Positions 1 through 44,711 of a stretch of 44,711 bases of DNA are shown in pieces. Both the position numbers and the translations under genes were made by a program. Position 1 is the first letter of the stretch, and the number at the start of each line of letters is the position of its first letter. This DNA comes from an uncultured Staphylococcaceae bacterium (lineage in GTDB: Bacteria > Bacillota_I > Bacilli_A > RFN20 > CAG-826): contig CAYTKX010000001.1 of the NCBI GenBank assembly GCA_964438495.1, positions 1-44,711 on the forward strand, read 5' to 3'. Under the pieces are notes generated by a model. That model worked only from the letters and a program-made list of their open reading frames with translations, had not been told where the DNA came from and searched no databases.

Positions 1-623
1 GCAGAAGCAGTAAACGGAATTCTTGTCGTATAACCAGCTTTAGCGGCGACAATCATTTTCGTAGGCCACGCGAAGACATCAGCGTTCCAAACATTTACGA
101 CATCATTGTAAAGTTCACGGGCTGCGGTAATTTCACGTTGTAAGTAACTATTTTGTTGCATCGCATCTTGAATCGCTTGGTGGGCTTTAAGCTCGGGATA
201 ATTTTCAAACGCTACGTTAAGGCGATTGGTGACATCCCCGGCTTGGCCGGCAACTTCGTTACGACCTTCATCGTTATTAACACCGCTACGATAAGCGGCA
301 ATAGTTGTAAAGGTATCTTTATCAAGAGCGACGGCACGATTAACTAAACCAACGACGTTATTTAAAATAATGACCCGTTGTTCTAAATAGTTATCGATTT
401 GACTCGCGTGATGTTGAATCCTTTGTTGTAATTGTTGAAAGTGTTTGCGGGCTTTAATTTTCATAAATAAGAAAATGAGTCCGGGAATAATGAAGATCCA
501 TAAAATGACTTCAAAGAGGGTTGAACCCCATCCTACTTTCACCTTTAGTTGTTTGTTAATAACATTGATGTCTTGTCCTTGTTCGTTAACTGGACCAGTT
601 AATTCATCTAATTCATTTCCCAT
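1..623 (-). CDS. lemA: LemA family membrane protein (C-terminal end runs off the window)
   Basis: Not in the supplied ORF track because there is no stop inside the window. The reverse-strand frame starts at ATG (rc of 621-623), with AGGAGA (rc of 635-640) 11 nt upstream, and stays open to position 3 (207 codons). My translation is MGNELDELTGPVNEQ...WGSTLFEVILWIFIIPGLIFLFM (one TM)...FENYPELKAHQAIQDAMQQNSYLQREITAARELYNDVVNVWN, which is the LemA core pattern. Confidence 0.8.
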   Translation of the reverse strand, partial: MGNELDELTGPVNEQGQDINVINKQLKVKVGWGSTLFEVILWIFIIPGLIFLFMKIKARKHFQQLQQRIQHHASQIDNYLEQRVIILNNVVGLVNRAVALDKDTFTTIAAYRSGVNNDEGRNEVAGQAGDVTNRLNVAFENYPELKAHQAIQDAMQQNSYLQREITAARELYNDVVNVWNADVFAWPTKMIVAAKAGYTTRIPFTAS

Positions 624-663
624 AGTATTAAATTTCTCCTTTCGTTTATTATACTACTAATGG

Positions 664-2505
664 TTATTTTCCTTTAATAATTTTATCTAAATATTCATTA
701 TCGTCAGCTTTAAACGTTTCATGCATGATAAACGCTAAGACACGGCGACTTGTAACGGGACTATTTTTACTATATTTACTAAGGTATTCTTCAATTTGGC
801 CAAGAATTCCGCCGTGTGTCACTTTATTTTCTGCTTCTTCGTTTAATACTTTAACGTTAATGACTGATTCTTGTTCAACGGGTATATATTCAACCCAGTG
901 GACTGGAACATGATGAATGCTACCGTTTCCCGCTCTTTTTGGCACCATTGTTGTACGATTGATTGTTTTATAACCATAACTTGTGACGCCGACAACATCA
1001 AAGTCTTTCCCCTTATTTAATACTTTCGTTTTTAAGATGTTTTTGGTCTTACTTTCGGGGTGACTTAAAGCGTCACTTGGAAATTGGTTAGCCACTGCTT
1101 CGTGTTCATAAAATGAAAGATGCGATTTATAATCTTGCGCGTAAATAAATTCTTGTGGTTTATGTTGTTGATAAAGCGGGACGGCAAGAATTGGTGCTAA
1201 GTTAAAATAGAAATAACGCATAAAGTCATTATTGTATTTAATAAAGCGTTTCGCGATTTCCTTATTATTATAATGATAATAGTTACGCGGATCACCGCTA
1301 TAATCAAAGGCTTGGGAATGGCGCGAACGAATTAAGTTTAAGTTCTTTGTTTTATGGAATTCAAAGTCATCACCAAAGCCAACGGTTTTATCTTTGATAA
1401 GGTCTGTAATTTCCGATTGGCCTAAAGCAGTAAAGAGTAAACGAAACTCAAGTTCGTTTGTCCGATTGTAAGCATTAAAGAGCGCTTCAAACTCACTATT
1501 GCCCATTGGGGTAAATTGGTGACCTTTTTTAAGTGCTTGCTCGGTCATCTTTTTCATTTCTTTTTCTTCTTTTTTAACAAAAGCGTTTAAACTTTTTGGT
1601 GTCCAATCAAGCGGAAGTTGCGGATAACGACTAAAGGACAGATTAGGCGCGGCTTCATTACCGTAAATAATGACAGTATCATTGTAGTAATAAGGACACG
1701 GTTTTGTAACCGAGGCGGTTAAAGTTTCCGTTCGGACTTGGGTTTGCGCTTTATTATTAACGTAGACCGTTACCGTATAACTAACGGTGATCGAACCAGT
1801 GTACGTCTTCGTTCCCATATAAGTATTAAGTGCGCGCGAAAGTAAAAAGGGATTACCTTGTATTTCGCCACTTTGGACAAATAAAGCTGAAGAATCAACA
1901 TCAAGTTCATCACTTAAGCCATACTTGCGATTTAAATAATCAAACCGCCTAGAATCAAAAACAGGGTCCATTGTTAATAAAGGAATTGTTTTCTCAACGA
2001 GCATTGGAGTCATTGATGAATCAAAAAGAGCATTAAGGGGATTCATTTGTGACCACGCTTCATCAATTTTAGCGTCTCTTTTATTCGTCAACATATTAAG
2101 TTCTTTTTCGGCATTTTTAATGCGCGGTTTATAGACTTTAATATTGACGATAATAAGTGTAATTGCAATCCCTAGTGATAACACCGCTAAAACAATCGCC
2201 AAAGCGGGAGTTAAGGCAGTGCCATTTAAAGTTGCCTGATAAATAAAAACAGCGGTAAGTACAAAAAGGGCGACAATTAGGAAAATAAAAAAGCCACGCC
2301 AGCCACGGGCTCTCTTTAATCTTTTCTCCTCTTTACCGATTTTGTCATTAAGAGTATTAATTTCTTTAATTGTTAAGTCGTTGAGGGCAAGATCAACCCC
2401 GCTTTGTTTCACTAACGTGTTAAAAAAGTTAACGACATTTTCTTGATGTGCGCTTTTAAACTGATCGCGAAACTCTTCTAGGGGATCAAATATTAGTTTC
2501 TTCAT
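664..2505 (-). CDS. Hypothetical 613-aa membrane protein (2 TM helices, large C-terminal domain, no recognised family)
   Basis: Long ORF starting at ATG 2505. It has a charged, coiled N-terminal ~85 aa, then two hydrophobic helices (GFFIFLIVALFVLTAVFIY; ALAIVLAVLSLGIAITLIIVNI), then ~470 aa with no motif I recognise. It ends 40 nt upstream of lemA on the same strand. Confidence 0.7.
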   Translation of the reverse strand: MKKLIFDPLEEFRDQFKSAHQENVVNFFNTLVKQSGVDLALNDLTIKEINTLNDKIGKEEKRLKRARGWRGFFIFLIVALFVLTAVFIYQATLNGTALTPALAIVLAVLSLGIAITLIIVNIKVYKPRIKNAEKELNMLTNKRDAKIDEAWSQMNPLNALFDSSMTPMLVEKTIPLLTMDPVFDSRRFDYLNRKYGLSDELDVDSSALFVQSGEIQGNPFLLSRALNTYMGTKTYTGSITVSYTVTVYVNNKAQTQVRTETLTASVTKPCPYYYNDTVIIYGNEAAPNLSFSRYPQLPLDWTPKSLNAFVKKEEKEMKKMTEQALKKGHQFTPMGNSEFEALFNAYNRTNELEFRLLFTALGQSEITDLIKDKTVGFGDDFEFHKTKNLNLIRSRHSQAFDYSGDPRNYYHYNNKEIAKRFIKYNNDFMRYFYFNLAPILAVPLYQQHKPQEFIYAQDYKSHLSFYEHEAVANQFPSDALSHPESKTKNILKTKVLNKGKDFDVVGVTSYGYKTINRTTMVPKRAGNGSIHHVPVHWVEYIPVEQESVINVKVLNEEAENKVTHGGILGQIEEYLSKYSKNSPVTSRRVLAFIMHETFKADDNEYLDKIIKGK

Positions 2506-2511
2506 AAATAA

Positions 2512-2517
2512 ATTATA
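2512..2517 (-). promoter_or_regulatory. Candidate -10 box (TATAAT) 6 nt upstream of the ATG of the 613-aa gene; possible leaderless transcript
   Basis: The rc of 2512-2517 is TATAAT. Only 6 nt (ttattt) separate it from ATG 2505, and no purine-rich SD is present. Confidence 0.4.
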
Positions 2518-2529
2518 CTCATAAAATAA

Positions 2530-2556
2530 AAAAAACTACCAAAAAAATAGTTTTTT
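2530..2556 (-). terminator. Weak A/T-rich hairpin downstream of trxA
   Basis: AAAAAACTA (2530-2538) pairs with TAGTTTTTT (2548-2556) across a 9-nt loop. On the minus strand it is followed by a T-rich tail. The stem is almost all A-T, so it is weak. Confidence 0.3.
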
Positions 2557-2573
2557 CTATTGATTTTTTAATT

Positions 2574-2882
2574 TTACTTGCCGTCAACGAAGTTTAAAAG
2601 TGGAGTTTTCGCAACATAACCTTTACGTTCACCAACTTTATTACCGTTTTTAAAAAGGATTAAAGTCGGGATACTGCGAATACCAAATTGGGTCGCAAGT
2701 TCGCCAAAATTATCAACATCAACTTTTAAAATAGTGAGGTTTGGCCGTTCTTTATCAACTTCTTCTAAGACCGGTCCAAGCATGCGGCATGGACCACACC
2801 AATCAGCGTAAAAGTCGACAAGAACGTGGTCTTTACTAATAATTTCTTGGAAGTCGAGCACATTTTCTAAATAAATAATCAT
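2574..2882 (-). CDS. trxA: Thioredoxin
   Basis: WCGPC active site (DFYADWCGPCRMLGP) and ~100-aa thioredoxin length. I moved the start to the internal ATG at 2882 (MIIYLENV...), which has AGGAGA 6 nt upstream; the track ORF start at 2918 has none. Confidence 0.9.
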   Translation of the reverse strand: MIIYLENVLDFQEIISKDHVLVDFYADWCGPCRMLGPVLEEVDKERPNLTILKVDVDNFGELATQFGIRSIPTLILFKNGNKVGERKGYVAKTPLLNFVDGK

Positions 2883-2892
2883 CTTTTTTCTC

Positions 2893-3729
2893 CTATATAA
2901 GTATTGATATAAGGGCAATAATTATTATGTGTACGGGGAAGAACAAATAATAAATAATGCGGAACGGTTTTTGGTTATAGCCAAGTTTACCGTTATAAAG
3001 TAATAATAAGAAGATCGTAATAAGGCCATAACTTTGTAACGCCATATTTGTAGAACTCTTACTAAATACGCTTAAAATATACCAAATGAATGTAATGAAT
3101 AAAAGGGAAACGCTACTGCCAACGTTTAAAACAAACTGTTTTTGTAAGTTTTGCTCGTTGCTTTCATTTTCGTTATCTTCATTTAGCGCGGGATTATAAC
3201 GGGCATATAAATATAAAGCAATTTTTCGCCCGATATAAAAAGCAATAATTAAGGCGATACCATAGAAAGCATAATCACCCGTGTATATTTTTAAATAACT
3301 CATTCGCTCATAATAAAATAAATAGTTCAGCGTCATAACGGCAATGAAAGGAAGAAGGTAATACACTCTTTTCCACCTTTTAGTCTCAAAGTAAGTTAAA
3401 AGCGATGCCCCCGCTAAAAGGGTCGCAAACACATTAGGATAAGCAAAAGTAGCATCATAGCTAAACGCAACAATACTTAATGCTTGCATTACTAAATACA
3501 TAATGAAAAGTCTTAATAAATAACGGTCATGATTACGGGTTTTAACAATTCCTTCACTTACAAAAAAAGCAAAGAGAATAAACGCCAAGCGTCCAATAAT
3601 GCGCATTAAGTCATAGGTAAATAAAGCTGGAGAAATAAAAGCAAAAGCAATATGATCACTTAAAACTGCAACCATCGCAATGATTTTTAAGATAAAGCTT
3701 GATAGCACTAAATGTTTATTTTGCAGCAT
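2893..3729 (-). CDS. TraX family membrane protein
   Basis: Polytopic membrane protein whose N-terminus (LKIIAMVAVLSDHIAF) resembles the TraX-family signature (LK.IA...M..DH). It overlaps the upstream CPBP gene by 14 nt. Confidence 0.6.
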   Translation of the reverse strand: MLQNKHLVLSSFILKIIAMVAVLSDHIAFAFISPALFTYDLMRIIGRLAFILFAFFVSEGIVKTRNHDRYLLRLFIMYLVMQALSIVAFSYDATFAYPNVFATLLAGASLLTYFETKRWKRVYYLLPFIAVMTLNYLFYYERMSYLKIYTGDYAFYGIALIIAFYIGRKIALYLYARYNPALNEDNENESNEQNLQKQFVLNVGSSVSLLFITFIWYILSVFSKSSTNMALQSYGLITIFLLLLYNGKLGYNQKPFRIIYYLFFPVHIIIIALISILI

Positions 3730-4558
3730 AAATTCTAATAATTGTCAGAATATAACTTAATAAGTTATTACTAATATGGGCAACACTACTTCCGACAAAG
3801 CCAATCTTTTCATAAGTATAAGCAAAGAGCAATCCGCTTATGATATAACCCGGAATATTAATAAATTCATTAATTAACTGGGCGGTAACTACCTCTCCTT
3901 CAGCGTCAAGCGGGATATTAAAGTGAATAAAGCCAAAGATAATACCCGAGACAACATAGGCTAAGATGCGATTTTTTTGTCTTAAACCTTCAAATAGGCC
4001 AAGCCGATATAAAATCTCTTCAATAACCGGACCCACTAAGACAATCCAAATAAAAGAAGTAAAGGGATAGTTACTGATTATTAATTCAATCGAGGACTGG
4101 TTGATGTTACTTGTGGTATCAGAAAAGATGAGACCCGTTAAAAGATTATAAGAAACGGACGCTAAAATAATGATAAAACCATAAAATAAGCCGTAAACGT
4201 ACGGTTTTAGTTTTGTAAACTGTAAGGCAAGCGGTTTTAATAATTTAAAAAGGAATAGTAATAAAATAAAGAACGCAAACAAAGTGACGTAGATTAAAAA
4301 GTTCGATAGACTCGCGTATAAAATATTATTAGTCGCAGGTGTAACATTAAAAGCTTTTAATATCGCGTCAGTTAAAAACGATAATAAATACATGGCGATA
4401 ACGCCAAAGATAATAATAAAAAAGTGGTAGAGTGCTTTTGTTTTCGCTGGTGGCCCTTCATCTATAAGCGGGGTTACCGTTAAAGCTTCATTCTCTACAA
4501 CAAGGGATCGATCGTCTTCAATATTACTTTGTTCTTTATAAAAGTCATTTTGTTGCAT
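3716..4558 (-). CDS. CPBP (CAAX/Abi-type) intramembrane glutamic protease
   Basis: Multi-TM protein with the CPBP motifs EE..YR (GPVIEEILYRLGLF), F..H (FGFIHF) and a distal H (VAHISNN). Confidence 0.8.
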   Translation of the reverse strand: MQQNDFYKEQSNIEDDRSLVVENEALTVTPLIDEGPPAKTKALYHFFIIIFGVIAMYLLSFLTDAILKAFNVTPATNNILYASLSNFLIYVTLFAFFILLLFLFKLLKPLALQFTKLKPYVYGLFYGFIIILASVSYNLLTGLIFSDTTSNINQSSIELIISNYPFTSFIWIVLVGPVIEEILYRLGLFEGLRQKNRILAYVVSGIIFGFIHFNIPLDAEGEVVTAQLINEFINIPGYIISGLLFAYTYEKIGFVGSSVAHISNNLLSYILTIIRIYAAK

Positions 4559-4564
4559 ATGTAG

Positions 4565-4573
4565 ATTATAGCA
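4565..4573 (-). promoter_or_regulatory. Extended -10 (TGCTATAAT) 6 nt upstream of the CPBP ATG; possible leaderless transcript
   Basis: The rc of 4565-4573 is TGCTATAAT. Six nt (ctacat) follow, then ATG 4558. No SD. Confidence 0.45.
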
Positions 4574-4615
4574 AACTAAATATTACTTATATAGTAAAGC
4601 GTTTTTCTTACTTCT

Positions 4616-4624
4616 TGATACAAT
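4616..4624 (+). promoter_or_regulatory. Extended -10 (TGATACAAT) 6 nt upstream of the YigZ-family ATG; possible leaderless transcript
   Basis: TGATACAAT at 4616-4624, then taattt, then ATG 4631. No SD. Confidence 0.45.
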
Positions 4625-4630
4625 TAATTT

Positions 4631-5233
4631 ATGGGTTATGTCATCAGTGAAATGTATGTAAGTGAACTTATTGTCGAAAAGTCACGCTTTATTGGTCTTC
4701 TCTGTCCATTAAATAATGAAAATGATTTTGATTTCTACTTTAATGAAGCTAAAAAAACTTTTAAAGACGCGCGTCATTATACTTATGCTTATCGCTTTGG
4801 TAATGTCGAACGGGCGAGTGACGACGGGGAACCGCAAAATACGGCGGGGTTACCACTTTTAAATTTACTGAAGACGAATGACTTTAATAATACGCTTCTT
4901 ATCGTAGTTCGCTATTTTGGCGGTAAAAAACTCGGGGCCGGACGCTTACTCCGCACTTACGTTGAAACAGGGACTAAAGTCATAAGTTTAGCCCATAAAT
5001 TAATCGAAATACCTGCTTTTTGCTATGAAATTATTGTTCCTATTCGTGATTATGACCGCGTTATTCATTATTTAGAAACAAGTGAAAGTGAAGTCATTAA
5101 TAGTGACTTCTCTGACATTGATGTCGTTATCACTGTAAACGTTAGTAAAACTAATGCAGTTGCCTTTGAAAGCATTTATAATATTAAGAGCAAAGAAGAG
5201 TCAGTGTTACTCAAGGAGGATCATAATGAGTGA
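4631..5233 (+). CDS. YigZ / IMPACT family (UPF0029) protein
   Basis: Family hallmarks: KSRFIG, HYTYAYRFG, DDGEPQNTAG.PLL, VVRYFGGKKLGAGRLLRTY. It ends with TGA at 5231-5233. Confidence 0.8.
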   Translation: MGYVISEMYVSELIVEKSRFIGLLCPLNNENDFDFYFNEAKKTFKDARHYTYAYRFGNVERASDDGEPQNTAGLPLLNLLKTNDFNNTLLIVVRYFGGKKLGAGRLLRTYVETGTKVISLAHKLIEIPAFCYEIIVPIRDYDRVIHYLETSESEVINSDFSDIDVVITVNVSKTNAVAFESIYNIKSKEESVLLKEDHNE

Positions 5234-5978
5234 TAAATCAGTAAATAAATTTAGCAATATTCGACGTATTTACGGTATTGTTTCCGGTAAAGGCGGCGTT
5301 GGTAAAAGTTTTGTGACTGCTAGTTTAGCGGTCGAACTTAATAAAATGGGATTTAATGTAGGAATATTAGACGCAGATATTACTGGTCCCTCAATCCCTC
5401 ATATGTTTGGGATAAAAGAAGGCGTCTATGGCGATGAAGAAAAAATTTACCCTGCTGTTAGTAGAACGGGCATTAAAATCATATCATCAGCCCTTTTACT
5501 AAGTGACGGTGAAGATCCCATTATGTGGCGCGGTCCTTTAATTGGTGACTTAGTAACCCAATTTTATACAACTGTTAACTGGGGAGAGCTTGACATCTTA
5601 TTAATTGATTTCCCACCCGGCACAAGTGATGTTGCGCTTAGCAGTTTTCAACAAATTCCAATCAATGGCATTATCTTAGTCACTACTCCCCAACAAATGG
5701 TAAATACGATGGTCAGAAAGACGAAAAAAATGGCCGAAGAGTTAAATGTTGATGTACTTGGCGTAGTTTTAAATATGAGCCATTTTGAAGTACCAAAGAC
5801 TGGTGAACGTCACTATATGTTTGGTGAGGTTAACGTTCAAGAAATCGAAGATGTTTTTCGGCTGCAAACCTTAGGGGCCGTTCCTTTCGTCCCTGGTGAC
5901 GCTAAACTTGCGGATGCCGGAAAAATAGAATCCGTTCATAATTCAATTATTGAAATGGTGGCAAAAGAAATATATTAG
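5226..5978 (+). CDS. Mrp/NBP35 (ApbC-like) P-loop ATPase, Fe-S cluster carrier family
   Basis: Deviant Walker A SGKGGVGKS, DADITGPS, and DILLIDFPPGTSD. I set the start at ATG 5226 (MSDKSVNKF), 6 nt after AAGGAGGA at 5212-5219. It overlaps the YigZ stop. Confidence 0.85.
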   Translation: MSDKSVNKFSNIRRIYGIVSGKGGVGKSFVTASLAVELNKMGFNVGILDADITGPSIPHMFGIKEGVYGDEEKIYPAVSRTGIKIISSALLLSDGEDPIMWRGPLIGDLVTQFYTTVNWGELDILLIDFPPGTSDVALSSFQQIPINGIILVTTPQQMVNTMVRKTKKMAEELNVDVLGVVLNMSHFEVPKTGERHYMFGEVNVQEIEDVFRLQTLGAVPFVPGDAKLADAGKIESVHNSIIEMVAKEIY

Positions 5979-5988
5979 GAGGCAGAAC

Positions 5989-7200
5989 ATGCATATTTTT
6001 AAAGATCGGCGGAACCGACTAACCCAGAAAATGGAAGACAATAGTGCCTTAATACTTTTTAGTGGCACGGAAATTAAAAAAAGCGCCGATAGTGTTTTTG
6101 ACTTTGAAGTAAATCGTAACTTCTACTACTTAACTGGCATTAATCAAGAAAAGTCAATTTTACTTATTACGAAAGTAAATGGTGTGATTAAAGAAACTAT
6201 CTTCACCCTTGATTATGATCCACTTCAAGCCGTGTGGACGGGAAGACGTTACACAAAAGCAGAAGCAATTGCGATAAGTGGCGTTAAAGATCATAAAGTC
6301 ACGAATGAATATGACGATTACGTAAACTCTTTTAGTGATGCAATTAAAACAGTTTATCTTGACCTTGAAGACGGGGTTTTAACAAATACCGGTAAAGAAA
6401 CGAAAAAATACGGGCTTTTACTAAGCGCTCAACATAGTTATACTGTTAAAAACATCTATAACGAAATCGTGAGAATGCGCATGGTTAAAGATGATTATGA
6501 AGTTAAACTTATTAAAGATAGTATTACTTTAACCGCTAAGGCTTTAAAAGAAGCGATAAGTCATATCAAAAGTGGCATGTACGAATATGAAATTGCCGCA
6601 ATCTTTGAATACGGAATTAAAAAACATCACGGTCAATTAGGGTTTAATACGATTGCTGCGAGTGGCAAAAACGGAGTGATTTTACATTATCCGCATTTAG
6701 ACGCTAAACTTCAAGACGGTGATTTATTATTACTTGACTTAGGTGGCCATAACAATATGTATACGGCTGATATTTCGCGTACTGTGCCGATAAACGGTAA
6801 ATTTAGTGAGCTCCAAAAGAAACTTTATGAAATTGTCTTAGGCGCGAATAAAGCAGTCATTGCCTACGCAAAACCTGGCAAAACATTGCTCGATTTACAA
6901 GAATATACGAAAGCGTATTTAACAAAAGAACTTTTAGCCGCTAAACTTATGACTAAAGATGAAGCAATCACCCAATATTATTATCACGGTGTTTCCCACC
7001 ACCTTGGCCTTGATACCCATGACCCAGGGGAAAGAAGTTTACCGTTAGAAAAAGGTAATGTTATTACCGTTGAACCAGGCCTATACTTTGCAAAACATGG
7101 TATTGGGATTCGGGTTGAAGATAATATTTTAATTACGGAAGACGGAGCGATTAATCTATCAATTGAAATTCCAAAAGAAGTAAAGGATATTACGTTTTAA
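5989..7200 (+). CDS. Xaa-Pro aminopeptidase/dipeptidase (peptidase M24B)
   Basis: M24 metal-ligand pattern: DLG...YTADISRT, HGVSHHLGLDTHD, VEPGLY, IRVEDN. I set the start at ATG 5989 (MHIFKDRR), after AGGAGG at 5977-5982. Confidence 0.85.
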   Translation: MHIFKDRRNRLTQKMEDNSALILFSGTEIKKSADSVFDFEVNRNFYYLTGINQEKSILLITKVNGVIKETIFTLDYDPLQAVWTGRRYTKAEAIAISGVKDHKVTNEYDDYVNSFSDAIKTVYLDLEDGVLTNTGKETKKYGLLLSAQHSYTVKNIYNEIVRMRMVKDDYEVKLIKDSITLTAKALKEAISHIKSGMYEYEIAAIFEYGIKKHHGQLGFNTIAASGKNGVILHYPHLDAKLQDGDLLLLDLGGHNNMYTADISRTVPINGKFSELQKKLYEIVLGANKAVIAYAKPGKTLLDLQEYTKAYLTKELLAAKLMTKDEAITQYYYHGVSHHLGLDTHDPGERSLPLEKGNVITVEPGLYFAKHGIGIRVEDNILITEDGAINLSIEIPKEVKDITF

Positions 7201-8690
7201 TGGAAAAATATATTTTAACAATTGATCAAGGCACTACTTCGACACGAGCAATGCTTTTTGATAAAAACGCTGACATTTCGTTTATTGCCCAAGAAGAAGT
7301 AAAATGCTATTACCCAAAACCAGGATACGTCGAGCAAGATGCGATTGAATTATGGCTTAGTGTTTTAAGTGTCATTAATCAAGTGTTAATTAAAGCTAAT
7401 GTTTCGTTTGCAAACATTGATTCAATTGGTATTACTAATCAACGGGAAACGACCATTGTATGGGATAAAAACACGGGTATGCCTGTCGCTCCTGCTATTG
7501 TGTGGCAAAGCCGACAAAGTGCCCATATTTGTAATGAACTTAGTGAATATAAAGATTTAATTCATGAAAAAACTGGACTTTTAATTAACCCCTATTTTAG
7601 CGCTAGTAAGATTCGTTACATTTTAGATCATTTAGAAAACGGCCAAGAACGGGCAGAGCGTGGGGAACTTCTTTTTGGCACGGTTGATACGTGGATTATT
7701 TATAAGTTAACAAATGAGACGAATCATTTTACTGATGTCACAAATGCATCTAGAACAATGTTATATAACATTAACACCCTTGATTATGATGACGAACTAT
7801 TAAAAATATTTAATATCCCAAGAAGTATGTTACCGAAAGTTTTAGCAAGCTCAGACTTCTTTGGCGAAACAACGTTTTTTCATAACCATATGAAAATAAC
7901 CGGTGTAGCTGGTGACCAACAAGCTGCCTTATTTGGGCAAATGTGTTTAAAACCAGGAGACGCTAAAAATACATATGGCACTGGTTGCTTTATGCTTATG
8001 AATATTGGCGATAAACCCGAGTTATCCGAAAACGGATTACTTACAACTATCGCTTGGAAAATTGGTGATAAAGTAACATATGCTTTAGAAGGTAGTGTCT
8101 TTGTTGGTGGGGCCGCTGTGCAGTGGTTACGTGATGAATTAAAACTCTTTAAAGACGCAAAAGAGACGGAAAATGCAGCGTTAAGAGCCCATCAAAATGA
8201 TAATGTTTACTTTGTACCGGCTTTTGTGGGCCTCGGTACTCCTTATTGGGATGATAAAGCACGGGGCGCAATCTTTGGCTTAACACGCGAAGTTAGTGAC
8301 CTAGAAATAACAAGAGCAACCCTCGAAGCAATTGCCTATCAATCGCGCGATGTCTTTGATGTCATGATTAAAGAATCAAAACAAGATCTTAAAGTATTAA
8401 GCGTTGATGGGGGCGCTTCGGTTAATAACTATTTAATGCAGTTTCAGGCTGATATATTAAACACTAGTATCCGTGTTCCGAAGATTTACGAAACAACAAG
8501 TCTTGGGGTTTGCTATTTAGCGGGTTTATACACTGGCTTCTTCTCTTCAATTAAGGCTATTACGCGAATTCATGAATACGCAAGGACTTATACACCAAAG
8601 ATGGATGAAGAATTACGAATTCGTAAATATAACGGTTGGCAAAAAGCCGTGGCTGCTGTGTTAACTTTTAGTAGTGACGCTGAAGAATAA
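7200..8690 (+). CDS. glpK: Glycerol kinase
   Basis: FGGY kinase with N-terminal IDQGTTSTRAMLFD, GITNQRETT.VWD, and the expected 496-aa length. ATG 7200 overlaps the preceding TAA. Confidence 0.95.
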   Translation: MEKYILTIDQGTTSTRAMLFDKNADISFIAQEEVKCYYPKPGYVEQDAIELWLSVLSVINQVLIKANVSFANIDSIGITNQRETTIVWDKNTGMPVAPAIVWQSRQSAHICNELSEYKDLIHEKTGLLINPYFSASKIRYILDHLENGQERAERGELLFGTVDTWIIYKLTNETNHFTDVTNASRTMLYNINTLDYDDELLKIFNIPRSMLPKVLASSDFFGETTFFHNHMKITGVAGDQQAALFGQMCLKPGDAKNTYGTGCFMLMNIGDKPELSENGLLTTIAWKIGDKVTYALEGSVFVGGAAVQWLRDELKLFKDAKETENAALRAHQNDNVYFVPAFVGLGTPYWDDKARGAIFGLTREVSDLEITRATLEAIAYQSRDVFDVMIKESKQDLKVLSVDGGASVNNYLMQFQADILNTSIRVPKIYETTSLGVCYLAGLYTGFFSSIKAITRIHEYARTYTPKMDEELRIRKYNGWQKAVAAVLTFSSDAEE

Positions 8691-8739
8691 ATAATTATTT
8701 ATTTCCCATACAATTAGTGCCTTTGAACGGCTCTATTTT

Positions 8740-8748
8740 TGGTATAAT
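8740..8748 (+). promoter_or_regulatory. Extended -10 (TGGTATAAT) 7 nt upstream of the addB/rexB ATG; possible leaderless transcript
   Basis: Perfect TGnTATAAT at 8740-8748, then taaaaag, then ATG 8756. No SD. Confidence 0.45.
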
Positions 8749-8755
8749 TAAAAAG

Positions 8756-11071
8756 ATGAAAGATTTCGTTAAGTTATTAGAAAAATATGATTATCTTATT
8801 TGTGATTACGCCACTAAAAGTGAAATTTTAACATTGCGGAATGAGTTTCCGTGGCTAAAAATTAAGTTAGTGACCTTTAGCGAAGTAATTGCGATGTTTT
8901 TAGGTAAGCTTGATGAGGAAATTTTGATTGAATTAATCGCTAAATATGATTTTAATTTGGAACACGCAAAAATTATTCAAGAAAACTTAATCTTTCCCCA
9001 CAATAGTTTAATTAACAATAAAACGACTGAGCTAACTAGTTTGCGACGGCTCCTTATTAGTAGTGGATATATAACCCTTGATGAATATGCGTCTTTTGCC
9101 TTCAAAGATAAAAATGTATTAATTCTAGATTATTTGAAGGAACATTCTTTGCTTAAAGAACTTCTTTCTAACGCTGGCGCTAACATTAGTTATCTTAGTA
9201 AAGATTATAACTATAAACCTAAACTTTATGCTTTTAAATCTGATATTGAAGAGGTCTATTATGTTTTAAATAGTATTGCTGCTTTGTTAAATAAAGGCGT
9301 TTTAGCACAAAATATCGTTGTTTTGCGACCTGAAACAAGTTATTTAAACTTACTTTATAACTTAGCACCACAGTTTAATATAGCCTTCCAAAATGAAGGT
9401 AGACCACTTCTTTCTTTTCCAGAAGTTAAAGATATTATAAAGTCACTTGAGAATAACGAAGTGACAGTCAGTGAATTACTTGAGGATGGTGATAAAGAAG
9501 AATTATCACCAGTACTTATTACTTTTTATAATGCTCTTTCGACAATTGATTTTAATAAGTTACCAGAAAAGCATCACATTGAATATATTAAAAGTGTTTT
9601 AAATAGAACGAATTTTAGTGTTACGGTAAATGACGGAATTAAGATTGTTAATGAGTTTCCGCAATATGAATTTAAGGATAAGCACTACTTCTTTCTTGAT
9701 TTTTCACAAACTACAGCTCCAGTCGTACCGCGGGCTTCTCGCTTATTAACCGCTGAAGAAATAATATCGCTTGGGATGTTGCCGATTGAAAAAGAAGCTT
9801 TAATGAATGAAACGCAAATGGTAAAGGCTTTTAAAAATCTTAAAAACTTAACTTTAAGTTATTCCTATATTGCCAATAATGAAAAAAATGATGTCTCACC
9901 GCTTGCAAATGTTTTAGAACTAGAACAAGAACTAATTACGATGCCAACAAGCTTTTATAGTCAAGAGTATATTAACTATTTAACTGGGCTTTATAAAGAT
10001 CAATATCGTTACTACAGCATTATTAGTGATGAATTAAACTTATTAGAGCACGCAAATCCAAATAATAATGATTTTAAGAAGTTTGATTTCCGCTTCAAAG
10101 GGATTAATTATGAACATAAGTTACCACTGAAACTTTCGTTTTCAAGTTATGATGATTACGTTAACTTACCATTTGACTATTTTGCAAAATATATTTTAAA
10201 GATTGTCGAAGGTGGAAATTATGCACTTGACTACGGTAATTTTGTGCATAAGGTCTTAGAAGAAAGTATAGACGAAGAATCATTTGAACTTAATTTTCAC
10301 CACTACATTGATAAATATGATTTTACTGTCAAAGATAAGTTCTTTGTCATGCATCAAAAACCAATTGTTAAAGCAAACTTCTTCTTTTTACAAGATTACC
10401 TTTATAGGTCAAACCCAAAAGAAGTTATTAAAGAAGAATATATATCAATTCCCTTAAATGAAAATGTAGTAATTTCAGGAAAAGTAGATCGTATTCATCT
10501 CTATGAAAAAAATGATAAAAAGTATTTAGTTGTTTTTGATTATAAAACGGGAGAAGCCCATATGCGAACTACTGATATTGAAAAAGGGTTTGATTTTCAA
10601 CTCCCAATCTATAGTGTGCTTGCAAATAGTTATGAACGATTTAAAGATTATGAAACTGTTGGTTTAGCAATGAATAGCTTGAAATTAGGATCTTTTCTAT
10701 TCCAAGATGAAAATTATTTCAACACCATCATTGAAAAAGACCTGAAGTTTAAGGCATTACTTAAAAATGATGTGTCGGCCATGAGTGCTATTGATCCAAC
10801 ATATACGCAGAGTGAATTTTATAGTGGATTAAAATTGCTAAAAAGCGGTTCACTCCCCAAAGAAAAGGGAAAAATTCCGTTTGAAGAACTAAAAGAATTC
10901 GCCGAAACAAAAATCAATGAAGTTGCAACGCGTATTCTCGCTAATGATTTTATTGTTGAAAAAACTTATATTACCGAAAAACGTAAAAGTGGTATGTATT
11001 CTAAATATGTAAATATTAGTTATATCAATAGTGGAGTTTTTGAAAGTGACGAAGGAGAAGATGATGAGTAA
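8756..11071 (+). CDS. addB: Helicase-nuclease complex subunit B, RexB type (PD-(D/E)XK nuclease; inactive helicase-like N-terminus)
   Basis: It sits immediately upstream of addA and overlaps it. The C-terminal nuclease motifs are GKVDRIHL...VVFDYKTGE...QLPIYSVL. I see no Walker A and only one Cys. I set the start at ATG 8756 (MKDFVKLL); the GTG at 8717 in the track lies upstream of the -10 box. Confidence 0.75.
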   Translation: MKDFVKLLEKYDYLICDYATKSEILTLRNEFPWLKIKLVTFSEVIAMFLGKLDEEILIELIAKYDFNLEHAKIIQENLIFPHNSLINNKTTELTSLRRLLISSGYITLDEYASFAFKDKNVLILDYLKEHSLLKELLSNAGANISYLSKDYNYKPKLYAFKSDIEEVYYVLNSIAALLNKGVLAQNIVVLRPETSYLNLLYNLAPQFNIAFQNEGRPLLSFPEVKDIIKSLENNEVTVSELLEDGDKEELSPVLITFYNALSTIDFNKLPEKHHIEYIKSVLNRTNFSVTVNDGIKIVNEFPQYEFKDKHYFFLDFSQTTAPVVPRASRLLTAEEIISLGMLPIEKEALMNETQMVKAFKNLKNLTLSYSYIANNEKNDVSPLANVLELEQELITMPTSFYSQEYINYLTGLYKDQYRYYSIISDELNLLEHANPNNNDFKKFDFRFKGINYEHKLPLKLSFSSYDDYVNLPFDYFAKYILKIVEGGNYALDYGNFVHKVLEESIDEESFELNFHHYIDKYDFTVKDKFFVMHQKPIVKANFFFLQDYLYRSNPKEVIKEEYISIPLNENVVISGKVDRIHLYEKNDKKYLVVFDYKTGEAHMRTTDIEKGFDFQLPIYSVLANSYERFKDYETVGLAMNSLKLGSFLFQDENYFNTIIEKDLKFKALLKNDVSAMSAIDPTYTQSEFYSGLKLLKSGSLPKEKGKIPFEELKEFAETKINEVATRILANDFIVEKTYITEKRKSGMYSKYVNISYINSGVFESDEGEDDE

Positions 11072-14000
11072 GAAAGGTTTTACTTGGAGCCCTAAACAGC
11101 TAGAAGCTTTATCGCTTGATAAAGTAAATATGCTCGTTTCAGCTGGTGCTGGTAGCGGTAAAACCGCCGTTTTAACCGAGCGTGTTATCCGGATTATTAA
11201 AGATAAGAATGTTCCACTAGAATCAATACTTGTATTAACCTTTACTGATCTTGGGGCTAAAGAATTTCGCGACCGTATTAAAAAAGAATTGAGTAAAGAT
11301 CCCGCCTTAGCGCCTAAAGTTTACGCAGTGGATAACGCTGACATTATGACGTTTGATGCCTATGCTTTAAAACTTTTAAAGAGTTATGGCTACCGCTTAA
11401 ACTTTAAAACCGACATTGTTAACATTGATGAATCAATTGAAGCCATTTTCATTAAAGAAGCGTTTGATGCTCTATTACTTGAAGAATATGAAAACCCTTC
11501 TCTAGCGTTTAATGATATCGCAAAACGATTCTTAGTGAAAGACGATAAAGTACTTTTTGAGATGGTCACTAACATTTTAAAAGCCGCAAATCTTACGCTT
11601 AACCCACCAAAATTTTTAAGAGATTTTATAGATAACAACTACACACTTGATAACTTTAATTTTTTAGTAAAAGAGCTTGATCATTATGTTATATATTTGT
11701 TACGAAATATTGCTTCTCAAGTTAAGCAATTAAGTGATGAAAAACACGTTGAAAGATATAATGAGTTTTTAGAGGAGTTTGGCACAGTCCTCACCTTTGA
11801 GCACTATATGAGTCGTAAAGAAAAATTAAAGAAACCTCGCGTTCCTAACAAAAGTTTTGAAAACTTTCCCGAAGACGAATCAATTGGAAAGACGCTTAAA
11901 AGCCTATATGACAAATTGGATCGTCTTGAATACCTTATTTCTGTTAGTAATATGTACACAATTTTCAGTAAAGAGCGTGAATATGCAAAGTTTTTATTGG
12001 ATTTAGTGGCAAAGATATATGACATTGTTAAAGCACGAAAAGAAGCAATGAATGCCTTCACCTTTAGTGATGTCGCTCGTAATGCATATGCCCTTATCTC
12101 TTTACCGGACATTCAAAAAGAACTACAAAACAAATATGAATACATCCTTGTTGATGAGTATCAAGATACAAGTGATATCCAAGAAGATTTCTTACAACAA
12201 ATTGTCGATAATAACATGTATATGGTGGGCGATATTAAACAAAGTATCTATGCTTTTAGAAACGCTAATGTGTACATCTTTAAAGATAAATACACAAACT
12301 TTTCTAAAGGAATTGGTGGAAGGTTAATTGACTTAAATGATAACTATCGTTCTCGCAGTGAAGTTTTAACTTCGATTAACGACATTCTTAGTGAAATCAT
12401 GACCGAAGAATATGGCGGCGCTAAATATAAGCAAGAACACGTCATTGGTTATGGAAACAAAAAGTACGATGAAAACTTTGTGCTTGGTCAAGATGTTGGC
12501 CTTAAAGTTATTAATTATTCCTTAGATGATATTAACGAAGCGCTTGAAAATAGTGATGGAACAGAAAGTGTTAAATTAACTGAAGGCGAAATAGAAGCCC
12601 AAATTATCATTAAAGACATTCAAGAGCGCATTAGTCGCGGCGAACAAGTTTATGACGCAGATGACAAAAAAATGCGCCCAGCGAAATATAAAGATTTTGC
12701 AATACTTGTTTCACGAAAGAATGAGTTTCCGACTATTGAAAAGACTTTCTTAGATGCCGGAATCCCGATTTTTGTCGATGATGATAAAACTGATAGAAGC
12801 GACGTAGTTTTTATTGCGCTAGTTGCCCTTCTTCAAATATATGTTTCTTACACTAAAGAAGATTATCCAAATACTTATGAATACCGTTTCGCGGTCGCAA
12901 GTTTTCTAAGGTCGTTCGTAAATAATTATAGTGATCAACAACTTCTTGATTTAATGGGTTATGATAACACTGATTTTTCTAGTGACCCACTTCTGCAAAA
13001 GATTAAGCATATCGCTAAGACAATGCAAGATTACCCAGCGCAAGATATAATTGATACGCTTGTGAAAACATTTGATTTATACGGGGCGATTTACTATTTA
13101 GGTGATGTCGCACAAAATACAATGAAATTAACTGGGAAATTAACCCAAATTGAAAACTTAGCAAAGCTTGGGCTTAATGTTGAAGAAATTCTTAATGTTA
13201 TGCAATTTGAGAACGCTGATGATAAAGATATTTCCTTAAGACGTCCGCGTACAGTGGATAATGCGGTTACTTTAATGACGATTTATCGTTCTAAAGGTTT
13301 AGAATTTCCAATTGTTTATTACATTGATTTAAAACATAACTATTACACTGTTGAAAGAAGAACAAAGTTTAAAATTGTTGCCCCTTATGGTATTTCATTT
13401 CCAAATGTAAAAGAAAAACCAAGCCTAAACAGCGTCATCAGTGAAACGAAGAAGTTTAAGGAGATACTTTCCGAACGGATTAGGCTCCTTTATGTTGCCT
13501 TAACGAGAGCGCGGGAATTAATGGTAGTTATTCACGATTTAGATAAAGAAAAAGATTTAAACGAGATTCCTTTTGCAGATTTAAAAAACTTTAAAGAAAT
13601 ATTATTGCAATCTCCCACTTATCGTGAACATTTAGAAATAATTGATTTTACGCCACTTAATTTGCAAAAAGCTAAGGAAAAACTTAAACCTTCAAGTAAA
13701 AATAAGATTATTATTAATACCCCAACCTATTCCTTTAAGGAAACAAAAACTGAGGTTAAACTAAAAGAAAAGTTTGATGTACCACCGCACATTTTAAAGA
13801 TGGGTACATTATTACACCGCCAAATTGAACTTTATGACTTTAAAACAAAAAAGCTTGATTATATTGATAATAGAGAACACCGGGACCACATTAAAAAGAT
13901 CTTTACACTTCCATTATTTGTGAATGCTACAAATGAGAATGTATATCGTGAATATTCTTATATAGATGAAGCCACTAATGAAACATATGTTATTGACTTT

Positions 14001-14189
14001 TTCATCCTTGGGGCGCGCACTATTACTTTAATTGACTTTAAACTTTTAAATATTGATGTTGAAGAATATGACTTACAAGTGAAAAGATATGCAAAACACT
14101 TACAAAAAGTGTTTAATAAGAATGTTGATGCTTATTTATTAAGTATAATTAATAAAAACTGGCGAAAGGTAGAAGTGAATGGCGAATAA
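11061..14189 (+). CDS. addA: ATP-dependent helicase/nuclease subunit A (UvrD-like helicase plus C-terminal nuclease)
   Basis: Walker A GAGSGKTAVLTER, VDEYQDT, YRSKGLEF, VALTRARE, and C-terminal nuclease-like HRQIE...VIDFF...LIDFK...Y..Q. The start is ATG 11061/11064, after GAAGGAGAAG. It overlaps the addB stop. Confidence 0.9.
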   Translation: MMSKKGFTWSPKQLEALSLDKVNMLVSAGAGSGKTAVLTERVIRIIKDKNVPLESILVLTFTDLGAKEFRDRIKKELSKDPALAPKVYAVDNADIMTFDAYALKLLKSYGYRLNFKTDIVNIDESIEAIFIKEAFDALLLEEYENPSLAFNDIAKRFLVKDDKVLFEMVTNILKAANLTLNPPKFLRDFIDNNYTLDNFNFLVKELDHYVIYLLRNIASQVKQLSDEKHVERYNEFLEEFGTVLTFEHYMSRKEKLKKPRVPNKSFENFPEDESIGKTLKSLYDKLDRLEYLISVSNMYTIFSKEREYAKFLLDLVAKIYDIVKARKEAMNAFTFSDVARNAYALISLPDIQKELQNKYEYILVDEYQDTSDIQEDFLQQIVDNNMYMVGDIKQSIYAFRNANVYIFKDKYTNFSKGIGGRLIDLNDNYRSRSEVLTSINDILSEIMTEEYGGAKYKQEHVIGYGNKKYDENFVLGQDVGLKVINYSLDDINEALENSDGTESVKLTEGEIEAQIIIKDIQERISRGEQVYDADDKKMRPAKYKDFAILVSRKNEFPTIEKTFLDAGIPIFVDDDKTDRSDVVFIALVALLQIYVSYTKEDYPNTYEYRFAVASFLRSFVNNYSDQQLLDLMGYDNTDFSSDPLLQKIKHIAKTMQDYPAQDIIDTLVKTFDLYGAIYYLGDVAQNTMKLTGKLTQIENLAKLGLNVEEILNVMQFENADDKDISLRRPRTVDNAVTLMTIYRSKGLEFPIVYYIDLKHNYYTVERRTKFKIVAPYGISFPNVKEKPSLNSVISETKKFKEILSERIRLLYVALTRARELMVVIHDLDKEKDLNEIPFADLKNFKEILLQSPTYREHLEIIDFTPLNLQKAKEKLKPSSKNKIIINTPTYSFKETKTEVKLKEKFDVPPHILKMGTLLHRQIELYDFKTKKLDYIDNREHRDHIKKIFTLPLFVNATNENVYREYSYIDEATNETYVIDFFILGARTITLIDFKLLNIDVEEYDLQVKRYAKHLQKVFNKNVDAYLLSIINKNWRKVEVNGE

Positions 14190-15270
14190 AATAGAACACC
14201 GTCCCATAGATTATAGTGATTTCATGAAAATCCTTAACTTTTACGGACTTAAAGACCGTGATGATTTTGATTTAATGTATGAAATTTATGAACACATTAT
14301 TATGACGGCCAATATTCATCAAAAAACATTCTCTGCCCTTCCGAGTGCCCCGTTAGAACATCCTCGTTTAATCTTATTTTTAATTAATGATTATATGTAT
14401 CGCTTTGCTAATATGACAAAAGAAGAAATAAGTGCAGCGCTGGATGACGAATTATTTTACGCCAAAGTCATTAATGTTATTATCGATAAATATGGTGGCG
14501 AATCATATTTTAAATATGATCAAGGTAGTTTTTTAAATCGTTATTCGATGGAAATATCAACACTTAATGTTTATATAAACTTTATTTTACTAAAATTACG
14601 GCAGCTACAAGAAAATAGTGGCCCCGATAAGTTGTATCTTGATTTACTTAAAAGTGCCTTTTCCCTGTGCCAGACGATTATTGAACTGCTCGTCCATGGT
14701 TTTGAAAGAGATGCTTTAAGCTCATGGCGGTCGTTACATGAACTCGAAGCTGCGCTTGTCTTACTTGAAGATCAAAAACTTATTGGTCATTATCAGCAAC
14801 ATATTATTTATAACGCCGCCTTTAATAAACTCTTAGCGAAAGAAGAAGCAGATGAAGTCTTTGTTTTACTTAAAAAAGATTTAAAAGACCGGGGACTAAA
14901 AAGTAAAGATATGCGACGCTTTATTGAGTATGGATGGATTAGTTATCATGAAGATTTTGATCCTAATATTCATAAATTTAATTTCCGTGATGGCGTGGAA
15001 ACACTTGCAAAACTTACCGATTCGCGTGAAACATATCAAGTCGCGAGTGAAGTGGCGCACAGTTCCCCTATTATGCTTTTCACTAACCGTCGCTATTTCT
15101 TAAAACTAACACTTATTCATCTATATCGTTCATTTATTTTAATTGAAAATCTATTTGCGAATAATTATATTTCCCGCAGTGATCCGATGGAAAAAGAACT
15201 ATATTTAGCGATTCGAAAATTTTACCTTGAAGATATAAACTTTGTGTACAATCAAACATTAGAAATATAA
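14179..15270 (+). CDS. Hypothetical helical protein, distant paralog of 30956-32029 (possibly DUF5677-like; unverified)
   Basis: ATG 14179 lies inside the last codons of addA (gtgaATGGCGAATAA), an 11-nt overlap. It shares a colinear motif series with the 357-aa protein at 30956-32029: DA...WRSL.E....L.LLE, then GW, then VH. A bidirectional terminator follows. Confidence 0.6.
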   Translation: MANKIEHRPIDYSDFMKILNFYGLKDRDDFDLMYEIYEHIIMTANIHQKTFSALPSAPLEHPRLILFLINDYMYRFANMTKEEISAALDDELFYAKVINVIIDKYGGESYFKYDQGSFLNRYSMEISTLNVYINFILLKLRQLQENSGPDKLYLDLLKSAFSLCQTIIELLVHGFERDALSSWRSLHELEAALVLLEDQKLIGHYQQHIIYNAAFNKLLAKEEADEVFVLLKKDLKDRGLKSKDMRRFIEYGWISYHEDFDPNIHKFNFRDGVETLAKLTDSRETYQVASEVAHSSPIMLFTNRRYFLKLTLIHLYRSFILIENLFANNYISRSDPMEKELYLAIRKFYLEDINFVYNQTLEI

Positions 15271-15275
15271 AAAAA

Positions 15276-15302
15276 GCCTACTTAACTTAAAGTAGGCCTT
15301 TT
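15276..15302. terminator. Bidirectional Rho-independent terminator between convergent genes
   Basis: GCCTACTT (15276-15283), a 6-nt loop, then AAGTAGGC (15290-15297). It is flanked by an A-run upstream and CTTTT downstream. Confidence 0.75.
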
Positions 15303-15318
15303 AATAATTTTTAATCTA

Positions 15319-16977
15319 TTATACGTCGTGGAAGCAACTACCGCCGATAAATTCACGGAGTAAGGAGTTACTTGGTACCCATTCTTCATCCATGTCAAGG
15401 AAGTATTTTAACATCCGAATTAACCGTTCGGCTAAGGGGAAAAATTCACTCTTATAATCAAATTCTTGAAGTAGTGGTAATGCATGTTTTTTCATGACCG
15501 CTAATTCGTAAGATAATAAGGAATTGTAGACGTAATCTGCTTCTTCCTGGGTGTCATAAATCCATTTAAATTCACCCGCGCGGACACTTGGCCACATGTT
15601 CATTGTTTCTTGGGCACTCGCGTTGCGATATTTATTATCACGGACAATACGGCGTAATAAACGTAAGTCAGTTAAGCTAATTGGGTTATGATCATCAATA
15701 TTAATTTGTGCTTGTGGTGAAATATAAATCTTATATTTTTGATGCTTTGGAATATAGCTTGTAAGTTGTTCGTTTAAAGCATGAATTCCTTCAATAATAA
15801 TAGGTTGATTTGCTTTAACTTGAAGTTTACGTCCCGGCACTCTTTTACCGATTTTAAAGTCGAATTTTGGTAATTGAACTTCTTCACCGTTAATTAAGTC
15901 AAGCATATTTTGGTTGAATAATTCAATGTCGAGCGCATAGATTGATTCTAAGTCAAAGTTGCCATTTTCATCACGGGGCGCTAGTTCACGGGGTAAATAG
16001 TAATCATCGATTGATAAACGAATAGCGTTTAATCCTCGACTCATAAGTTCAGTGCGTAAGCGGTTAGCAAATGTTGTTTTACCAGAACTACTTGGTCCCG
16101 CAATACAAATTAAACGAATGTCATCACTATCTTCCATGATGCGTTGGCCAAGTTCACTTAACATTTGATAATGTTTTGCTTCTGCTAAGTTAATTAAGTC
16201 AACAATTTGCCCTTTTTCGATGTAAGAGTTAATGTGCGCGACACTGTCAAGGTTTGTAAGCTTCGCCCAGTTATGACTTGCTTTAAGGGCTTTACCAAAC
16301 ATGGGGGCATCTTTAAATTCTGGGATTTCGCCTTTTGTTTCGCTGCGTGGATATTGTAAAAGCATCCCTGGTGAATAAGGACGAATTAAGAAACTCTTTA
16401 AATAACCAGTACTTGGGACCATATAACCATACATATAGTTTTGGTATCCATCACATTCGTAAACGTGTACTTTTGGTTCTGGCCGATATTGTAAGATTTC
16501 TAATTTATCGTTATAGCCTAGTTTTTCATAAAGTTCATAAGCTTCGGCGATTGTAATTTTGCTGCGATTAAGTTTTAAGTCAGCGTCTACAATTGCCCGC
16601 ATTTCTTTTTGTAGTTTTTCAACGAGTAAACGATCGACAGTCACCCCTTTATTTGTAACTTGAATAAAGATGGAACGTGAAACGTTATAAGAAAAACGCA
16701 CATTAAGTTCAGGGCGAATTCTTTTCATTGCCATCGCGGCAACAAAGCGTAAAGACGTTTGATAAATCCGAATGCCTTCGCTATCATCAAGCGATCTAAC
16801 TTCTAAGGTGGCGTCTTCCGTTAACATATACGTTAATTCACGGACACGGCCATTGACTAATACACAAATATAGTCACGGTTGGGGCCGACAACATCGAGA
16901 ACACTTGTCGGGGTGTTATGTGTGGTTGTTTTGTTGTTAAAAGTAACCTTAAAACTTCCTTGTTTCTTTTTTTCCAT
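15319..16977 (-). CDS. Uridine/cytidine kinase-like protein with N-terminal TGS/ThrRS-like domains
   Basis: P-loop GPSSSGKTT followed by a uridine-kinase-like core (IIIEGIHALN, LRLLRRIVRD..R). The N-terminal ~270 aa resembles the TGS plus second-additional domains of ThrRS. I set the start at ATG 16977 (MEKKKQ), 7 nt after AAGGAG. Confidence 0.75.
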   Translation of the reverse strand: MEKKKQGSFKVTFNNKTTTHNTPTSVLDVVGPNRDYICVLVNGRVRELTYMLTEDATLEVRSLDDSEGIRIYQTSLRFVAAMAMKRIRPELNVRFSYNVSRSIFIQVTNKGVTVDRLLVEKLQKEMRAIVDADLKLNRSKITIAEAYELYEKLGYNDKLEILQYRPEPKVHVYECDGYQNYMYGYMVPSTGYLKSFLIRPYSPGMLLQYPRSETKGEIPEFKDAPMFGKALKASHNWAKLTNLDSVAHINSYIEKGQIVDLINLAEAKHYQMLSELGQRIMEDSDDIRLICIAGPSSSGKTTFANRLRTELMSRGLNAIRLSIDDYYLPRELAPRDENGNFDLESIYALDIELFNQNMLDLINGEEVQLPKFDFKIGKRVPGRKLQVKANQPIIIEGIHALNEQLTSYIPKHQKYKIYISPQAQINIDDHNPISLTDLRLLRRIVRDNKYRNASAQETMNMWPSVRAGEFKWIYDTQEEADYVYNSLLSYELAVMKKHALPLLQEFDYKSEFFPLAERLIRMLKYFLDMDEEWVPSNSLLREFIGGSCFHDV

Positions 16978-17016
16978 AAAAACTCCTTTATCAATGGACA
17001 TTAAATACTTGAGAAT

Positions 17017-17045
17017 ATTATATACAAGAAATGTTCTTTTGCCAA
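17017..17045 (-). promoter_or_regulatory. Sigma-70-type promoter for the kinase-like gene
   Basis: On the minus strand: TTGGCA (rc of 17040-17045), a 17-nt spacer, then TATAAT (rc of 17017-17022). It lies ~40 nt upstream of the ATG, and an SD is present. Confidence 0.5.
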
Positions 17046-17070
17046 AGATTAATACATCAATCGCTTGTAA

Positions 17071-17832
17071 CTATTTAAAATAATTAATAAATGTTGTACG
17101 CGCTTCACTTAATTCTTCTTCGCTAAGGTTTAAAAGATTAGTAGAAGTTGTTTCTTTCCCATATTTGATAAAGAGGGTATTTTCACTTTCACTGTCGTTA
17201 GTGATATAAATGTTGCGGTTTTTCTCACTAAAGAGCGGATAAAAATGGGTGTTTACTATTTCCTGAGCTTCAACATTAAGGAAGTTATAATTAAAAGTTA
17301 CATATTTATAAGGATATTTGATCGATGACTCATTCATATTTATATGCACATAATTTTGTGTATAAACATACTTTTTAAATAAGTTAACGACATTAACCGT
17401 TGTTTTTAAATTTCCGCTCCCGACTTCACGATGGATAACTTTACCTTCTTTAATAAATAGAAAAGTAGGGGTTGCTCTTAAATCTAATTCTTCAAGGAAA
17501 TAACCATAGTTTTCTTGATAAGTAGCGGTTTGACTATTTAAATAATATATTTCGATTTTGCTACTTTCAATGTATTCAAGTAAGTGCGGCATTAACGCTA
17601 TACAATGACTGCAACGCGGACTACCAGCGTAGAGAATAAAACTTTTCTTACTCGCTAAGAAGCTTTTTGTTAGCTCATACGTTAACGGAATAAAGGCATT
17701 TTCTTCATTAAAAGTTTCATTCGTAATCGTGGGGATAAGAATTTTATTTTCATTATTTGGGCCACAACCCGCTAATGTTGCTAATAATGCGCTTCCAATT
17801 AGTAATATTTGTAATTTTTTTCCTGTTTTCAT
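17071..17832 (-). CDS. Thioredoxin-fold lipoprotein (CxxC = CSHC)
   Basis: Signal peptide with a lipobox, MKTGKKLQILLIGSALLATLAGC. It has a CSHC motif in the context YAGSPRCSHCIALMP and TPTFLFIKEGK (cis-Pro-like). The start is ambiguous: ATG 17832, or ATG 17850 (MWFNYN...), which has TATACT 8 nt upstream. Confidence 0.7.
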   Translation of the reverse strand: MKTGKKLQILLIGSALLATLAGCGPNNENKILIPTITNETFNEENAFIPLTYELTKSFLASKKSFILYAGSPRCSHCIALMPHLLEYIESSKIEIYYLNSQTATYQENYGYFLEELDLRATPTFLFIKEGKVIHREVGSGNLKTTVNVVNLFKKYVYTQNYVHINMNESSIKYPYKYVTFNYNFLNVEAQEIVNTHFYPLFSEKNRNIYITNDSESENTLFIKYGKETTSTNLLNLSEEELSEARTTFINYFK

Positions 17833-17898
17833 ATTATAATTAAACCACATCTAGAAATAGTATACAATTTTGTAGCCTATTACATTTAAGGAGTTATT

Positions 17899-18444
17899 AT
17901 GAATATTTGGCATGACATGAATCCCGAGCGGATTACAAGTGAACGCTTTGATGCGGTCGTTGAAATAAGCCGGGGACAACAATCAAAGTATGAGTTAGAT
18001 AAAGAAACAGGTTTAATTAGATTAGACCGTGTTCTTTATACTTCAACCCACTACCCCCAAAACTATGGATTTATTCCACGTACCTATGCGGGTGACAACG
18101 ACCCGTTAGACGTACTTATTTTATGTAGTCAACCGTTAGTTCCGATGACGATTGTTACTTGTATCCCGATTGGGGCCGTTAAAATGATTGATAGCGGAGA
18201 AGTTGATGAAAAAATTATCGCCATCGCCGCCAACGATCCAACATACTCATCTTACGAATCAATTGAAGAAATTCCCGCGCACGTTTTCCAAGAAATTCGC
18301 CATTTCTTCCAAGTGTATAAAACGCTTGAAGGTAAAGAAACGGTCGTTCACCACATTCAAGATCGCGACCGCGCTATTAAAATGATTGAAAACGCTGTAG
18401 AAAAATATAATAGTTATTATAAGGACGGTAAACGTATCGTTTAA
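17899..18444 (+). CDS. ppa: Inorganic pyrophosphatase (family I)
   Basis: EISRG...KYE.D, DGDPLDVL-like (AGDNDPLDVLIL), and ~180-aa length. AAGGAG lies upstream. Confidence 0.9.
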   Translation: MNIWHDMNPERITSERFDAVVEISRGQQSKYELDKETGLIRLDRVLYTSTHYPQNYGFIPRTYAGDNDPLDVLILCSQPLVPMTIVTCIPIGAVKMIDSGEVDEKIIAIAANDPTYSSYESIEEIPAHVFQEIRHFFQVYKTLEGKETVVHHIQDRDRAIKMIENAVEKYNSYYKDGKRIV

Positions 18445-18950
18445 TGCTTCATATAGTGTTATATGAACCTGAGATGCCTGCCAATGTCGGCAATATTATG
18501 CGCACTGCGGTTGCTTTAAACGCAACGCTCCATATTATTGGTCCGACTCCTTTTAATTTTGAAGATAAAAACTTAAAACGGGCCGGCTTAGATTATATTG
18601 GTGATCTTAAGCTATTACTTTATGATAATTATGATCATTTCAATAACAAACATCATAATAAAAAAATAATCTACATATCGCGTTACGGAAAGAAGAACTA
18701 CACTACTTTTGATTATGGGCGCTTTGATGAAGAGATATATATAATGTTTGGCAATGAATCGCACGGCATTCCCTTATCAATATTAAAGGAACATAAAGAA
18801 AACTTAGTGCGCATTCCAATGGTAGCGAATGCTCGTAGTTTAAACTTAGCTAATGCCGTCGCTATCGTTAGTTACGAAGTAATGCGGCAACAAGACTTTT
18901 ACGGGTTAGCGAGTGTAGAAATGATTAAAGGGGATAACTTTTTAGATTAA
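18444..18950 (+). CDS. trmL: tRNA 2'-O-methyltransferase TrmL (SpoU/TrmH family)
   Basis: LYEPEMPANVGNIMRT, FGNESHGIP, and RIPM..NARSLNLANAVAIVSYE. The ~165-aa size fits the TrmL/CspR subgroup. Confidence 0.85.
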   Translation: MLHIVLYEPEMPANVGNIMRTAVALNATLHIIGPTPFNFEDKNLKRAGLDYIGDLKLLLYDNYDHFNNKHHNKKIIYISRYGKKNYTTFDYGRFDEEIYIMFGNESHGIPLSILKEHKENLVRIPMVANARSLNLANAVAIVSYEVMRQQDFYGLASVEMIKGDNFLD

Positions 18951-20315
18951 CCGCTTAATATTGTTTTTAAAATACAAAGCTTCTTCGTCTTTTAAGCGGA
19001 CGAAAAAGGTTTGTTCTTTATTTAATAAAACTTGGCCTGGAAACGGGCCTTTTTTAATGTTTGCGACTTTCGTATAAGTGATATCACCATCACTTTTCCG
19101 CGATAAATAAAGTGCAAGTTTACCAGCGTGTTCTAAAACTTCATGTGAAGGTTCTTTGCTTTCAATAATAATATGAGCGCCTGGGACATTTCGAATATGC
19201 ATGAAGACATCAGTTTTCTTTGCAATCTTAAAGGATAAATAATCATTTTGGCGATTATTGCGGCCAAAGAGAATACGGACATCTTTATAGGTAATAAAAT
19301 ATGGGAATAATGAAGATTTAATATGTGTTTTAACATTAGGTTTATTTAGCCCAAGCTCTTCATAAACTTGTAAGTAAGCTTCATGTGTTTTTAAGGTTTG
19401 CACTTGAAGCGATAAAGCTATTAAATAGTTTTTGCGTTCTTGCGCTTCATTAATGCGGGCGTTTAATATTTCTTCTGACTTTTTAAGTTTTTTCGCTCTT
19501 TTAAAAAGTAGGTCGGCGTTTATGATGGCGTTGTAACGGGGATCAACCTTGATTATTTTACCATTAATTTGCACACTTTCTGCTGCAATTTCTGGTTTAT
19601 TCATCAATAAAAGGTTCGCGTCTTCATAAAGAGTAGGAATATTTTCAAGTTTTGTTAAATCTTTTTGGTAATTTAAGATAAGGCGGTTTAGTCTTTTAAT
19701 ATTATGTTCTAAATATACAAAAAGATCACGGTAATTTTGGCGAATTATTCGTTGTTCATAAAGGCTTAAATACTTATCAATCGTCGGGAGATTATGACTA
19801 AGATCTTTATCTTTAAGCGTAAGGGGAAGGGGTAGTCGAAAAGTTTTTCCGCGTCTAATAAGGCGCCCATCTTTACCGCGTTCATGGTTATAGCGAAAGG
19901 CGGCTAGAATACGCTTTTGGCTGCTTACTAGAACGGCTTGCGGATGATTGGGAATTAACTCAATGTATAAGGTTGTTATTTCTTTTTCTAAAATATTATT
20001 GCGACTTTCAAATTCTAAAGCGATAATCATGTCATCATTGGGTTGCGAAATATTAACGAGCCTGCCACTTAAAAAACGTCTTAAGTCAATCGCAAAACTA
20101 TGAAGGTCACCCCCACTTGGAAAATCACTTAAGTTAGCGTCAAAAACGATAAAGGGAGTGGCGCTATTTAAAGAAATAAATAAGTTACGACCTCTACTAA
20201 AATCTAAAACATAATCGACCAGACTTAGTTGGCGAATTCGTTCTAAAAATAAACCCGTTAAGTCGCTATTAGCGTGCAGTAAGGATTTTAAATCAAGTGG
20301 ATACATTCGTTGCAT
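18942..20315 (-). CDS. NFACT-family protein (FbpA/RqcH-like), shortened
   Basis: The N-terminal NFACT-N-like region is (...FAIDLRRFLSGRLVNISQPNDDMIIALEF...YIELIPNHPQAVL). The C-terminal NFACT-R/DUF814 motif is DVFMHIRNVPGAHIII. It is 457 aa, versus ~570 for Bacillus RqcH. Confidence 0.7.
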   Translation of the reverse strand: MQRMYPLDLKSLLHANSDLTGLFLERIRQLSLVDYVLDFSRGRNLFISLNSATPFIVFDANLSDFPSGGDLHSFAIDLRRFLSGRLVNISQPNDDMIIALEFESRNNILEKEITTLYIELIPNHPQAVLVSSQKRILAAFRYNHERGKDGRLIRRGKTFRLPLPLTLKDKDLSHNLPTIDKYLSLYEQRIIRQNYRDLFVYLEHNIKRLNRLILNYQKDLTKLENIPTLYEDANLLLMNKPEIAAESVQINGKIIKVDPRYNAIINADLLFKRAKKLKKSEEILNARINEAQERKNYLIALSLQVQTLKTHEAYLQVYEELGLNKPNVKTHIKSSLFPYFITYKDVRILFGRNNRQNDYLSFKIAKKTDVFMHIRNVPGAHIIIESKEPSHEVLEHAGKLALYLSRKSDGDITYTKVANIKKGPFPGQVLLNKEQTFFVRLKDEEALYFKNNIKRLI

Positions 20316-20321
20316 GTTTTT

Positions 20322-20327
20322 ATTCTA
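20322..20327 (-). promoter_or_regulatory. Candidate -10 (TAGAAT) 6 nt upstream of the NFACT-gene ATG; possible leaderless transcript
   Basis: The rc of 20322-20327 is TAGAAT, followed by aaaaac, then ATG 20315. No SD. Confidence 0.35.
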
Positions 20328-20335
20328 CATCAAGT

Positions 20336-20364
20336 TTGTTATTTATTGATAAATAATATACAAT
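20336..20364 (+). promoter_or_regulatory. Candidate sigma-70 promoter for the gmk-priA operon
   Basis: TTGTTA (20336-20341), a 17-nt spacer, then TACAAT (20359-20364). An SD-like AAAAAGGTAGG precedes ATG 20393. Confidence 0.4.
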
Positions 20365-20392
20365 TTAAGAAGTAAAAAGGTAGGTTTTGTGT

Positions 20393-20968
20393 ATGAAAAA
20401 AGGAATTATTGTTTTAATTAGTGGCCCCTCTGGCGTCGGTAAAGGAACGATTTTAAAGGAGCTTATTGCGAATAAGGATTTGAATTTAACCTTTAGCATT
20501 TCGATGACGACAAGGGCAAAAAGAGAAAAAGAAGTTCATGGCGAACATTATTTTTTCGTTAGTCAGGAAGAATTTGCCGCTAATTTAAAGCGTGACAACT
20601 TTTTAGAACATGCCACTTTTGTTGGCAATAGTTACGGAACCCCGAAAGATTATGTATTTAGTCTATTAAACGAAGGCAAAAATGTCTTAATCGAAATTGA
20701 GGTAAAAGGCGCAAAAACACTTATCTCAAAAGTTGATCCCGAAGACATTATTTCTTTCTATATTATGCCGCCTTCAGTTGATGCCTTAATCCACCGCTTA
20801 AAGCATCGCGGAACGGAAGATGACGCTACTATTATGCGCCGAGCCGAACAATTCAAAGAAGAAATTAAATATAAAGATCAATACGATTATGCTGTCATTA
20901 ATGATGACCTAGAAACATGTATTAAAGAGGTTACGGCCCTTATTGAAGCACGGATTAATAAAAAATAG
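20393..20968 (+). CDS. gmk: Guanylate kinase
   Basis: SGPSGVGKGT P-loop, S.TTR..R..E..G..Y.F, and ~190 aa. I set the start at ATG 20393 (MKKGIIVL). Confidence 0.9.
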   Translation: MKKGIIVLISGPSGVGKGTILKELIANKDLNLTFSISMTTRAKREKEVHGEHYFFVSQEEFAANLKRDNFLEHATFVGNSYGTPKDYVFSLLNEGKNVLIEIEVKGAKTLISKVDPEDIISFYIMPPSVDALIHRLKHRGTEDDATIMRRAEQFKEEIKYKDQYDYAVINDDLETCIKEVTALIEARINKK

Positions 20969-23158
20969 ATGAAAATTGTCGATGTTATAACCCAATATTC
21001 AAAACTTGATCGGCCTTTTACTTATTATTACGATGGTGATGATATTCAAGTAGGAGTGCGCGTTTTAATATGGTTTAACAAGCGACAAATTGTCGGTTAT
21101 GTCGTCCGAGTTAAAGATACAAAAGAAACAATCAGTGAAGCCGGAGAAAGATTAGGGTTTAAACTATCAAAAATAAATAGAACCCTTGATAAATCGCCCT
21201 TATTAACCGAAGAATTAATGAAGTTAAGTCAAGAAATCACTGACTACTATTTAACTTCAAAAATAAGTGTCTTAAATGCGATGCTGCCACCTTCTTTACG
21301 ACCGACAAAATCTTCATTAAACGCTCCCAAGATTGCCACGCAAATAGTCGTGCGACCTAATCCCGAGTTTAATGATTTTGACACTTTAAAGGCAACCGAC
21401 CTAGCGTTATTTAACGAAATAATTGCCCGCGGTTTTATTATTCGCTCTTCGAAAAATAGAGTAAAGATTATGCGTTTATATGAGGCGAACGCTGTTATTT
21501 TAGAAGAACAAGAGAAGTATCGTTTAAAATATGATCATTATCCAATTACAAAACCAAATGCTTTAACGGTTAAACAAGTTGAGGCAATAAGTAAAATAAT
21601 TGCTGATCAGCATCAAACATTTTTGCTTCACGGTATTACGGGAAGCGGAAAAACCGAAGTATATTTAGGGTTAGCCGCTCATTATTTAAAGCTTAAAAAG
21701 AAAGTATTACTCCTCGTCCCTGAAATTTCTTTAACCGGCACAATGCTTGCGACTTTCTATCGCCGTTTTGGGAAACGCATTGCTATTCTCCATAGTGAAT
21801 TAACCCCATCTGAAAAATATGATGAATATCGCCGGATTAGAAAAGGTGAAGTAGAAATTGTTGTCGGAGCACGAAGCGCTGTCTTTGCCCCACTAAACGA
21901 TATTGGGATCATTATTCTTGATGAAGAACATGTCGAAACTTATAAACAAGATGTTGCCCCTTTCTATCACGCGCTTAAAGTTGCGCAAATGCGGGCCGAG
22001 CATTTTAACGCCAAAGTTGTCGTGGGCAGTGCCACACCAAGCCTTGATACGATGGCCCGAGCAAAGCGTGATGTTTATGGGTATTATTTTTTAAGTGAAC
22101 GCATTAACAAAAAACCATTACCAAAGACAGAAATTATTAATATGCTTGATTATAAGAATGTTTTACCGACATCCCCTTATATTTCAAAATCTCTTTATGA
22201 AGCGATGAAAGAAGCATTAAATAATAAGACTCAAATTATTCTCCTTGTTAATCGGCGTGGTTATTCAACCTTTGTTAGTTGCCGGGAATGCGGGACCACA
22301 AAAAGATGTCCAACATGCGGAATTGCCTTAACGTATCATAAAAGTGGTCACGTTATGAAGTGTCATCATTGTGGCATTAATTATGAAGTAAATGCGCCGT
22401 GCGAAAAATGTGGTGGCGTCATGTTTAACTTTGCCGGCTTTGCAACTCAAAAAGCCGAAGAAGATATTCAAAAGCTATTTCCGGAGGCTCGTATCTTACG
22501 GCTTGATAGCGATGTAAGTCGTAAAGATAAAACACCGCAAAAAGTATTAAATAAATTTATGAATTATGAGGCTGATATTTTAATTGGCACACAAATGGTG
22601 GCGAAAGGTCATGACTTCCCGCTTGTTAGTTTAGTCGGGGTTATTGGCACTGACGCCAACCTAGCGTTTCCTTCATTTCGCAGCGGAGAACGTACTTTCC
22701 AACTCATTACCCAAGCAATTGGCCGCTCCGGACGCGAAAAAGTAAAAGGTAAAGCGATTATTCAAACGAATATGCCAGCTCATTACATTATCGAACTAGC
22801 GAAAAAACAAGATTATTTTGCGTTTTATGAAACCGAGATGATGCAGCGAAGATATACGCAAAATCCGCCCTATTACTATGTAATGTCGGTGACACTTAGT
22901 CATCAAGATGAAGCCATCATGCATACGACAATTCAAAGTTTAAAGTATAATCTAACTAGTGCATTACAAAGTGATGCCTTAGTGATTGGTCCAACGACTA
23001 GTTTTATGCCGCAAAGTGGGAAAACTTTTAATGAAACTTTAATTATTAAGTATAAAGATTATGCAAAAATAAAGCCCACACTATTAAAAGTATTACGACC
23101 ATTTAAAGAAGAATCATCATTTTATGTGCAAATAAATGTTGATTCATATGATATTTAG
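20969..23158 (+). CDS. priA: Primosomal protein N' (replication restart helicase PriA)
   Basis: GITGSGKTEVY, ILDEEH, and the Cys-rich zinc module (CRECG...CPTCG...CHHCG...CEKCG). Confidence 0.9.
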   Translation: MKIVDVITQYSKLDRPFTYYYDGDDIQVGVRVLIWFNKRQIVGYVVRVKDTKETISEAGERLGFKLSKINRTLDKSPLLTEELMKLSQEITDYYLTSKISVLNAMLPPSLRPTKSSLNAPKIATQIVVRPNPEFNDFDTLKATDLALFNEIIARGFIIRSSKNRVKIMRLYEANAVILEEQEKYRLKYDHYPITKPNALTVKQVEAISKIIADQHQTFLLHGITGSGKTEVYLGLAAHYLKLKKKVLLLVPEISLTGTMLATFYRRFGKRIAILHSELTPSEKYDEYRRIRKGEVEIVVGARSAVFAPLNDIGIIILDEEHVETYKQDVAPFYHALKVAQMRAEHFNAKVVVGSATPSLDTMARAKRDVYGYYFLSERINKKPLPKTEIINMLDYKNVLPTSPYISKSLYEAMKEALNNKTQIILLVNRRGYSTFVSCRECGTTKRCPTCGIALTYHKSGHVMKCHHCGINYEVNAPCEKCGGVMFNFAGFATQKAEEDIQKLFPEARILRLDSDVSRKDKTPQKVLNKFMNYEADILIGTQMVAKGHDFPLVSLVGVIGTDANLAFPSFRSGERTFQLITQAIGRSGREKVKGKAIIQTNMPAHYIIELAKKQDYFAFYETEMMQRRYTQNPPYYYVMSVTLSHQDEAIMHTTIQSLKYNLTSALQSDALVIGPTTSFMPQSGKTFNETLIIKYKDYAKIKPTLLKVLRPFKEESSFYVQINVDSYDI

Positions 23159-23170
23159 AAAGGGAAAAGT

Positions 23171-23581
23171 ATGGTAGTTATTAAAATTTATTCTCAAGAT
23201 ATGTATGTTGCAAGTGAGGTTAGCATTAATCACGCTGCCGCTGTGGCGAAACTTTTAAAAGTTGAAGTGACCGATATTTTCTTTGTCGGCAGTGAAGGCA
23301 CTTTAGTGGCCGAAGGCGTCGATCAAGTAAGTTGGTTTACGTATTTAGAGGTTTCTTTACCTAAAGCAAAAGAAAATAAACAACAAGAATTAAGCGAATT
23401 TCTCCATAAAATCTTTAGTAATTATGGGGTCCATATTATGATTAAATACGATTACTACGAAGAAAATCATCTCGTTAAAATCTTAAATCCGGAGTTCAAA
23501 GTGTTTAATGAAACGATGGTCGAAGTCTTAACCCATGAAAACTATTATGGTGATGAAGAAGAAGACGAAGACTGGGAGTAA
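23171..23581 (+). CDS. Hypothetical small acidic protein (possibly DUF1904-like)
   Basis: 136-aa ORF with an SD-like GAAAGGGAAAAG upstream and an acidic tail, GDEEEDEDWE. The family assignment is from memory only. Confidence 0.5.
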   Translation: MVVIKIYSQDMYVASEVSINHAAAVAKLLKVEVTDIFFVGSEGTLVAEGVDQVSWFTYLEVSLPKAKENKQQELSEFLHKIFSNYGVHIMIKYDYYEENHLVKILNPEFKVFNETMVEVLTHENYYGDEEEDEDWE

Positions 23582-23643
23582 AATTACAAACGTTCTAATA
23601 TATTAGAAGAAATAAATATAGGGTGGTATACTATACCTAGCAG

Positions 23644-24861
23644 GTGAATATGATTAAATACATTATCGAAACAACAAAAAGCATTATGGAAGGGACTCTT
23701 CCCTATCAAACATTTACAAAAGACTTAGGCGAGAGTGAAAATTTTTCTGATGTTGAAAAGCACGCCGTTCGCACTTTAGTAAATGCGTTATTAAACCGTT
23801 ATTTCCGCTATTACTATTCACTTACTAAAAATGAAGAGACAACTTTAACAACTGAAGAAGTACTTGCTTTAGCGCTCTTTAGTTTTAATAGCGAAAAAAA
23901 TGTCATGAAAATGACGTATGAAGAACTTTTAAGTGCCTTGCCGGCAAATAGCCAAGTTAAGCTTGAAGAAAAGTATCCTTTAACTTCATTTCCAATTCGT
24001 ATTCCGCAAGGGCTTCATCTTGAAAATCTTGCCTTATCTTATGCAACACGCTTTAGCGCCCCTTACTTTTTAATCGAACAATTAATTGTTGATATCGGCA
24101 AGAAAAACATCTTAAAGTTTCTTTCGCAGCGCCCCTTTGAAGCGTGCGGCCTCGTTAATCAAAAATTAATAACGCCGACCGACTTTTTTGCTAAACATAA
24201 AGCATTTGTCCCTGGGGAAAAAGAAGGACACTTCGTTTATAAAGGGAAAGAGTTTTTAAAAAAGACGAAACCTTATATTGATAACGAAATTATATTAACG
24301 ACCCAAAGCATGTTAGATATTGCTGAATTAATTGGCGATTCCGCGCCTTCTAATTTACTATTTGTGCAATATAAAGATACATCTTTAGTGCTCCTTTTAG
24401 CGTTACTTTATCCCGAAATTACAATTCACTTTACCGCTGAAGAGCCAAAATCGCGCTTTATTTTGCAACATTTAGTGCGCAAATTCGACTTAAAAAACTT
24501 AAGTTATGTCAATTCAATTGCCCAAACTTATGATTTTGTCGTTACTTCTTTAGAAGGATCAAATATTAACGGTAATATTAGATATCGTGATTTCTACTTC
24601 CGCCTCCCTCAAGATTTAAATAGCATTACTCTTAAAGCTAAAGAACAACTATTAAGCGTTAAAGACTATGTGAAAGATGAAGGAAATTTAATCTTTTTAA
24701 CTTATACTGCCCTTCGGGCGGAGACACATTACCAAGCGTTAAGCTTTATTCGTGATCATGGTGAATTCAATCTCGAAAAAGAAAAACAATACTTCCATTT
24801 CAACCCCTTTCATGAAACTGTATATTACGCTTTTTTCAAGAAAGGTTTAAATGACAAATAA
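23644..24861 (+). CDS. RsmB/Sun-like protein with degenerate methyltransferase motifs (probable pseudoenzyme)
   Basis: It occupies the rsmB slot between priA and rlmN. Its layout is colinear with RsmB: a NusB-like N-terminus, then a Rossmann-like C-terminus. The SAM and catalytic motifs are all replaced (see finding). The start is GTG 23644 or ATG 23650. Confidence 0.6.
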   Translation: MNMIKYIIETTKSIMEGTLPYQTFTKDLGESENFSDVEKHAVRTLVNALLNRYFRYYYSLTKNEETTLTTEEVLALALFSFNSEKNVMKMTYEELLSALPANSQVKLEEKYPLTSFPIRIPQGLHLENLALSYATRFSAPYFLIEQLIVDIGKKNILKFLSQRPFEACGLVNQKLITPTDFFAKHKAFVPGEKEGHFVYKGKEFLKKTKPYIDNEIILTTQSMLDIAELIGDSAPSNLLFVQYKDTSLVLLLALLYPEITIHFTAEEPKSRFILQHLVRKFDLKNLSYVNSIAQTYDFVVTSLEGSNINGNIRYRDFYFRLPQDLNSITLKAKEQLLSVKDYVKDEGNLIFLTYTALRAETHYQALSFIRDHGEFNLEKEKQYFHFNPFHETVYYAFFKKGLNDK

Positions 24862-25915
24862 GCTTAATTTTTATGATTTTTCATTACCGAAGCTCCAAGT
24901 CTTTTTAAGTGAGCACGGTTTTAAAAAGTTTAGTGCGACCCAAGCTTTTGAATGGGTCTATTTAAAAGGCGAACAAGACTTTGCAGCAATGAGCAATTTA
25001 GCGCTTAAAGCCCGCGATTTTCTTAGTGAAAACTTTACTTTTGATTTACCAACGATTACGAAAAAACATGTAAGTGAAGATGGAACGATAAAATTACTCG
25101 TTGCTTTAAAAGACGGCAGTTTAGTGGAAACGGTTTTAATGCGTTATAACTACGGTAATGTCGTTTGTGTAACGACCCAAGTTGGTTGTAATATGGGATG
25201 CCTATTTTGTGCCTCGGGACTATTAAAAAAGCAACGTGATCTAAAACCCGGTGAAATGCTTGGTCAAGTGTTACTAATTAATAACATTTTAAAAGAAAAT
25301 AATGAAAAGCGCCTTACAACCCACGTCGTACTTATGGGGATTGGTGAGCCGTTTGATAACTTTACGAATATTATTGATTTTATCGATTTATTAAATAATC
25401 CAAAATCTTTAGAAATTGGCGCCCGGCACATTACAGTCTCAACTTGTGGCTTAGTGCCAAAGATTAAAGAGTTCGCTGACTTAAAATTACAAGTAAAACT
25501 AGCGATTTCTTTGCACGCCCCAACTGACGTTAAACGAAACCAAATTATGCCGATTAATAAGGCGTATCCTTTAAAAGAAGTCATCGCCGCAGTTAAGTAT
25601 TACGAACAAAAAACGAATAAACGTATTACTTACGAATACATTATGCTTAAAGACTTTAATGATTCACTCGATGACGCCCGGGAACTAGCCAAACTTATAA
25701 AAGGAACTAACGGCTTTGTAAACTTAATTCCGTATAACCCTGTTGATGAACATGATTTTGCGCGTAGTCCACGTGACCGGACTTATGCTTTTGCAAATGC
25801 TTTAAAAAAGTTAGGAGTGCAAACAACAATCCGCAAAGAATTTGGAAATGATATTGACGCTGCCTGTGGCCAATTACGGGCAAAGGAGGAAAAAACTCGT
25901 GGCGACCGCGATTAA
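24851..25915 (+). CDS. rlmN: 23S rRNA/tRNA adenine-C2 methyltransferase RlmN (radical SAM)
   Basis: Radical-SAM CNMGCLFCASG, GIGEPFDN, and a C-terminal DIDAACGQL with the conserved Cys. Confidence 0.9.
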   Translation: MTNKLNFYDFSLPKLQVFLSEHGFKKFSATQAFEWVYLKGEQDFAAMSNLALKARDFLSENFTFDLPTITKKHVSEDGTIKLLVALKDGSLVETVLMRYNYGNVVCVTTQVGCNMGCLFCASGLLKKQRDLKPGEMLGQVLLINNILKENNEKRLTTHVVLMGIGEPFDNFTNIIDFIDLLNNPKSLEIGARHITVSTCGLVPKIKEFADLKLQVKLAISLHAPTDVKRNQIMPINKAYPLKEVIAAVKYYEQKTNKRITYEYIMLKDFNDSLDDARELAKLIKGTNGFVNLIPYNPVDEHDFARSPRDRTYAFANALKKLGVQTTIRKEFGNDIDAACGQLRAKEEKTRGDRD

Positions 25916-26651
25916 AGGTACTTTTGCGTCGAAAAGTGATCGTGGGTTAGTTCGCCTCCATAATGAAGACCGGGCGGCGGTGCTTTTAAATCAAAAAGGT
26001 GATTTACTTTTTGTCGTTTGTGACGGCTTAGGTGGTCATAATAAAGGTGATTTTGCCTCAAAACTTGCTATTGACATGTTAATGACGGCCTTTGCTAACA
26101 ATAAAGGCTTTTGGACAAGTAGCAGCATTAAACGCTTTTTAGCCCGTAATATACGCGCAATTAACCGAGTTATTTTCCAAGAAAGTAACAATGACCGCGA
26201 AATGAATAATATGTCTACAACTTTAAACGCTGTCGTGTTAACGAAAAATAAAATGGTGAGTGTTAATATTGGCGATAGTCGTTTTTATTTAATTGATGGC
26301 GAAAAGATTGAACAAATTAGTGAAGATGATACAGTCGTCAGCTATTTAGTGCGCACCAACCAAATAACTGAAGCCGAAGCTTTAGTGCATCCTAAACGCC
26401 ATATCGTCACAAACGCCTTAGGAACCTTACCGACAGTTAACTTTAATTTTAAACGCGTTAAATACCGCGGTGAAAAAATACTTTTATGTACTGATGGGCT
26501 TTACAATATGGTCGGAGAAGATGAAATTGTAAAGATTTTAAATACAAACAAGACAATTGAATCTAAAGTAGACTCTTTAATTGCCCTCGCAAATAATCAC
26601 GGTGGTGCTGATAACATTGGCATTGCCTTATGGGAGCCAGATAATGATTAA
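25899..26651 (+). CDS. prpC: PP2C-family Ser/Thr phosphatase
   Basis: SDRGLVRLHNED, CDGLGGH, and GGADNI. I set the start at GTG 25899, 8 nt after AAAGGAGGA (25882-25890). It overlaps the rlmN stop. Confidence 0.85.
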   Translation: MATAIKGTFASKSDRGLVRLHNEDRAAVLLNQKGDLLFVVCDGLGGHNKGDFASKLAIDMLMTAFANNKGFWTSSSIKRFLARNIRAINRVIFQESNNDREMNNMSTTLNAVVLTKNKMVSVNIGDSRFYLIDGEKIEQISEDDTVVSYLVRTNQITEAEALVHPKRHIVTNALGTLPTVNFNFKRVKYRGEKILLCTDGLYNMVGEDEIVKILNTNKTIESKVDSLIALANNHGGADNIGIALWEPDND

Positions 26652-27531
26652 AGTTGGAGATTTAATTGACAATCGATATCGTATTGTCAGCTTACTTGGT
26701 GAAGGGGGCATGGGTACGGTTTATGAAGCCGTCGATATTATTACCAAACGTAATGTCGCGCTTAAGTTTTTAAAAGCGTCAGTTGCCCAAGATAAAGTAA
26801 ATCTCGCCCGTTTTGAAATAGAAGCCAAAGCGACCGCTACTTTAAATCATCCCAATATTGTCCGTGTTGTCAGTGTTGGTAAATATGAAAATCTCCCCTA
26901 TATGGTTAATGAACTTGTCGTTGGTAATACACTAGAAGAAGAACTCGCTAGTCGTGGTCGTTATACTTTCTTAGAAGCGCTTGATATTATTGAACAACTT
27001 TGTAACGCTGTCGCGCTTGCCCATCAAAATGGGGTCATTCATCGCGATATTAAACCAAGCAATATTTATATTACGAAAGAAGGACTCGTTAAATTAGGAG
27101 ACTTTGGTATTGCCCGTTATAGTGATTCAAAAAGAGTAACGAGTAATACAAGTATTGTCGGTAGCGCACACTATTTAGCGCCGGAAGTTTGTAAAGGAGC
27201 CGAATCAACACCGCGAAGTGACATTTACGCGCTCGGTATTAATTTATTTGAACTTATTACCGGACACGTCCCTTTTGACGGCGAAAGTAATGTCGCTATT
27301 GCCGTAAAGCAAATTAAAGAAAAGTTTCCAAGTCCCCGTAAATACAATAAAAACACTCCAAAAGCCCTTGAACTTATTATTAAAAAATGCTGTAAGAAAA
27401 ATCCGCGTGACCGTTATGAAGACGTTAATGCTTTAAAAGAGGATATTTTAAAACTAAAAGGAAATCAAAAAGCCTTACGCCCGCGGCAATCCATTTGGGT
27501 ACGCTGGTTTGGCTTTGCGACTGAGGATTAA
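26644..27531 (+). CDS. prkC: Hanks-type Ser/Thr protein kinase, catalytic domain only (no TM or PASTA region)
   Basis: GEGGMGTVY, VALK, HRDIKPSN, DFGIA, and APE. I set the start at ATG 26644 (MIKVGDL), overlapping the prpC stop. The protein ends ~25 aa after the kinase domain. Confidence 0.85.
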   Translation: MIKVGDLIDNRYRIVSLLGEGGMGTVYEAVDIITKRNVALKFLKASVAQDKVNLARFEIEAKATATLNHPNIVRVVSVGKYENLPYMVNELVVGNTLEEELASRGRYTFLEALDIIEQLCNAVALAHQNGVIHRDIKPSNIYITKEGLVKLGDFGIARYSDSKRVTSNTSIVGSAHYLAPEVCKGAESTPRSDIYALGINLFELITGHVPFDGESNVAIAVKQIKEKFPSPRKYNKNTPKALELIIKKCCKKNPRDRYEDVNALKEDILKLKGNQKALRPRQSIWVRWFGFATED

Positions 27532-28389
27532 ATGAAGGGTTTAGTTATAAATAAGCAAAAGTCTTCATTTGTCGTTAGTAAAGACGGCATTAATTATGTT
27601 ACGAAACCAAGCGGTAACTTAATTAAATCACGACAAAGAATTTATGTTGGTGATTATGTTGATATTGATACTGAAAATAAAGTAATAAATAAACTATATC
27701 CACGCACAAACTTTTTAATAAGACCGCCGATCGCTAATGTTGATATTGTGCTTATTGTTATGTCGATGGTACAACCCGATTTTAGTCTCTTCTTAGTGGA
27801 AAAATTTGTAAGTTACGCTAATTTTGCGGAGATTAAACCGCTTGTTATCATTACAAAACAAGATAAGTTAGAAGATACGAAAGAGCTTTTTGAAATCCAA
27901 ACAAGTTTAGAAAAACTAAATGTCAAAAGCTTCAGTGTTAATAATAAAACCGAAGAAGGATTTGAAGAAGTTAAAGCTTACCTTAAAAATAAAGTTGTCG
28001 CCTTAATGGGCCAATCAGGAGTGGGTAAATCAAGCTTTATTAACGCCTTAACGGATCACGACCGCGAAATTGGTAAGTTTGCGATTAATGTCAATCGTGG
28101 GCGGCATGTGACAAAAGAAGTAATTATGCTTCCTTATAAAGGTGGCTATATTGTCGATACCCCAGGCTTTTCTTCGTTTGACTTACCACTTACCAAAGGT
28201 GATTTAGCCGAAAATTTCCCCGGTTTTAAAATCGCGTTAGGACGCTGTAAGTTTAATGATTGTCTCCATTTAAGTGAAAGCGGATGTTACATAAAAGAGT
28301 TAGTAGATGCGGGAGAAATAAGTACGCAAAGCTATGAAAACTATGCTACAATAAGTGGAGAATTAAAACATATACGTGAGGATTATTAA
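27532..28389 (+). CDS. rsgA: Ribosome small-subunit biogenesis GTPase RsgA
   Basis: Circularly permuted GTPase: TKQDK (G4) precedes GQSGVGKSS (G1). The C-terminal zinc motif is CKFNDCLHLSESGC. Confidence 0.9.
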   Translation: MKGLVINKQKSSFVVSKDGINYVTKPSGNLIKSRQRIYVGDYVDIDTENKVINKLYPRTNFLIRPPIANVDIVLIVMSMVQPDFSLFLVEKFVSYANFAEIKPLVIITKQDKLEDTKELFEIQTSLEKLNVKSFSVNNKTEEGFEEVKAYLKNKVVALMGQSGVGKSSFINALTDHDREIGKFAINVNRGRHVTKEVIMLPYKGGYIVDTPGFSSFDLPLTKGDLAENFPGFKIALGRCKFNDCLHLSESGCYIKELVDAGEISTQSYENYATISGELKHIREDY

Positions 28390-29057
28390 TGCAAAAAGAT
28401 ATTATTATCGCGCCTTCACTTTTAGCCGCTGATTTCAAAAAGTTAGGTGAAGAAGTCGCAAAACTCCAGCAAAACGGCATTGAATACCTCCATTTCGATG
28501 TAATGGATGGTCATTTTGTTCCGAATCTTTCGTTTGGGGTTCCAGTATTAGAATCTTTAAAACCAACATATAAATTTATTTATGACGTTCACTTAATGGT
28601 GACAAATCCTGAGTTTATTGCCTTTAAATTTATTAAGGCTGGCGCGGATATTATTACTTTTCATTATGAAGCGATGAGAAGTGAAGAGGAAGTACTTAAA
28701 CTCATTGATAAAATAAAAGAAGAAAACGTTAAAGTTGGCTTAAGTATTAAACCAAACACTAAAGTAGAAGTGTTAAAGCCATTTTTAAAGCATCTTGATT
28801 TAGTGCTTATTATGTCTGTCGAACCAGGCTTTGGTGGGCAAAAATTTATGGAGAGCGCCTTAACGAAGATTAAATTTTTAGCTGATATTAAAAAAGCAAA
28901 TAACTATCACTACTTAATCGAAGTAGATGGCGGAATAAACGGGGAAACGGGACGCCTTTGCGTTGAAGCGGGTGTTGATATTTTAGTCGCGGGTTCCTAT
29001 TTATTTGGCAAAGCCGATTTAAAAGAAAGAATAGCAGGACTTAAAAATGGGCGATAG
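28389..29057 (+). CDS. rpe: Ribulose-phosphate 3-epimerase
   Basis: PSLLAADF, HFDVMDGHFVPN, MSVEPGFGGQKF, and VDGGI. Confidence 0.9.
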   Translation: MQKDIIIAPSLLAADFKKLGEEVAKLQQNGIEYLHFDVMDGHFVPNLSFGVPVLESLKPTYKFIYDVHLMVTNPEFIAFKFIKAGADIITFHYEAMRSEEEVLKLIDKIKEENVKVGLSIKPNTKVEVLKPFLKHLDLVLIMSVEPGFGGQKFMESALTKIKFLADIKKANNYHYLIEVDGGINGETGRLCVEAGVDILVAGSYLFGKADLKERIAGLKNGR

Positions 29058-29703
29058 TGTTTTACATGTTTCCTTTTTTATTGGGCTCTTTCTTTTTGTC
29101 ATTACCCTTATTTTTCAATTAACGATGTATCGCTATAAACAAGGGCGAAAATATTCGTTCCGTAATGAATTACCTTTTGAACTTGTGCAAGGCGTTGATC
29201 AAAAATATATTCAGTATCATTATATTTTGATTTTTGGCGTCATTTTAGCGCAGGTCCTCTTTGCTTTTAATTATTTACCGCAGCTTATTTATTGGTATGA
29301 ATATCTTTTAGTCGCAAGTGTGACTTTAAGTGCGATAATGCTTTATCTTCTTTTCTTCATTAAAGTATTTGAAGTGAAACGCCATATCTTTGTTTTTATT
29401 GTTCAAGCGTTAAGCGTAGTTACGAGTTTCGTCGCTTTTGGTCTTTTTGTGCACATTAATATTTACGGAACCCAAAGTTTACCGTTTGCAATTGTAAATT
29501 ATGTTTTCGCGTTTATTGCTCTACTTTTATTATTTAATTCCCGCTTAAGACGGTGGCCAATTATGGATAAAGTATTGCAACAAGATGGCACGGTCTTAAT
29601 CTTAAGACCCCGCTATTTCTTACTTGCCCTTTATGAATGGGGCTTTATCATTTTACAATTCGTGCAATTTATCTTAATGTATATCTTTTTATTCTTTAGG
29701 TAG
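29047..29703 (+). CDS. Hypothetical polytopic membrane protein
   Basis: 218-aa ORF overlapping the rpe stop by 11 nt. It has ~6 hydrophobic helices and no recognisable motif. Confidence 0.55.
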   Translation: MGDSVLHVSFFIGLFLFVITLIFQLTMYRYKQGRKYSFRNELPFELVQGVDQKYIQYHYILIFGVILAQVLFAFNYLPQLIYWYEYLLVASVTLSAIMLYLLFFIKVFEVKRHIFVFIVQALSVVTSFVAFGLFVHINIYGTQSLPFAIVNYVFAFIALLLLFNSRLRRWPIMDKVLQQDGTVLILRPRYFLLALYEWGFIILQFVQFILMYIFLFFR

Positions 29704-29728
29704 AAGAAGAAGGCTCTGCAATAAAAAA

Positions 29729-29757
29729 AACTCACAAGTTGTGAGTTATTTTTTATC
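29729..29757. terminator. Bidirectional Rho-independent terminator (serves the rpe operon and rpmB)
   Basis: AACTCAC (29729-29735), loop AAGTT, then GTGAGTT (29741-29747). It is flanked by A8 on the left and ATTTTTT on the right. Confidence 0.7.
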
Positions 29758-29944
29758 CTCTAGCGGACTTATTAAGACTGCGATACGCTCTTGCCGACAT
29801 TTTAACGGTTTGGATTTTACCATCAACTTCTACTTGGAAGCTTTGTAAGTTGACGCCCCAGCGCCGTCTAGTCGCGCGTAATGAGTGACTGCGTTTATTT
29901 CCACTTAAGGGTCCTTTGCCAGAGACTGGACAATATCTTGCCAT
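29753..29944 (-). CDS. rpmB: 50S ribosomal protein L28
   Basis: MARYCPVSGKGPLSGNKRSHSLRATRRRW.VNLQ is the L28 signature. I set the start at ATG 29944, after GGGGAGGAA (rc of 29951-29959). Confidence 0.9.
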   Translation of the reverse strand: MARYCPVSGKGPLSGNKRSHSLRATRRRWGVNLQSFQVEVDGKIQTVKMSARAYRSLNKSARG

Positions 29945-30036
29945 GCTTTTTTCCTCCCCATTCAATAAATGCTTGTTAAGAATACCATTAATAAATTTAA
30001 TTTGCAACCAAAAGAATACACTTTTCTACCTTTTTT

Positions 30037-30516
30037 ATGACGATAAGGTTATATAGACGATTATTATATATAATAAAACTAGATTTAACTTGTAGTTTTT
30101 CTGCTTATTATCAATGGTGCAGCATGATGAATATATTACTTATCATGAAGAGAAATCTATATTTTACGTCACTTTTATTACAAGAACGAGGTATTCGCCT
30201 CGCGATTGGTAGCTCAAGTAAAAACGCGCGTACTATTTTAGAAAAGATTGAATTGCTCCACTTTTTTGAAGTCATAAGTGACGGTATTAATTTAGTTAAC
30301 CCTAAACCGGACCCCGAAGTCTTTTTAAAAGCGTCCGCCGCCCTATTTTTAAAACCGGAAGATTGTATTGTCGTTGAAGACGCAAAAGCCGGTATTGACG
30401 CCGCGCTTGCCGGAGGCTTTATCGCTGTTGGGATGGGCGACGCCTATACATATGAAAAAAATACTTATAGTATTAAAGAATTAAAAGAATTACTTTTATT
30501 AGTGCGTACGCTTTAA
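30037..30516 (+). pseudogene. Degenerate/truncated HAD-superfamily beta-phosphoglucomutase-like gene
   Basis: The C-terminal ~110 aa is a good HAD core (RLAIGSSSKNA...NPKPDPEVFLKA...VVEDAKAGIDAALAGGF.AVGMG). The N-terminus is AT-rich, lacks the DxDG(V/T) nucleophile motif, and is ~60 aa too short for the cap domain. Confidence 0.55.
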
Positions 30517-30959
30517 AGTTTTAAACTTGGAAATTGTTTTTTTATTTCATCAAGGCTCCAATATTTTTCGACCCGTTCTTTCATCTCTTTATAGATGAGT
30601 CTTTTTGGGTCATGGGCTAAATAACGTTCATCACCCTTACGGGTTACAAAGCGGATGCTTAGTTTTTTATCGCTATATGCTTCATCAATATAGATAATGT
30701 CTTTAAAAGGATAATATAAAGTATTACGGCCCTTATGATGGACAATTTCATGCTTTGTTATTTCGTAATAACTATTCTTATAGCCGATTATTAAATAAAT
30801 TACTGTCGTTACCGTCCAAATAAGAAGCACTAAATAATGATATAAAGTCGGGGGAAAAGTAATGCCGGTAATTAAATAGAAAATAATCGACACTAAAAGA
30901 TAGATCGGTAAATAAATAAGGAGTAGACCTTTAAAACTTGTGTATATTTTTTTATTCAT
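30513..30959 (-). CDS. Hypothetical 2-TM protein with a C-terminal bacterial PH-like (bPH/YdbS-like) domain
   Basis: 148 aa with two N-terminal TM helices, then YYEITKHEIVHHKGRNTLYYPFKDIIYID...LSIRFVTRKG, which resembles membrane-anchored bPH domains. Its ATG overlaps the upstream gene's stop (ATGA). Confidence 0.5.
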   Translation of the reverse strand: MNKKIYTSFKGLLLIYLPIYLLVSIIFYLITGITFPPTLYHYLVLLIWTVTTVIYLIIGYKNSYYEITKHEIVHHKGRNTLYYPFKDIIYIDEAYSDKKLSIRFVTRKGDERYLAHDPKRLIYKEMKERVEKYWSLDEIKKQFPSLKL

Positions 30960-32029
30960 GAATTTTGAATATCGCGACTAAAATCATTAAAGCGACCACT
31001 GAAGGCGCTAATGAATGTGCGAATTCCTCCTTCCAACTTTTTCGCGTCATTTAAGTCATTCGTAAAGTGTTTGCTAATAAGAACACGCACTAACTCATAT
31101 ATTTTAAAATAAAGCGTTAATAAATAGCGATCAAAGTCAATGCCAATGCGTAAATCTTCAGCACTTATTAAATATTCATGAACAAAAAGACTTGCAAAGG
31201 CGTAATGCGGATATAAATCCCCTAAATTAACCTTTTCTAATAGCGTTTTTAATGAATATTCTTCGCCTGGACCAATTAATTCCCCGGCCCAGCCAAAGCG
31301 TTCAGCAATATGCCACGGTAAATTGCCGCGTCCTGCATGCTTCAAAGCTTCTTTACTTTTACTTATTTTATCTTTCGTACTAGCGTTTAATAGTCGCGCA
31401 CGCGTGAGCGCGATAATCCGTCTTTCATTATACTTACCACTAAGGTGGGGGTTCCGTTCTAAAATTAAAAGGTTAGTCGTTGTTTCAAGTAAACTTCGCC
31501 ATATAATAAAAGCATCATTATTAAACTCACGTTCTAAAAGCATAATCCCGCTTATTAATTCATTAAAGAAGCGCTCGGTCATCATATATAAAATATTGGT
31601 CGCTAAATCTTTATCTTTCATGTCGACAGCTTTAAAACGGTGATAACGACGATTAATTAAATTTTCAAACTCCATAATGATTGGATCAATGATTTGGTCA
31701 CGGGTGAAGATGTGGTCAGGATCATTTTTAGCTTCCTCACTTTTAATGACCCCTTTAATTAAGTCGTTAATGTGATCGTTACCTTTAAAGTAAGTTTTTA
31801 AGTATTGCGGGCTACTTGATTTAATTTTATGGTTATGGCGCATGATGACGCGGTTCGCGAAAAGGAAGAAGTCTTCTTTTTTTGCTCCAAACTGTTTGCG
31901 ATATTCGGGAAAGGCATTTTTGATGGCATTCCGAAAGTAGTCAACCTTCTCATCACTATTTGGTGAGATCTGAATATTATCTTTTAAAAGGGCGCGAACT
32001 TGATCGCGAGATAGTTGATAATTAGCCAC
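30956..32029 (-). CDS. Hypothetical helical protein, distant paralog of 14179-15270 (possibly DUF5677-like; unverified)
   Basis: GTG start at 32029, 6 nt after AAGGAGA (rc of 32036-32042). 357 aa. The motif series NDAFIIWRSLLETTTNLLILE ... FGWAGE ... LFVHEY is colinear with the 14179 protein. It is divergent from jetA. Confidence 0.6.
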   Translation of the reverse strand: MANYQLSRDQVRALLKDNIQISPNSDEKVDYFRNAIKNAFPEYRKQFGAKKEDFFLFANRVIMRHNHKIKSSSPQYLKTYFKGNDHINDLIKGVIKSEEAKNDPDHIFTRDQIIDPIIMEFENLINRRYHRFKAVDMKDKDLATNILYMMTERFFNELISGIMLLEREFNNDAFIIWRSLLETTTNLLILERNPHLSGKYNERRIIALTRARLLNASTKDKISKSKEALKHAGRGNLPWHIAERFGWAGELIGPGEEYSLKTLLEKVNLGDLYPHYAFASLFVHEYLISAEDLRIGIDFDRYLLTLYFKIYELVRVLISKHFTNDLNDAKKLEGGIRTFISAFSGRFNDFSRDIQNS

Positions 32030-32135
32030 TTTTTGTCTCCTTTCAAATGATTAAGTAAATATTGAAATATTTCCCCTATATTATACTAGTTTTAATACAC
32101 TTTGCCCTTTTTATATGATAATATAAAACATATGA

Positions 32136-33569
32136 ATGAAGGAGAAATTTTTTTTGAGCCTGTTTACCATTATTCCGAATAACTTTTTTTCAATATTAGC
32201 AAGTAAAAATAAAGAGATTTACGCTGAAGCTCTGCTCCTTTTACATCGCTCGATTGAAGATAACGATTTATTCATTAAAAAGAATGAATTCACTCGTAAT
32301 TTAAAAGAGCGGTTAAGTGAATTATCGCTCACTGTTGATATTGCGGCCGAAGAAGAACTTGAAGAAGACGAAGTCGTCGACCATAGTGATAAGGCTAGTT
32401 TTATTGTGCGTCGGTTAGAAGAATGCGGGTGGATTGATGTTGAAGTTAATCCCGAAAACTTTGAAGAATATATTGCGTTACCAAGTTACAGCATCAATAT
32501 GCTTGCCCTTATTAATAGTTTAGTAAAAGAAAGCACTGCTGAATACGTTAGTCTTGTCCACGCAACATATAGTGAACTTGCGCTTGAAGACGAGATGCGC
32601 GACGAATTTATGTATGCAACTTTAGTGCGTGCTTTTGAAAACACGAAAGCTCTTAACGTGGAACTTATTACCCTGGCCCATAGCATTCGTATTTTCCAAA
32701 ATCGCCTCGGCAAAGTATTTAGCACGAACAATATTTTAAGTGATTATTTTGATCACTATAAAACAAGGGTTAGTGACCGCTATTATCACCCCCTTAAAAC
32801 GTTTGATAGTGTCGCTAAATTTAAGCGGCCAATCTTACAAATCTTACAAAAGTGGCTCTATGACGATGAAATTAGAACCCAACTTGTCACCCAAGCTTTA
32901 ATGTGGAGTCGCCATAAAGATAAAGGAGCCGCTGAAGCCGATATTATTAATAAGATTAACTATATTAGTGATATGTATGAAAGAGTGAATGATACGATTG
33001 CGCAAATCGATCAAAAACATCATGAATACACAAAAGCAAGTGCCACAAAAATCTTATATTTAAATAGTGCTGATAAATCGATTAAAGGTCATCTTGACTT
33101 TATCTTTAAAACATACGCTGAAACCTTTAGTAAAGGAGCAAGTGTTAGCCCTATATTAAATGGCCTTGCTGAATCTTTAAAATTCAATCGCCACGGTTAT
33201 GTTAGTCCTGATAGTATCACCTTACCAATCGTGCGTGAATTAAGACGTGATTCCTTACCCCTTACCTTAACTGACTTTGATGATGTTCGCGATGCTTTAA
33301 TGGAACACTTTTTAGAACAAACGAGCAGTCAATATAGTAATGATGAAATCTTTGACTTTATGGACTTAGCGTTTGGTGATGATAGTGAGGTGCATATTAA
33401 AGATATTCCCTTACCAACATTTGAAGCATTTTTGCTTTTAATCTTAGCGACGATTAAAACAAATGACGAACAATGTTTTTATATCGTTGAAACAGATCCT
33501 GGGAAAGTAAGTAGCCACGGCTACCGCTTACCAAACTTACGCTTTATTAGAAAGGAGCTAGCCCTCTAA
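32136..33569 (+). CDS. jetA: JetA/MksF-like (kleisin-type) subunit of a Wadjet/MksBEF-type SMC complex
   Basis: ~475 aa, first gene of a coupled trio with the size and order of jetA-jetB-jetC. It has an acidic linker (AAEEELEEDEVVD) and a winged-helix-like stretch (FIVRRLEECGWIDVE). The assignment rests mainly on context. The start may be TTG 32154, 9 nt after AAGGAG at 32139-32144, rather than ATG 32136. Confidence 0.6.
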   Translation: MKEKFFLSLFTIIPNNFFSILASKNKEIYAEALLLLHRSIEDNDLFIKKNEFTRNLKERLSELSLTVDIAAEEELEEDEVVDHSDKASFIVRRLEECGWIDVEVNPENFEEYIALPSYSINMLALINSLVKESTAEYVSLVHATYSELALEDEMRDEFMYATLVRAFENTKALNVELITLAHSIRIFQNRLGKVFSTNNILSDYFDHYKTRVSDRYYHPLKTFDSVAKFKRPILQILQKWLYDDEIRTQLVTQALMWSRHKDKGAAEADIINKINYISDMYERVNDTIAQIDQKHHEYTKASATKILYLNSADKSIKGHLDFIFKTYAETFSKGASVSPILNGLAESLKFNRHGYVSPDSITLPIVRELRRDSLPLTLTDFDDVRDALMEHFLEQTSSQYSNDEIFDFMDLAFGDDSEVHIKDIPLPTFEAFLLLILATIKTNDEQCFYIVETDPGKVSSHGYRLPNLRFIRKELAL

Positions 33570-34204
33570 TGTTTGAAGAAACCATTTTAAAAATGACGCG
33601 CGCTGATCAAGAAGCGTTCGCCAAAGCTATTAACCAATTATTATTAACAAGTTTTATCGTTCGTGATGAATTTGATCGCCGCGAGAAAACGATTAAGATT
33701 AACCCAACATACCGGTTTATTGAACGCCATTTTGATTTAATTAACGATTATTTAAGTTATAGCGGATGGCGTGTTGATAAAGATTTAATTTTAGGAGTGT
33801 TTAGCCTCGTCAATGAATATGACCATAATCGTTTACGCTTTGACCGCGAAGTAAGCTTAATTCTTTTTGTCTTACGCTTAATTTATGAAGAAGAGAAAAA
33901 AGAAGGGGGCCACATTGGCGATTCTATTTATTTAACGACCCCCCTTGTTATGAAAGTAATGCATGATCGCGGCATATTAATTCCGAATAAAAAGTTAACC
34001 GGTCGCTTAGTGGGACGGGCGCTTAAAGAAATCGCTAACCACAATATTATTGCTCGTGTTTCGGGAACATATGACGAAGGAAACGTGACGTTCTACCTTT
34101 TACCGTCAATTACCTTTGCCGTTGATAACGATAAAATTGTCGCCATTAGTCAAGCTTTAGAAAAACTAGCGCTCCGAGATAGCGGGGAAGGAAGTGACGC
34201 ATAA
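33569..34204 (+). CDS. jetB: JetB/MksE-like subunit (DUF4194-like)
   Basis: 211 aa. TAATG overlap with jetA. The pattern FAKAINQLLL.SFIV...Y.FIERHFDLINDYL...GW.V..D...GVF.L...RL.F...S.ILFVLRLIY.EE matches my recollection of DUF4194. Confidence 0.65.
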   Translation: MFEETILKMTRADQEAFAKAINQLLLTSFIVRDEFDRREKTIKINPTYRFIERHFDLINDYLSYSGWRVDKDLILGVFSLVNEYDHNRLRFDREVSLILFVLRLIYEEEKKEGGHIGDSIYLTTPLVMKVMHDRGILIPNKKLTGRLVGRALKEIANHNIIARVSGTYDEGNVTFYLLPSITFAVDNDKIVAISQALEKLALRDSGEGSDA

Positions 34205-37200
34205 TGAAACTATTAAAAACCGTCAAAATAATTAACTGGCATTACTTTTGGAATCAAACCTTAAGTATTGAACCAATTGTCTTTTTAACCGGGATGAACG
34301 CCAGTGGGAAAAGTACGATTATCGACGCGATGCAAGTCGTGCTTTTAGGTGATACATCGGGTCGTTATTTTAATAAAGCAGCCGCTGAAAAAAGTAACCG
34401 AACCTTACGCGGATATTTACGCGGTGAATTAGGAGATACGCTTGAAGGGGGATTCCATTATTTACGTAATGGGCGCTTTACAAGTTATATCGTCTTAGAG
34501 TTTTATGATGATGTTAAAGACGAATTCTTTAATATTGGTATTGTCTTTGATGTTTATGAAGATGGTGGCTATGATCATCGTTATTTCTATTTAAACGCGA
34601 AAATGCCGGAAAATGAATTTATTGTCGATAACATTCCGCTTGAATATAAAGCCCTTAATAAATTATTCCAAAGTGAATACGCCGGTAAATATAAATTCTT
34701 TGATACAAACCGGCAATATCAAGACCATCTTAAAAAGGTGCTAGGTAACTTAAAAGATAAGTATTTTAACTTACTTAAAAAAGCGGTTAGTTTCTCGCCG
34801 ATTACCGATATTACAACGTTTATTACCGAATACGTTACTGAATCGCAAAAAAACATCGATATTGGTCCGATGCAAGATAACATCCTCCAATATAAAAAGT
34901 TAGAAGATGAAGCCGCCTTAATGCGTTATAAAGTCGAACGCTTAACCGAAATTAATAAAAACTATCTTGTGTATAAAGAACATAAAGAAAAACAAACGTT
35001 AAGTGAATACGTTTTAGAAAAATCAACATTACAAAATGATTTAAATCGTTTAGAAGCCTTTAATAAACAATATTTAGGCTACGCGAAAAGACTTGGCGAC
35101 ATTGAAAGTGAACTCGCTGATCTTGATATTAACCTCGCCGAACTTAACAAACGGAAAATTAAACTCATTCAAGATAGTTCCACTAATGATACATATCGCA
35201 TTACCGATGAAATTAATGAACATAAAAAAGTCGCTGAAGAAAAGATTAAAAGCTTAAACTTCTTAAATATGCAAGTAAGAAGTGACTTAGAACGTTATGT
35301 CATGACCTTTAATAAAATCGCTAATGATGTTATTACTAGTTTAACGAACCAAGACACCAAACGCTTTAAAAAAGATGGACTCTTTAGTCTTGATGAATTA
35401 TTAGATAGTGCAGAATCAATTATTAAAATTAATAATACAATCACCGAACTTTTAGGGCGTGATATTAATGAATTAGGTGAAGATATCTTAACGAAATGGC
35501 GCACCGCGCAAGCAAGTTTTAAACAAAATCTTGCCGCCTTTACCTTAACGCTTGGCCGCCTCATCACTGATTATGAGGCAAATGAAGCCATCTTAAAACA
35601 ACAAGAAATCGACCTTCGCGGCGGTGGTAAACCTTATGAATATAGTCTCGTCCAAGTGCGGAATGAACTCCAAAACCGTTTAAGTGCGAAATTTGGTCAT
35701 CCAGTTGAAGTCATGATCTTTAGTGACTTAATCGATATTAAAAACCCAAAATGGACGAACGCTATTGAAGGGTATTTAGGCGCACAACGCTTCTATTTAT
35801 TCGTCGAAGGCCAATATTTCCTTGATGCTTATGATATCCTTAAAGGCCTTTTACAAACATATAATTTTTATGGTACAAACTTAGTCGACGTCGATCAAAT
35901 CATCGAACGCCGCTTTAGCGCTAGTAAAAATTCGCTTGCCGAAGAAATCTTAACTGACCACGTTGGCGCTCGCGCTTATGTTGACTTTTTACTTGGGCGT
36001 TTACAAAAATGTAATACGATTCAAGAAGCGCGCAATAGTGGAAACGGTATTACGCCGGAAACGGACTTATATCGTAACTTTACCTTTGGACGCATAAATC
36101 CCCGCAACTACGCTCAAAAGTTTATCGGTCGTAAAGTCGAAGAAGGCGAAGTTAACGCTAAAAAAGCTGAACTAGCTGCCCACGGGGTCCAACTAAATCT
36201 TTATAAAGAATTATTTAATACTTTACGCTACGGGAACGATATCGAAATTGTAAACACAAACGAAATTAGTGCCCTCGGCAGCCAAGTAAAACGCATTCAA
36301 GAATTACCGGCCCTACAGCAAAGTGTGCTCTTTTATGAAGAAGAACTCGGCCGTCACGATTTAACGCTTATTGAAGGTATTCACCGCCGTATTAACTTAG
36401 TCGAAACCGATATTAAAGGTATTGAAGAGCAAAAAAGTTTACTCGCCGAAGAACGGGGAACGATTAATACGAATATGAGCTTACTTAAAAGTGAACGCAT
36501 TCCCGAAACAAAGCAAATCATTAACGAACGGCAAACTAAACTTGATGAAAATTATGATGCCTTCTTCGTTGAAGATGTCGCAGAACCATTTTTCCAAAAC
36601 TTAATTGCCGAAGGAAAGACACCACTAGAAATTAATAGTGAATTCCGTAACGCTTATTCAACGGCCTTATATTTAGCAAACAGTGTCTTTAACCAAGTAA
36701 AAAGATTACGGAAAGAATATGTCGTTGACTATCGCTTAACGTTTGAAACCGAAGTTAGTCATAACGACCAATTCGATAGTGAGTTAAATGATTTACTTGA
36801 AGTTAAATTACCAGAATACGAAATTAAAATTAATGACGCTTATCAAAAAGCGGTCAAACAATTTAAAGATGACTTCATAAGTAAATTACGAAGTGCAATC
36901 GAAACGGTTGAAGATCAAATTGCCGAACTTAATATCGCCTTAAGTACATCAACTTTCGGTGAAGACTCCTATCAATTTACCGTTCGCCCAAGTACCGTCT
37001 ATCGTCCCTATTACGACATGATTAAAGATGATTTACTCTTAGAAGTAACGGATGACGATAGTGAATTCTTTACGAAATACGAAGACGTCTTAAAAGACTT
37101 ATTCGGGCAAATTGTTTTAGCAGGCGACGGTGATAAAAACGCCGCCGTACTTGCAAACGTTGAAAAGTTTACTGATTACCGTAATTACTTAGACTTTGAC

Positions 37201-37578
37201 TTAATTGTTAAAGATAAAGACGGTAATGAACAACGGCTCTCACGCATGCTCATGAAGAAATCAGGGGGCGAAACGCAAACGCCATTTTATATTAGTGTCC
37301 TTGCAAGTTTTGCCTATCTCTACCGCGTCAATGAACCAGGTGAGTTAAGCAATAGTGCCCGCCTTATTATCTTTGACGAAGCGTTCTCGAAGATGGATAG
37401 TGGCCGTATTAAAGAAGCGATTCGCTTATTACGCCGCTTTGGCTTACAAGCAATTATAAGTGCGCCAAGTGATAAAGTAGGCGACATTAGCCCGCTTGTT
37501 GATGAAACACTTGTCGTCTTACGCGGCAAAAACTATAGCCAAGTTCAACTTTTTGCCCGGGAAGAAGATTTAACATAG
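34204..37578 (+). CDS. jetC: JetC/MksB-like SMC-family ATPase
   Basis: 1124 aa. The N-terminal head is IINWHYF...FLTGMNASGKSTIIDAMQVVLLGD (Walker A). The middle ~700 aa is heptad-rich. The C-terminal head has KKSGGETQTPFYISVLASF (signature) and RLIIFDEAFSKMD (Walker B). TAATG overlap with jetB. Confidence 0.8.
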   Translation: MKLLKTVKIINWHYFWNQTLSIEPIVFLTGMNASGKSTIIDAMQVVLLGDTSGRYFNKAAAEKSNRTLRGYLRGELGDTLEGGFHYLRNGRFTSYIVLEFYDDVKDEFFNIGIVFDVYEDGGYDHRYFYLNAKMPENEFIVDNIPLEYKALNKLFQSEYAGKYKFFDTNRQYQDHLKKVLGNLKDKYFNLLKKAVSFSPITDITTFITEYVTESQKNIDIGPMQDNILQYKKLEDEAALMRYKVERLTEINKNYLVYKEHKEKQTLSEYVLEKSTLQNDLNRLEAFNKQYLGYAKRLGDIESELADLDINLAELNKRKIKLIQDSSTNDTYRITDEINEHKKVAEEKIKSLNFLNMQVRSDLERYVMTFNKIANDVITSLTNQDTKRFKKDGLFSLDELLDSAESIIKINNTITELLGRDINELGEDILTKWRTAQASFKQNLAAFTLTLGRLITDYEANEAILKQQEIDLRGGGKPYEYSLVQVRNELQNRLSAKFGHPVEVMIFSDLIDIKNPKWTNAIEGYLGAQRFYLFVEGQYFLDAYDILKGLLQTYNFYGTNLVDVDQIIERRFSASKNSLAEEILTDHVGARAYVDFLLGRLQKCNTIQEARNSGNGITPETDLYRNFTFGRINPRNYAQKFIGRKVEEGEVNAKKAELAAHGVQLNLYKELFNTLRYGNDIEIVNTNEISALGSQVKRIQELPALQQSVLFYEEELGRHDLTLIEGIHRRINLVETDIKGIEEQKSLLAEERGTINTNMSLLKSERIPETKQIINERQTKLDENYDAFFVEDVAEPFFQNLIAEGKTPLEINSEFRNAYSTALYLANSVFNQVKRLRKEYVVDYRLTFETEVSHNDQFDSELNDLLEVKLPEYEIKINDAYQKAVKQFKDDFISKLRSAIETVEDQIAELNIALSTSTFGEDSYQFTVRPSTVYRPYYDMIKDDLLLEVTDDDSEFFTKYEDVLKDLFGQIVLAGDGDKNAAVLANVEKFTDYRNYLDFDLIVKDKDGNEQRLSRMLMKKSGGETQTPFYISVLASFAYLYRVNEPGELSNSARLIIFDEAFSKMDSGRIKEAIRLLRRFGLQAIISAPSDKVGDISPLVDETLVVLRGKNYSQVQLFAREEDLT

Positions 37579-37588
37579 AAAGGAACTT

Positions 37589-38443
37589 ATGAAGCAAACT
37601 TTTGCCGAAACGATTAAACGCGAACATTTAGAACTGCGCAATAAATATCACGTCAGTCTTTTTACCGCCCTTACTTTTTTCGGCCTTATCGGCATGCTTA
37701 TAATTAGTCTATATACTTTTATTCCCCTTAGTCCTTTTTTACAAAGTCTAGTCCTGCCGATCGGGGGAAGTATTCTCTTTTTATACTTACTATTTATCTT
37801 TATTTTTTATCCTTTACGCTTTAATTACTTGCAAAAAGAGCTTTATTTAACGTTTTTTAAAGCGGCACGAAGCGCCGGACTTAAATTAATCCCTAATACA
37901 ATGGGGGTCCAAAACTTTGATTATGACACTTTACTTAAAGAAGCGTCGATTTTTAAAAGTGACTCCCTTTATCAAATCGCTCGTTATGAATACGATAAAC
38001 GCTTAATTCATGTCTTATATTATAAAGAAGGGGAAAACGTGTTTGCGATTATTCATATACCGCAGAAAGAATGTCCTTACTATTTACAAGTAAATAACAA
38101 TAACTTTGCGCCCCCAATTATGTATAAAGGTGAACAAATTGAAAAAGTAGCGTTTGTTTCTGCACATAAATTAAACTATTACGCGCTTAAAGGGCCAACT
38201 AATGTTAAAATATACTTGCGGAGAGAATTAGAAAGTCGCCTTATTGACATATTAAAAATCCGTGACGGTCATTATCAATATGTGGCGACGTACACTGATG
38301 AATTTTTACTCATTGATAAATACTATGAGCGGGCCCCCTTACGCCTTAATGAAAATTACAGTGATGAATACTATATTGAAAGGCTTAATAATTTATTACT
38401 AATACAACAAATATTAAACGTCATGCTTGACCAAAGGAGGTAA
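37589..38443 (+). CDS. Hypothetical membrane protein in the position where jetD is expected (possibly DUF3137-like; unverified)
   Basis: It starts 10 nt after the jetC stop, with GAAAGGA upstream. It has 2-3 N-terminal TM helices (LFTALTFFGLIGMLIISLYTFI; LVLPIGGSILFLYLLFIFIFY), then a ~190-aa soluble domain. I see no Toprim-like E / DxD motifs. Confidence 0.6.
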   Translation: MKQTFAETIKREHLELRNKYHVSLFTALTFFGLIGMLIISLYTFIPLSPFLQSLVLPIGGSILFLYLLFIFIFYPLRFNYLQKELYLTFFKAARSAGLKLIPNTMGVQNFDYDTLLKEASIFKSDSLYQIARYEYDKRLIHVLYYKEGENVFAIIHIPQKECPYYLQVNNNNFAPPIMYKGEQIEKVAFVSAHKLNYYALKGPTNVKIYLRRELESRLIDILKIRDGHYQYVATYTDEFLLIDKYYERAPLRLNENYSDEYYIERLNNLLLIQQILNVMLDQRR

Positions 38444-38444
38444 A

Positions 38445-39575
38445 ATGTCAAAACCACTCGTTGCAATGATCCTCGCTGGAGGAAAAGGATCTAGACTTTA
38501 CGAACTAACGCGTAAAAACGCAAAACCAGCGGTCCATTTTGGGGGAAAGTATCGCATTATTGATTACGCATTATCAAATTGCGCCCATTCCGGAATTGAT
38601 ACCGTTGGCGTCGTTACCCAATATGAGTCGATTAACTTAAGCCGTTATATTGGAAACGGTGAGAAATGGGGGTTAAATGGCGTAAGAAGTAGCACCGTAG
38701 CTATCCCGCCGCGGCAAACAGAAAGCGGCAGTAACTGGTTTATTGGCACCGCTGACGCTATTTACCAAAACATAGAATTCCTTGATTCTTTTGATCCGGA
38801 AAACGTCCTTATTTTAAGTGGTGACCATATTTATAAAATGGATTACGCGCAAATGCTTGAAACGCATCTTGAAAATAAAGCGGATTTAACAATTGCCGTC
38901 ATAGATGTGACGCTAGAAGAAGCAAAACGCTTTGGAATATTAAGCGCTGATAAAAATGACCGCATTACTGAGTTTGAAGAAAAACCCCGTAATCCGAAAT
39001 CAACCCTGGCAAGTATGGGTATTTATATCTTTAATTATCGCGTTTTAAAACAAAGCTTAATCGCTGACGCCAAAGACGAAACTAGTGACCATGACTTTGG
39101 CAAAAATATTATTCCCGCCCTTTTAGCAAAAAAACGTAAACTTTACGTGCACCGCTTTGAAGGGTATTGGAAAGATGTCGGCACGATTGATTCACTTTGG
39201 GAAGCCAATATGGATTTAATCGCTTCCATGGATGAAGACTTTTACGCTGTTGATAAGCATCATTTCCGTCTTTTTAGTGAAGATACGAATAGTGTGCCCC
39301 AATATGTAGGTAAAAAAGCGCGGGTCACCAATAGTGTTGTTAACCAAGGGGCAATTATTTTAGGGGAAGTTGATCATTCGATTATTTCTAACGAAGTATT
39401 CATTGAAAACGGAGCAAGGGTGACAAATAGCGTCATTATGCCCGGTGTTAATGTCGGCCGTAATGTTGTCATTAATAAAGCGATTGTCATTAATGATATT
39501 ACGATTGAAGACGATACGATTATTAACCCTGAAGGCGAAAAAGTCGTCTTAGTACATCAAGGAGGAGTAAAATAA
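38445..39575 (+). CDS. glgC: Glucose-1-phosphate adenylyltransferase
   Basis: ILAGGKGSRL.ELT...KPAV.FGGKYRIID, EKP, and a C-terminal left-handed beta-helix repeat region. I set the start at ATG 38445, after AAAGGAGG (38433-38440), 1 nt after the previous stop. Confidence 0.9.
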   Translation: MSKPLVAMILAGGKGSRLYELTRKNAKPAVHFGGKYRIIDYALSNCAHSGIDTVGVVTQYESINLSRYIGNGEKWGLNGVRSSTVAIPPRQTESGSNWFIGTADAIYQNIEFLDSFDPENVLILSGDHIYKMDYAQMLETHLENKADLTIAVIDVTLEEAKRFGILSADKNDRITEFEEKPRNPKSTLASMGIYIFNYRVLKQSLIADAKDETSDHDFGKNIIPALLAKKRKLYVHRFEGYWKDVGTIDSLWEANMDLIASMDEDFYAVDKHHFRLFSEDTNSVPQYVGKKARVTNSVVNQGAIILGEVDHSIISNEVFIENGARVTNSVIMPGVNVGRNVVINKAIVINDITIEDDTIINPEGEKVVLVHQGGVK

Positions 39576-39576
39576 A

Positions 39577-40692
39577 ATGAAAGTTTTAGCGTATTTAAAT
39601 TTACACCACGCCCCCGGTCTTGGCCCTTTAACGCGCAATCGTTCAAGTGCTGTCGTAAGCTTTTTAGGGCGTTATGCCTTTATGGACTTTATGCTTTCTA
39701 ACTTTAGTAATTCCGGTTTCGACCGTATTGTTTCGCTGGTTGACGCTCATCCCCATTCCGTACTAAAACACTTAGGAAGTCGTAACACTTTTAACATTAA
39801 TACGAAAATTGGCATGGAAATTGTCGCCTATAACGAAGGTGGCTCGAAAGCAGGACCCCGCTATAACACCGATATTGCAAACATTCGTTTTAATGACTGG
39901 ATCTTAGACCAAACTGATCCTGATTTTGTCGTTGTCGCACCAAGTTATTTTATTTTACCGCTTGATTTTCGCCCGATTATTAAAAAGCATATCGCGAGTA
40001 AAAGTTTAGTGACCGCTGTTTATCAACAAGTAAATAACGCCAAAACCGAATTTATCGGCCGTGGCATTTACGAATTAAATAGTGATGGTCAAGTCATTAA
40101 TTTCTCACGTAATAAGGGTGAGAAAAATGAACGGTTGATCGCTTTAGAAATTTACGTCTTTAATAAAGACACCTTTAAGTTTTTAATTAGTGAAGCGCAA
40201 CGCATTAGCTCATTTTACACTTTAAGTGATATCGTCGCTTATCAAGCAATGAACGGCTTACGTGTTGATACGTATGCTTATGAAGGCTACTTACGGTGTA
40301 TTGATAGTTATCAACATTACTTTGATTATAGTTTTGAATTACTTAACTACAAAGTACGGCGTCAACTCTTTATTCCTAATTGGCCCGTCTATACAGTAAC
40401 GCACGACACCCCACCGGCAAAATACGAAGAAACCGCGCGCGTTAATAACGCCTTTATCGCTAACGGTTCGCTTATTGCCGGGACAATTAAAAACGCTATT
40501 ATATCGCGGAATGTGAAAATTGAAGAAGGAGCGATTGTAGAAAATTCGATTATTTTCACCGACTCCATTATTCGCCGCAATAAAACAATTACCCACGCGA
40601 TTATTGATAAGGATGCTGATGTGGCGATAGCGACCGAATTAAGCGGCACCCCCAATGATATTTTATATGTACGAAAAGGAGACAAAGTATAA
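39577..40692 (+). CDS. glgD: Glycogen biosynthesis protein GlgD (non-catalytic ADP-Glc pyrophosphorylase subunit)
   Basis: GlgC paralog lacking the GGxGxRL loop (LHHAPGLGPLTRNRS). It occupies the Firmicutes position between glgC and glgA. Confidence 0.8.
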   Translation: MKVLAYLNLHHAPGLGPLTRNRSSAVVSFLGRYAFMDFMLSNFSNSGFDRIVSLVDAHPHSVLKHLGSRNTFNINTKIGMEIVAYNEGGSKAGPRYNTDIANIRFNDWILDQTDPDFVVVAPSYFILPLDFRPIIKKHIASKSLVTAVYQQVNNAKTEFIGRGIYELNSDGQVINFSRNKGEKNERLIALEIYVFNKDTFKFLISEAQRISSFYTLSDIVAYQAMNGLRVDTYAYEGYLRCIDSYQHYFDYSFELLNYKVRRQLFIPNWPVYTVTHDTPPAKYEETARVNNAFIANGSLIAGTIKNAIISRNVKIEEGAIVENSIIFTDSIIRRNKTITHAIIDKDADVAIATELSGTPNDILYVRKGDKV

Positions 40693-42125
40693 TGAAAATT
40701 TTAATGGTGGCGAGCGAAAGCGCGCCCTTAGCAAAAACCGGAGGACTTGCCGATGTCGTTTACTCTTTATCCAAAGAATTAGCAATTCTTGGTGAAGAAG
40801 TAAGCGTTGTGATGCCCTTTTACGGCAACATAAATAGATTTCCTGACCGTGAAATCCGCTTTCTTGCTAATGTCCAAGTCCCACTTGGCTGGCGCTTTCA
40901 AAACGCCAAAGTTTATAAAACCTTTATTGATGGAATTACGTTTTATTTAGTTGAAAATGAATACTATTTTGGTCGTGACGGCTTTTATGGGTATGAAGAT
41001 GACACGGAACGGTTCGCTTTCTTTAGTGTGGCGGTGCGTAATATGCTGCAAACCTTAAAACTTAAACCTGATGTTATTCATGTCCATGATTATCATGGCG
41101 GCATGATTCCCGCGCTTATTAAAATTCAAAATGCGCGTACGAAGTTTTTTGCAAACATGAAGTTTGTCGTTACAATTCATAACCCCGCCTTCCAAGGCGA
41201 ATTCCATCCAGACTTATTACCAGACTTTTATGATATTCGCAAAGAATACTTTGATGACGGCACCCTTCGTTATCGCGATAAAGTAAATGCTTTAAAAGCG
41301 GCAATTGTTTTTGCTGATAAAATTAACACTGTTAGTCCGACCCACGCCTTAGAACTTTTAACCCCGGAAGGCTCTAAAGGGCTTGATGGCATTTTAAAGT
41401 TACGTGAAAAAGACTTTAGTGGCATCTTAAACGGCATTGATTATGATGAATTTAATCCGGCTACTGATAAATATATTCCCCATAATTTCCACATTCAAAA
41501 CTTAAAAGGAAAAGCGCTGAATAAGGCGGAATTATTTAATGAGCTTAATTTAACGGTTGATCCAAGTGCCCCGCTTTTTGCAATGGTTACCCGTTTAACG
41601 TGGCAAAAAGGGCTTGATTTAGTAATTCCGGCGATTGTTGAAGTCATTAATGGCGGCGGCGCTGTTGTCGTGGTTGGTAGTGGCGAATATGGCTACGAAC
41701 AAGAACTTGAACGCTTACGCGCTATGTATCCGTCACAAATGGCAATATATATTGGCTATAACAATAGTTTAGCCCACCGCGTCTATGCGGCGAGTGATTT
41801 CTTCTTTATGCCTAGCTTATTTGAACCATGCGGCATTGGGCAAATGATTGCGCAACGCTACGGCTCTTTACCAATTGTACGTGCCACCGGTGGCTTAAAA
41901 GATACAATTATTGGTTATGACGGCACAAATAGTGATGTCGCGGACGGTTATAGTTTTGATCAATATGATGAATACTGGATGAAACTAACGACCAATTACG
42001 CTTTATTGCAATATAAAAACGAAAAAGTCCATCGCCGTTTACGGCGTAATGCGATGCGTAAGCTCAATAACTGGGCTGAAGCTTCGAAGAAGTATTTAGC
42101 GTTATATAAAAGTATATCAAAGTAA
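40692..42125 (+). CDS. glgA: Glycogen synthase (ADP-glucose type, GT5)
   Basis: N-terminal E..P.AKTGGLADV, HDYH, PSLFEPCG and RATGGL motifs; 477 aa. Confidence 0.9.
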   Translation: MKILMVASESAPLAKTGGLADVVYSLSKELAILGEEVSVVMPFYGNINRFPDREIRFLANVQVPLGWRFQNAKVYKTFIDGITFYLVENEYYFGRDGFYGYEDDTERFAFFSVAVRNMLQTLKLKPDVIHVHDYHGGMIPALIKIQNARTKFFANMKFVVTIHNPAFQGEFHPDLLPDFYDIRKEYFDDGTLRYRDKVNALKAAIVFADKINTVSPTHALELLTPEGSKGLDGILKLREKDFSGILNGIDYDEFNPATDKYIPHNFHIQNLKGKALNKAELFNELNLTVDPSAPLFAMVTRLTWQKGLDLVIPAIVEVINGGGAVVVVGSGEYGYEQELERLRAMYPSQMAIYIGYNNSLAHRVYAASDFFFMPSLFEPCGIGQMIAQRYGSLPIVRATGGLKDTIIGYDGTNSDVADGYSFDQYDEYWMKLTTNYALLQYKNEKVHRRLRRNAMRKLNNWAEASKKYLALYKSISK

Positions 42126-42129
42126 ATTA

Positions 42130-42138
42130 TGATATAAT
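42130..42138 (+). promoter_or_regulatory. Extended -10 promoter (TGATATAAT) for the leuS leader
   Basis: TGATATAAT at 42130-42138, just after the glgA stop and ~7 nt before the start of Stem I. Confidence 0.5.
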
Positions 42139-42144
42139 TCTTTT

Positions 42145-42276
42145 GCGAGCGAAGAATAAGTAACATAGTTACGTCTCACCTTCGCCTATCGCTGTCCCTA
42201 GCATTAATAGGAAAATGAAGTGATAAAACAAGGTGGTACCGCGAATTTTCGCCCTTAGGTAACACCTTTTATTTTT
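42145..42276 (+). promoter_or_regulatory. T-box riboswitch leader (Leu-specific) controlling leuS
   Basis: Canonical T-box sequence AACAAGGTGGTACCGCG at 42227-42243. The antiterminator is AGG / 7-nt bulge UGGUACC / GCGA-loop-UCGC / CCU. The competing terminator is listed as a separate feature. Stem I is at 42145-42192, with Leu codons on its 3' side. Confidence 0.85.
42230..42276 (+). terminator. Intrinsic terminator of the T-box leader
   Basis: AAGGTGGTACC (42230-42240) pairs with GGTAACACCTT (42258-42268) with one mismatch. TTTTATTTTT follows. Confidence 0.75.
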
Positions 42277-42286
42277 GGAGGTATTT

Positions 42287-44686
42287 ATGGCTTATAACTT
42301 TAAAGAAGCAGAAAAGAAATGGCAAAAGTATTGGGAAGATAATAATACTTTCTACACTGATGTCTATGATTTTAGTAAACCAAAGTATTATGTTTTAGAT
42401 ATGTTCCCATATCCCTCAGGGGAAGGACTCCACGTCGGTCACGCGGAAGGATATACGGCAACGGATATTATTGCCCGCTTTAAAAGAATGCAAGGCTTTA
42501 ATGTCCTCCACCCTATTGGGTATGACGCTTTTGGATTACCAGCTGAACAATACGCGATTAAAACGAATAATCACCCAGGTTTATTTACGAATAAAAATAT
42601 CGCTAACTTTCGGCGTCAACTAAAAAGACTTGGCTTTAGTTATGATTTTTCGAAAGAAATAAGTACCGCTGATCCGACGTATTACAAATGGACGCAGTGG
42701 ATTTTCACAAAACTCTTTAATAGTGATTTAGCCTATGTTGATAATATTCCCGTTAACTTTTGTCCGGCTTTAGGCACGGTTTTAGCGAACGAAGAAGTAA
42801 TTGACGGTAAAAGTGAAGTCGGTGGGTTCCCGGTTATCCGGATGCCGATGCGGCAATGGCTTTTAAAAATAACCGCATATGCAAATCGTCTACTTACCGA
42901 TCTTGAAGGGCTTGATTGGCCGTCTTCAACGCTTGAAATGCAACGAAACTGGATTGGTAAAAGTGAAGGTACCATCGTTATTTTTAAAGTTTTTGATCAT
43001 GATGAAACTTTTAAAATCTTCACTACGCGGGTTGATACGCTTTATGGGGCTACTTATGCTGTCCTAGCGCCTGAACATCCGTTAGTAAATGTGCTAGTTA
43101 GTAAAGCGCAAAAAAAAGAAGTATTAAAATACGTTAAAGCCGCTGCAACAAAAAGCGACTTAGAACGGACTGAACTTAGTAAAGATAAAAGTGGGGTCTT
43201 TTTAGGGGCTTACGCTATTAATCCGCTAAATGAAGAAAAAATCCCTATTTATGTTGCTGATTATGTTTTAGGAAGTTATGGCGAAGGGGCAGTGATGGCG
43301 GTACCCGCTCATGATGAACGCGATTATGAATTTGCGAAAAAACATAATTTACCGCTTAAACAAGTTCTTGCTGGTGATATAAGTGAAGAAGCCTTTACCG
43401 CTGACGCCGCTCACATTAATAGTCCATTAATTAACGGTTTAAACATTGAAAACAGTAAAAAAGTATTAAACGAATACTTAACAAAACACGGTTTAGGCTA
43501 TACGCAAACAAACTATAAACTTCGTGATTGGTTATTTTCAAGACAACGCTATTGGGGCGAACCAATTCCAATTGTTATTGATGAAAATAATAAATTCACC
43601 GCACTAAATGAAGAAGATTTACCGCTTACTTTACCTGATTTAAAAGAATATAAACCGTCAGGAACCGGGGAATCTCCGCTTGCTTTAGCGACCGACTGGG
43701 TCAATACAACGTATAACGGAAAAAGTGTAAAACGTGAAACAAATACGATGCCGCAATGGGCGGGAAGTTGTTGGTATTACATTCGTTATTTAGATCCACA
43801 TAACGATAAAATGATTGCTGATCCCAAACTCATTAAACATTGGCTCCCCGTTGATCTTTATATTGGCGGCGCTGAACATGCAGTACTCCATTTACTCTAC
43901 GCACGTTTCTGGCACAAGTTTTTATATGATCAAAACATTGTCACAACCGAAGAACCATTTAAACGGTTATTCCACCAAGGAATGATTTTAGGAGAAACCG
44001 GTGAAAAGATGTCAAAATCACGCGGTAATGTCGTTAATCCGGACGATATTATTGAAAAATATGGCGTTGATGCCTTACGGCTTTATGAAATGTTTATGGG
44101 GCCATTAGAAGCAAGTCTACCTTGGTCGACAACCGGGCTAGAAGGGGCGTTACGCTTTTTAAACCGTGTTGCCCGTATTTTCTCAAGTGAATTTACAACG
44201 CCAATTGTTGACACTAATAGCGGCGAATTAGATTATTCTTATCATTACACAGTTAAGAAAGTAACCGAAGACTTTGAAAAGCTTGCCTTTAATACGGCGA
44301 TTGCGCAACTCATGATTTTTGTTAATGATATTTATAAAGCTAAAGAAGTATATAAACCGTATTTAATCGGTTTAATTAAACTTATTTACCCGATTGCCCC
44401 GCATTTAGGTGAAGAACTTTATAGTCAGTTTAGTGATGTTGAGACTATTACGTATGAAGCGTGGCCAACGTATGACGAAGCAAAACTTGTCGTCAATGAA
44501 GTAGAAATAGCCGTTCAAGTAAACGGAAAACTACGGGCGACAATGAAAGCCTCATTAAATGAAAGCAAAGAAAAGCTTGAACAAATGGCGCTTGACTTAG
44601 AAAACGTCCAACGCTTTATCGATGGAATGACGATTAGACGCGTCATCGTTGTCCCAAACAAAATCGTTAACATTGTCGTTTCCTAA
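42287..44686 (+). CDS. leuS: Leucyl-tRNA synthetase
   Basis: Class I motifs HVGH ([14 protein letters not shown]) and KMSKS, plus the CP1 editing domain. ~800 aa. I set the start at ATG 42287 (MAYNFKE), after GGAGG at 42277-42281. Confidence 0.95.
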
Positions 44687-44711
44687 TCTGTGTATTAAAA
44701 TATTAGTGCCC

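Follow-up and report, generated by a model that had tools for sequence, protein, structure and literature searches.

Introduction

Among the described arrangements that lie closest to the locus studied here are the genes following addA in model Firmicutes; in Bacillus subtilis, these are sbcD-sbcC, placed after addB-addA. The likeness consists in a co-directional gene immediately after addA. However, the 363-aa protein of the present study has no similarity to SbcD, SbcC or any nuclease or ATPase family in Pfam and NCBIfam-type searches, and its gene remains in place after deletion of addBA. RecBCD guards, for instance retron Ec48, are tied to a double-strand-end-processing machine that is often inhibited by phages. 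Here the likeness is an uncharacterised gene associated with such a machine, but our locus contains no reverse transcriptase, ncRNA or effector domain, and the gene belongs to the core genome, is not mobile and survives loss of the complex that it would be supposed to guard. The third system is the anti-plasmid Wadjet (JetABCD/MksBEFG), which comes into view because a second related gene, encoding a 357-aa protein, adjoins type I jetA. Unlike Wadjet components, the two proteins match no Jet model, the jet adjacency is limited to one clade, and the JetABC system in the window has no recognisable JetD nuclease.

Both proteins belong to the DUF5677 family (PF18928), with which they share the signature G-[FY]-x-[DE]-[GA]-A...W-R-x-L-x-E, then [YF]-G-W, then Y-x3-S-x3-H. 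No function of DUF5677 was found described in the literature, in agreement with an earlier sequence-only reading of this DNA, although the family itself is already catalogued in Pfam. A DUF5677 gene has been tested for phage defence and was absent from the five active candidate ORFs (PMC12632615). Compared with generic DUF5677 members, the two proteins are long forms of ~360 aa, with ~150 helical residues added at the N-terminus and two long helices at the C-terminus. The addA-linked subfamily has the invariant segments LKSKD, IEYGW, KFNFRDG and SEVAHSSP, which generic members lack; its gene is a syntenic core gene, whereas the generic members examined lie in accessory or defence-like neighbourhoods. 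With regard to recombination genes, many bacterial genomes are without RecBCD/AddAB, and systematic clustering is reported only for those that encode the partners of a stable complex (Rocha et al. 2005, PMC1193525). In the present study, we analysed these two genes in a window of 44,711 nucleotides (the whole stretch of DNA examined) from an uncultured Staphylococcaceae bacterium (GCA_964438495.1, contig CAYTKX010000001.1).

Results and Discussion

The gene for the 363-aa DUF5677-family protein of the addA-linked subfamily occupies positions 14179..15270 of the forward strand. Its ATG is at 14179 and the addA TAA at 14187-14189, an overlap of 11 nt, so the ORF does begin inside the last addA codons, as had been read from the sequence before. 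A Shine-Dalgarno-like element, GAAAGG, can be read 9 nt upstream of the start. The terminator scan also recovered the bidirectional terminator claimed behind the ORF, as a terminator-like hairpin at 15271..15302 that scores on both strands, with 13 pairs in the minus-strand hit and 8 in the plus-strand hit. This hairpin is common to the 363-aa ORF and a convergent PRK/uridine-kinase-family gene (15319..17001, reverse strand, 560 aa; Pfam PRK), the conserved downstream neighbour by which the syntenic slot is recognised. The overlap of the DUF5677 start with the addA stop makes it very probable that the two genes are co-transcribed and translationally coupled in this genome.

Seven co-directional genes are packed into positions 4631-15270, separated by gaps of -80 to +26 nt, and the 363-aa gene closes the series. 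Their order is UPF0029, Mrp-type NTPase, M24 peptidase, FGGY kinase, addB, addA and DUF5677. By Pfam, the first four (4631..8690, forward strand) are housekeeping genes for a UPF0029 protein, a Mrp/ParA-type NTPase, an M24 aminopeptidase and an FGGY sugar kinase, and the gaps around them are -80, -29, -1 and +26 nt. These are followed by the gene of an AddB-like protein of 784 aa (8717..11071, forward strand; PDDEXK_1 domain at residues 473-643), which overlaps addA by 41 nt, and by that of an AddA-like helicase-nuclease of 1052 aa (11031..14189, forward strand) with UvrD-helicase and UvrD_C domains. The array is a functionally mixed housekeeping operon and not a dedicated addBA operon. Thus, the gene previously called the third of an addB-addA operon does adjoin addA, but it is the terminal cistron of a mixed seven-gene array. 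Caution is needed in reading such positions, as operon adjacency, start-stop overlap included, is weak functional evidence where compact genomes pack unrelated genes. Replacement of a lost AddA nuclease by the DUF5677 protein was rejected, since the AddA C-terminus keeps the RecB-type nuclease motifs VIDFF...LIDFKL...QVKRY (read in translation) and DUF5677 is all-helical.

The second gene (30956..32029, reverse strand) encodes the 357-aa DUF5677-family protein of the jet-adjacent subfamily, for which 20 homolog clusters were found. Both proteins exceed the PF18928 gathering cutoff of 27.1 bits, the 363-aa protein with 38.6 bits over residues 155-300 and the 357-aa protein with 48.6 bits. The colinear motif set noticed earlier was found in order: both proteins start with MAN (the 357-aa protein from a GTG start codon), ERDALSSWRSLHELEAALVLLED at residues 176-198 of the 363-aa protein corresponds to NNDAFIIWRSLLETTTNLLILER at 170-192 of the 357-aa protein, YGW at 251-253 to FGW at 245-247, and VAHSS at 292-296 to FVHEY at 282-286. 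In the alignment of both subfamilies together, ten residues do not vary (N134, L170, W183, R184, E188, G252, W253, Y286, S290 and H294). Overall identity is 18% in the family alignment, close to the fifth that had been estimated by eye. BLASTP aligned the two proteins with E=1e-4 over 87 aa. The profile and structure comparisons that the sequence-only reading had proposed gave an hhalign E of 2.2e-4 over 218 columns, at a probability of only 45%, and matching helix layouts, as the AlphaFold2 models of both proteins (pLDDT 92.5 and pTM 0.78 for the 363-aa protein, pLDDT 87.5 for the 357-aa protein) have a 16-helix all-alpha architecture with colinear helices.

The low identity and the modest hhalign probability might be taken to mean that the 363-aa ORF is a chance or misannotated one, and that its likeness to the 357-aa protein is compositional noise in an AT-rich genome. 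We give this scarcely any credence, and the chance ORF was refuted by the Pfam scores, the confident models of both proteins and the conservation of the gene. Homologs of the 363-aa protein form 51 clusters, every one 354-393 aa long, 342 species-representative genomes encode a relative, and 42 columns are invariant in the addA-linked subfamily alignment (44 sequences).

The two proteins had been called paralogs. They are homologous, with the same Pfam domain and architecture, but they are not a close pair, because each profile scores generic DUF5677 above the other subfamily. The addA-linked profile (A1) gave up to 87 bits with generic members and 9-19 bits with the jet-adjacent subfamily, and the jet-adjacent profile (A2) gave 35-44 bits with generic members and 4-24 bits with the addA-linked subfamily. 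In addition, the signature motifs of both proteins are visible in generic members (P0092-P0110). Judged from these alignments and models, the 357-aa copy is a distant relative of the 363-aa protein with the same predicted architecture. A third, word-indexed homolog search with the merged alignment returned members of the two known subfamilies only.

The loci that we surveyed were the best-scoring 80 of the 342, which makes them a biased sample, and 78 of them were evaluable at the species level. The PRK-family gene lies downstream of the DUF5677 gene in most of these best 80, and the slot of the DUF5677 gene is the same in all 78. Upstream of it, addB-addA is present in 35, absent from the locus in 39 and undetermined in 4. 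AddA is directly upstream in 28 of the 78 (gaps of -29 to +52 nt) and upstream with a spacer in 7, where addA and the DUF5677 gene are 350-2300 nt apart with other sequence or genes inserted; the FGGY kinase gene is directly upstream in 30 (gap of 2-80 nt) and upstream with a spacer in 9. In the 9 of the 39 addBA-less loci that have a spacer, the spacer ORFs align with the N-terminal ~150 residues of AddB from addBA-containing loci (tblastn E 1e-17 to 1e-5), and these AddB stubs are of three distinct types. In these nine loci addBA has evidently been deleted in place, the deletion being shown for this site only; an addAB moved to another place in the addBA-less genomes is conceivable. The opposite polarity, in which the addBA-less loci are ancestral and addBA was inserted later, was rejected because AddB N-terminal stubs persist at the site. 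On the protein tree (neighbour-joining, unbootstrapped), lineages with and without addBA are intermingled, and the losses, scattered over this tree, appear to have occurred repeatedly. Relatives with such a deletion keep the DUF5677 gene intact in its slot behind the FGGY kinase gene, and all of its invariant residues are retained. Repeated in-place deletion of addB-addA offers a natural experiment on how double-strand-break processing is lost as genomes become reduced.

If the protein depended on AddAB, relaxed constraint or gene loss might follow the loss of the partner. Neither was seen in the 39 addBA-less lineages, in which the invariant DUF5677 positions are 95-100% conserved and mean column conservation is 0.63, compared with 0.58 in the addBA-plus lineages. 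The earlier proposal that this copy is wired to AddAB is not supported, since the same slot is kept without addB-addA in half of the loci, nine of them with AddB stubs, and the invariant residues are intact. Its weaker form, a recurrent linkage to addA, is borne out by 35 of the 78 loci, but the linkage is dispensable. Because addBA-less relatives keep the gene intact in the same slot, the coupling to addA is better read as operon position than as functional dependence.

These findings bear on the view that the 363-aa protein is an accessory factor of AddAB, binding this helicase-nuclease or regulating it in, for example, end resection, Chi response or RecA loading, with the coupling setting the stoichiometry. 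The overlap of its start codon with the addA stop and the position of AddA directly upstream in 28 of the 78 loci would suit such a factor. Furthermore, relatives of as little as ~30% identity still have the gene next to addA, the adjacency persisting across deep divergence to ~27-30% AddA identity, and in one locus (L005) the linkage is kept although the gene upstream of addB is a different one, for an SNF2 helicase; an ancestral functional tie between the DUF5677 gene and addA is therefore conceivable and may have existed. We nevertheless regard an accessory role as unlikely. Co-inheritance is the rule for the genes of stable recombination complexes, and the systematic co-occurrence with addA/addB expected of an AddAB subunit (PMC1193525) was not found, as 39 of the 78 loci are without addBA. 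In seven loci other sequence or genes separate addA from the DUF5677 gene, four unrelated housekeeping genes share the operon, and the nearest outgroup relatives of the subfamily are not located near addAB. A DNA mimic that inhibits AddAB was also rejected, because the acidity of the addA-linked subfamily is slight (median pI 6.0, net charge -6), whilst the 357-aa protein is basic (pI 9.0).

It is most likely that the 363-aa protein is not a dedicated AddAB part. We consider it rather probable that it is a vertically inherited core-genome DUF5677 protein working independently of AddAB. Members of the addA-linked branch are peculiar to one large clade of low-GC Bacilli that are uncultured and have assemblies variously labelled Tenericutes, Erysipelotrichaceae or Mollicutes. 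In hundreds of these species, from gut, rumen and digester, the gene is core, present in one copy and under strong constraint. What appeared to be a new AddAB partner becomes a better-defined problem of modest importance; if an activity is found, a whole Pfam DUF will be annotated.

With regard to such an activity, the 363-aa protein may tentatively be pictured as a soluble all-alpha enzyme or ligand-binding protein and not as a structural subunit. The invariant N134, R184, E188, Y286, S290 and H294 would form a family-wide polar set, to which the addA-linked subfamily adds its own invariants H187, E190, H208, K241-S-K-D244, K266-x-N-F-R-D-G272 and E291. The types of residue conserved, with invariant His and Glu and basic loops, would be in keeping with the binding of a metal ion and of a substrate that is anionic or phosphorylated. 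Sequence and structure searches (NCBIfam, PADLOC, PHROGs, PDB and BFVD) found no relative of known function. NCBIfam, PADLOC and PHROGs gave nothing informative apart from a weak match of both proteins to phrog_27456, a phage protein family of no known function, and sequence-profile searches of the PDB with the A1 and A3 profiles gave no match. Foldseek searches of both models against the PDB, and of the 363-aa model against the viral BFVD, reached E values of ~0.7 at best, with TM-scores of ~0.3 or less, which leaves a confidently predicted all-alpha fold that has no match among solved structures. A HEPN-like RNase, considered for the helical fold and the conserved R and H, was rejected. There is no R-x(4-6)-H motif within one helix, Arg is missing from the His helix (Y-x3-S-x3-H), R184 precedes H187 by only 3 residues, and the jet-adjacent subfamily does not conserve H187; no HEPN family in Pfam was matched at E<=1.

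The earlier statement that the 363-aa gene stands beside addB-addA and the 357-aa gene beside an SMC-type complex was confirmed by Pfam and PADLOC. The 357-aa gene lies 106 nt from, and is transcribed divergently to, the type I Wadjet genes jetA, jetB and jetC (32136..37578, forward strand; Pfam JetA, DUF4194 and SbcC/AAA_29; PADLOC JetA1, JetB1 and JetC1). In the position expected of JetD there is a gene for a 284-aa protein (37589..38443, forward strand) with two transmembrane helices; it was rejected as a divergent JetD, as it matches no JetD, Pfam or PADLOC model. On the other side, the stop of the 357-aa gene is overlapped by 4 nt by the start of a gene for a 148-aa protein with two N-terminal transmembrane helices (30513..30959, reverse strand), for which no family match was found. 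The linkage to jet is seen only in the relatives of one clade, and the more distant members of the subfamily (P0082 and P0085) do not adjoin jet genes. The jetABC adjacency of the second copy is a clade-specific arrangement, and it is inseparable from shared ancestry, because all cases carry identical flanks, rpe and glgC.

This neighbourhood is part of the case for a guard function, in which DUF5677 proteins would be abortive-infection-like sensors or effectors, one copy monitoring AddAB and the other working with Wadjet and the small membrane effector. DUF5677 genes are enriched next to serine recombinases that mark Bacillota defence islands (PMC12632615), AddAB is a common target of phage inhibitors, both proteins weakly match the phage family named above, a near-outgroup member (P0099) has as neighbours an HNH gene and one that is GmrSD_N type IV restriction-like, and the 357-aa gene is coupled to the two-TM gene while adjoining jetABC. 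We judge this function to be quite improbable. Defence genes are patchy and mobile, whereas the addA-linked gene is single-copy, syntenic and core in hundreds of species, and a guard is not expected to outlive the guarded complex, as this gene does. Neither protein matches a defence model of PADLOC-DB v2 at a meaningful level, the sole hit being LeoB with E=0.011 for the 357-aa protein, and tblastn against the plasmids of PLSDB gave 0 matches for either. The candidate of PMC12632615 was not among the active ORFs, and the jet adjacency is absent from more distant relatives.

A still more speculative proposal, to which we attach little weight, is that DUF5677 proteins are nucleic-acid enzymes of a new fold. 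The addA branch would be a former AddAB partner that acts alone at DNA ends and would therefore be kept when addAB is deleted, and the jet branch with its two-TM partner would be the missing effector of a JetABC system without JetD. Adjacency and the conserved cluster of polar residues are the observations on which this proposal draws.

Independent core function of the addA-linked protein remains our preferred reading, and the second copy has an arrangement of its own. In relatives of the jet-adjacent clade (L007-L012), a 149-155 aa ORF occupies the same position as the 148-aa gene and is thus a conserved partner of the 357-aa gene, with which, judged from gene overlap and position, it forms a separate two-gene unit.

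Results and Discussion

In the present study, the 363-aa ORF at 14179-15270 (+) was confirmed as a real feature, already catalogued in DUF5677, a family with no function on record. New are its status as a syntenic core gene across a large uncultured clade, a predicted fold with no solved analogue by Foldseek against the PDB, and its independence from addAB at the locus where it sits. Upstream lie an AddB-type gene (8717-11071, +; 784 aa, PD-(D/E)XK domain) and an AddA-type gene (11031-14189, +; 1052 aa, UvrD-helicase and UvrD_C domains). The translated AddA C-terminus reads ...VIDFF...LIDFKL...QVKRY..., the RecB-type nuclease pattern D...D-x-K...Q-x3-Y, and the two genes are an AddB/AddA-type pair. 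Both products are far shorter than those of Bacillus subtilis (AddB about 1166 aa, AddA about 1232 aa), and AddA keeps its nuclease motifs within a compact module at the C-terminus, which Pfam PDDEXK_1 misses.

The sequence-only reading had placed the start of the ORF inside the end of addA and a bidirectional terminator after it, and both were found: the ATG (14179) is 11 nt ahead of the last base of the addA stop codon, with a GAAAGG element 9 nt upstream, and a hairpin at 15271-15302, between the ORF and a convergent PRK-family gene, scores as a terminator on both strands. Its proposal of a third gene in an addB-addA operon holds for the placement after addA but not for an operon of addB-addA only, as seven genes run in one direction here with DUF5677 at the end (UPF0029, Mrp/ParA-type NTPase, M24 peptidase, FGGY kinase, addB, addA, DUF5677; gaps of -80 to +26 nt). 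Because this array is mixed, co-transcription with addA is not addA-specific. The conserved convergent neighbour (15319-17001, -; 560 aa) matches PRK/uridine kinase only in its C-terminal ~200 residues, and its N-terminal ~290 residues are without a match.

Relatives at 51%, 31% and 32% identity each lie directly behind an AddB-AddA pair, one of them with a different gene upstream of addB. In a scan of species-representative genomes, relatives occurred in 342 genomes; the best-scoring 80 loci were fetched, of which 78 were evaluable, and AddA, AddB, the FGGY kinase and the PRK gene were mapped onto them. All source organisms were uncultured Bacilli, labelled Tenericutes, Erysipelotrichaceae, Mollicutes or Candidatus Enteromonas. 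AddA was immediately upstream of DUF5677 in 28/78 loci (gap -29 to +52 nt) and upstream across a 350-2300 nt spacer in 7/78. The FGGY kinase gene was immediately upstream, both addB and addA being absent from the locus, in 30/78 (gap 2-80 nt) and, again lacking addB-addA, across a 370-800 nt spacer in 9/78; the upstream state was undetermined in 4/78. The convergent PRK gene was downstream in most loci, and therefore the gene occupies a conserved slot, FGGY-[addB-addA]-DUF5677-<PRK. Linkage to addA thus recurs in 35/78 loci, and 39/78 keep the gene without addB-addA at its locus. In one subclade, an ORF of ~215 aa with no Pfam match stands between addA and DUF5677 (L027:7333-7986, L037 ~7348-8004, L047:1865-2524, L060:1589-2233), and its end touches or overlaps the DUF5677 start.

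In the nine spaced loci lacking addB-addA, the spacer behind the FGGY kinase gene holds ORFs of 92-264 aa that match the AddB N-terminus (~150 residues) as encoded at loci retaining the pair (tblastn E-values 1e-17 to 1e-5; three distinct stub types). These stubs include L029:7338-7880, L039:3437-3991, L050:7399-7944, L052:5783-6577, L074:5772-6050, L082:3180-3782, L085:7155-7796 and L091:7588-7863. Since the spacer ORFs are homologues of the AddB N-terminus, addB-addA was deleted in place on more than one occasion with DUF5677 retained, and the stubs trace back to a minimum of three separate deletions. Loci with and without the pair are interspersed in an unbootstrapped neighbour-joining tree of the DUF5677 proteins. 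Furthermore, the invariant positions of the subfamily are still 95-100% conserved in the 39 lineages without addB-addA, where mean column conservation is 0.63 versus 0.58 in those with it. The closest outgroup relatives, P0109 and P0099, both lie away from addAB; P0109 has HTH regulators and small uncharacterised ORFs as neighbours. P0099 has a 923-aa GmrSD_N (type IV restriction-like) gene two genes downstream of it, with an HNH gene and numerous small uncharacterised ORFs in the vicinity (L099-L101, around 8001-12690), a defence-island-like setting unlike the core-genome setting in the window. RecBCD/AddAB is absent from many bacterial genomes, and systematic clustering was reported only for recombination genes of stable complexes (Rocha et al. 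2005, PMC1193525). The addA coupling exists in this genome and is an old trait of its clade. Given the slot without addB-addA, the AddB stubs, the kept invariant residues, the mixed array and the outgroups, it appears dispensable for the function of the gene, as judged at the DUF5677 locus.

The second copy in the window (30956-32029, -; 357 aa) lies beside jetABC. All motifs that had been quoted as common to the two proteins were found in the same order. BLASTP aligned the pair over 87 aa (E=1e-4, 31% identity), and Pfam DUF5677 (PF18928; curated cutoff 27.1 bits) scored 38.6 bits for the 363-aa and 48.6 bits for the 357-aa protein. The suggested hhalign comparison, between alignments of 44 relatives of the former (A1) and 20 of the latter (A2), gave E=2.2e-4 over 218 columns, yet a probability of just 45%. 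Both AlphaFold2 models are confident and all-alpha (pLDDT 92.5 and pTM 0.78 for the 363-aa protein; 87.5 and 0.81 for the 357-aa protein), each with 16 helices in one-for-one correspondence end to end, and ten residues are invariant in both subfamilies (N134, L170, W183, R184, E188, G252, W253, Y286, S290, H294; 363-aa numbering). On this evidence the two proteins are homologous members of DUF5677. The profile scores show that they are not a close paralog pair, since each profile favours generic DUF5677 proteins: A1 scored these up to 87 bits versus 9-19 bits for the jet-adjacent subfamily, and A2 scored them 35-44 bits versus 4-24 bits for the addA-linked one. HMMER run exhaustively with A2 over 1.84 billion representative proteins returned just 32 matches at E<=0.001, its own subfamily on top and generic DUF5677 next. 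P0100, a generic member of 511 aa from the exhaustive search, carries a C-terminal pyroglutamyl peptidase (Peptidase_C15) fragment, the sole domain fusion seen in DUF5677.

No relative of known function was found in NCBIfam, PADLOC, PHROGs or PDB sequence profiles, nor by Foldseek of both models against the PDB or of the 363-aa model against viral structures. DUF5677 is enriched beside serine recombinases marking defence islands, and one such gene tested in Enterococcus faecalis was outside the five candidates reported active (PMC12632615). The addA-linked subfamily is unusually dense in invariant polar residues across its 44-sequence alignment: D103-K104, W183-R184, H187-E188, E190, H208, K241-S-K-D244, E250-Y-G-W253, K266, N268-F-R270, G272, S290-E291, H294, S296-P297 and E323. 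We infer a putative site of catalysis or ligand binding and not a scaffolding role, with His/Glu pairs and basic loops that would fit a metal ion together with an anionic substrate. A DNA mimic was rejected, as the median pI of 6.0 (mildly acidic) in this subfamily and 9.0 (basic) in the second are not extreme enough.

The neighbours of the second gene are type I JetA/JetB/JetC. Downstream, and overlapping it by 4 nt, is a 148-aa ORF (30513-30959, -) encoding two transmembrane helices. These two genes, the divergently transcribed jetABC and a ~285-aa ORF stay together in relatives down to 41% identity. The flanks are identical in every jet-adjacent case (rpe, rsgA and kinase genes on one side, glgC on the other), and so the adjacency reflects common descent within a single clade and is no case of independent recurrence. 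Full-length relatives at greater distance lie elsewhere, P0082 (same MAG as L021) behind an ABC-F ATPase gene and P0085 between an uncharacterised gene and a P-type ATPase gene, and PADLOC models including Jet matched neither DUF5677 protein. The proposed wiring of one family to two DNA machines is supported only in part.

The 148-aa protein, whose start overlaps the DUF5677 stop, has a ~85-aa soluble tail and no family match, and a counterpart of 149-155 aa is present at every relative's locus. No JetD nuclease was recognisable beside JetA/JetB/JetC (window 32136-38443; L007, L010, L012). The JetD position is taken by a 284-aa ORF (37589-38443, +) that carries two transmembrane helices at its N-terminus, has no match in Pfam or PADLOC, and has equivalents of 285-290 aa behind jetC in relatives. 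The whole jet block sits in a fixed core-genome slot from the rpe/rsgA region to glgC, which is unusual for a defence system, and it might have a chromosomal, condensin-like role. A 159-aa ORF (30037-30516, +) aligns with beta-phosphoglucomutase-type HAD hydrolases over their C-terminal half only (profile positions 101-187 of 187) and is probably what remains of a truncated gene; in relatives the interval is occupied by rpmB (ribosomal protein L28) instead.

What the first reader, a model, noticed from the sequence alone, without database searches (positions are those of the whole stretch)
32136..37578. jetA-jetB-jetC (Wadjet/MksBEF-type SMC complex) with no JetD nuclease anywhere in the locus
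**Seen in the sequence.** Three genes of 477, 211 and 1124 aa are joined by TAATG stop/start overlaps at 33569 and 34204.
- The third is an SMC/MukB-like ATPase, with Walker A GMNASGKST, a long coiled-coil middle, signature SGGETQ and Walker B LIIFDEAF.
- The second looks DUF4194-like.
- The sizes and order are those of jetA-jetB-jetC.

**Established knowledge.** Wadjet was defined as a four-gene jetABCD system in which JetD, a ~400-aa Toprim-type nuclease, is the DNA-cleaving effector. MksBEF condensins without MksG also exist.

**What is unusual here.** No ORF on either strand within 6 kb has the size or E...DxD features of a Toprim protein. The jetD slot is filled by a membrane protein, and the flanks carry other uncharacterised genes.

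**Inference.** Either this is a nuclease-less MksBEF-like chromosome organiser in a small AT-rich genome, or it is a Wadjet derivative that uses a different, undescribed effector.
Basis: partly seen in the sequence, partly recalled or inferred. Interest (0 to 1): 0.8.

Follow-up and report, generated by a model that had tools for sequence, protein, structure and literature searches.

The report
Nuclease-less JetABC SMC operon, vertically inherited
This is a real, intact JetA-JetB-JetC (Wadjet/MksBEF-type) DNA-motor operon that truly lacks the JetD nuclease, but such nuclease-less versions are already catalogued (including one from this same bacterial lineage), and here it behaves like a stably inherited chromosomal gene set, not a mobile defence island.

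Summary
Three overlapping genes at 32136-37578 are type I JetA, JetB and JetC (PADLOC E = 4e-126, 4e-63 and 0). No JetD exists in the window or in 160 related loci: a 104-sequence JetD HMM run on 2.4 Mb of six-frame translation hit only the two positive controls.

The locus is not a defence island.
- In 69 species-level genomes of uncultured small-genome Bacilli, jetABC sits at one chromosomal site, rpe-thiN-rpmB-orf148-[jetABC]-glgCDA-leuS. These are RFN20-like MAGs (my assignment from MAG names): Onthovivens, CAG-826, 'Tenericutes' ADurb MAGs.
- JetC divergence tracks that of the neighbouring genes (r = 0.91).
- dN/dS is 0.015-0.02, as low as housekeeping genes.
- All ATPase motifs are invariant.
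- Eight syntenic metagenome loci lack jetABC, so it can be lost.

Most likely it is a nuclease-less, MksBEF-like loop-extruding complex acting on the chromosome.

This kind is known. Bürmann et al. (Cell 2025) map 'loss of MksG/JetD across the Wadjet group', and their table lists a contig of this very clade (my L011) as a nuclease-less 'FEB' operon.

One loose end remains: a fast-evolving 2-TM protein occupies the JetD slot in about a third of the loci.

Whether Smc-ScpAB is absent from these genomes could not be tested. Interest is modest.

The parts
32136..33569 (+). jetA (kleisin-like subunit, MksF equivalent). The ORF is 477 aa from ATG 32136. The probable real start is TTG 32154 (471 aa), behind the RBS AAGGAG at 32139-32144.
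   Evidence: Pfam JetA PF18982, E = 1.6e-91. PADLOC JetA1, E = 4.2e-126. Gene callers give 471 aa. The start region was read.
33569..34204 (+). jetB (KITE subunit, MukE/MksE-like, DUF4194), 211 aa. Its start overlaps the jetA stop (TAATG).
   Evidence: Pfam DUF4194, E = 4e-16. PADLOC JetB1, E = 3.8e-63. The overlap was read.
34204..37578 (+). jetC (SMC/MukB-like ABC ATPase with long coiled-coil arms and a hinge), 1124 aa. Its start overlaps the jetB stop (TAATG).
   Evidence: PADLOC JetC1, E = 0, 1087 bits, over 1-1121. Pfam AAA_29 plus SbcC_Walker_B. The only PDB matches are JetC chains 9qxt, 8as8 and 8dk1. 229 of 1124 columns are at least 98% identical in 63 orthologues.
34291..34317 (+). 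JetC Walker A (P-loop), GMNASGKST, aa 30-38.
   Evidence: G30, N32, S34, G35, K36, S37 and T38 are at least 98% conserved in 63 orthologues.
37261..37278 (+). JetC ABC signature motif, SGGETQ, aa 1020-1025.
   Evidence: Every residue of the motif is at least 98% conserved across the clade.
37363..37386 (+). JetC Walker B, LIIFDEAF, aa 1054-1061, followed by the D-loop SKMD.
   Evidence: I1055, F1057, D1058, E1059, A1060, F1061, S1062, K1063, M1064 and D1065 are at least 98% conserved; positions 1054 and 1056 are slightly less conserved.
37589..38443 (+). Gene in the 'JetD slot': 284 aa with a two-helix N-terminal TM hairpin and a soluble region of about 200 aa, of no known family. It lies 10 nt after the jetC stop and 1 nt before the probable glgC start. 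Whether it belongs to the system is tentative.
   Evidence: No Pfam, PADLOC or NCBIfam hit. Only 5 protein clusters exist in 5.8e9 proteins. dN/dS is 0.10. Similar 2-TM proteins occupy the same slot in four sequence groups, linked by profiles. It is absent from about 40 jetABC loci.

Best explanation
The locus encodes a complete, active, nuclease-less Wadjet-group SMC complex: JetA kleisin, JetB KITE dimer and JetC SMC ATPase.

**Shown.** It is an old, vertically inherited resident of the chromosome in a lineage of uncultured, low-GC, small-genome Bacilli. It is under purifying selection as strong as the neighbouring housekeeping genes. No JetD/MksG Toprim nuclease lies near it in any relative.

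**Inferred.** By homology with E. coli JetABC and MukBEF, the complex is most likely a dimer-of-pentamers ATP-driven DNA loop extruder. Without a nuclease it probably acts on the host chromosome, in compaction, arm resolution or segregation. This is what P. aeruginosa MksBEF and MukBEF do, rather than cutting plasmids. It arose from a type I JetABCD ancestor by loss of JetD. It is useful but dispensable, because sister lineages with the same backbone have lost it.
For: **Identity.** The three proteins match type I JetA, JetB and JetC models.

**No JetD.** There is no JetD or JetD remnant in 2.4 Mb of six-frame translation of the window and 160 related loci, while both positive controls were found.

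**Fixed chromosomal position.** The order rpe-thiN-rpmB(L28)-orf148-jetABC-glgC-glgD-glgA-leuS recurs in 69 species-representative genomes. JetC identity across them runs from 37 to 98%.

**No mobile-element signs.**
- No tRNA genes.
- No compositional anomaly.
- No integrase-like Pfam hits in the flanks.

**Vertical co-inheritance.** JetC pairwise distances correlate with GlgC+GlgD+GlgA distances (Pearson 0.91, slope 0.93, 1176 pairs).

**Purifying selection.**
- dN/dS for the window versus L001 is 0.021 (jetA), 0.015 (jetB) and 0.017 (jetC).
- For comparison, leuS is 0.037 and glgC is 0.033.

**Active ATPase.** Walker A, signature, Walker B and D-loop are invariant in 63 full-length orthologues.

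**Operon structure.** No terminator-like site lies between jetA and glgA. The genes are packed with 0-11 nt spacers.

**Precedent.**
- 'Several other Wadjet group members' lack MksG/JetD (PMC7617805).
- Contig JAFLUZ010000005.1, which is my L011 (JetC 56% identical to the window), is listed there as an 'FEB' operon.
Against: - No functional data exist for this clade. A chromosome role is inferred only from inheritance pattern and precedent.
- Eight syntenic metagenome loci lack jetABC. In an NJ tree of GlgCDA they nest inside the jetABC-positive clade. So the complex is dispensable, which is less expected for a sole condensin.
- I could not test whether these genomes also carry Smc-ScpAB, or a JetD elsewhere in the genome.
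- JetABCD systems themselves are thought to extrude on any DNA, so loss of JetD does not by itself prove a chromosomal function.
- The loci were found by JetC similarity, so how widespread jetABC is across the whole order is not established.
Confidence: 0.6

Rival explanations
1. Nuclease-independent or trans-nuclease immunity. JetABC would still sense small circular DNA by total extrusion. It would then neutralise it without JetD, by compaction or silencing (as Smc5/6 does), by sequestration, or by recruiting a nuclease encoded elsewhere in the genome.
For: - The proteins are bona fide type I Wadjet subunits.
- Smc5/6 restricts viral DNA without cleaving it (PMC10586767).
- Only about 23-45 kb per genome was inspected, so an unlinked nuclease cannot be excluded.
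Against: - All characterised Wadjet systems encode JetD in the operon, and JetD is the executing part (PMC10123090 title).
- Defence systems usually show patchy, island-like distribution and faster turnover. Here the position is fixed across 69 species, dN/dS is 0.015-0.02, and JetC co-diverges with the glg genes.
- No Toprim or JetD-like sequence occurs in any of the 160 loci.
Confidence: 0.2
2. A four-gene variant in which the 2-TM protein in the JetD slot is a functional partner of JetABC. It could be a membrane anchor or an alternative effector, retained in some lineages and lost in others.
For: - A 282-342-aa protein with the same architecture (two N-terminal TM helices plus a soluble region of about 200 aa) lies directly after jetC in 21 loci, the window included. 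These fall into four sequence groups, one of which is the basal L087.
- Profiles link group C to L087 (E = 4e-18).
- Profiles link group A to group B (E = 2e-4). This was the best non-self hit among 231 background ORFs.
- (A+B) versus (C+L087) by hhalign gives P = 8e-5 over 268 colinear columns.
- It is under purifying selection (dN/dS 0.10).
- It is separated from jetC by 10 nt.
- It is absent from all 8 jetABC-less syntenic loci.
Against: - About 40 jetABC loci have no gene in the slot, with a 4-143 bp gap to glgC. JetABC therefore works without it.
- It evolves far faster than JetABC: 50% versus 84% identity between the window and L003.
- The link from A/B to C/L087 is weak. The reversed-sequence control gave P = 5e-4.
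- It has no homologues next to other Wadjet systems: only 5 clusters, all in close relatives.
- No nuclease-like or any other domain was detected.
- The AF2 model of the soluble part is unreliable, with pLDDT 30-60.
- 0 of 8 versus about 21 of 64 is not statistically decisive.
Confidence: 0.12
3. A decaying remnant of a JetABCD defence system that lost its nuclease and is no longer functional.
For: JetD is missing, and some sister lineages have lost the whole operon.
Against: - Full-length intact ORFs in more than 60 species.
- dN/dS of 0.015-0.02.
- Invariant catalytic motifs.
Confidence: 0.02

Closest known systems
Nuclease-less Wadjet-group operons ('FEB' operons in Bürmann et al., Cell 2025, PMC7617805, Data S1), including P. 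aeruginosa MksBEF
   Same: - The same three subunits (kleisin, KITE, SMC) of the Wadjet/Mks group, with no MksG/JetD.
- Chromosomal location.
- A member of this very clade (JAFLUZ010000005.1, my L011) is in their table, as are Anaeroplasma bactoclasticum and several 'Tenericutes' and Erysipelotrichaceae MAGs.
   Different: - This particular species and locus is not described in the sources I read.
- The clade-wide fixed position between rpmB and glgC, the housekeeping-level selection, the recurrent loss, and the 2-TM protein in the JetD slot are my observations here, not taken from the literature.
- A chromosome function has been shown for P. aeruginosa MksBEF, not for this clade.
Type I Wadjet JetABCD (E. 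coli GF4-3 JET, P. aeruginosa PA14 JetABCD; PDB 8as8, 8bfn, 8q72, 8dk1)
   Same: - JetA, JetB and JetC match the type I models end to end.
- The only solved structures detectable by sequence are JetC chains.
- Same gene order, with overlapping start and stop codons.
   Different: - There is no JetD, and therefore no Toprim cleavage module.
- It is not in a defence island.
- Identity to E. coli JetC is detectable only over the C-terminal head (E = 1e-10 to 4e-12).
MukBEF of gamma-proteobacteria
   Same: A Wadjet-group SMC complex that lacks the nuclease, is vertically inherited, and acts on the chromosome (PMC7617805).
   Different: - Gene order is mukF-E-B, with MukF, MukE and MukB as families in their own right.
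- Here the only Muk-family match is a weak MukB N-terminal hit at 24 bits (cutoff 23), far below the JetC models at 1087 bits.
- MukBEF is known to have replaced Smc-ScpAB. Whether that is so here is untested.

Membership tests
Wadjet type I defence system (JetABCD) | JetA (DUF5716/PF18982 kleisin-like protein) | tested here: met
   Pfam E = 1.6e-91; PADLOC JetA1 E = 4.2e-126.
Wadjet type I defence system (JetABCD) | JetB (DUF4194, MukE-like KITE) | tested here: met
   Pfam E = 4e-16; PADLOC JetB1 E = 3.8e-63.
Wadjet type I defence system (JetABCD) | JetC (MukB-like SMC ATPase) | tested here: met
   PADLOC JetC1, 1087 bits, full length. PDB matches are JetC only. Catalytic motifs are intact.
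Wadjet type I defence system (JetABCD) | JetD/MksG Toprim nuclease (DUF3322 + DUF2220/PF09983) encoded in the operon | tested here: not met
   A JetD HMM built from 104 sequences was run on six-frame translations of the window and 160 related loci. Only the controls L070 and L071 were hit; the best other E was 0.42. tblastn gave a best E of 1.6. No Pfam JetD domain was found in any scanned ORF.
Wadjet type I defence system (JetABCD) | Restriction of small circular plasmids | not testable with these tools
   Needs transformation or plasmid-stability assays.
Nuclease-less Wadjet-group / MksBEF-like complexes | A kleisin-KITE-SMC operon belonging to the Wadjet/Mks group | tested here: met
Nuclease-less Wadjet-group / MksBEF-like complexes | Absence of MksG/JetD next to the operon, conserved in relatives | tested here: met
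   The published catalogue lists clade member JAFLUZ010000005.1 as 'FEB'.
Nuclease-less Wadjet-group / MksBEF-like complexes | Contribution to chromosome organisation or segregation | not testable with these tools
   Inferred only from vertical inheritance, selection and precedent.
MukBEF | MukF and MukE family proteins, and MukB as the best match for the SMC subunit | tested here: not met
   No MukF or MukE Pfam hit. The MukB N-terminal hit is only 24 bits, against 1087 bits for JetC1.
Smc-ScpAB | Canonical SMC (SMC_N + hinge) with ScpA and ScpB | tested here: not met
   SMC_N scores 20.9 bits, below the cutoff of 40. The partners are JetA and JetB, not ScpA and ScpB.
Lamassu / Rad50-SbcCD | LmuA effector + LmuB, or an SbcD/Mre11 nuclease partner with a zinc hook | tested here: not met
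   Among the PADLOC hits shown for JetC (best 25 of 32), all strong ones are JetC1 models and no Lmu or SbcC model appears. The neighbours have no PADLOC hits.

The most novel reading that the evidence does not exclude
There are two readings, and they could both be true.

1. In this lineage of reduced-genome Bacilli, JetABC is the principal or only condensin, having functionally replaced Smc-ScpAB. That would be a second, independent MukBEF-like takeover by a former defence system.
2. The ancestral operon carried a fast-evolving 2-TM membrane protein in place of JetD. This protein would tether or modulate the SMC motor, making a previously undescribed four-gene Wadjet derivative.

Neither reading is excluded. 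Smc-ScpAB presence could not be checked. The slot protein co-occurs only with jetABC.
Probability: 0.12. Interest if true: 0.7.

Novelty: new member of a known kind. Interest (0 to 1): 0.33.

Why it matters
How SMC-based defence systems turn into chromosome organisers (Wadjet to MksBEF or MukBEF) is an open evolutionary question. This clade offers a clean natural example. A type I JetABC lost its nuclease and settled at one chromosomal site. It has been kept under housekeeping-level selection across dozens of species, and sister lineages that lost it are available for comparison.

As it stands, though, it adds a well-documented member to a known category rather than a new kind of system. It would become important only if it proves to be the sole condensin of these genomes, or if the membrane protein in the JetD slot proves to be a partner.

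Tried and rejected
- **Exact-sequence look-up of JetC.** It is not on record. The source was reached through the slot protein instead.
- **PADLOC scan of all other window ORFs as a pseudo-alignment.** It was inconclusive for JetD. The top-25 family list was filled by kinase and helicase look-alikes (PD-T4-6 for the PknB-like kinase, GajB for AddA). I replaced it with a home-built JetD HMM.
- **AlphaFold2 of the slot protein with a 5-sequence alignment.** The TM hairpin is confident, but the soluble domain has pLDDT 30-60. I ran no fold search, because matches would be meaningless.
- **First pairwise hhalign between slot-protein groups.** The results were weak (P = 0.003-0.025). Pooled profiles and hmmsearch against a background set gave clearer links.
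- **Looking for Smc-ScpAB.**
  - No second SMC-like ORF occurs in any locus.
  - The supplements of two RFN20/Tenericutes genomics papers hold nothing on smc or scpAB.
  - Extending the window upstream gave only a 6.2-kb contig.
- **Lamassu, Rad50/SbcC, MukBEF and Smc-ScpAB assignments.** All rejected on domain scores.
- **Pseudogene or remnant reading.** Rejected on dN/dS and motif conservation.
- **Rfam and tRNA scans of the window.** Nothing was found.
- **Promoter and terminator scan.** Counts were no better than shuffles.
Full report
**1. Observation**

They are joined by TAATG overlaps, which I read directly.

Domain searches leave no doubt about the family.
- Pfam: JetA E = 1.6e-91; DUF4194 E = 4e-16; AAA_29 plus SbcC_Walker_B on the large protein.
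- PADLOC: type I models JetA1 E = 4e-126, JetB1 E = 4e-63, JetC1 E = 0 (1087 bits, end to end).
- By sequence, the only solved structures related to the large protein are JetC chains of E. coli and P. aeruginosa.
- Lamassu, Rad50/SbcC, MukBEF proper and Smc-ScpAB are therefore rejected.

The likely true jetA start is TTG 32154, behind an AAGGAG site. Independent gene callers give 471 aa.

**2. Is JetD really missing?**

Yes, as far as the available sequence goes.
- The ORF after jetC (37589-38443, 284 aa) has two N-terminal TM helices and no hit in Pfam, PADLOC or NCBIfam.
- Pfam scans of nearly every other ORF in the 44.7-kb window show housekeeping genes and no JetD domain. These genes include addAB, priA, rlmN, PP2C, a PknB-like kinase, rsgA, rpe, glgCDA and leuS.
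- I took two annotated JetD proteins from Bacillales plasmids whose JetC resembles the window's, and expanded them to 107 homologues.
- From 104 of these sequences I built an HMM. I ran it with all filters off on every stop-to-stop fragment in six frames of the window plus 160 related loci (2.4 Mb).
- Only the two control loci were hit (E = 1e-113 and 1e-172). The best other E was 0.42. tblastn agreed.

**3. Context in relatives**

A scan of one genome per species (GTDB representatives) with JetC returned 69 loci, with JetC identity from 98% down to 37%. All are uncultured Bacilli MAGs. Their labels include Bacilli, Mollicutes, 'Tenericutes' ADurb.Bin087/239, Erysipelotrichales, Candidatus Onthovivens, Candidatus Scatoplasma and Coprobacillus sp. 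CAG:826.

Mapping the window's genes onto them shows one conserved chromosomal arrangement. The order is rpe, thiN-like orf218, rpmB (ribosomal protein L28), orf148, jetA-jetB-jetC, glgC-glgD-glgA, leuS.

- There are no tRNA genes or Rfam families in the window, and no compositional break.
- JetC pairwise distances track those of GlgC+GlgD+GlgA (Pearson 0.91, slope 0.93, 1176 pairs).
- Between the window and its 98%-identical relative L001 (dS about 0.55), dN/dS is 0.021, 0.015 and 0.017 for jetA, jetB and jetC. For leuS it is 0.037 and for glgC 0.033.
- In 63 full-length JetC orthologues, Walker A, the signature motif, Walker B and the D-loop are invariant. 229 of 1124 columns are at least 98% identical, and the heads and hinge are more conserved than the arms.

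This is the signature of a vertically inherited, functional chromosomal gene set. It is neither a mobile defence island nor a decaying remnant.

**4. Is it indispensable?**

No. To avoid ascertainment by JetC, I scanned metagenome contigs with GlgC. Among the contigs that carry the same backbone:
- three have jetABC (L083, L086, L087);
- eight go straight from rpmB-orf148 to glgC, with a gap of only 200-370 bp; in L090 the gap holds unrelated folD and dCMP-deaminase-type genes.

In an NJ tree of GlgCDA, the jetABC-less lineages (L093+L096 and L090+L097) sit inside the syntenic clade, and the jetABC-positive L087 is basal. This suggests ancestral presence and one or two losses. The tree is crude, so I treat that as indicative only.

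**5. The flanking genes**

It fails its own test for most candidates.
- The DUF5677 gene upstream is present in only 9 loci.
- orf148, a small 2-TM protein, is retained where jetABC is absent. It belongs to the backbone.
- About 40 loci have no gene at all between jetC and glgC, with a gap of 4-143 bp.

The slot protein is the one loose end.
- A 282-342-aa ORF with the same architecture (two N-terminal TM helices, then about 200 soluble residues) follows jetC in four sequence groups:
  - A: the window's subclade;
  - B: L008, L054, L059;
  - C: L010, L011, L013, L017, L051, L052, L064;
  - the basal L087.
- BLAST does not connect the groups, but profiles do.
  - C to L087: E = 4e-18.
  - A to B: E = 2e-4, ranking above 231 background ORFs.
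  - (A+B) versus (C+L087): hhalign P = 8e-5 over 268 colinear columns, against P = 5e-4 over 91 columns for a reversed control.
- It is under purifying selection, though weaker than jetABC (dN/dS 0.10).
- It has only five protein clusters in a 5.8-billion-protein database, all from close relatives.
- It gave an unreliable AF2 model for the soluble part.

It is probably one old, very fast-evolving family that has sat behind jetC since early in the clade and was lost in most lineages. Whether it works with JetABC is unknown. JetABC clearly persists without it.

**6. Mechanism**

Shown:
- a complete JetA/JetB/JetC set with intact ATPase chemistry;
- tightly packed genes, co-directional with glgCDA, with no terminator-like site between them;
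- conservation and strong selection.

Inferred from the E. coli JET and MukBEF structures and biochemistry (PMC10586767; PMC7617805; bioRxiv 2023.11.03.565488):
- the complex is an ATP-driven DNA loop extruder;
- with no JetD to dock on the JetC 'larynx' it cannot cleave DNA;
- its most likely substrate is therefore the host chromosome, as for P. aeruginosa MksBEF and MukBEF.

I put 0.6 on this. The rivals are:
- nuclease-independent or trans-nuclease immunity, 0.2;
- a functional four-gene variant with the membrane protein, 0.12;
- a dead remnant, 0.02.

**7. Comparison with what is known**

Nuclease-less Wadjet-group operons are an established category.
[quoted passage not shown] - That table lists Erysipelotrichales bacterium GCA_022508535.1, contig JAFLUZ010000005.1, mksB 20292-23696, as an 'FEB' operon. 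This is my locus L011, a member of the window's clade.
- The same table also lists Anaeroplasma bactoclasticum and several 'Tenericutes' and Erysipelotrichaceae MAGs as FEB.
- I also found a JetD-less JetABC on an Agathobacter rectalis 252-kb replicon.

The locus fails membership of the four-gene Wadjet defence system, because JetD was tested and not met. It meets the sequence-level criteria of the nuclease-less Wadjet/MksBEF-like group.

**8. Verdict**

The novelty class is a new member of a known kind.

What this analysis adds:
- the clade-wide fixed position between rpmB and glgC;
- housekeeping-level selection;
- documented loss in sister lineages;
- the recurrent 2-TM protein in the JetD slot.

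The key open question is whether these genomes have Smc-ScpAB at all. If they do not, this would be a second MukBEF-like replacement event and much more interesting.

Noticed in passing
window 37589-38443; also L008 13441-14307, L011 13421-14335, L087 8897-9925: A fast-evolving ORFan family occupies the JetD slot in about a third of the jetABC loci. It has two N-terminal TM helices and a soluble region of about 200 aa, and matches no known family. Four sequence groups are linked only by profile comparisons. It is never seen in the 8 jetABC-less syntenic loci.
   Followed up: partly
window 14179-15270 (+) and 30956-32029 (-): There are two DUF5677 paralogues in one window. One lies directly after the addB/addA (PD-(D/E)XK nuclease plus UvrD helicase) pair at 8717-14189. 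The other is divergent from jetA. The jetA-adjacent copy occurs in only 9 related loci. The function of DUF5677 is unknown.
   Followed up: partly
L090, L092-L094, L096, L097, L106, L136 (metagenome contigs): Sister lineages have the identical backbone rpe-thiN-rpmB-orf148-glgCDA-leuS but no jetABC. In most, the gap where the operon would sit is only 200-370 bp. These are natural deletion (or pre-insertion) comparators.
   Followed up: partly
window 664-2505 (-): A 613-aa protein with no Pfam hit. It is a strong match to the NCBIfam 'MAG1210 family protein' model (E = 9e-197).
   Followed up: no
window 23644-24861 (+): A 405-aa ORF at the position where rsmB normally sits (after priA and before rlmN). 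It has no Pfam hit and only weak C-terminal RsmB matches (E about 1e-4). It is possibly a highly diverged or degenerate RsmB.
   Followed up: no
window 26581-27531 (+) and 18942-20315 (-): Shortened versions of usually larger proteins, consistent with a reduced genome. The PknB-type Ser/Thr kinase is only 316 aa, with no domains detected beyond the kinase domain. The NFACT (RqcH/FbpA-like) protein is 457 aa.
   Followed up: no
L072 (Agathobacter rectalis NZ_CP143948.1, locus 2424-8016): A JetA-JetB-JetC operon on a 252-kb replicon of a Lachnospiraceae gut bacterium is followed by a gamma carbonic anhydrase and an MFS transporter, with no JetD. This looks like another, apparently independent, nuclease-less case.
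   Followed up: no
L044 and L055 (jetC end 13375, leuS start about 13616): Two species have lost glgCDA, so jetC is followed directly by leuS. The jetABC-glg linkage is therefore synteny, not functional coupling.
   Followed up: no
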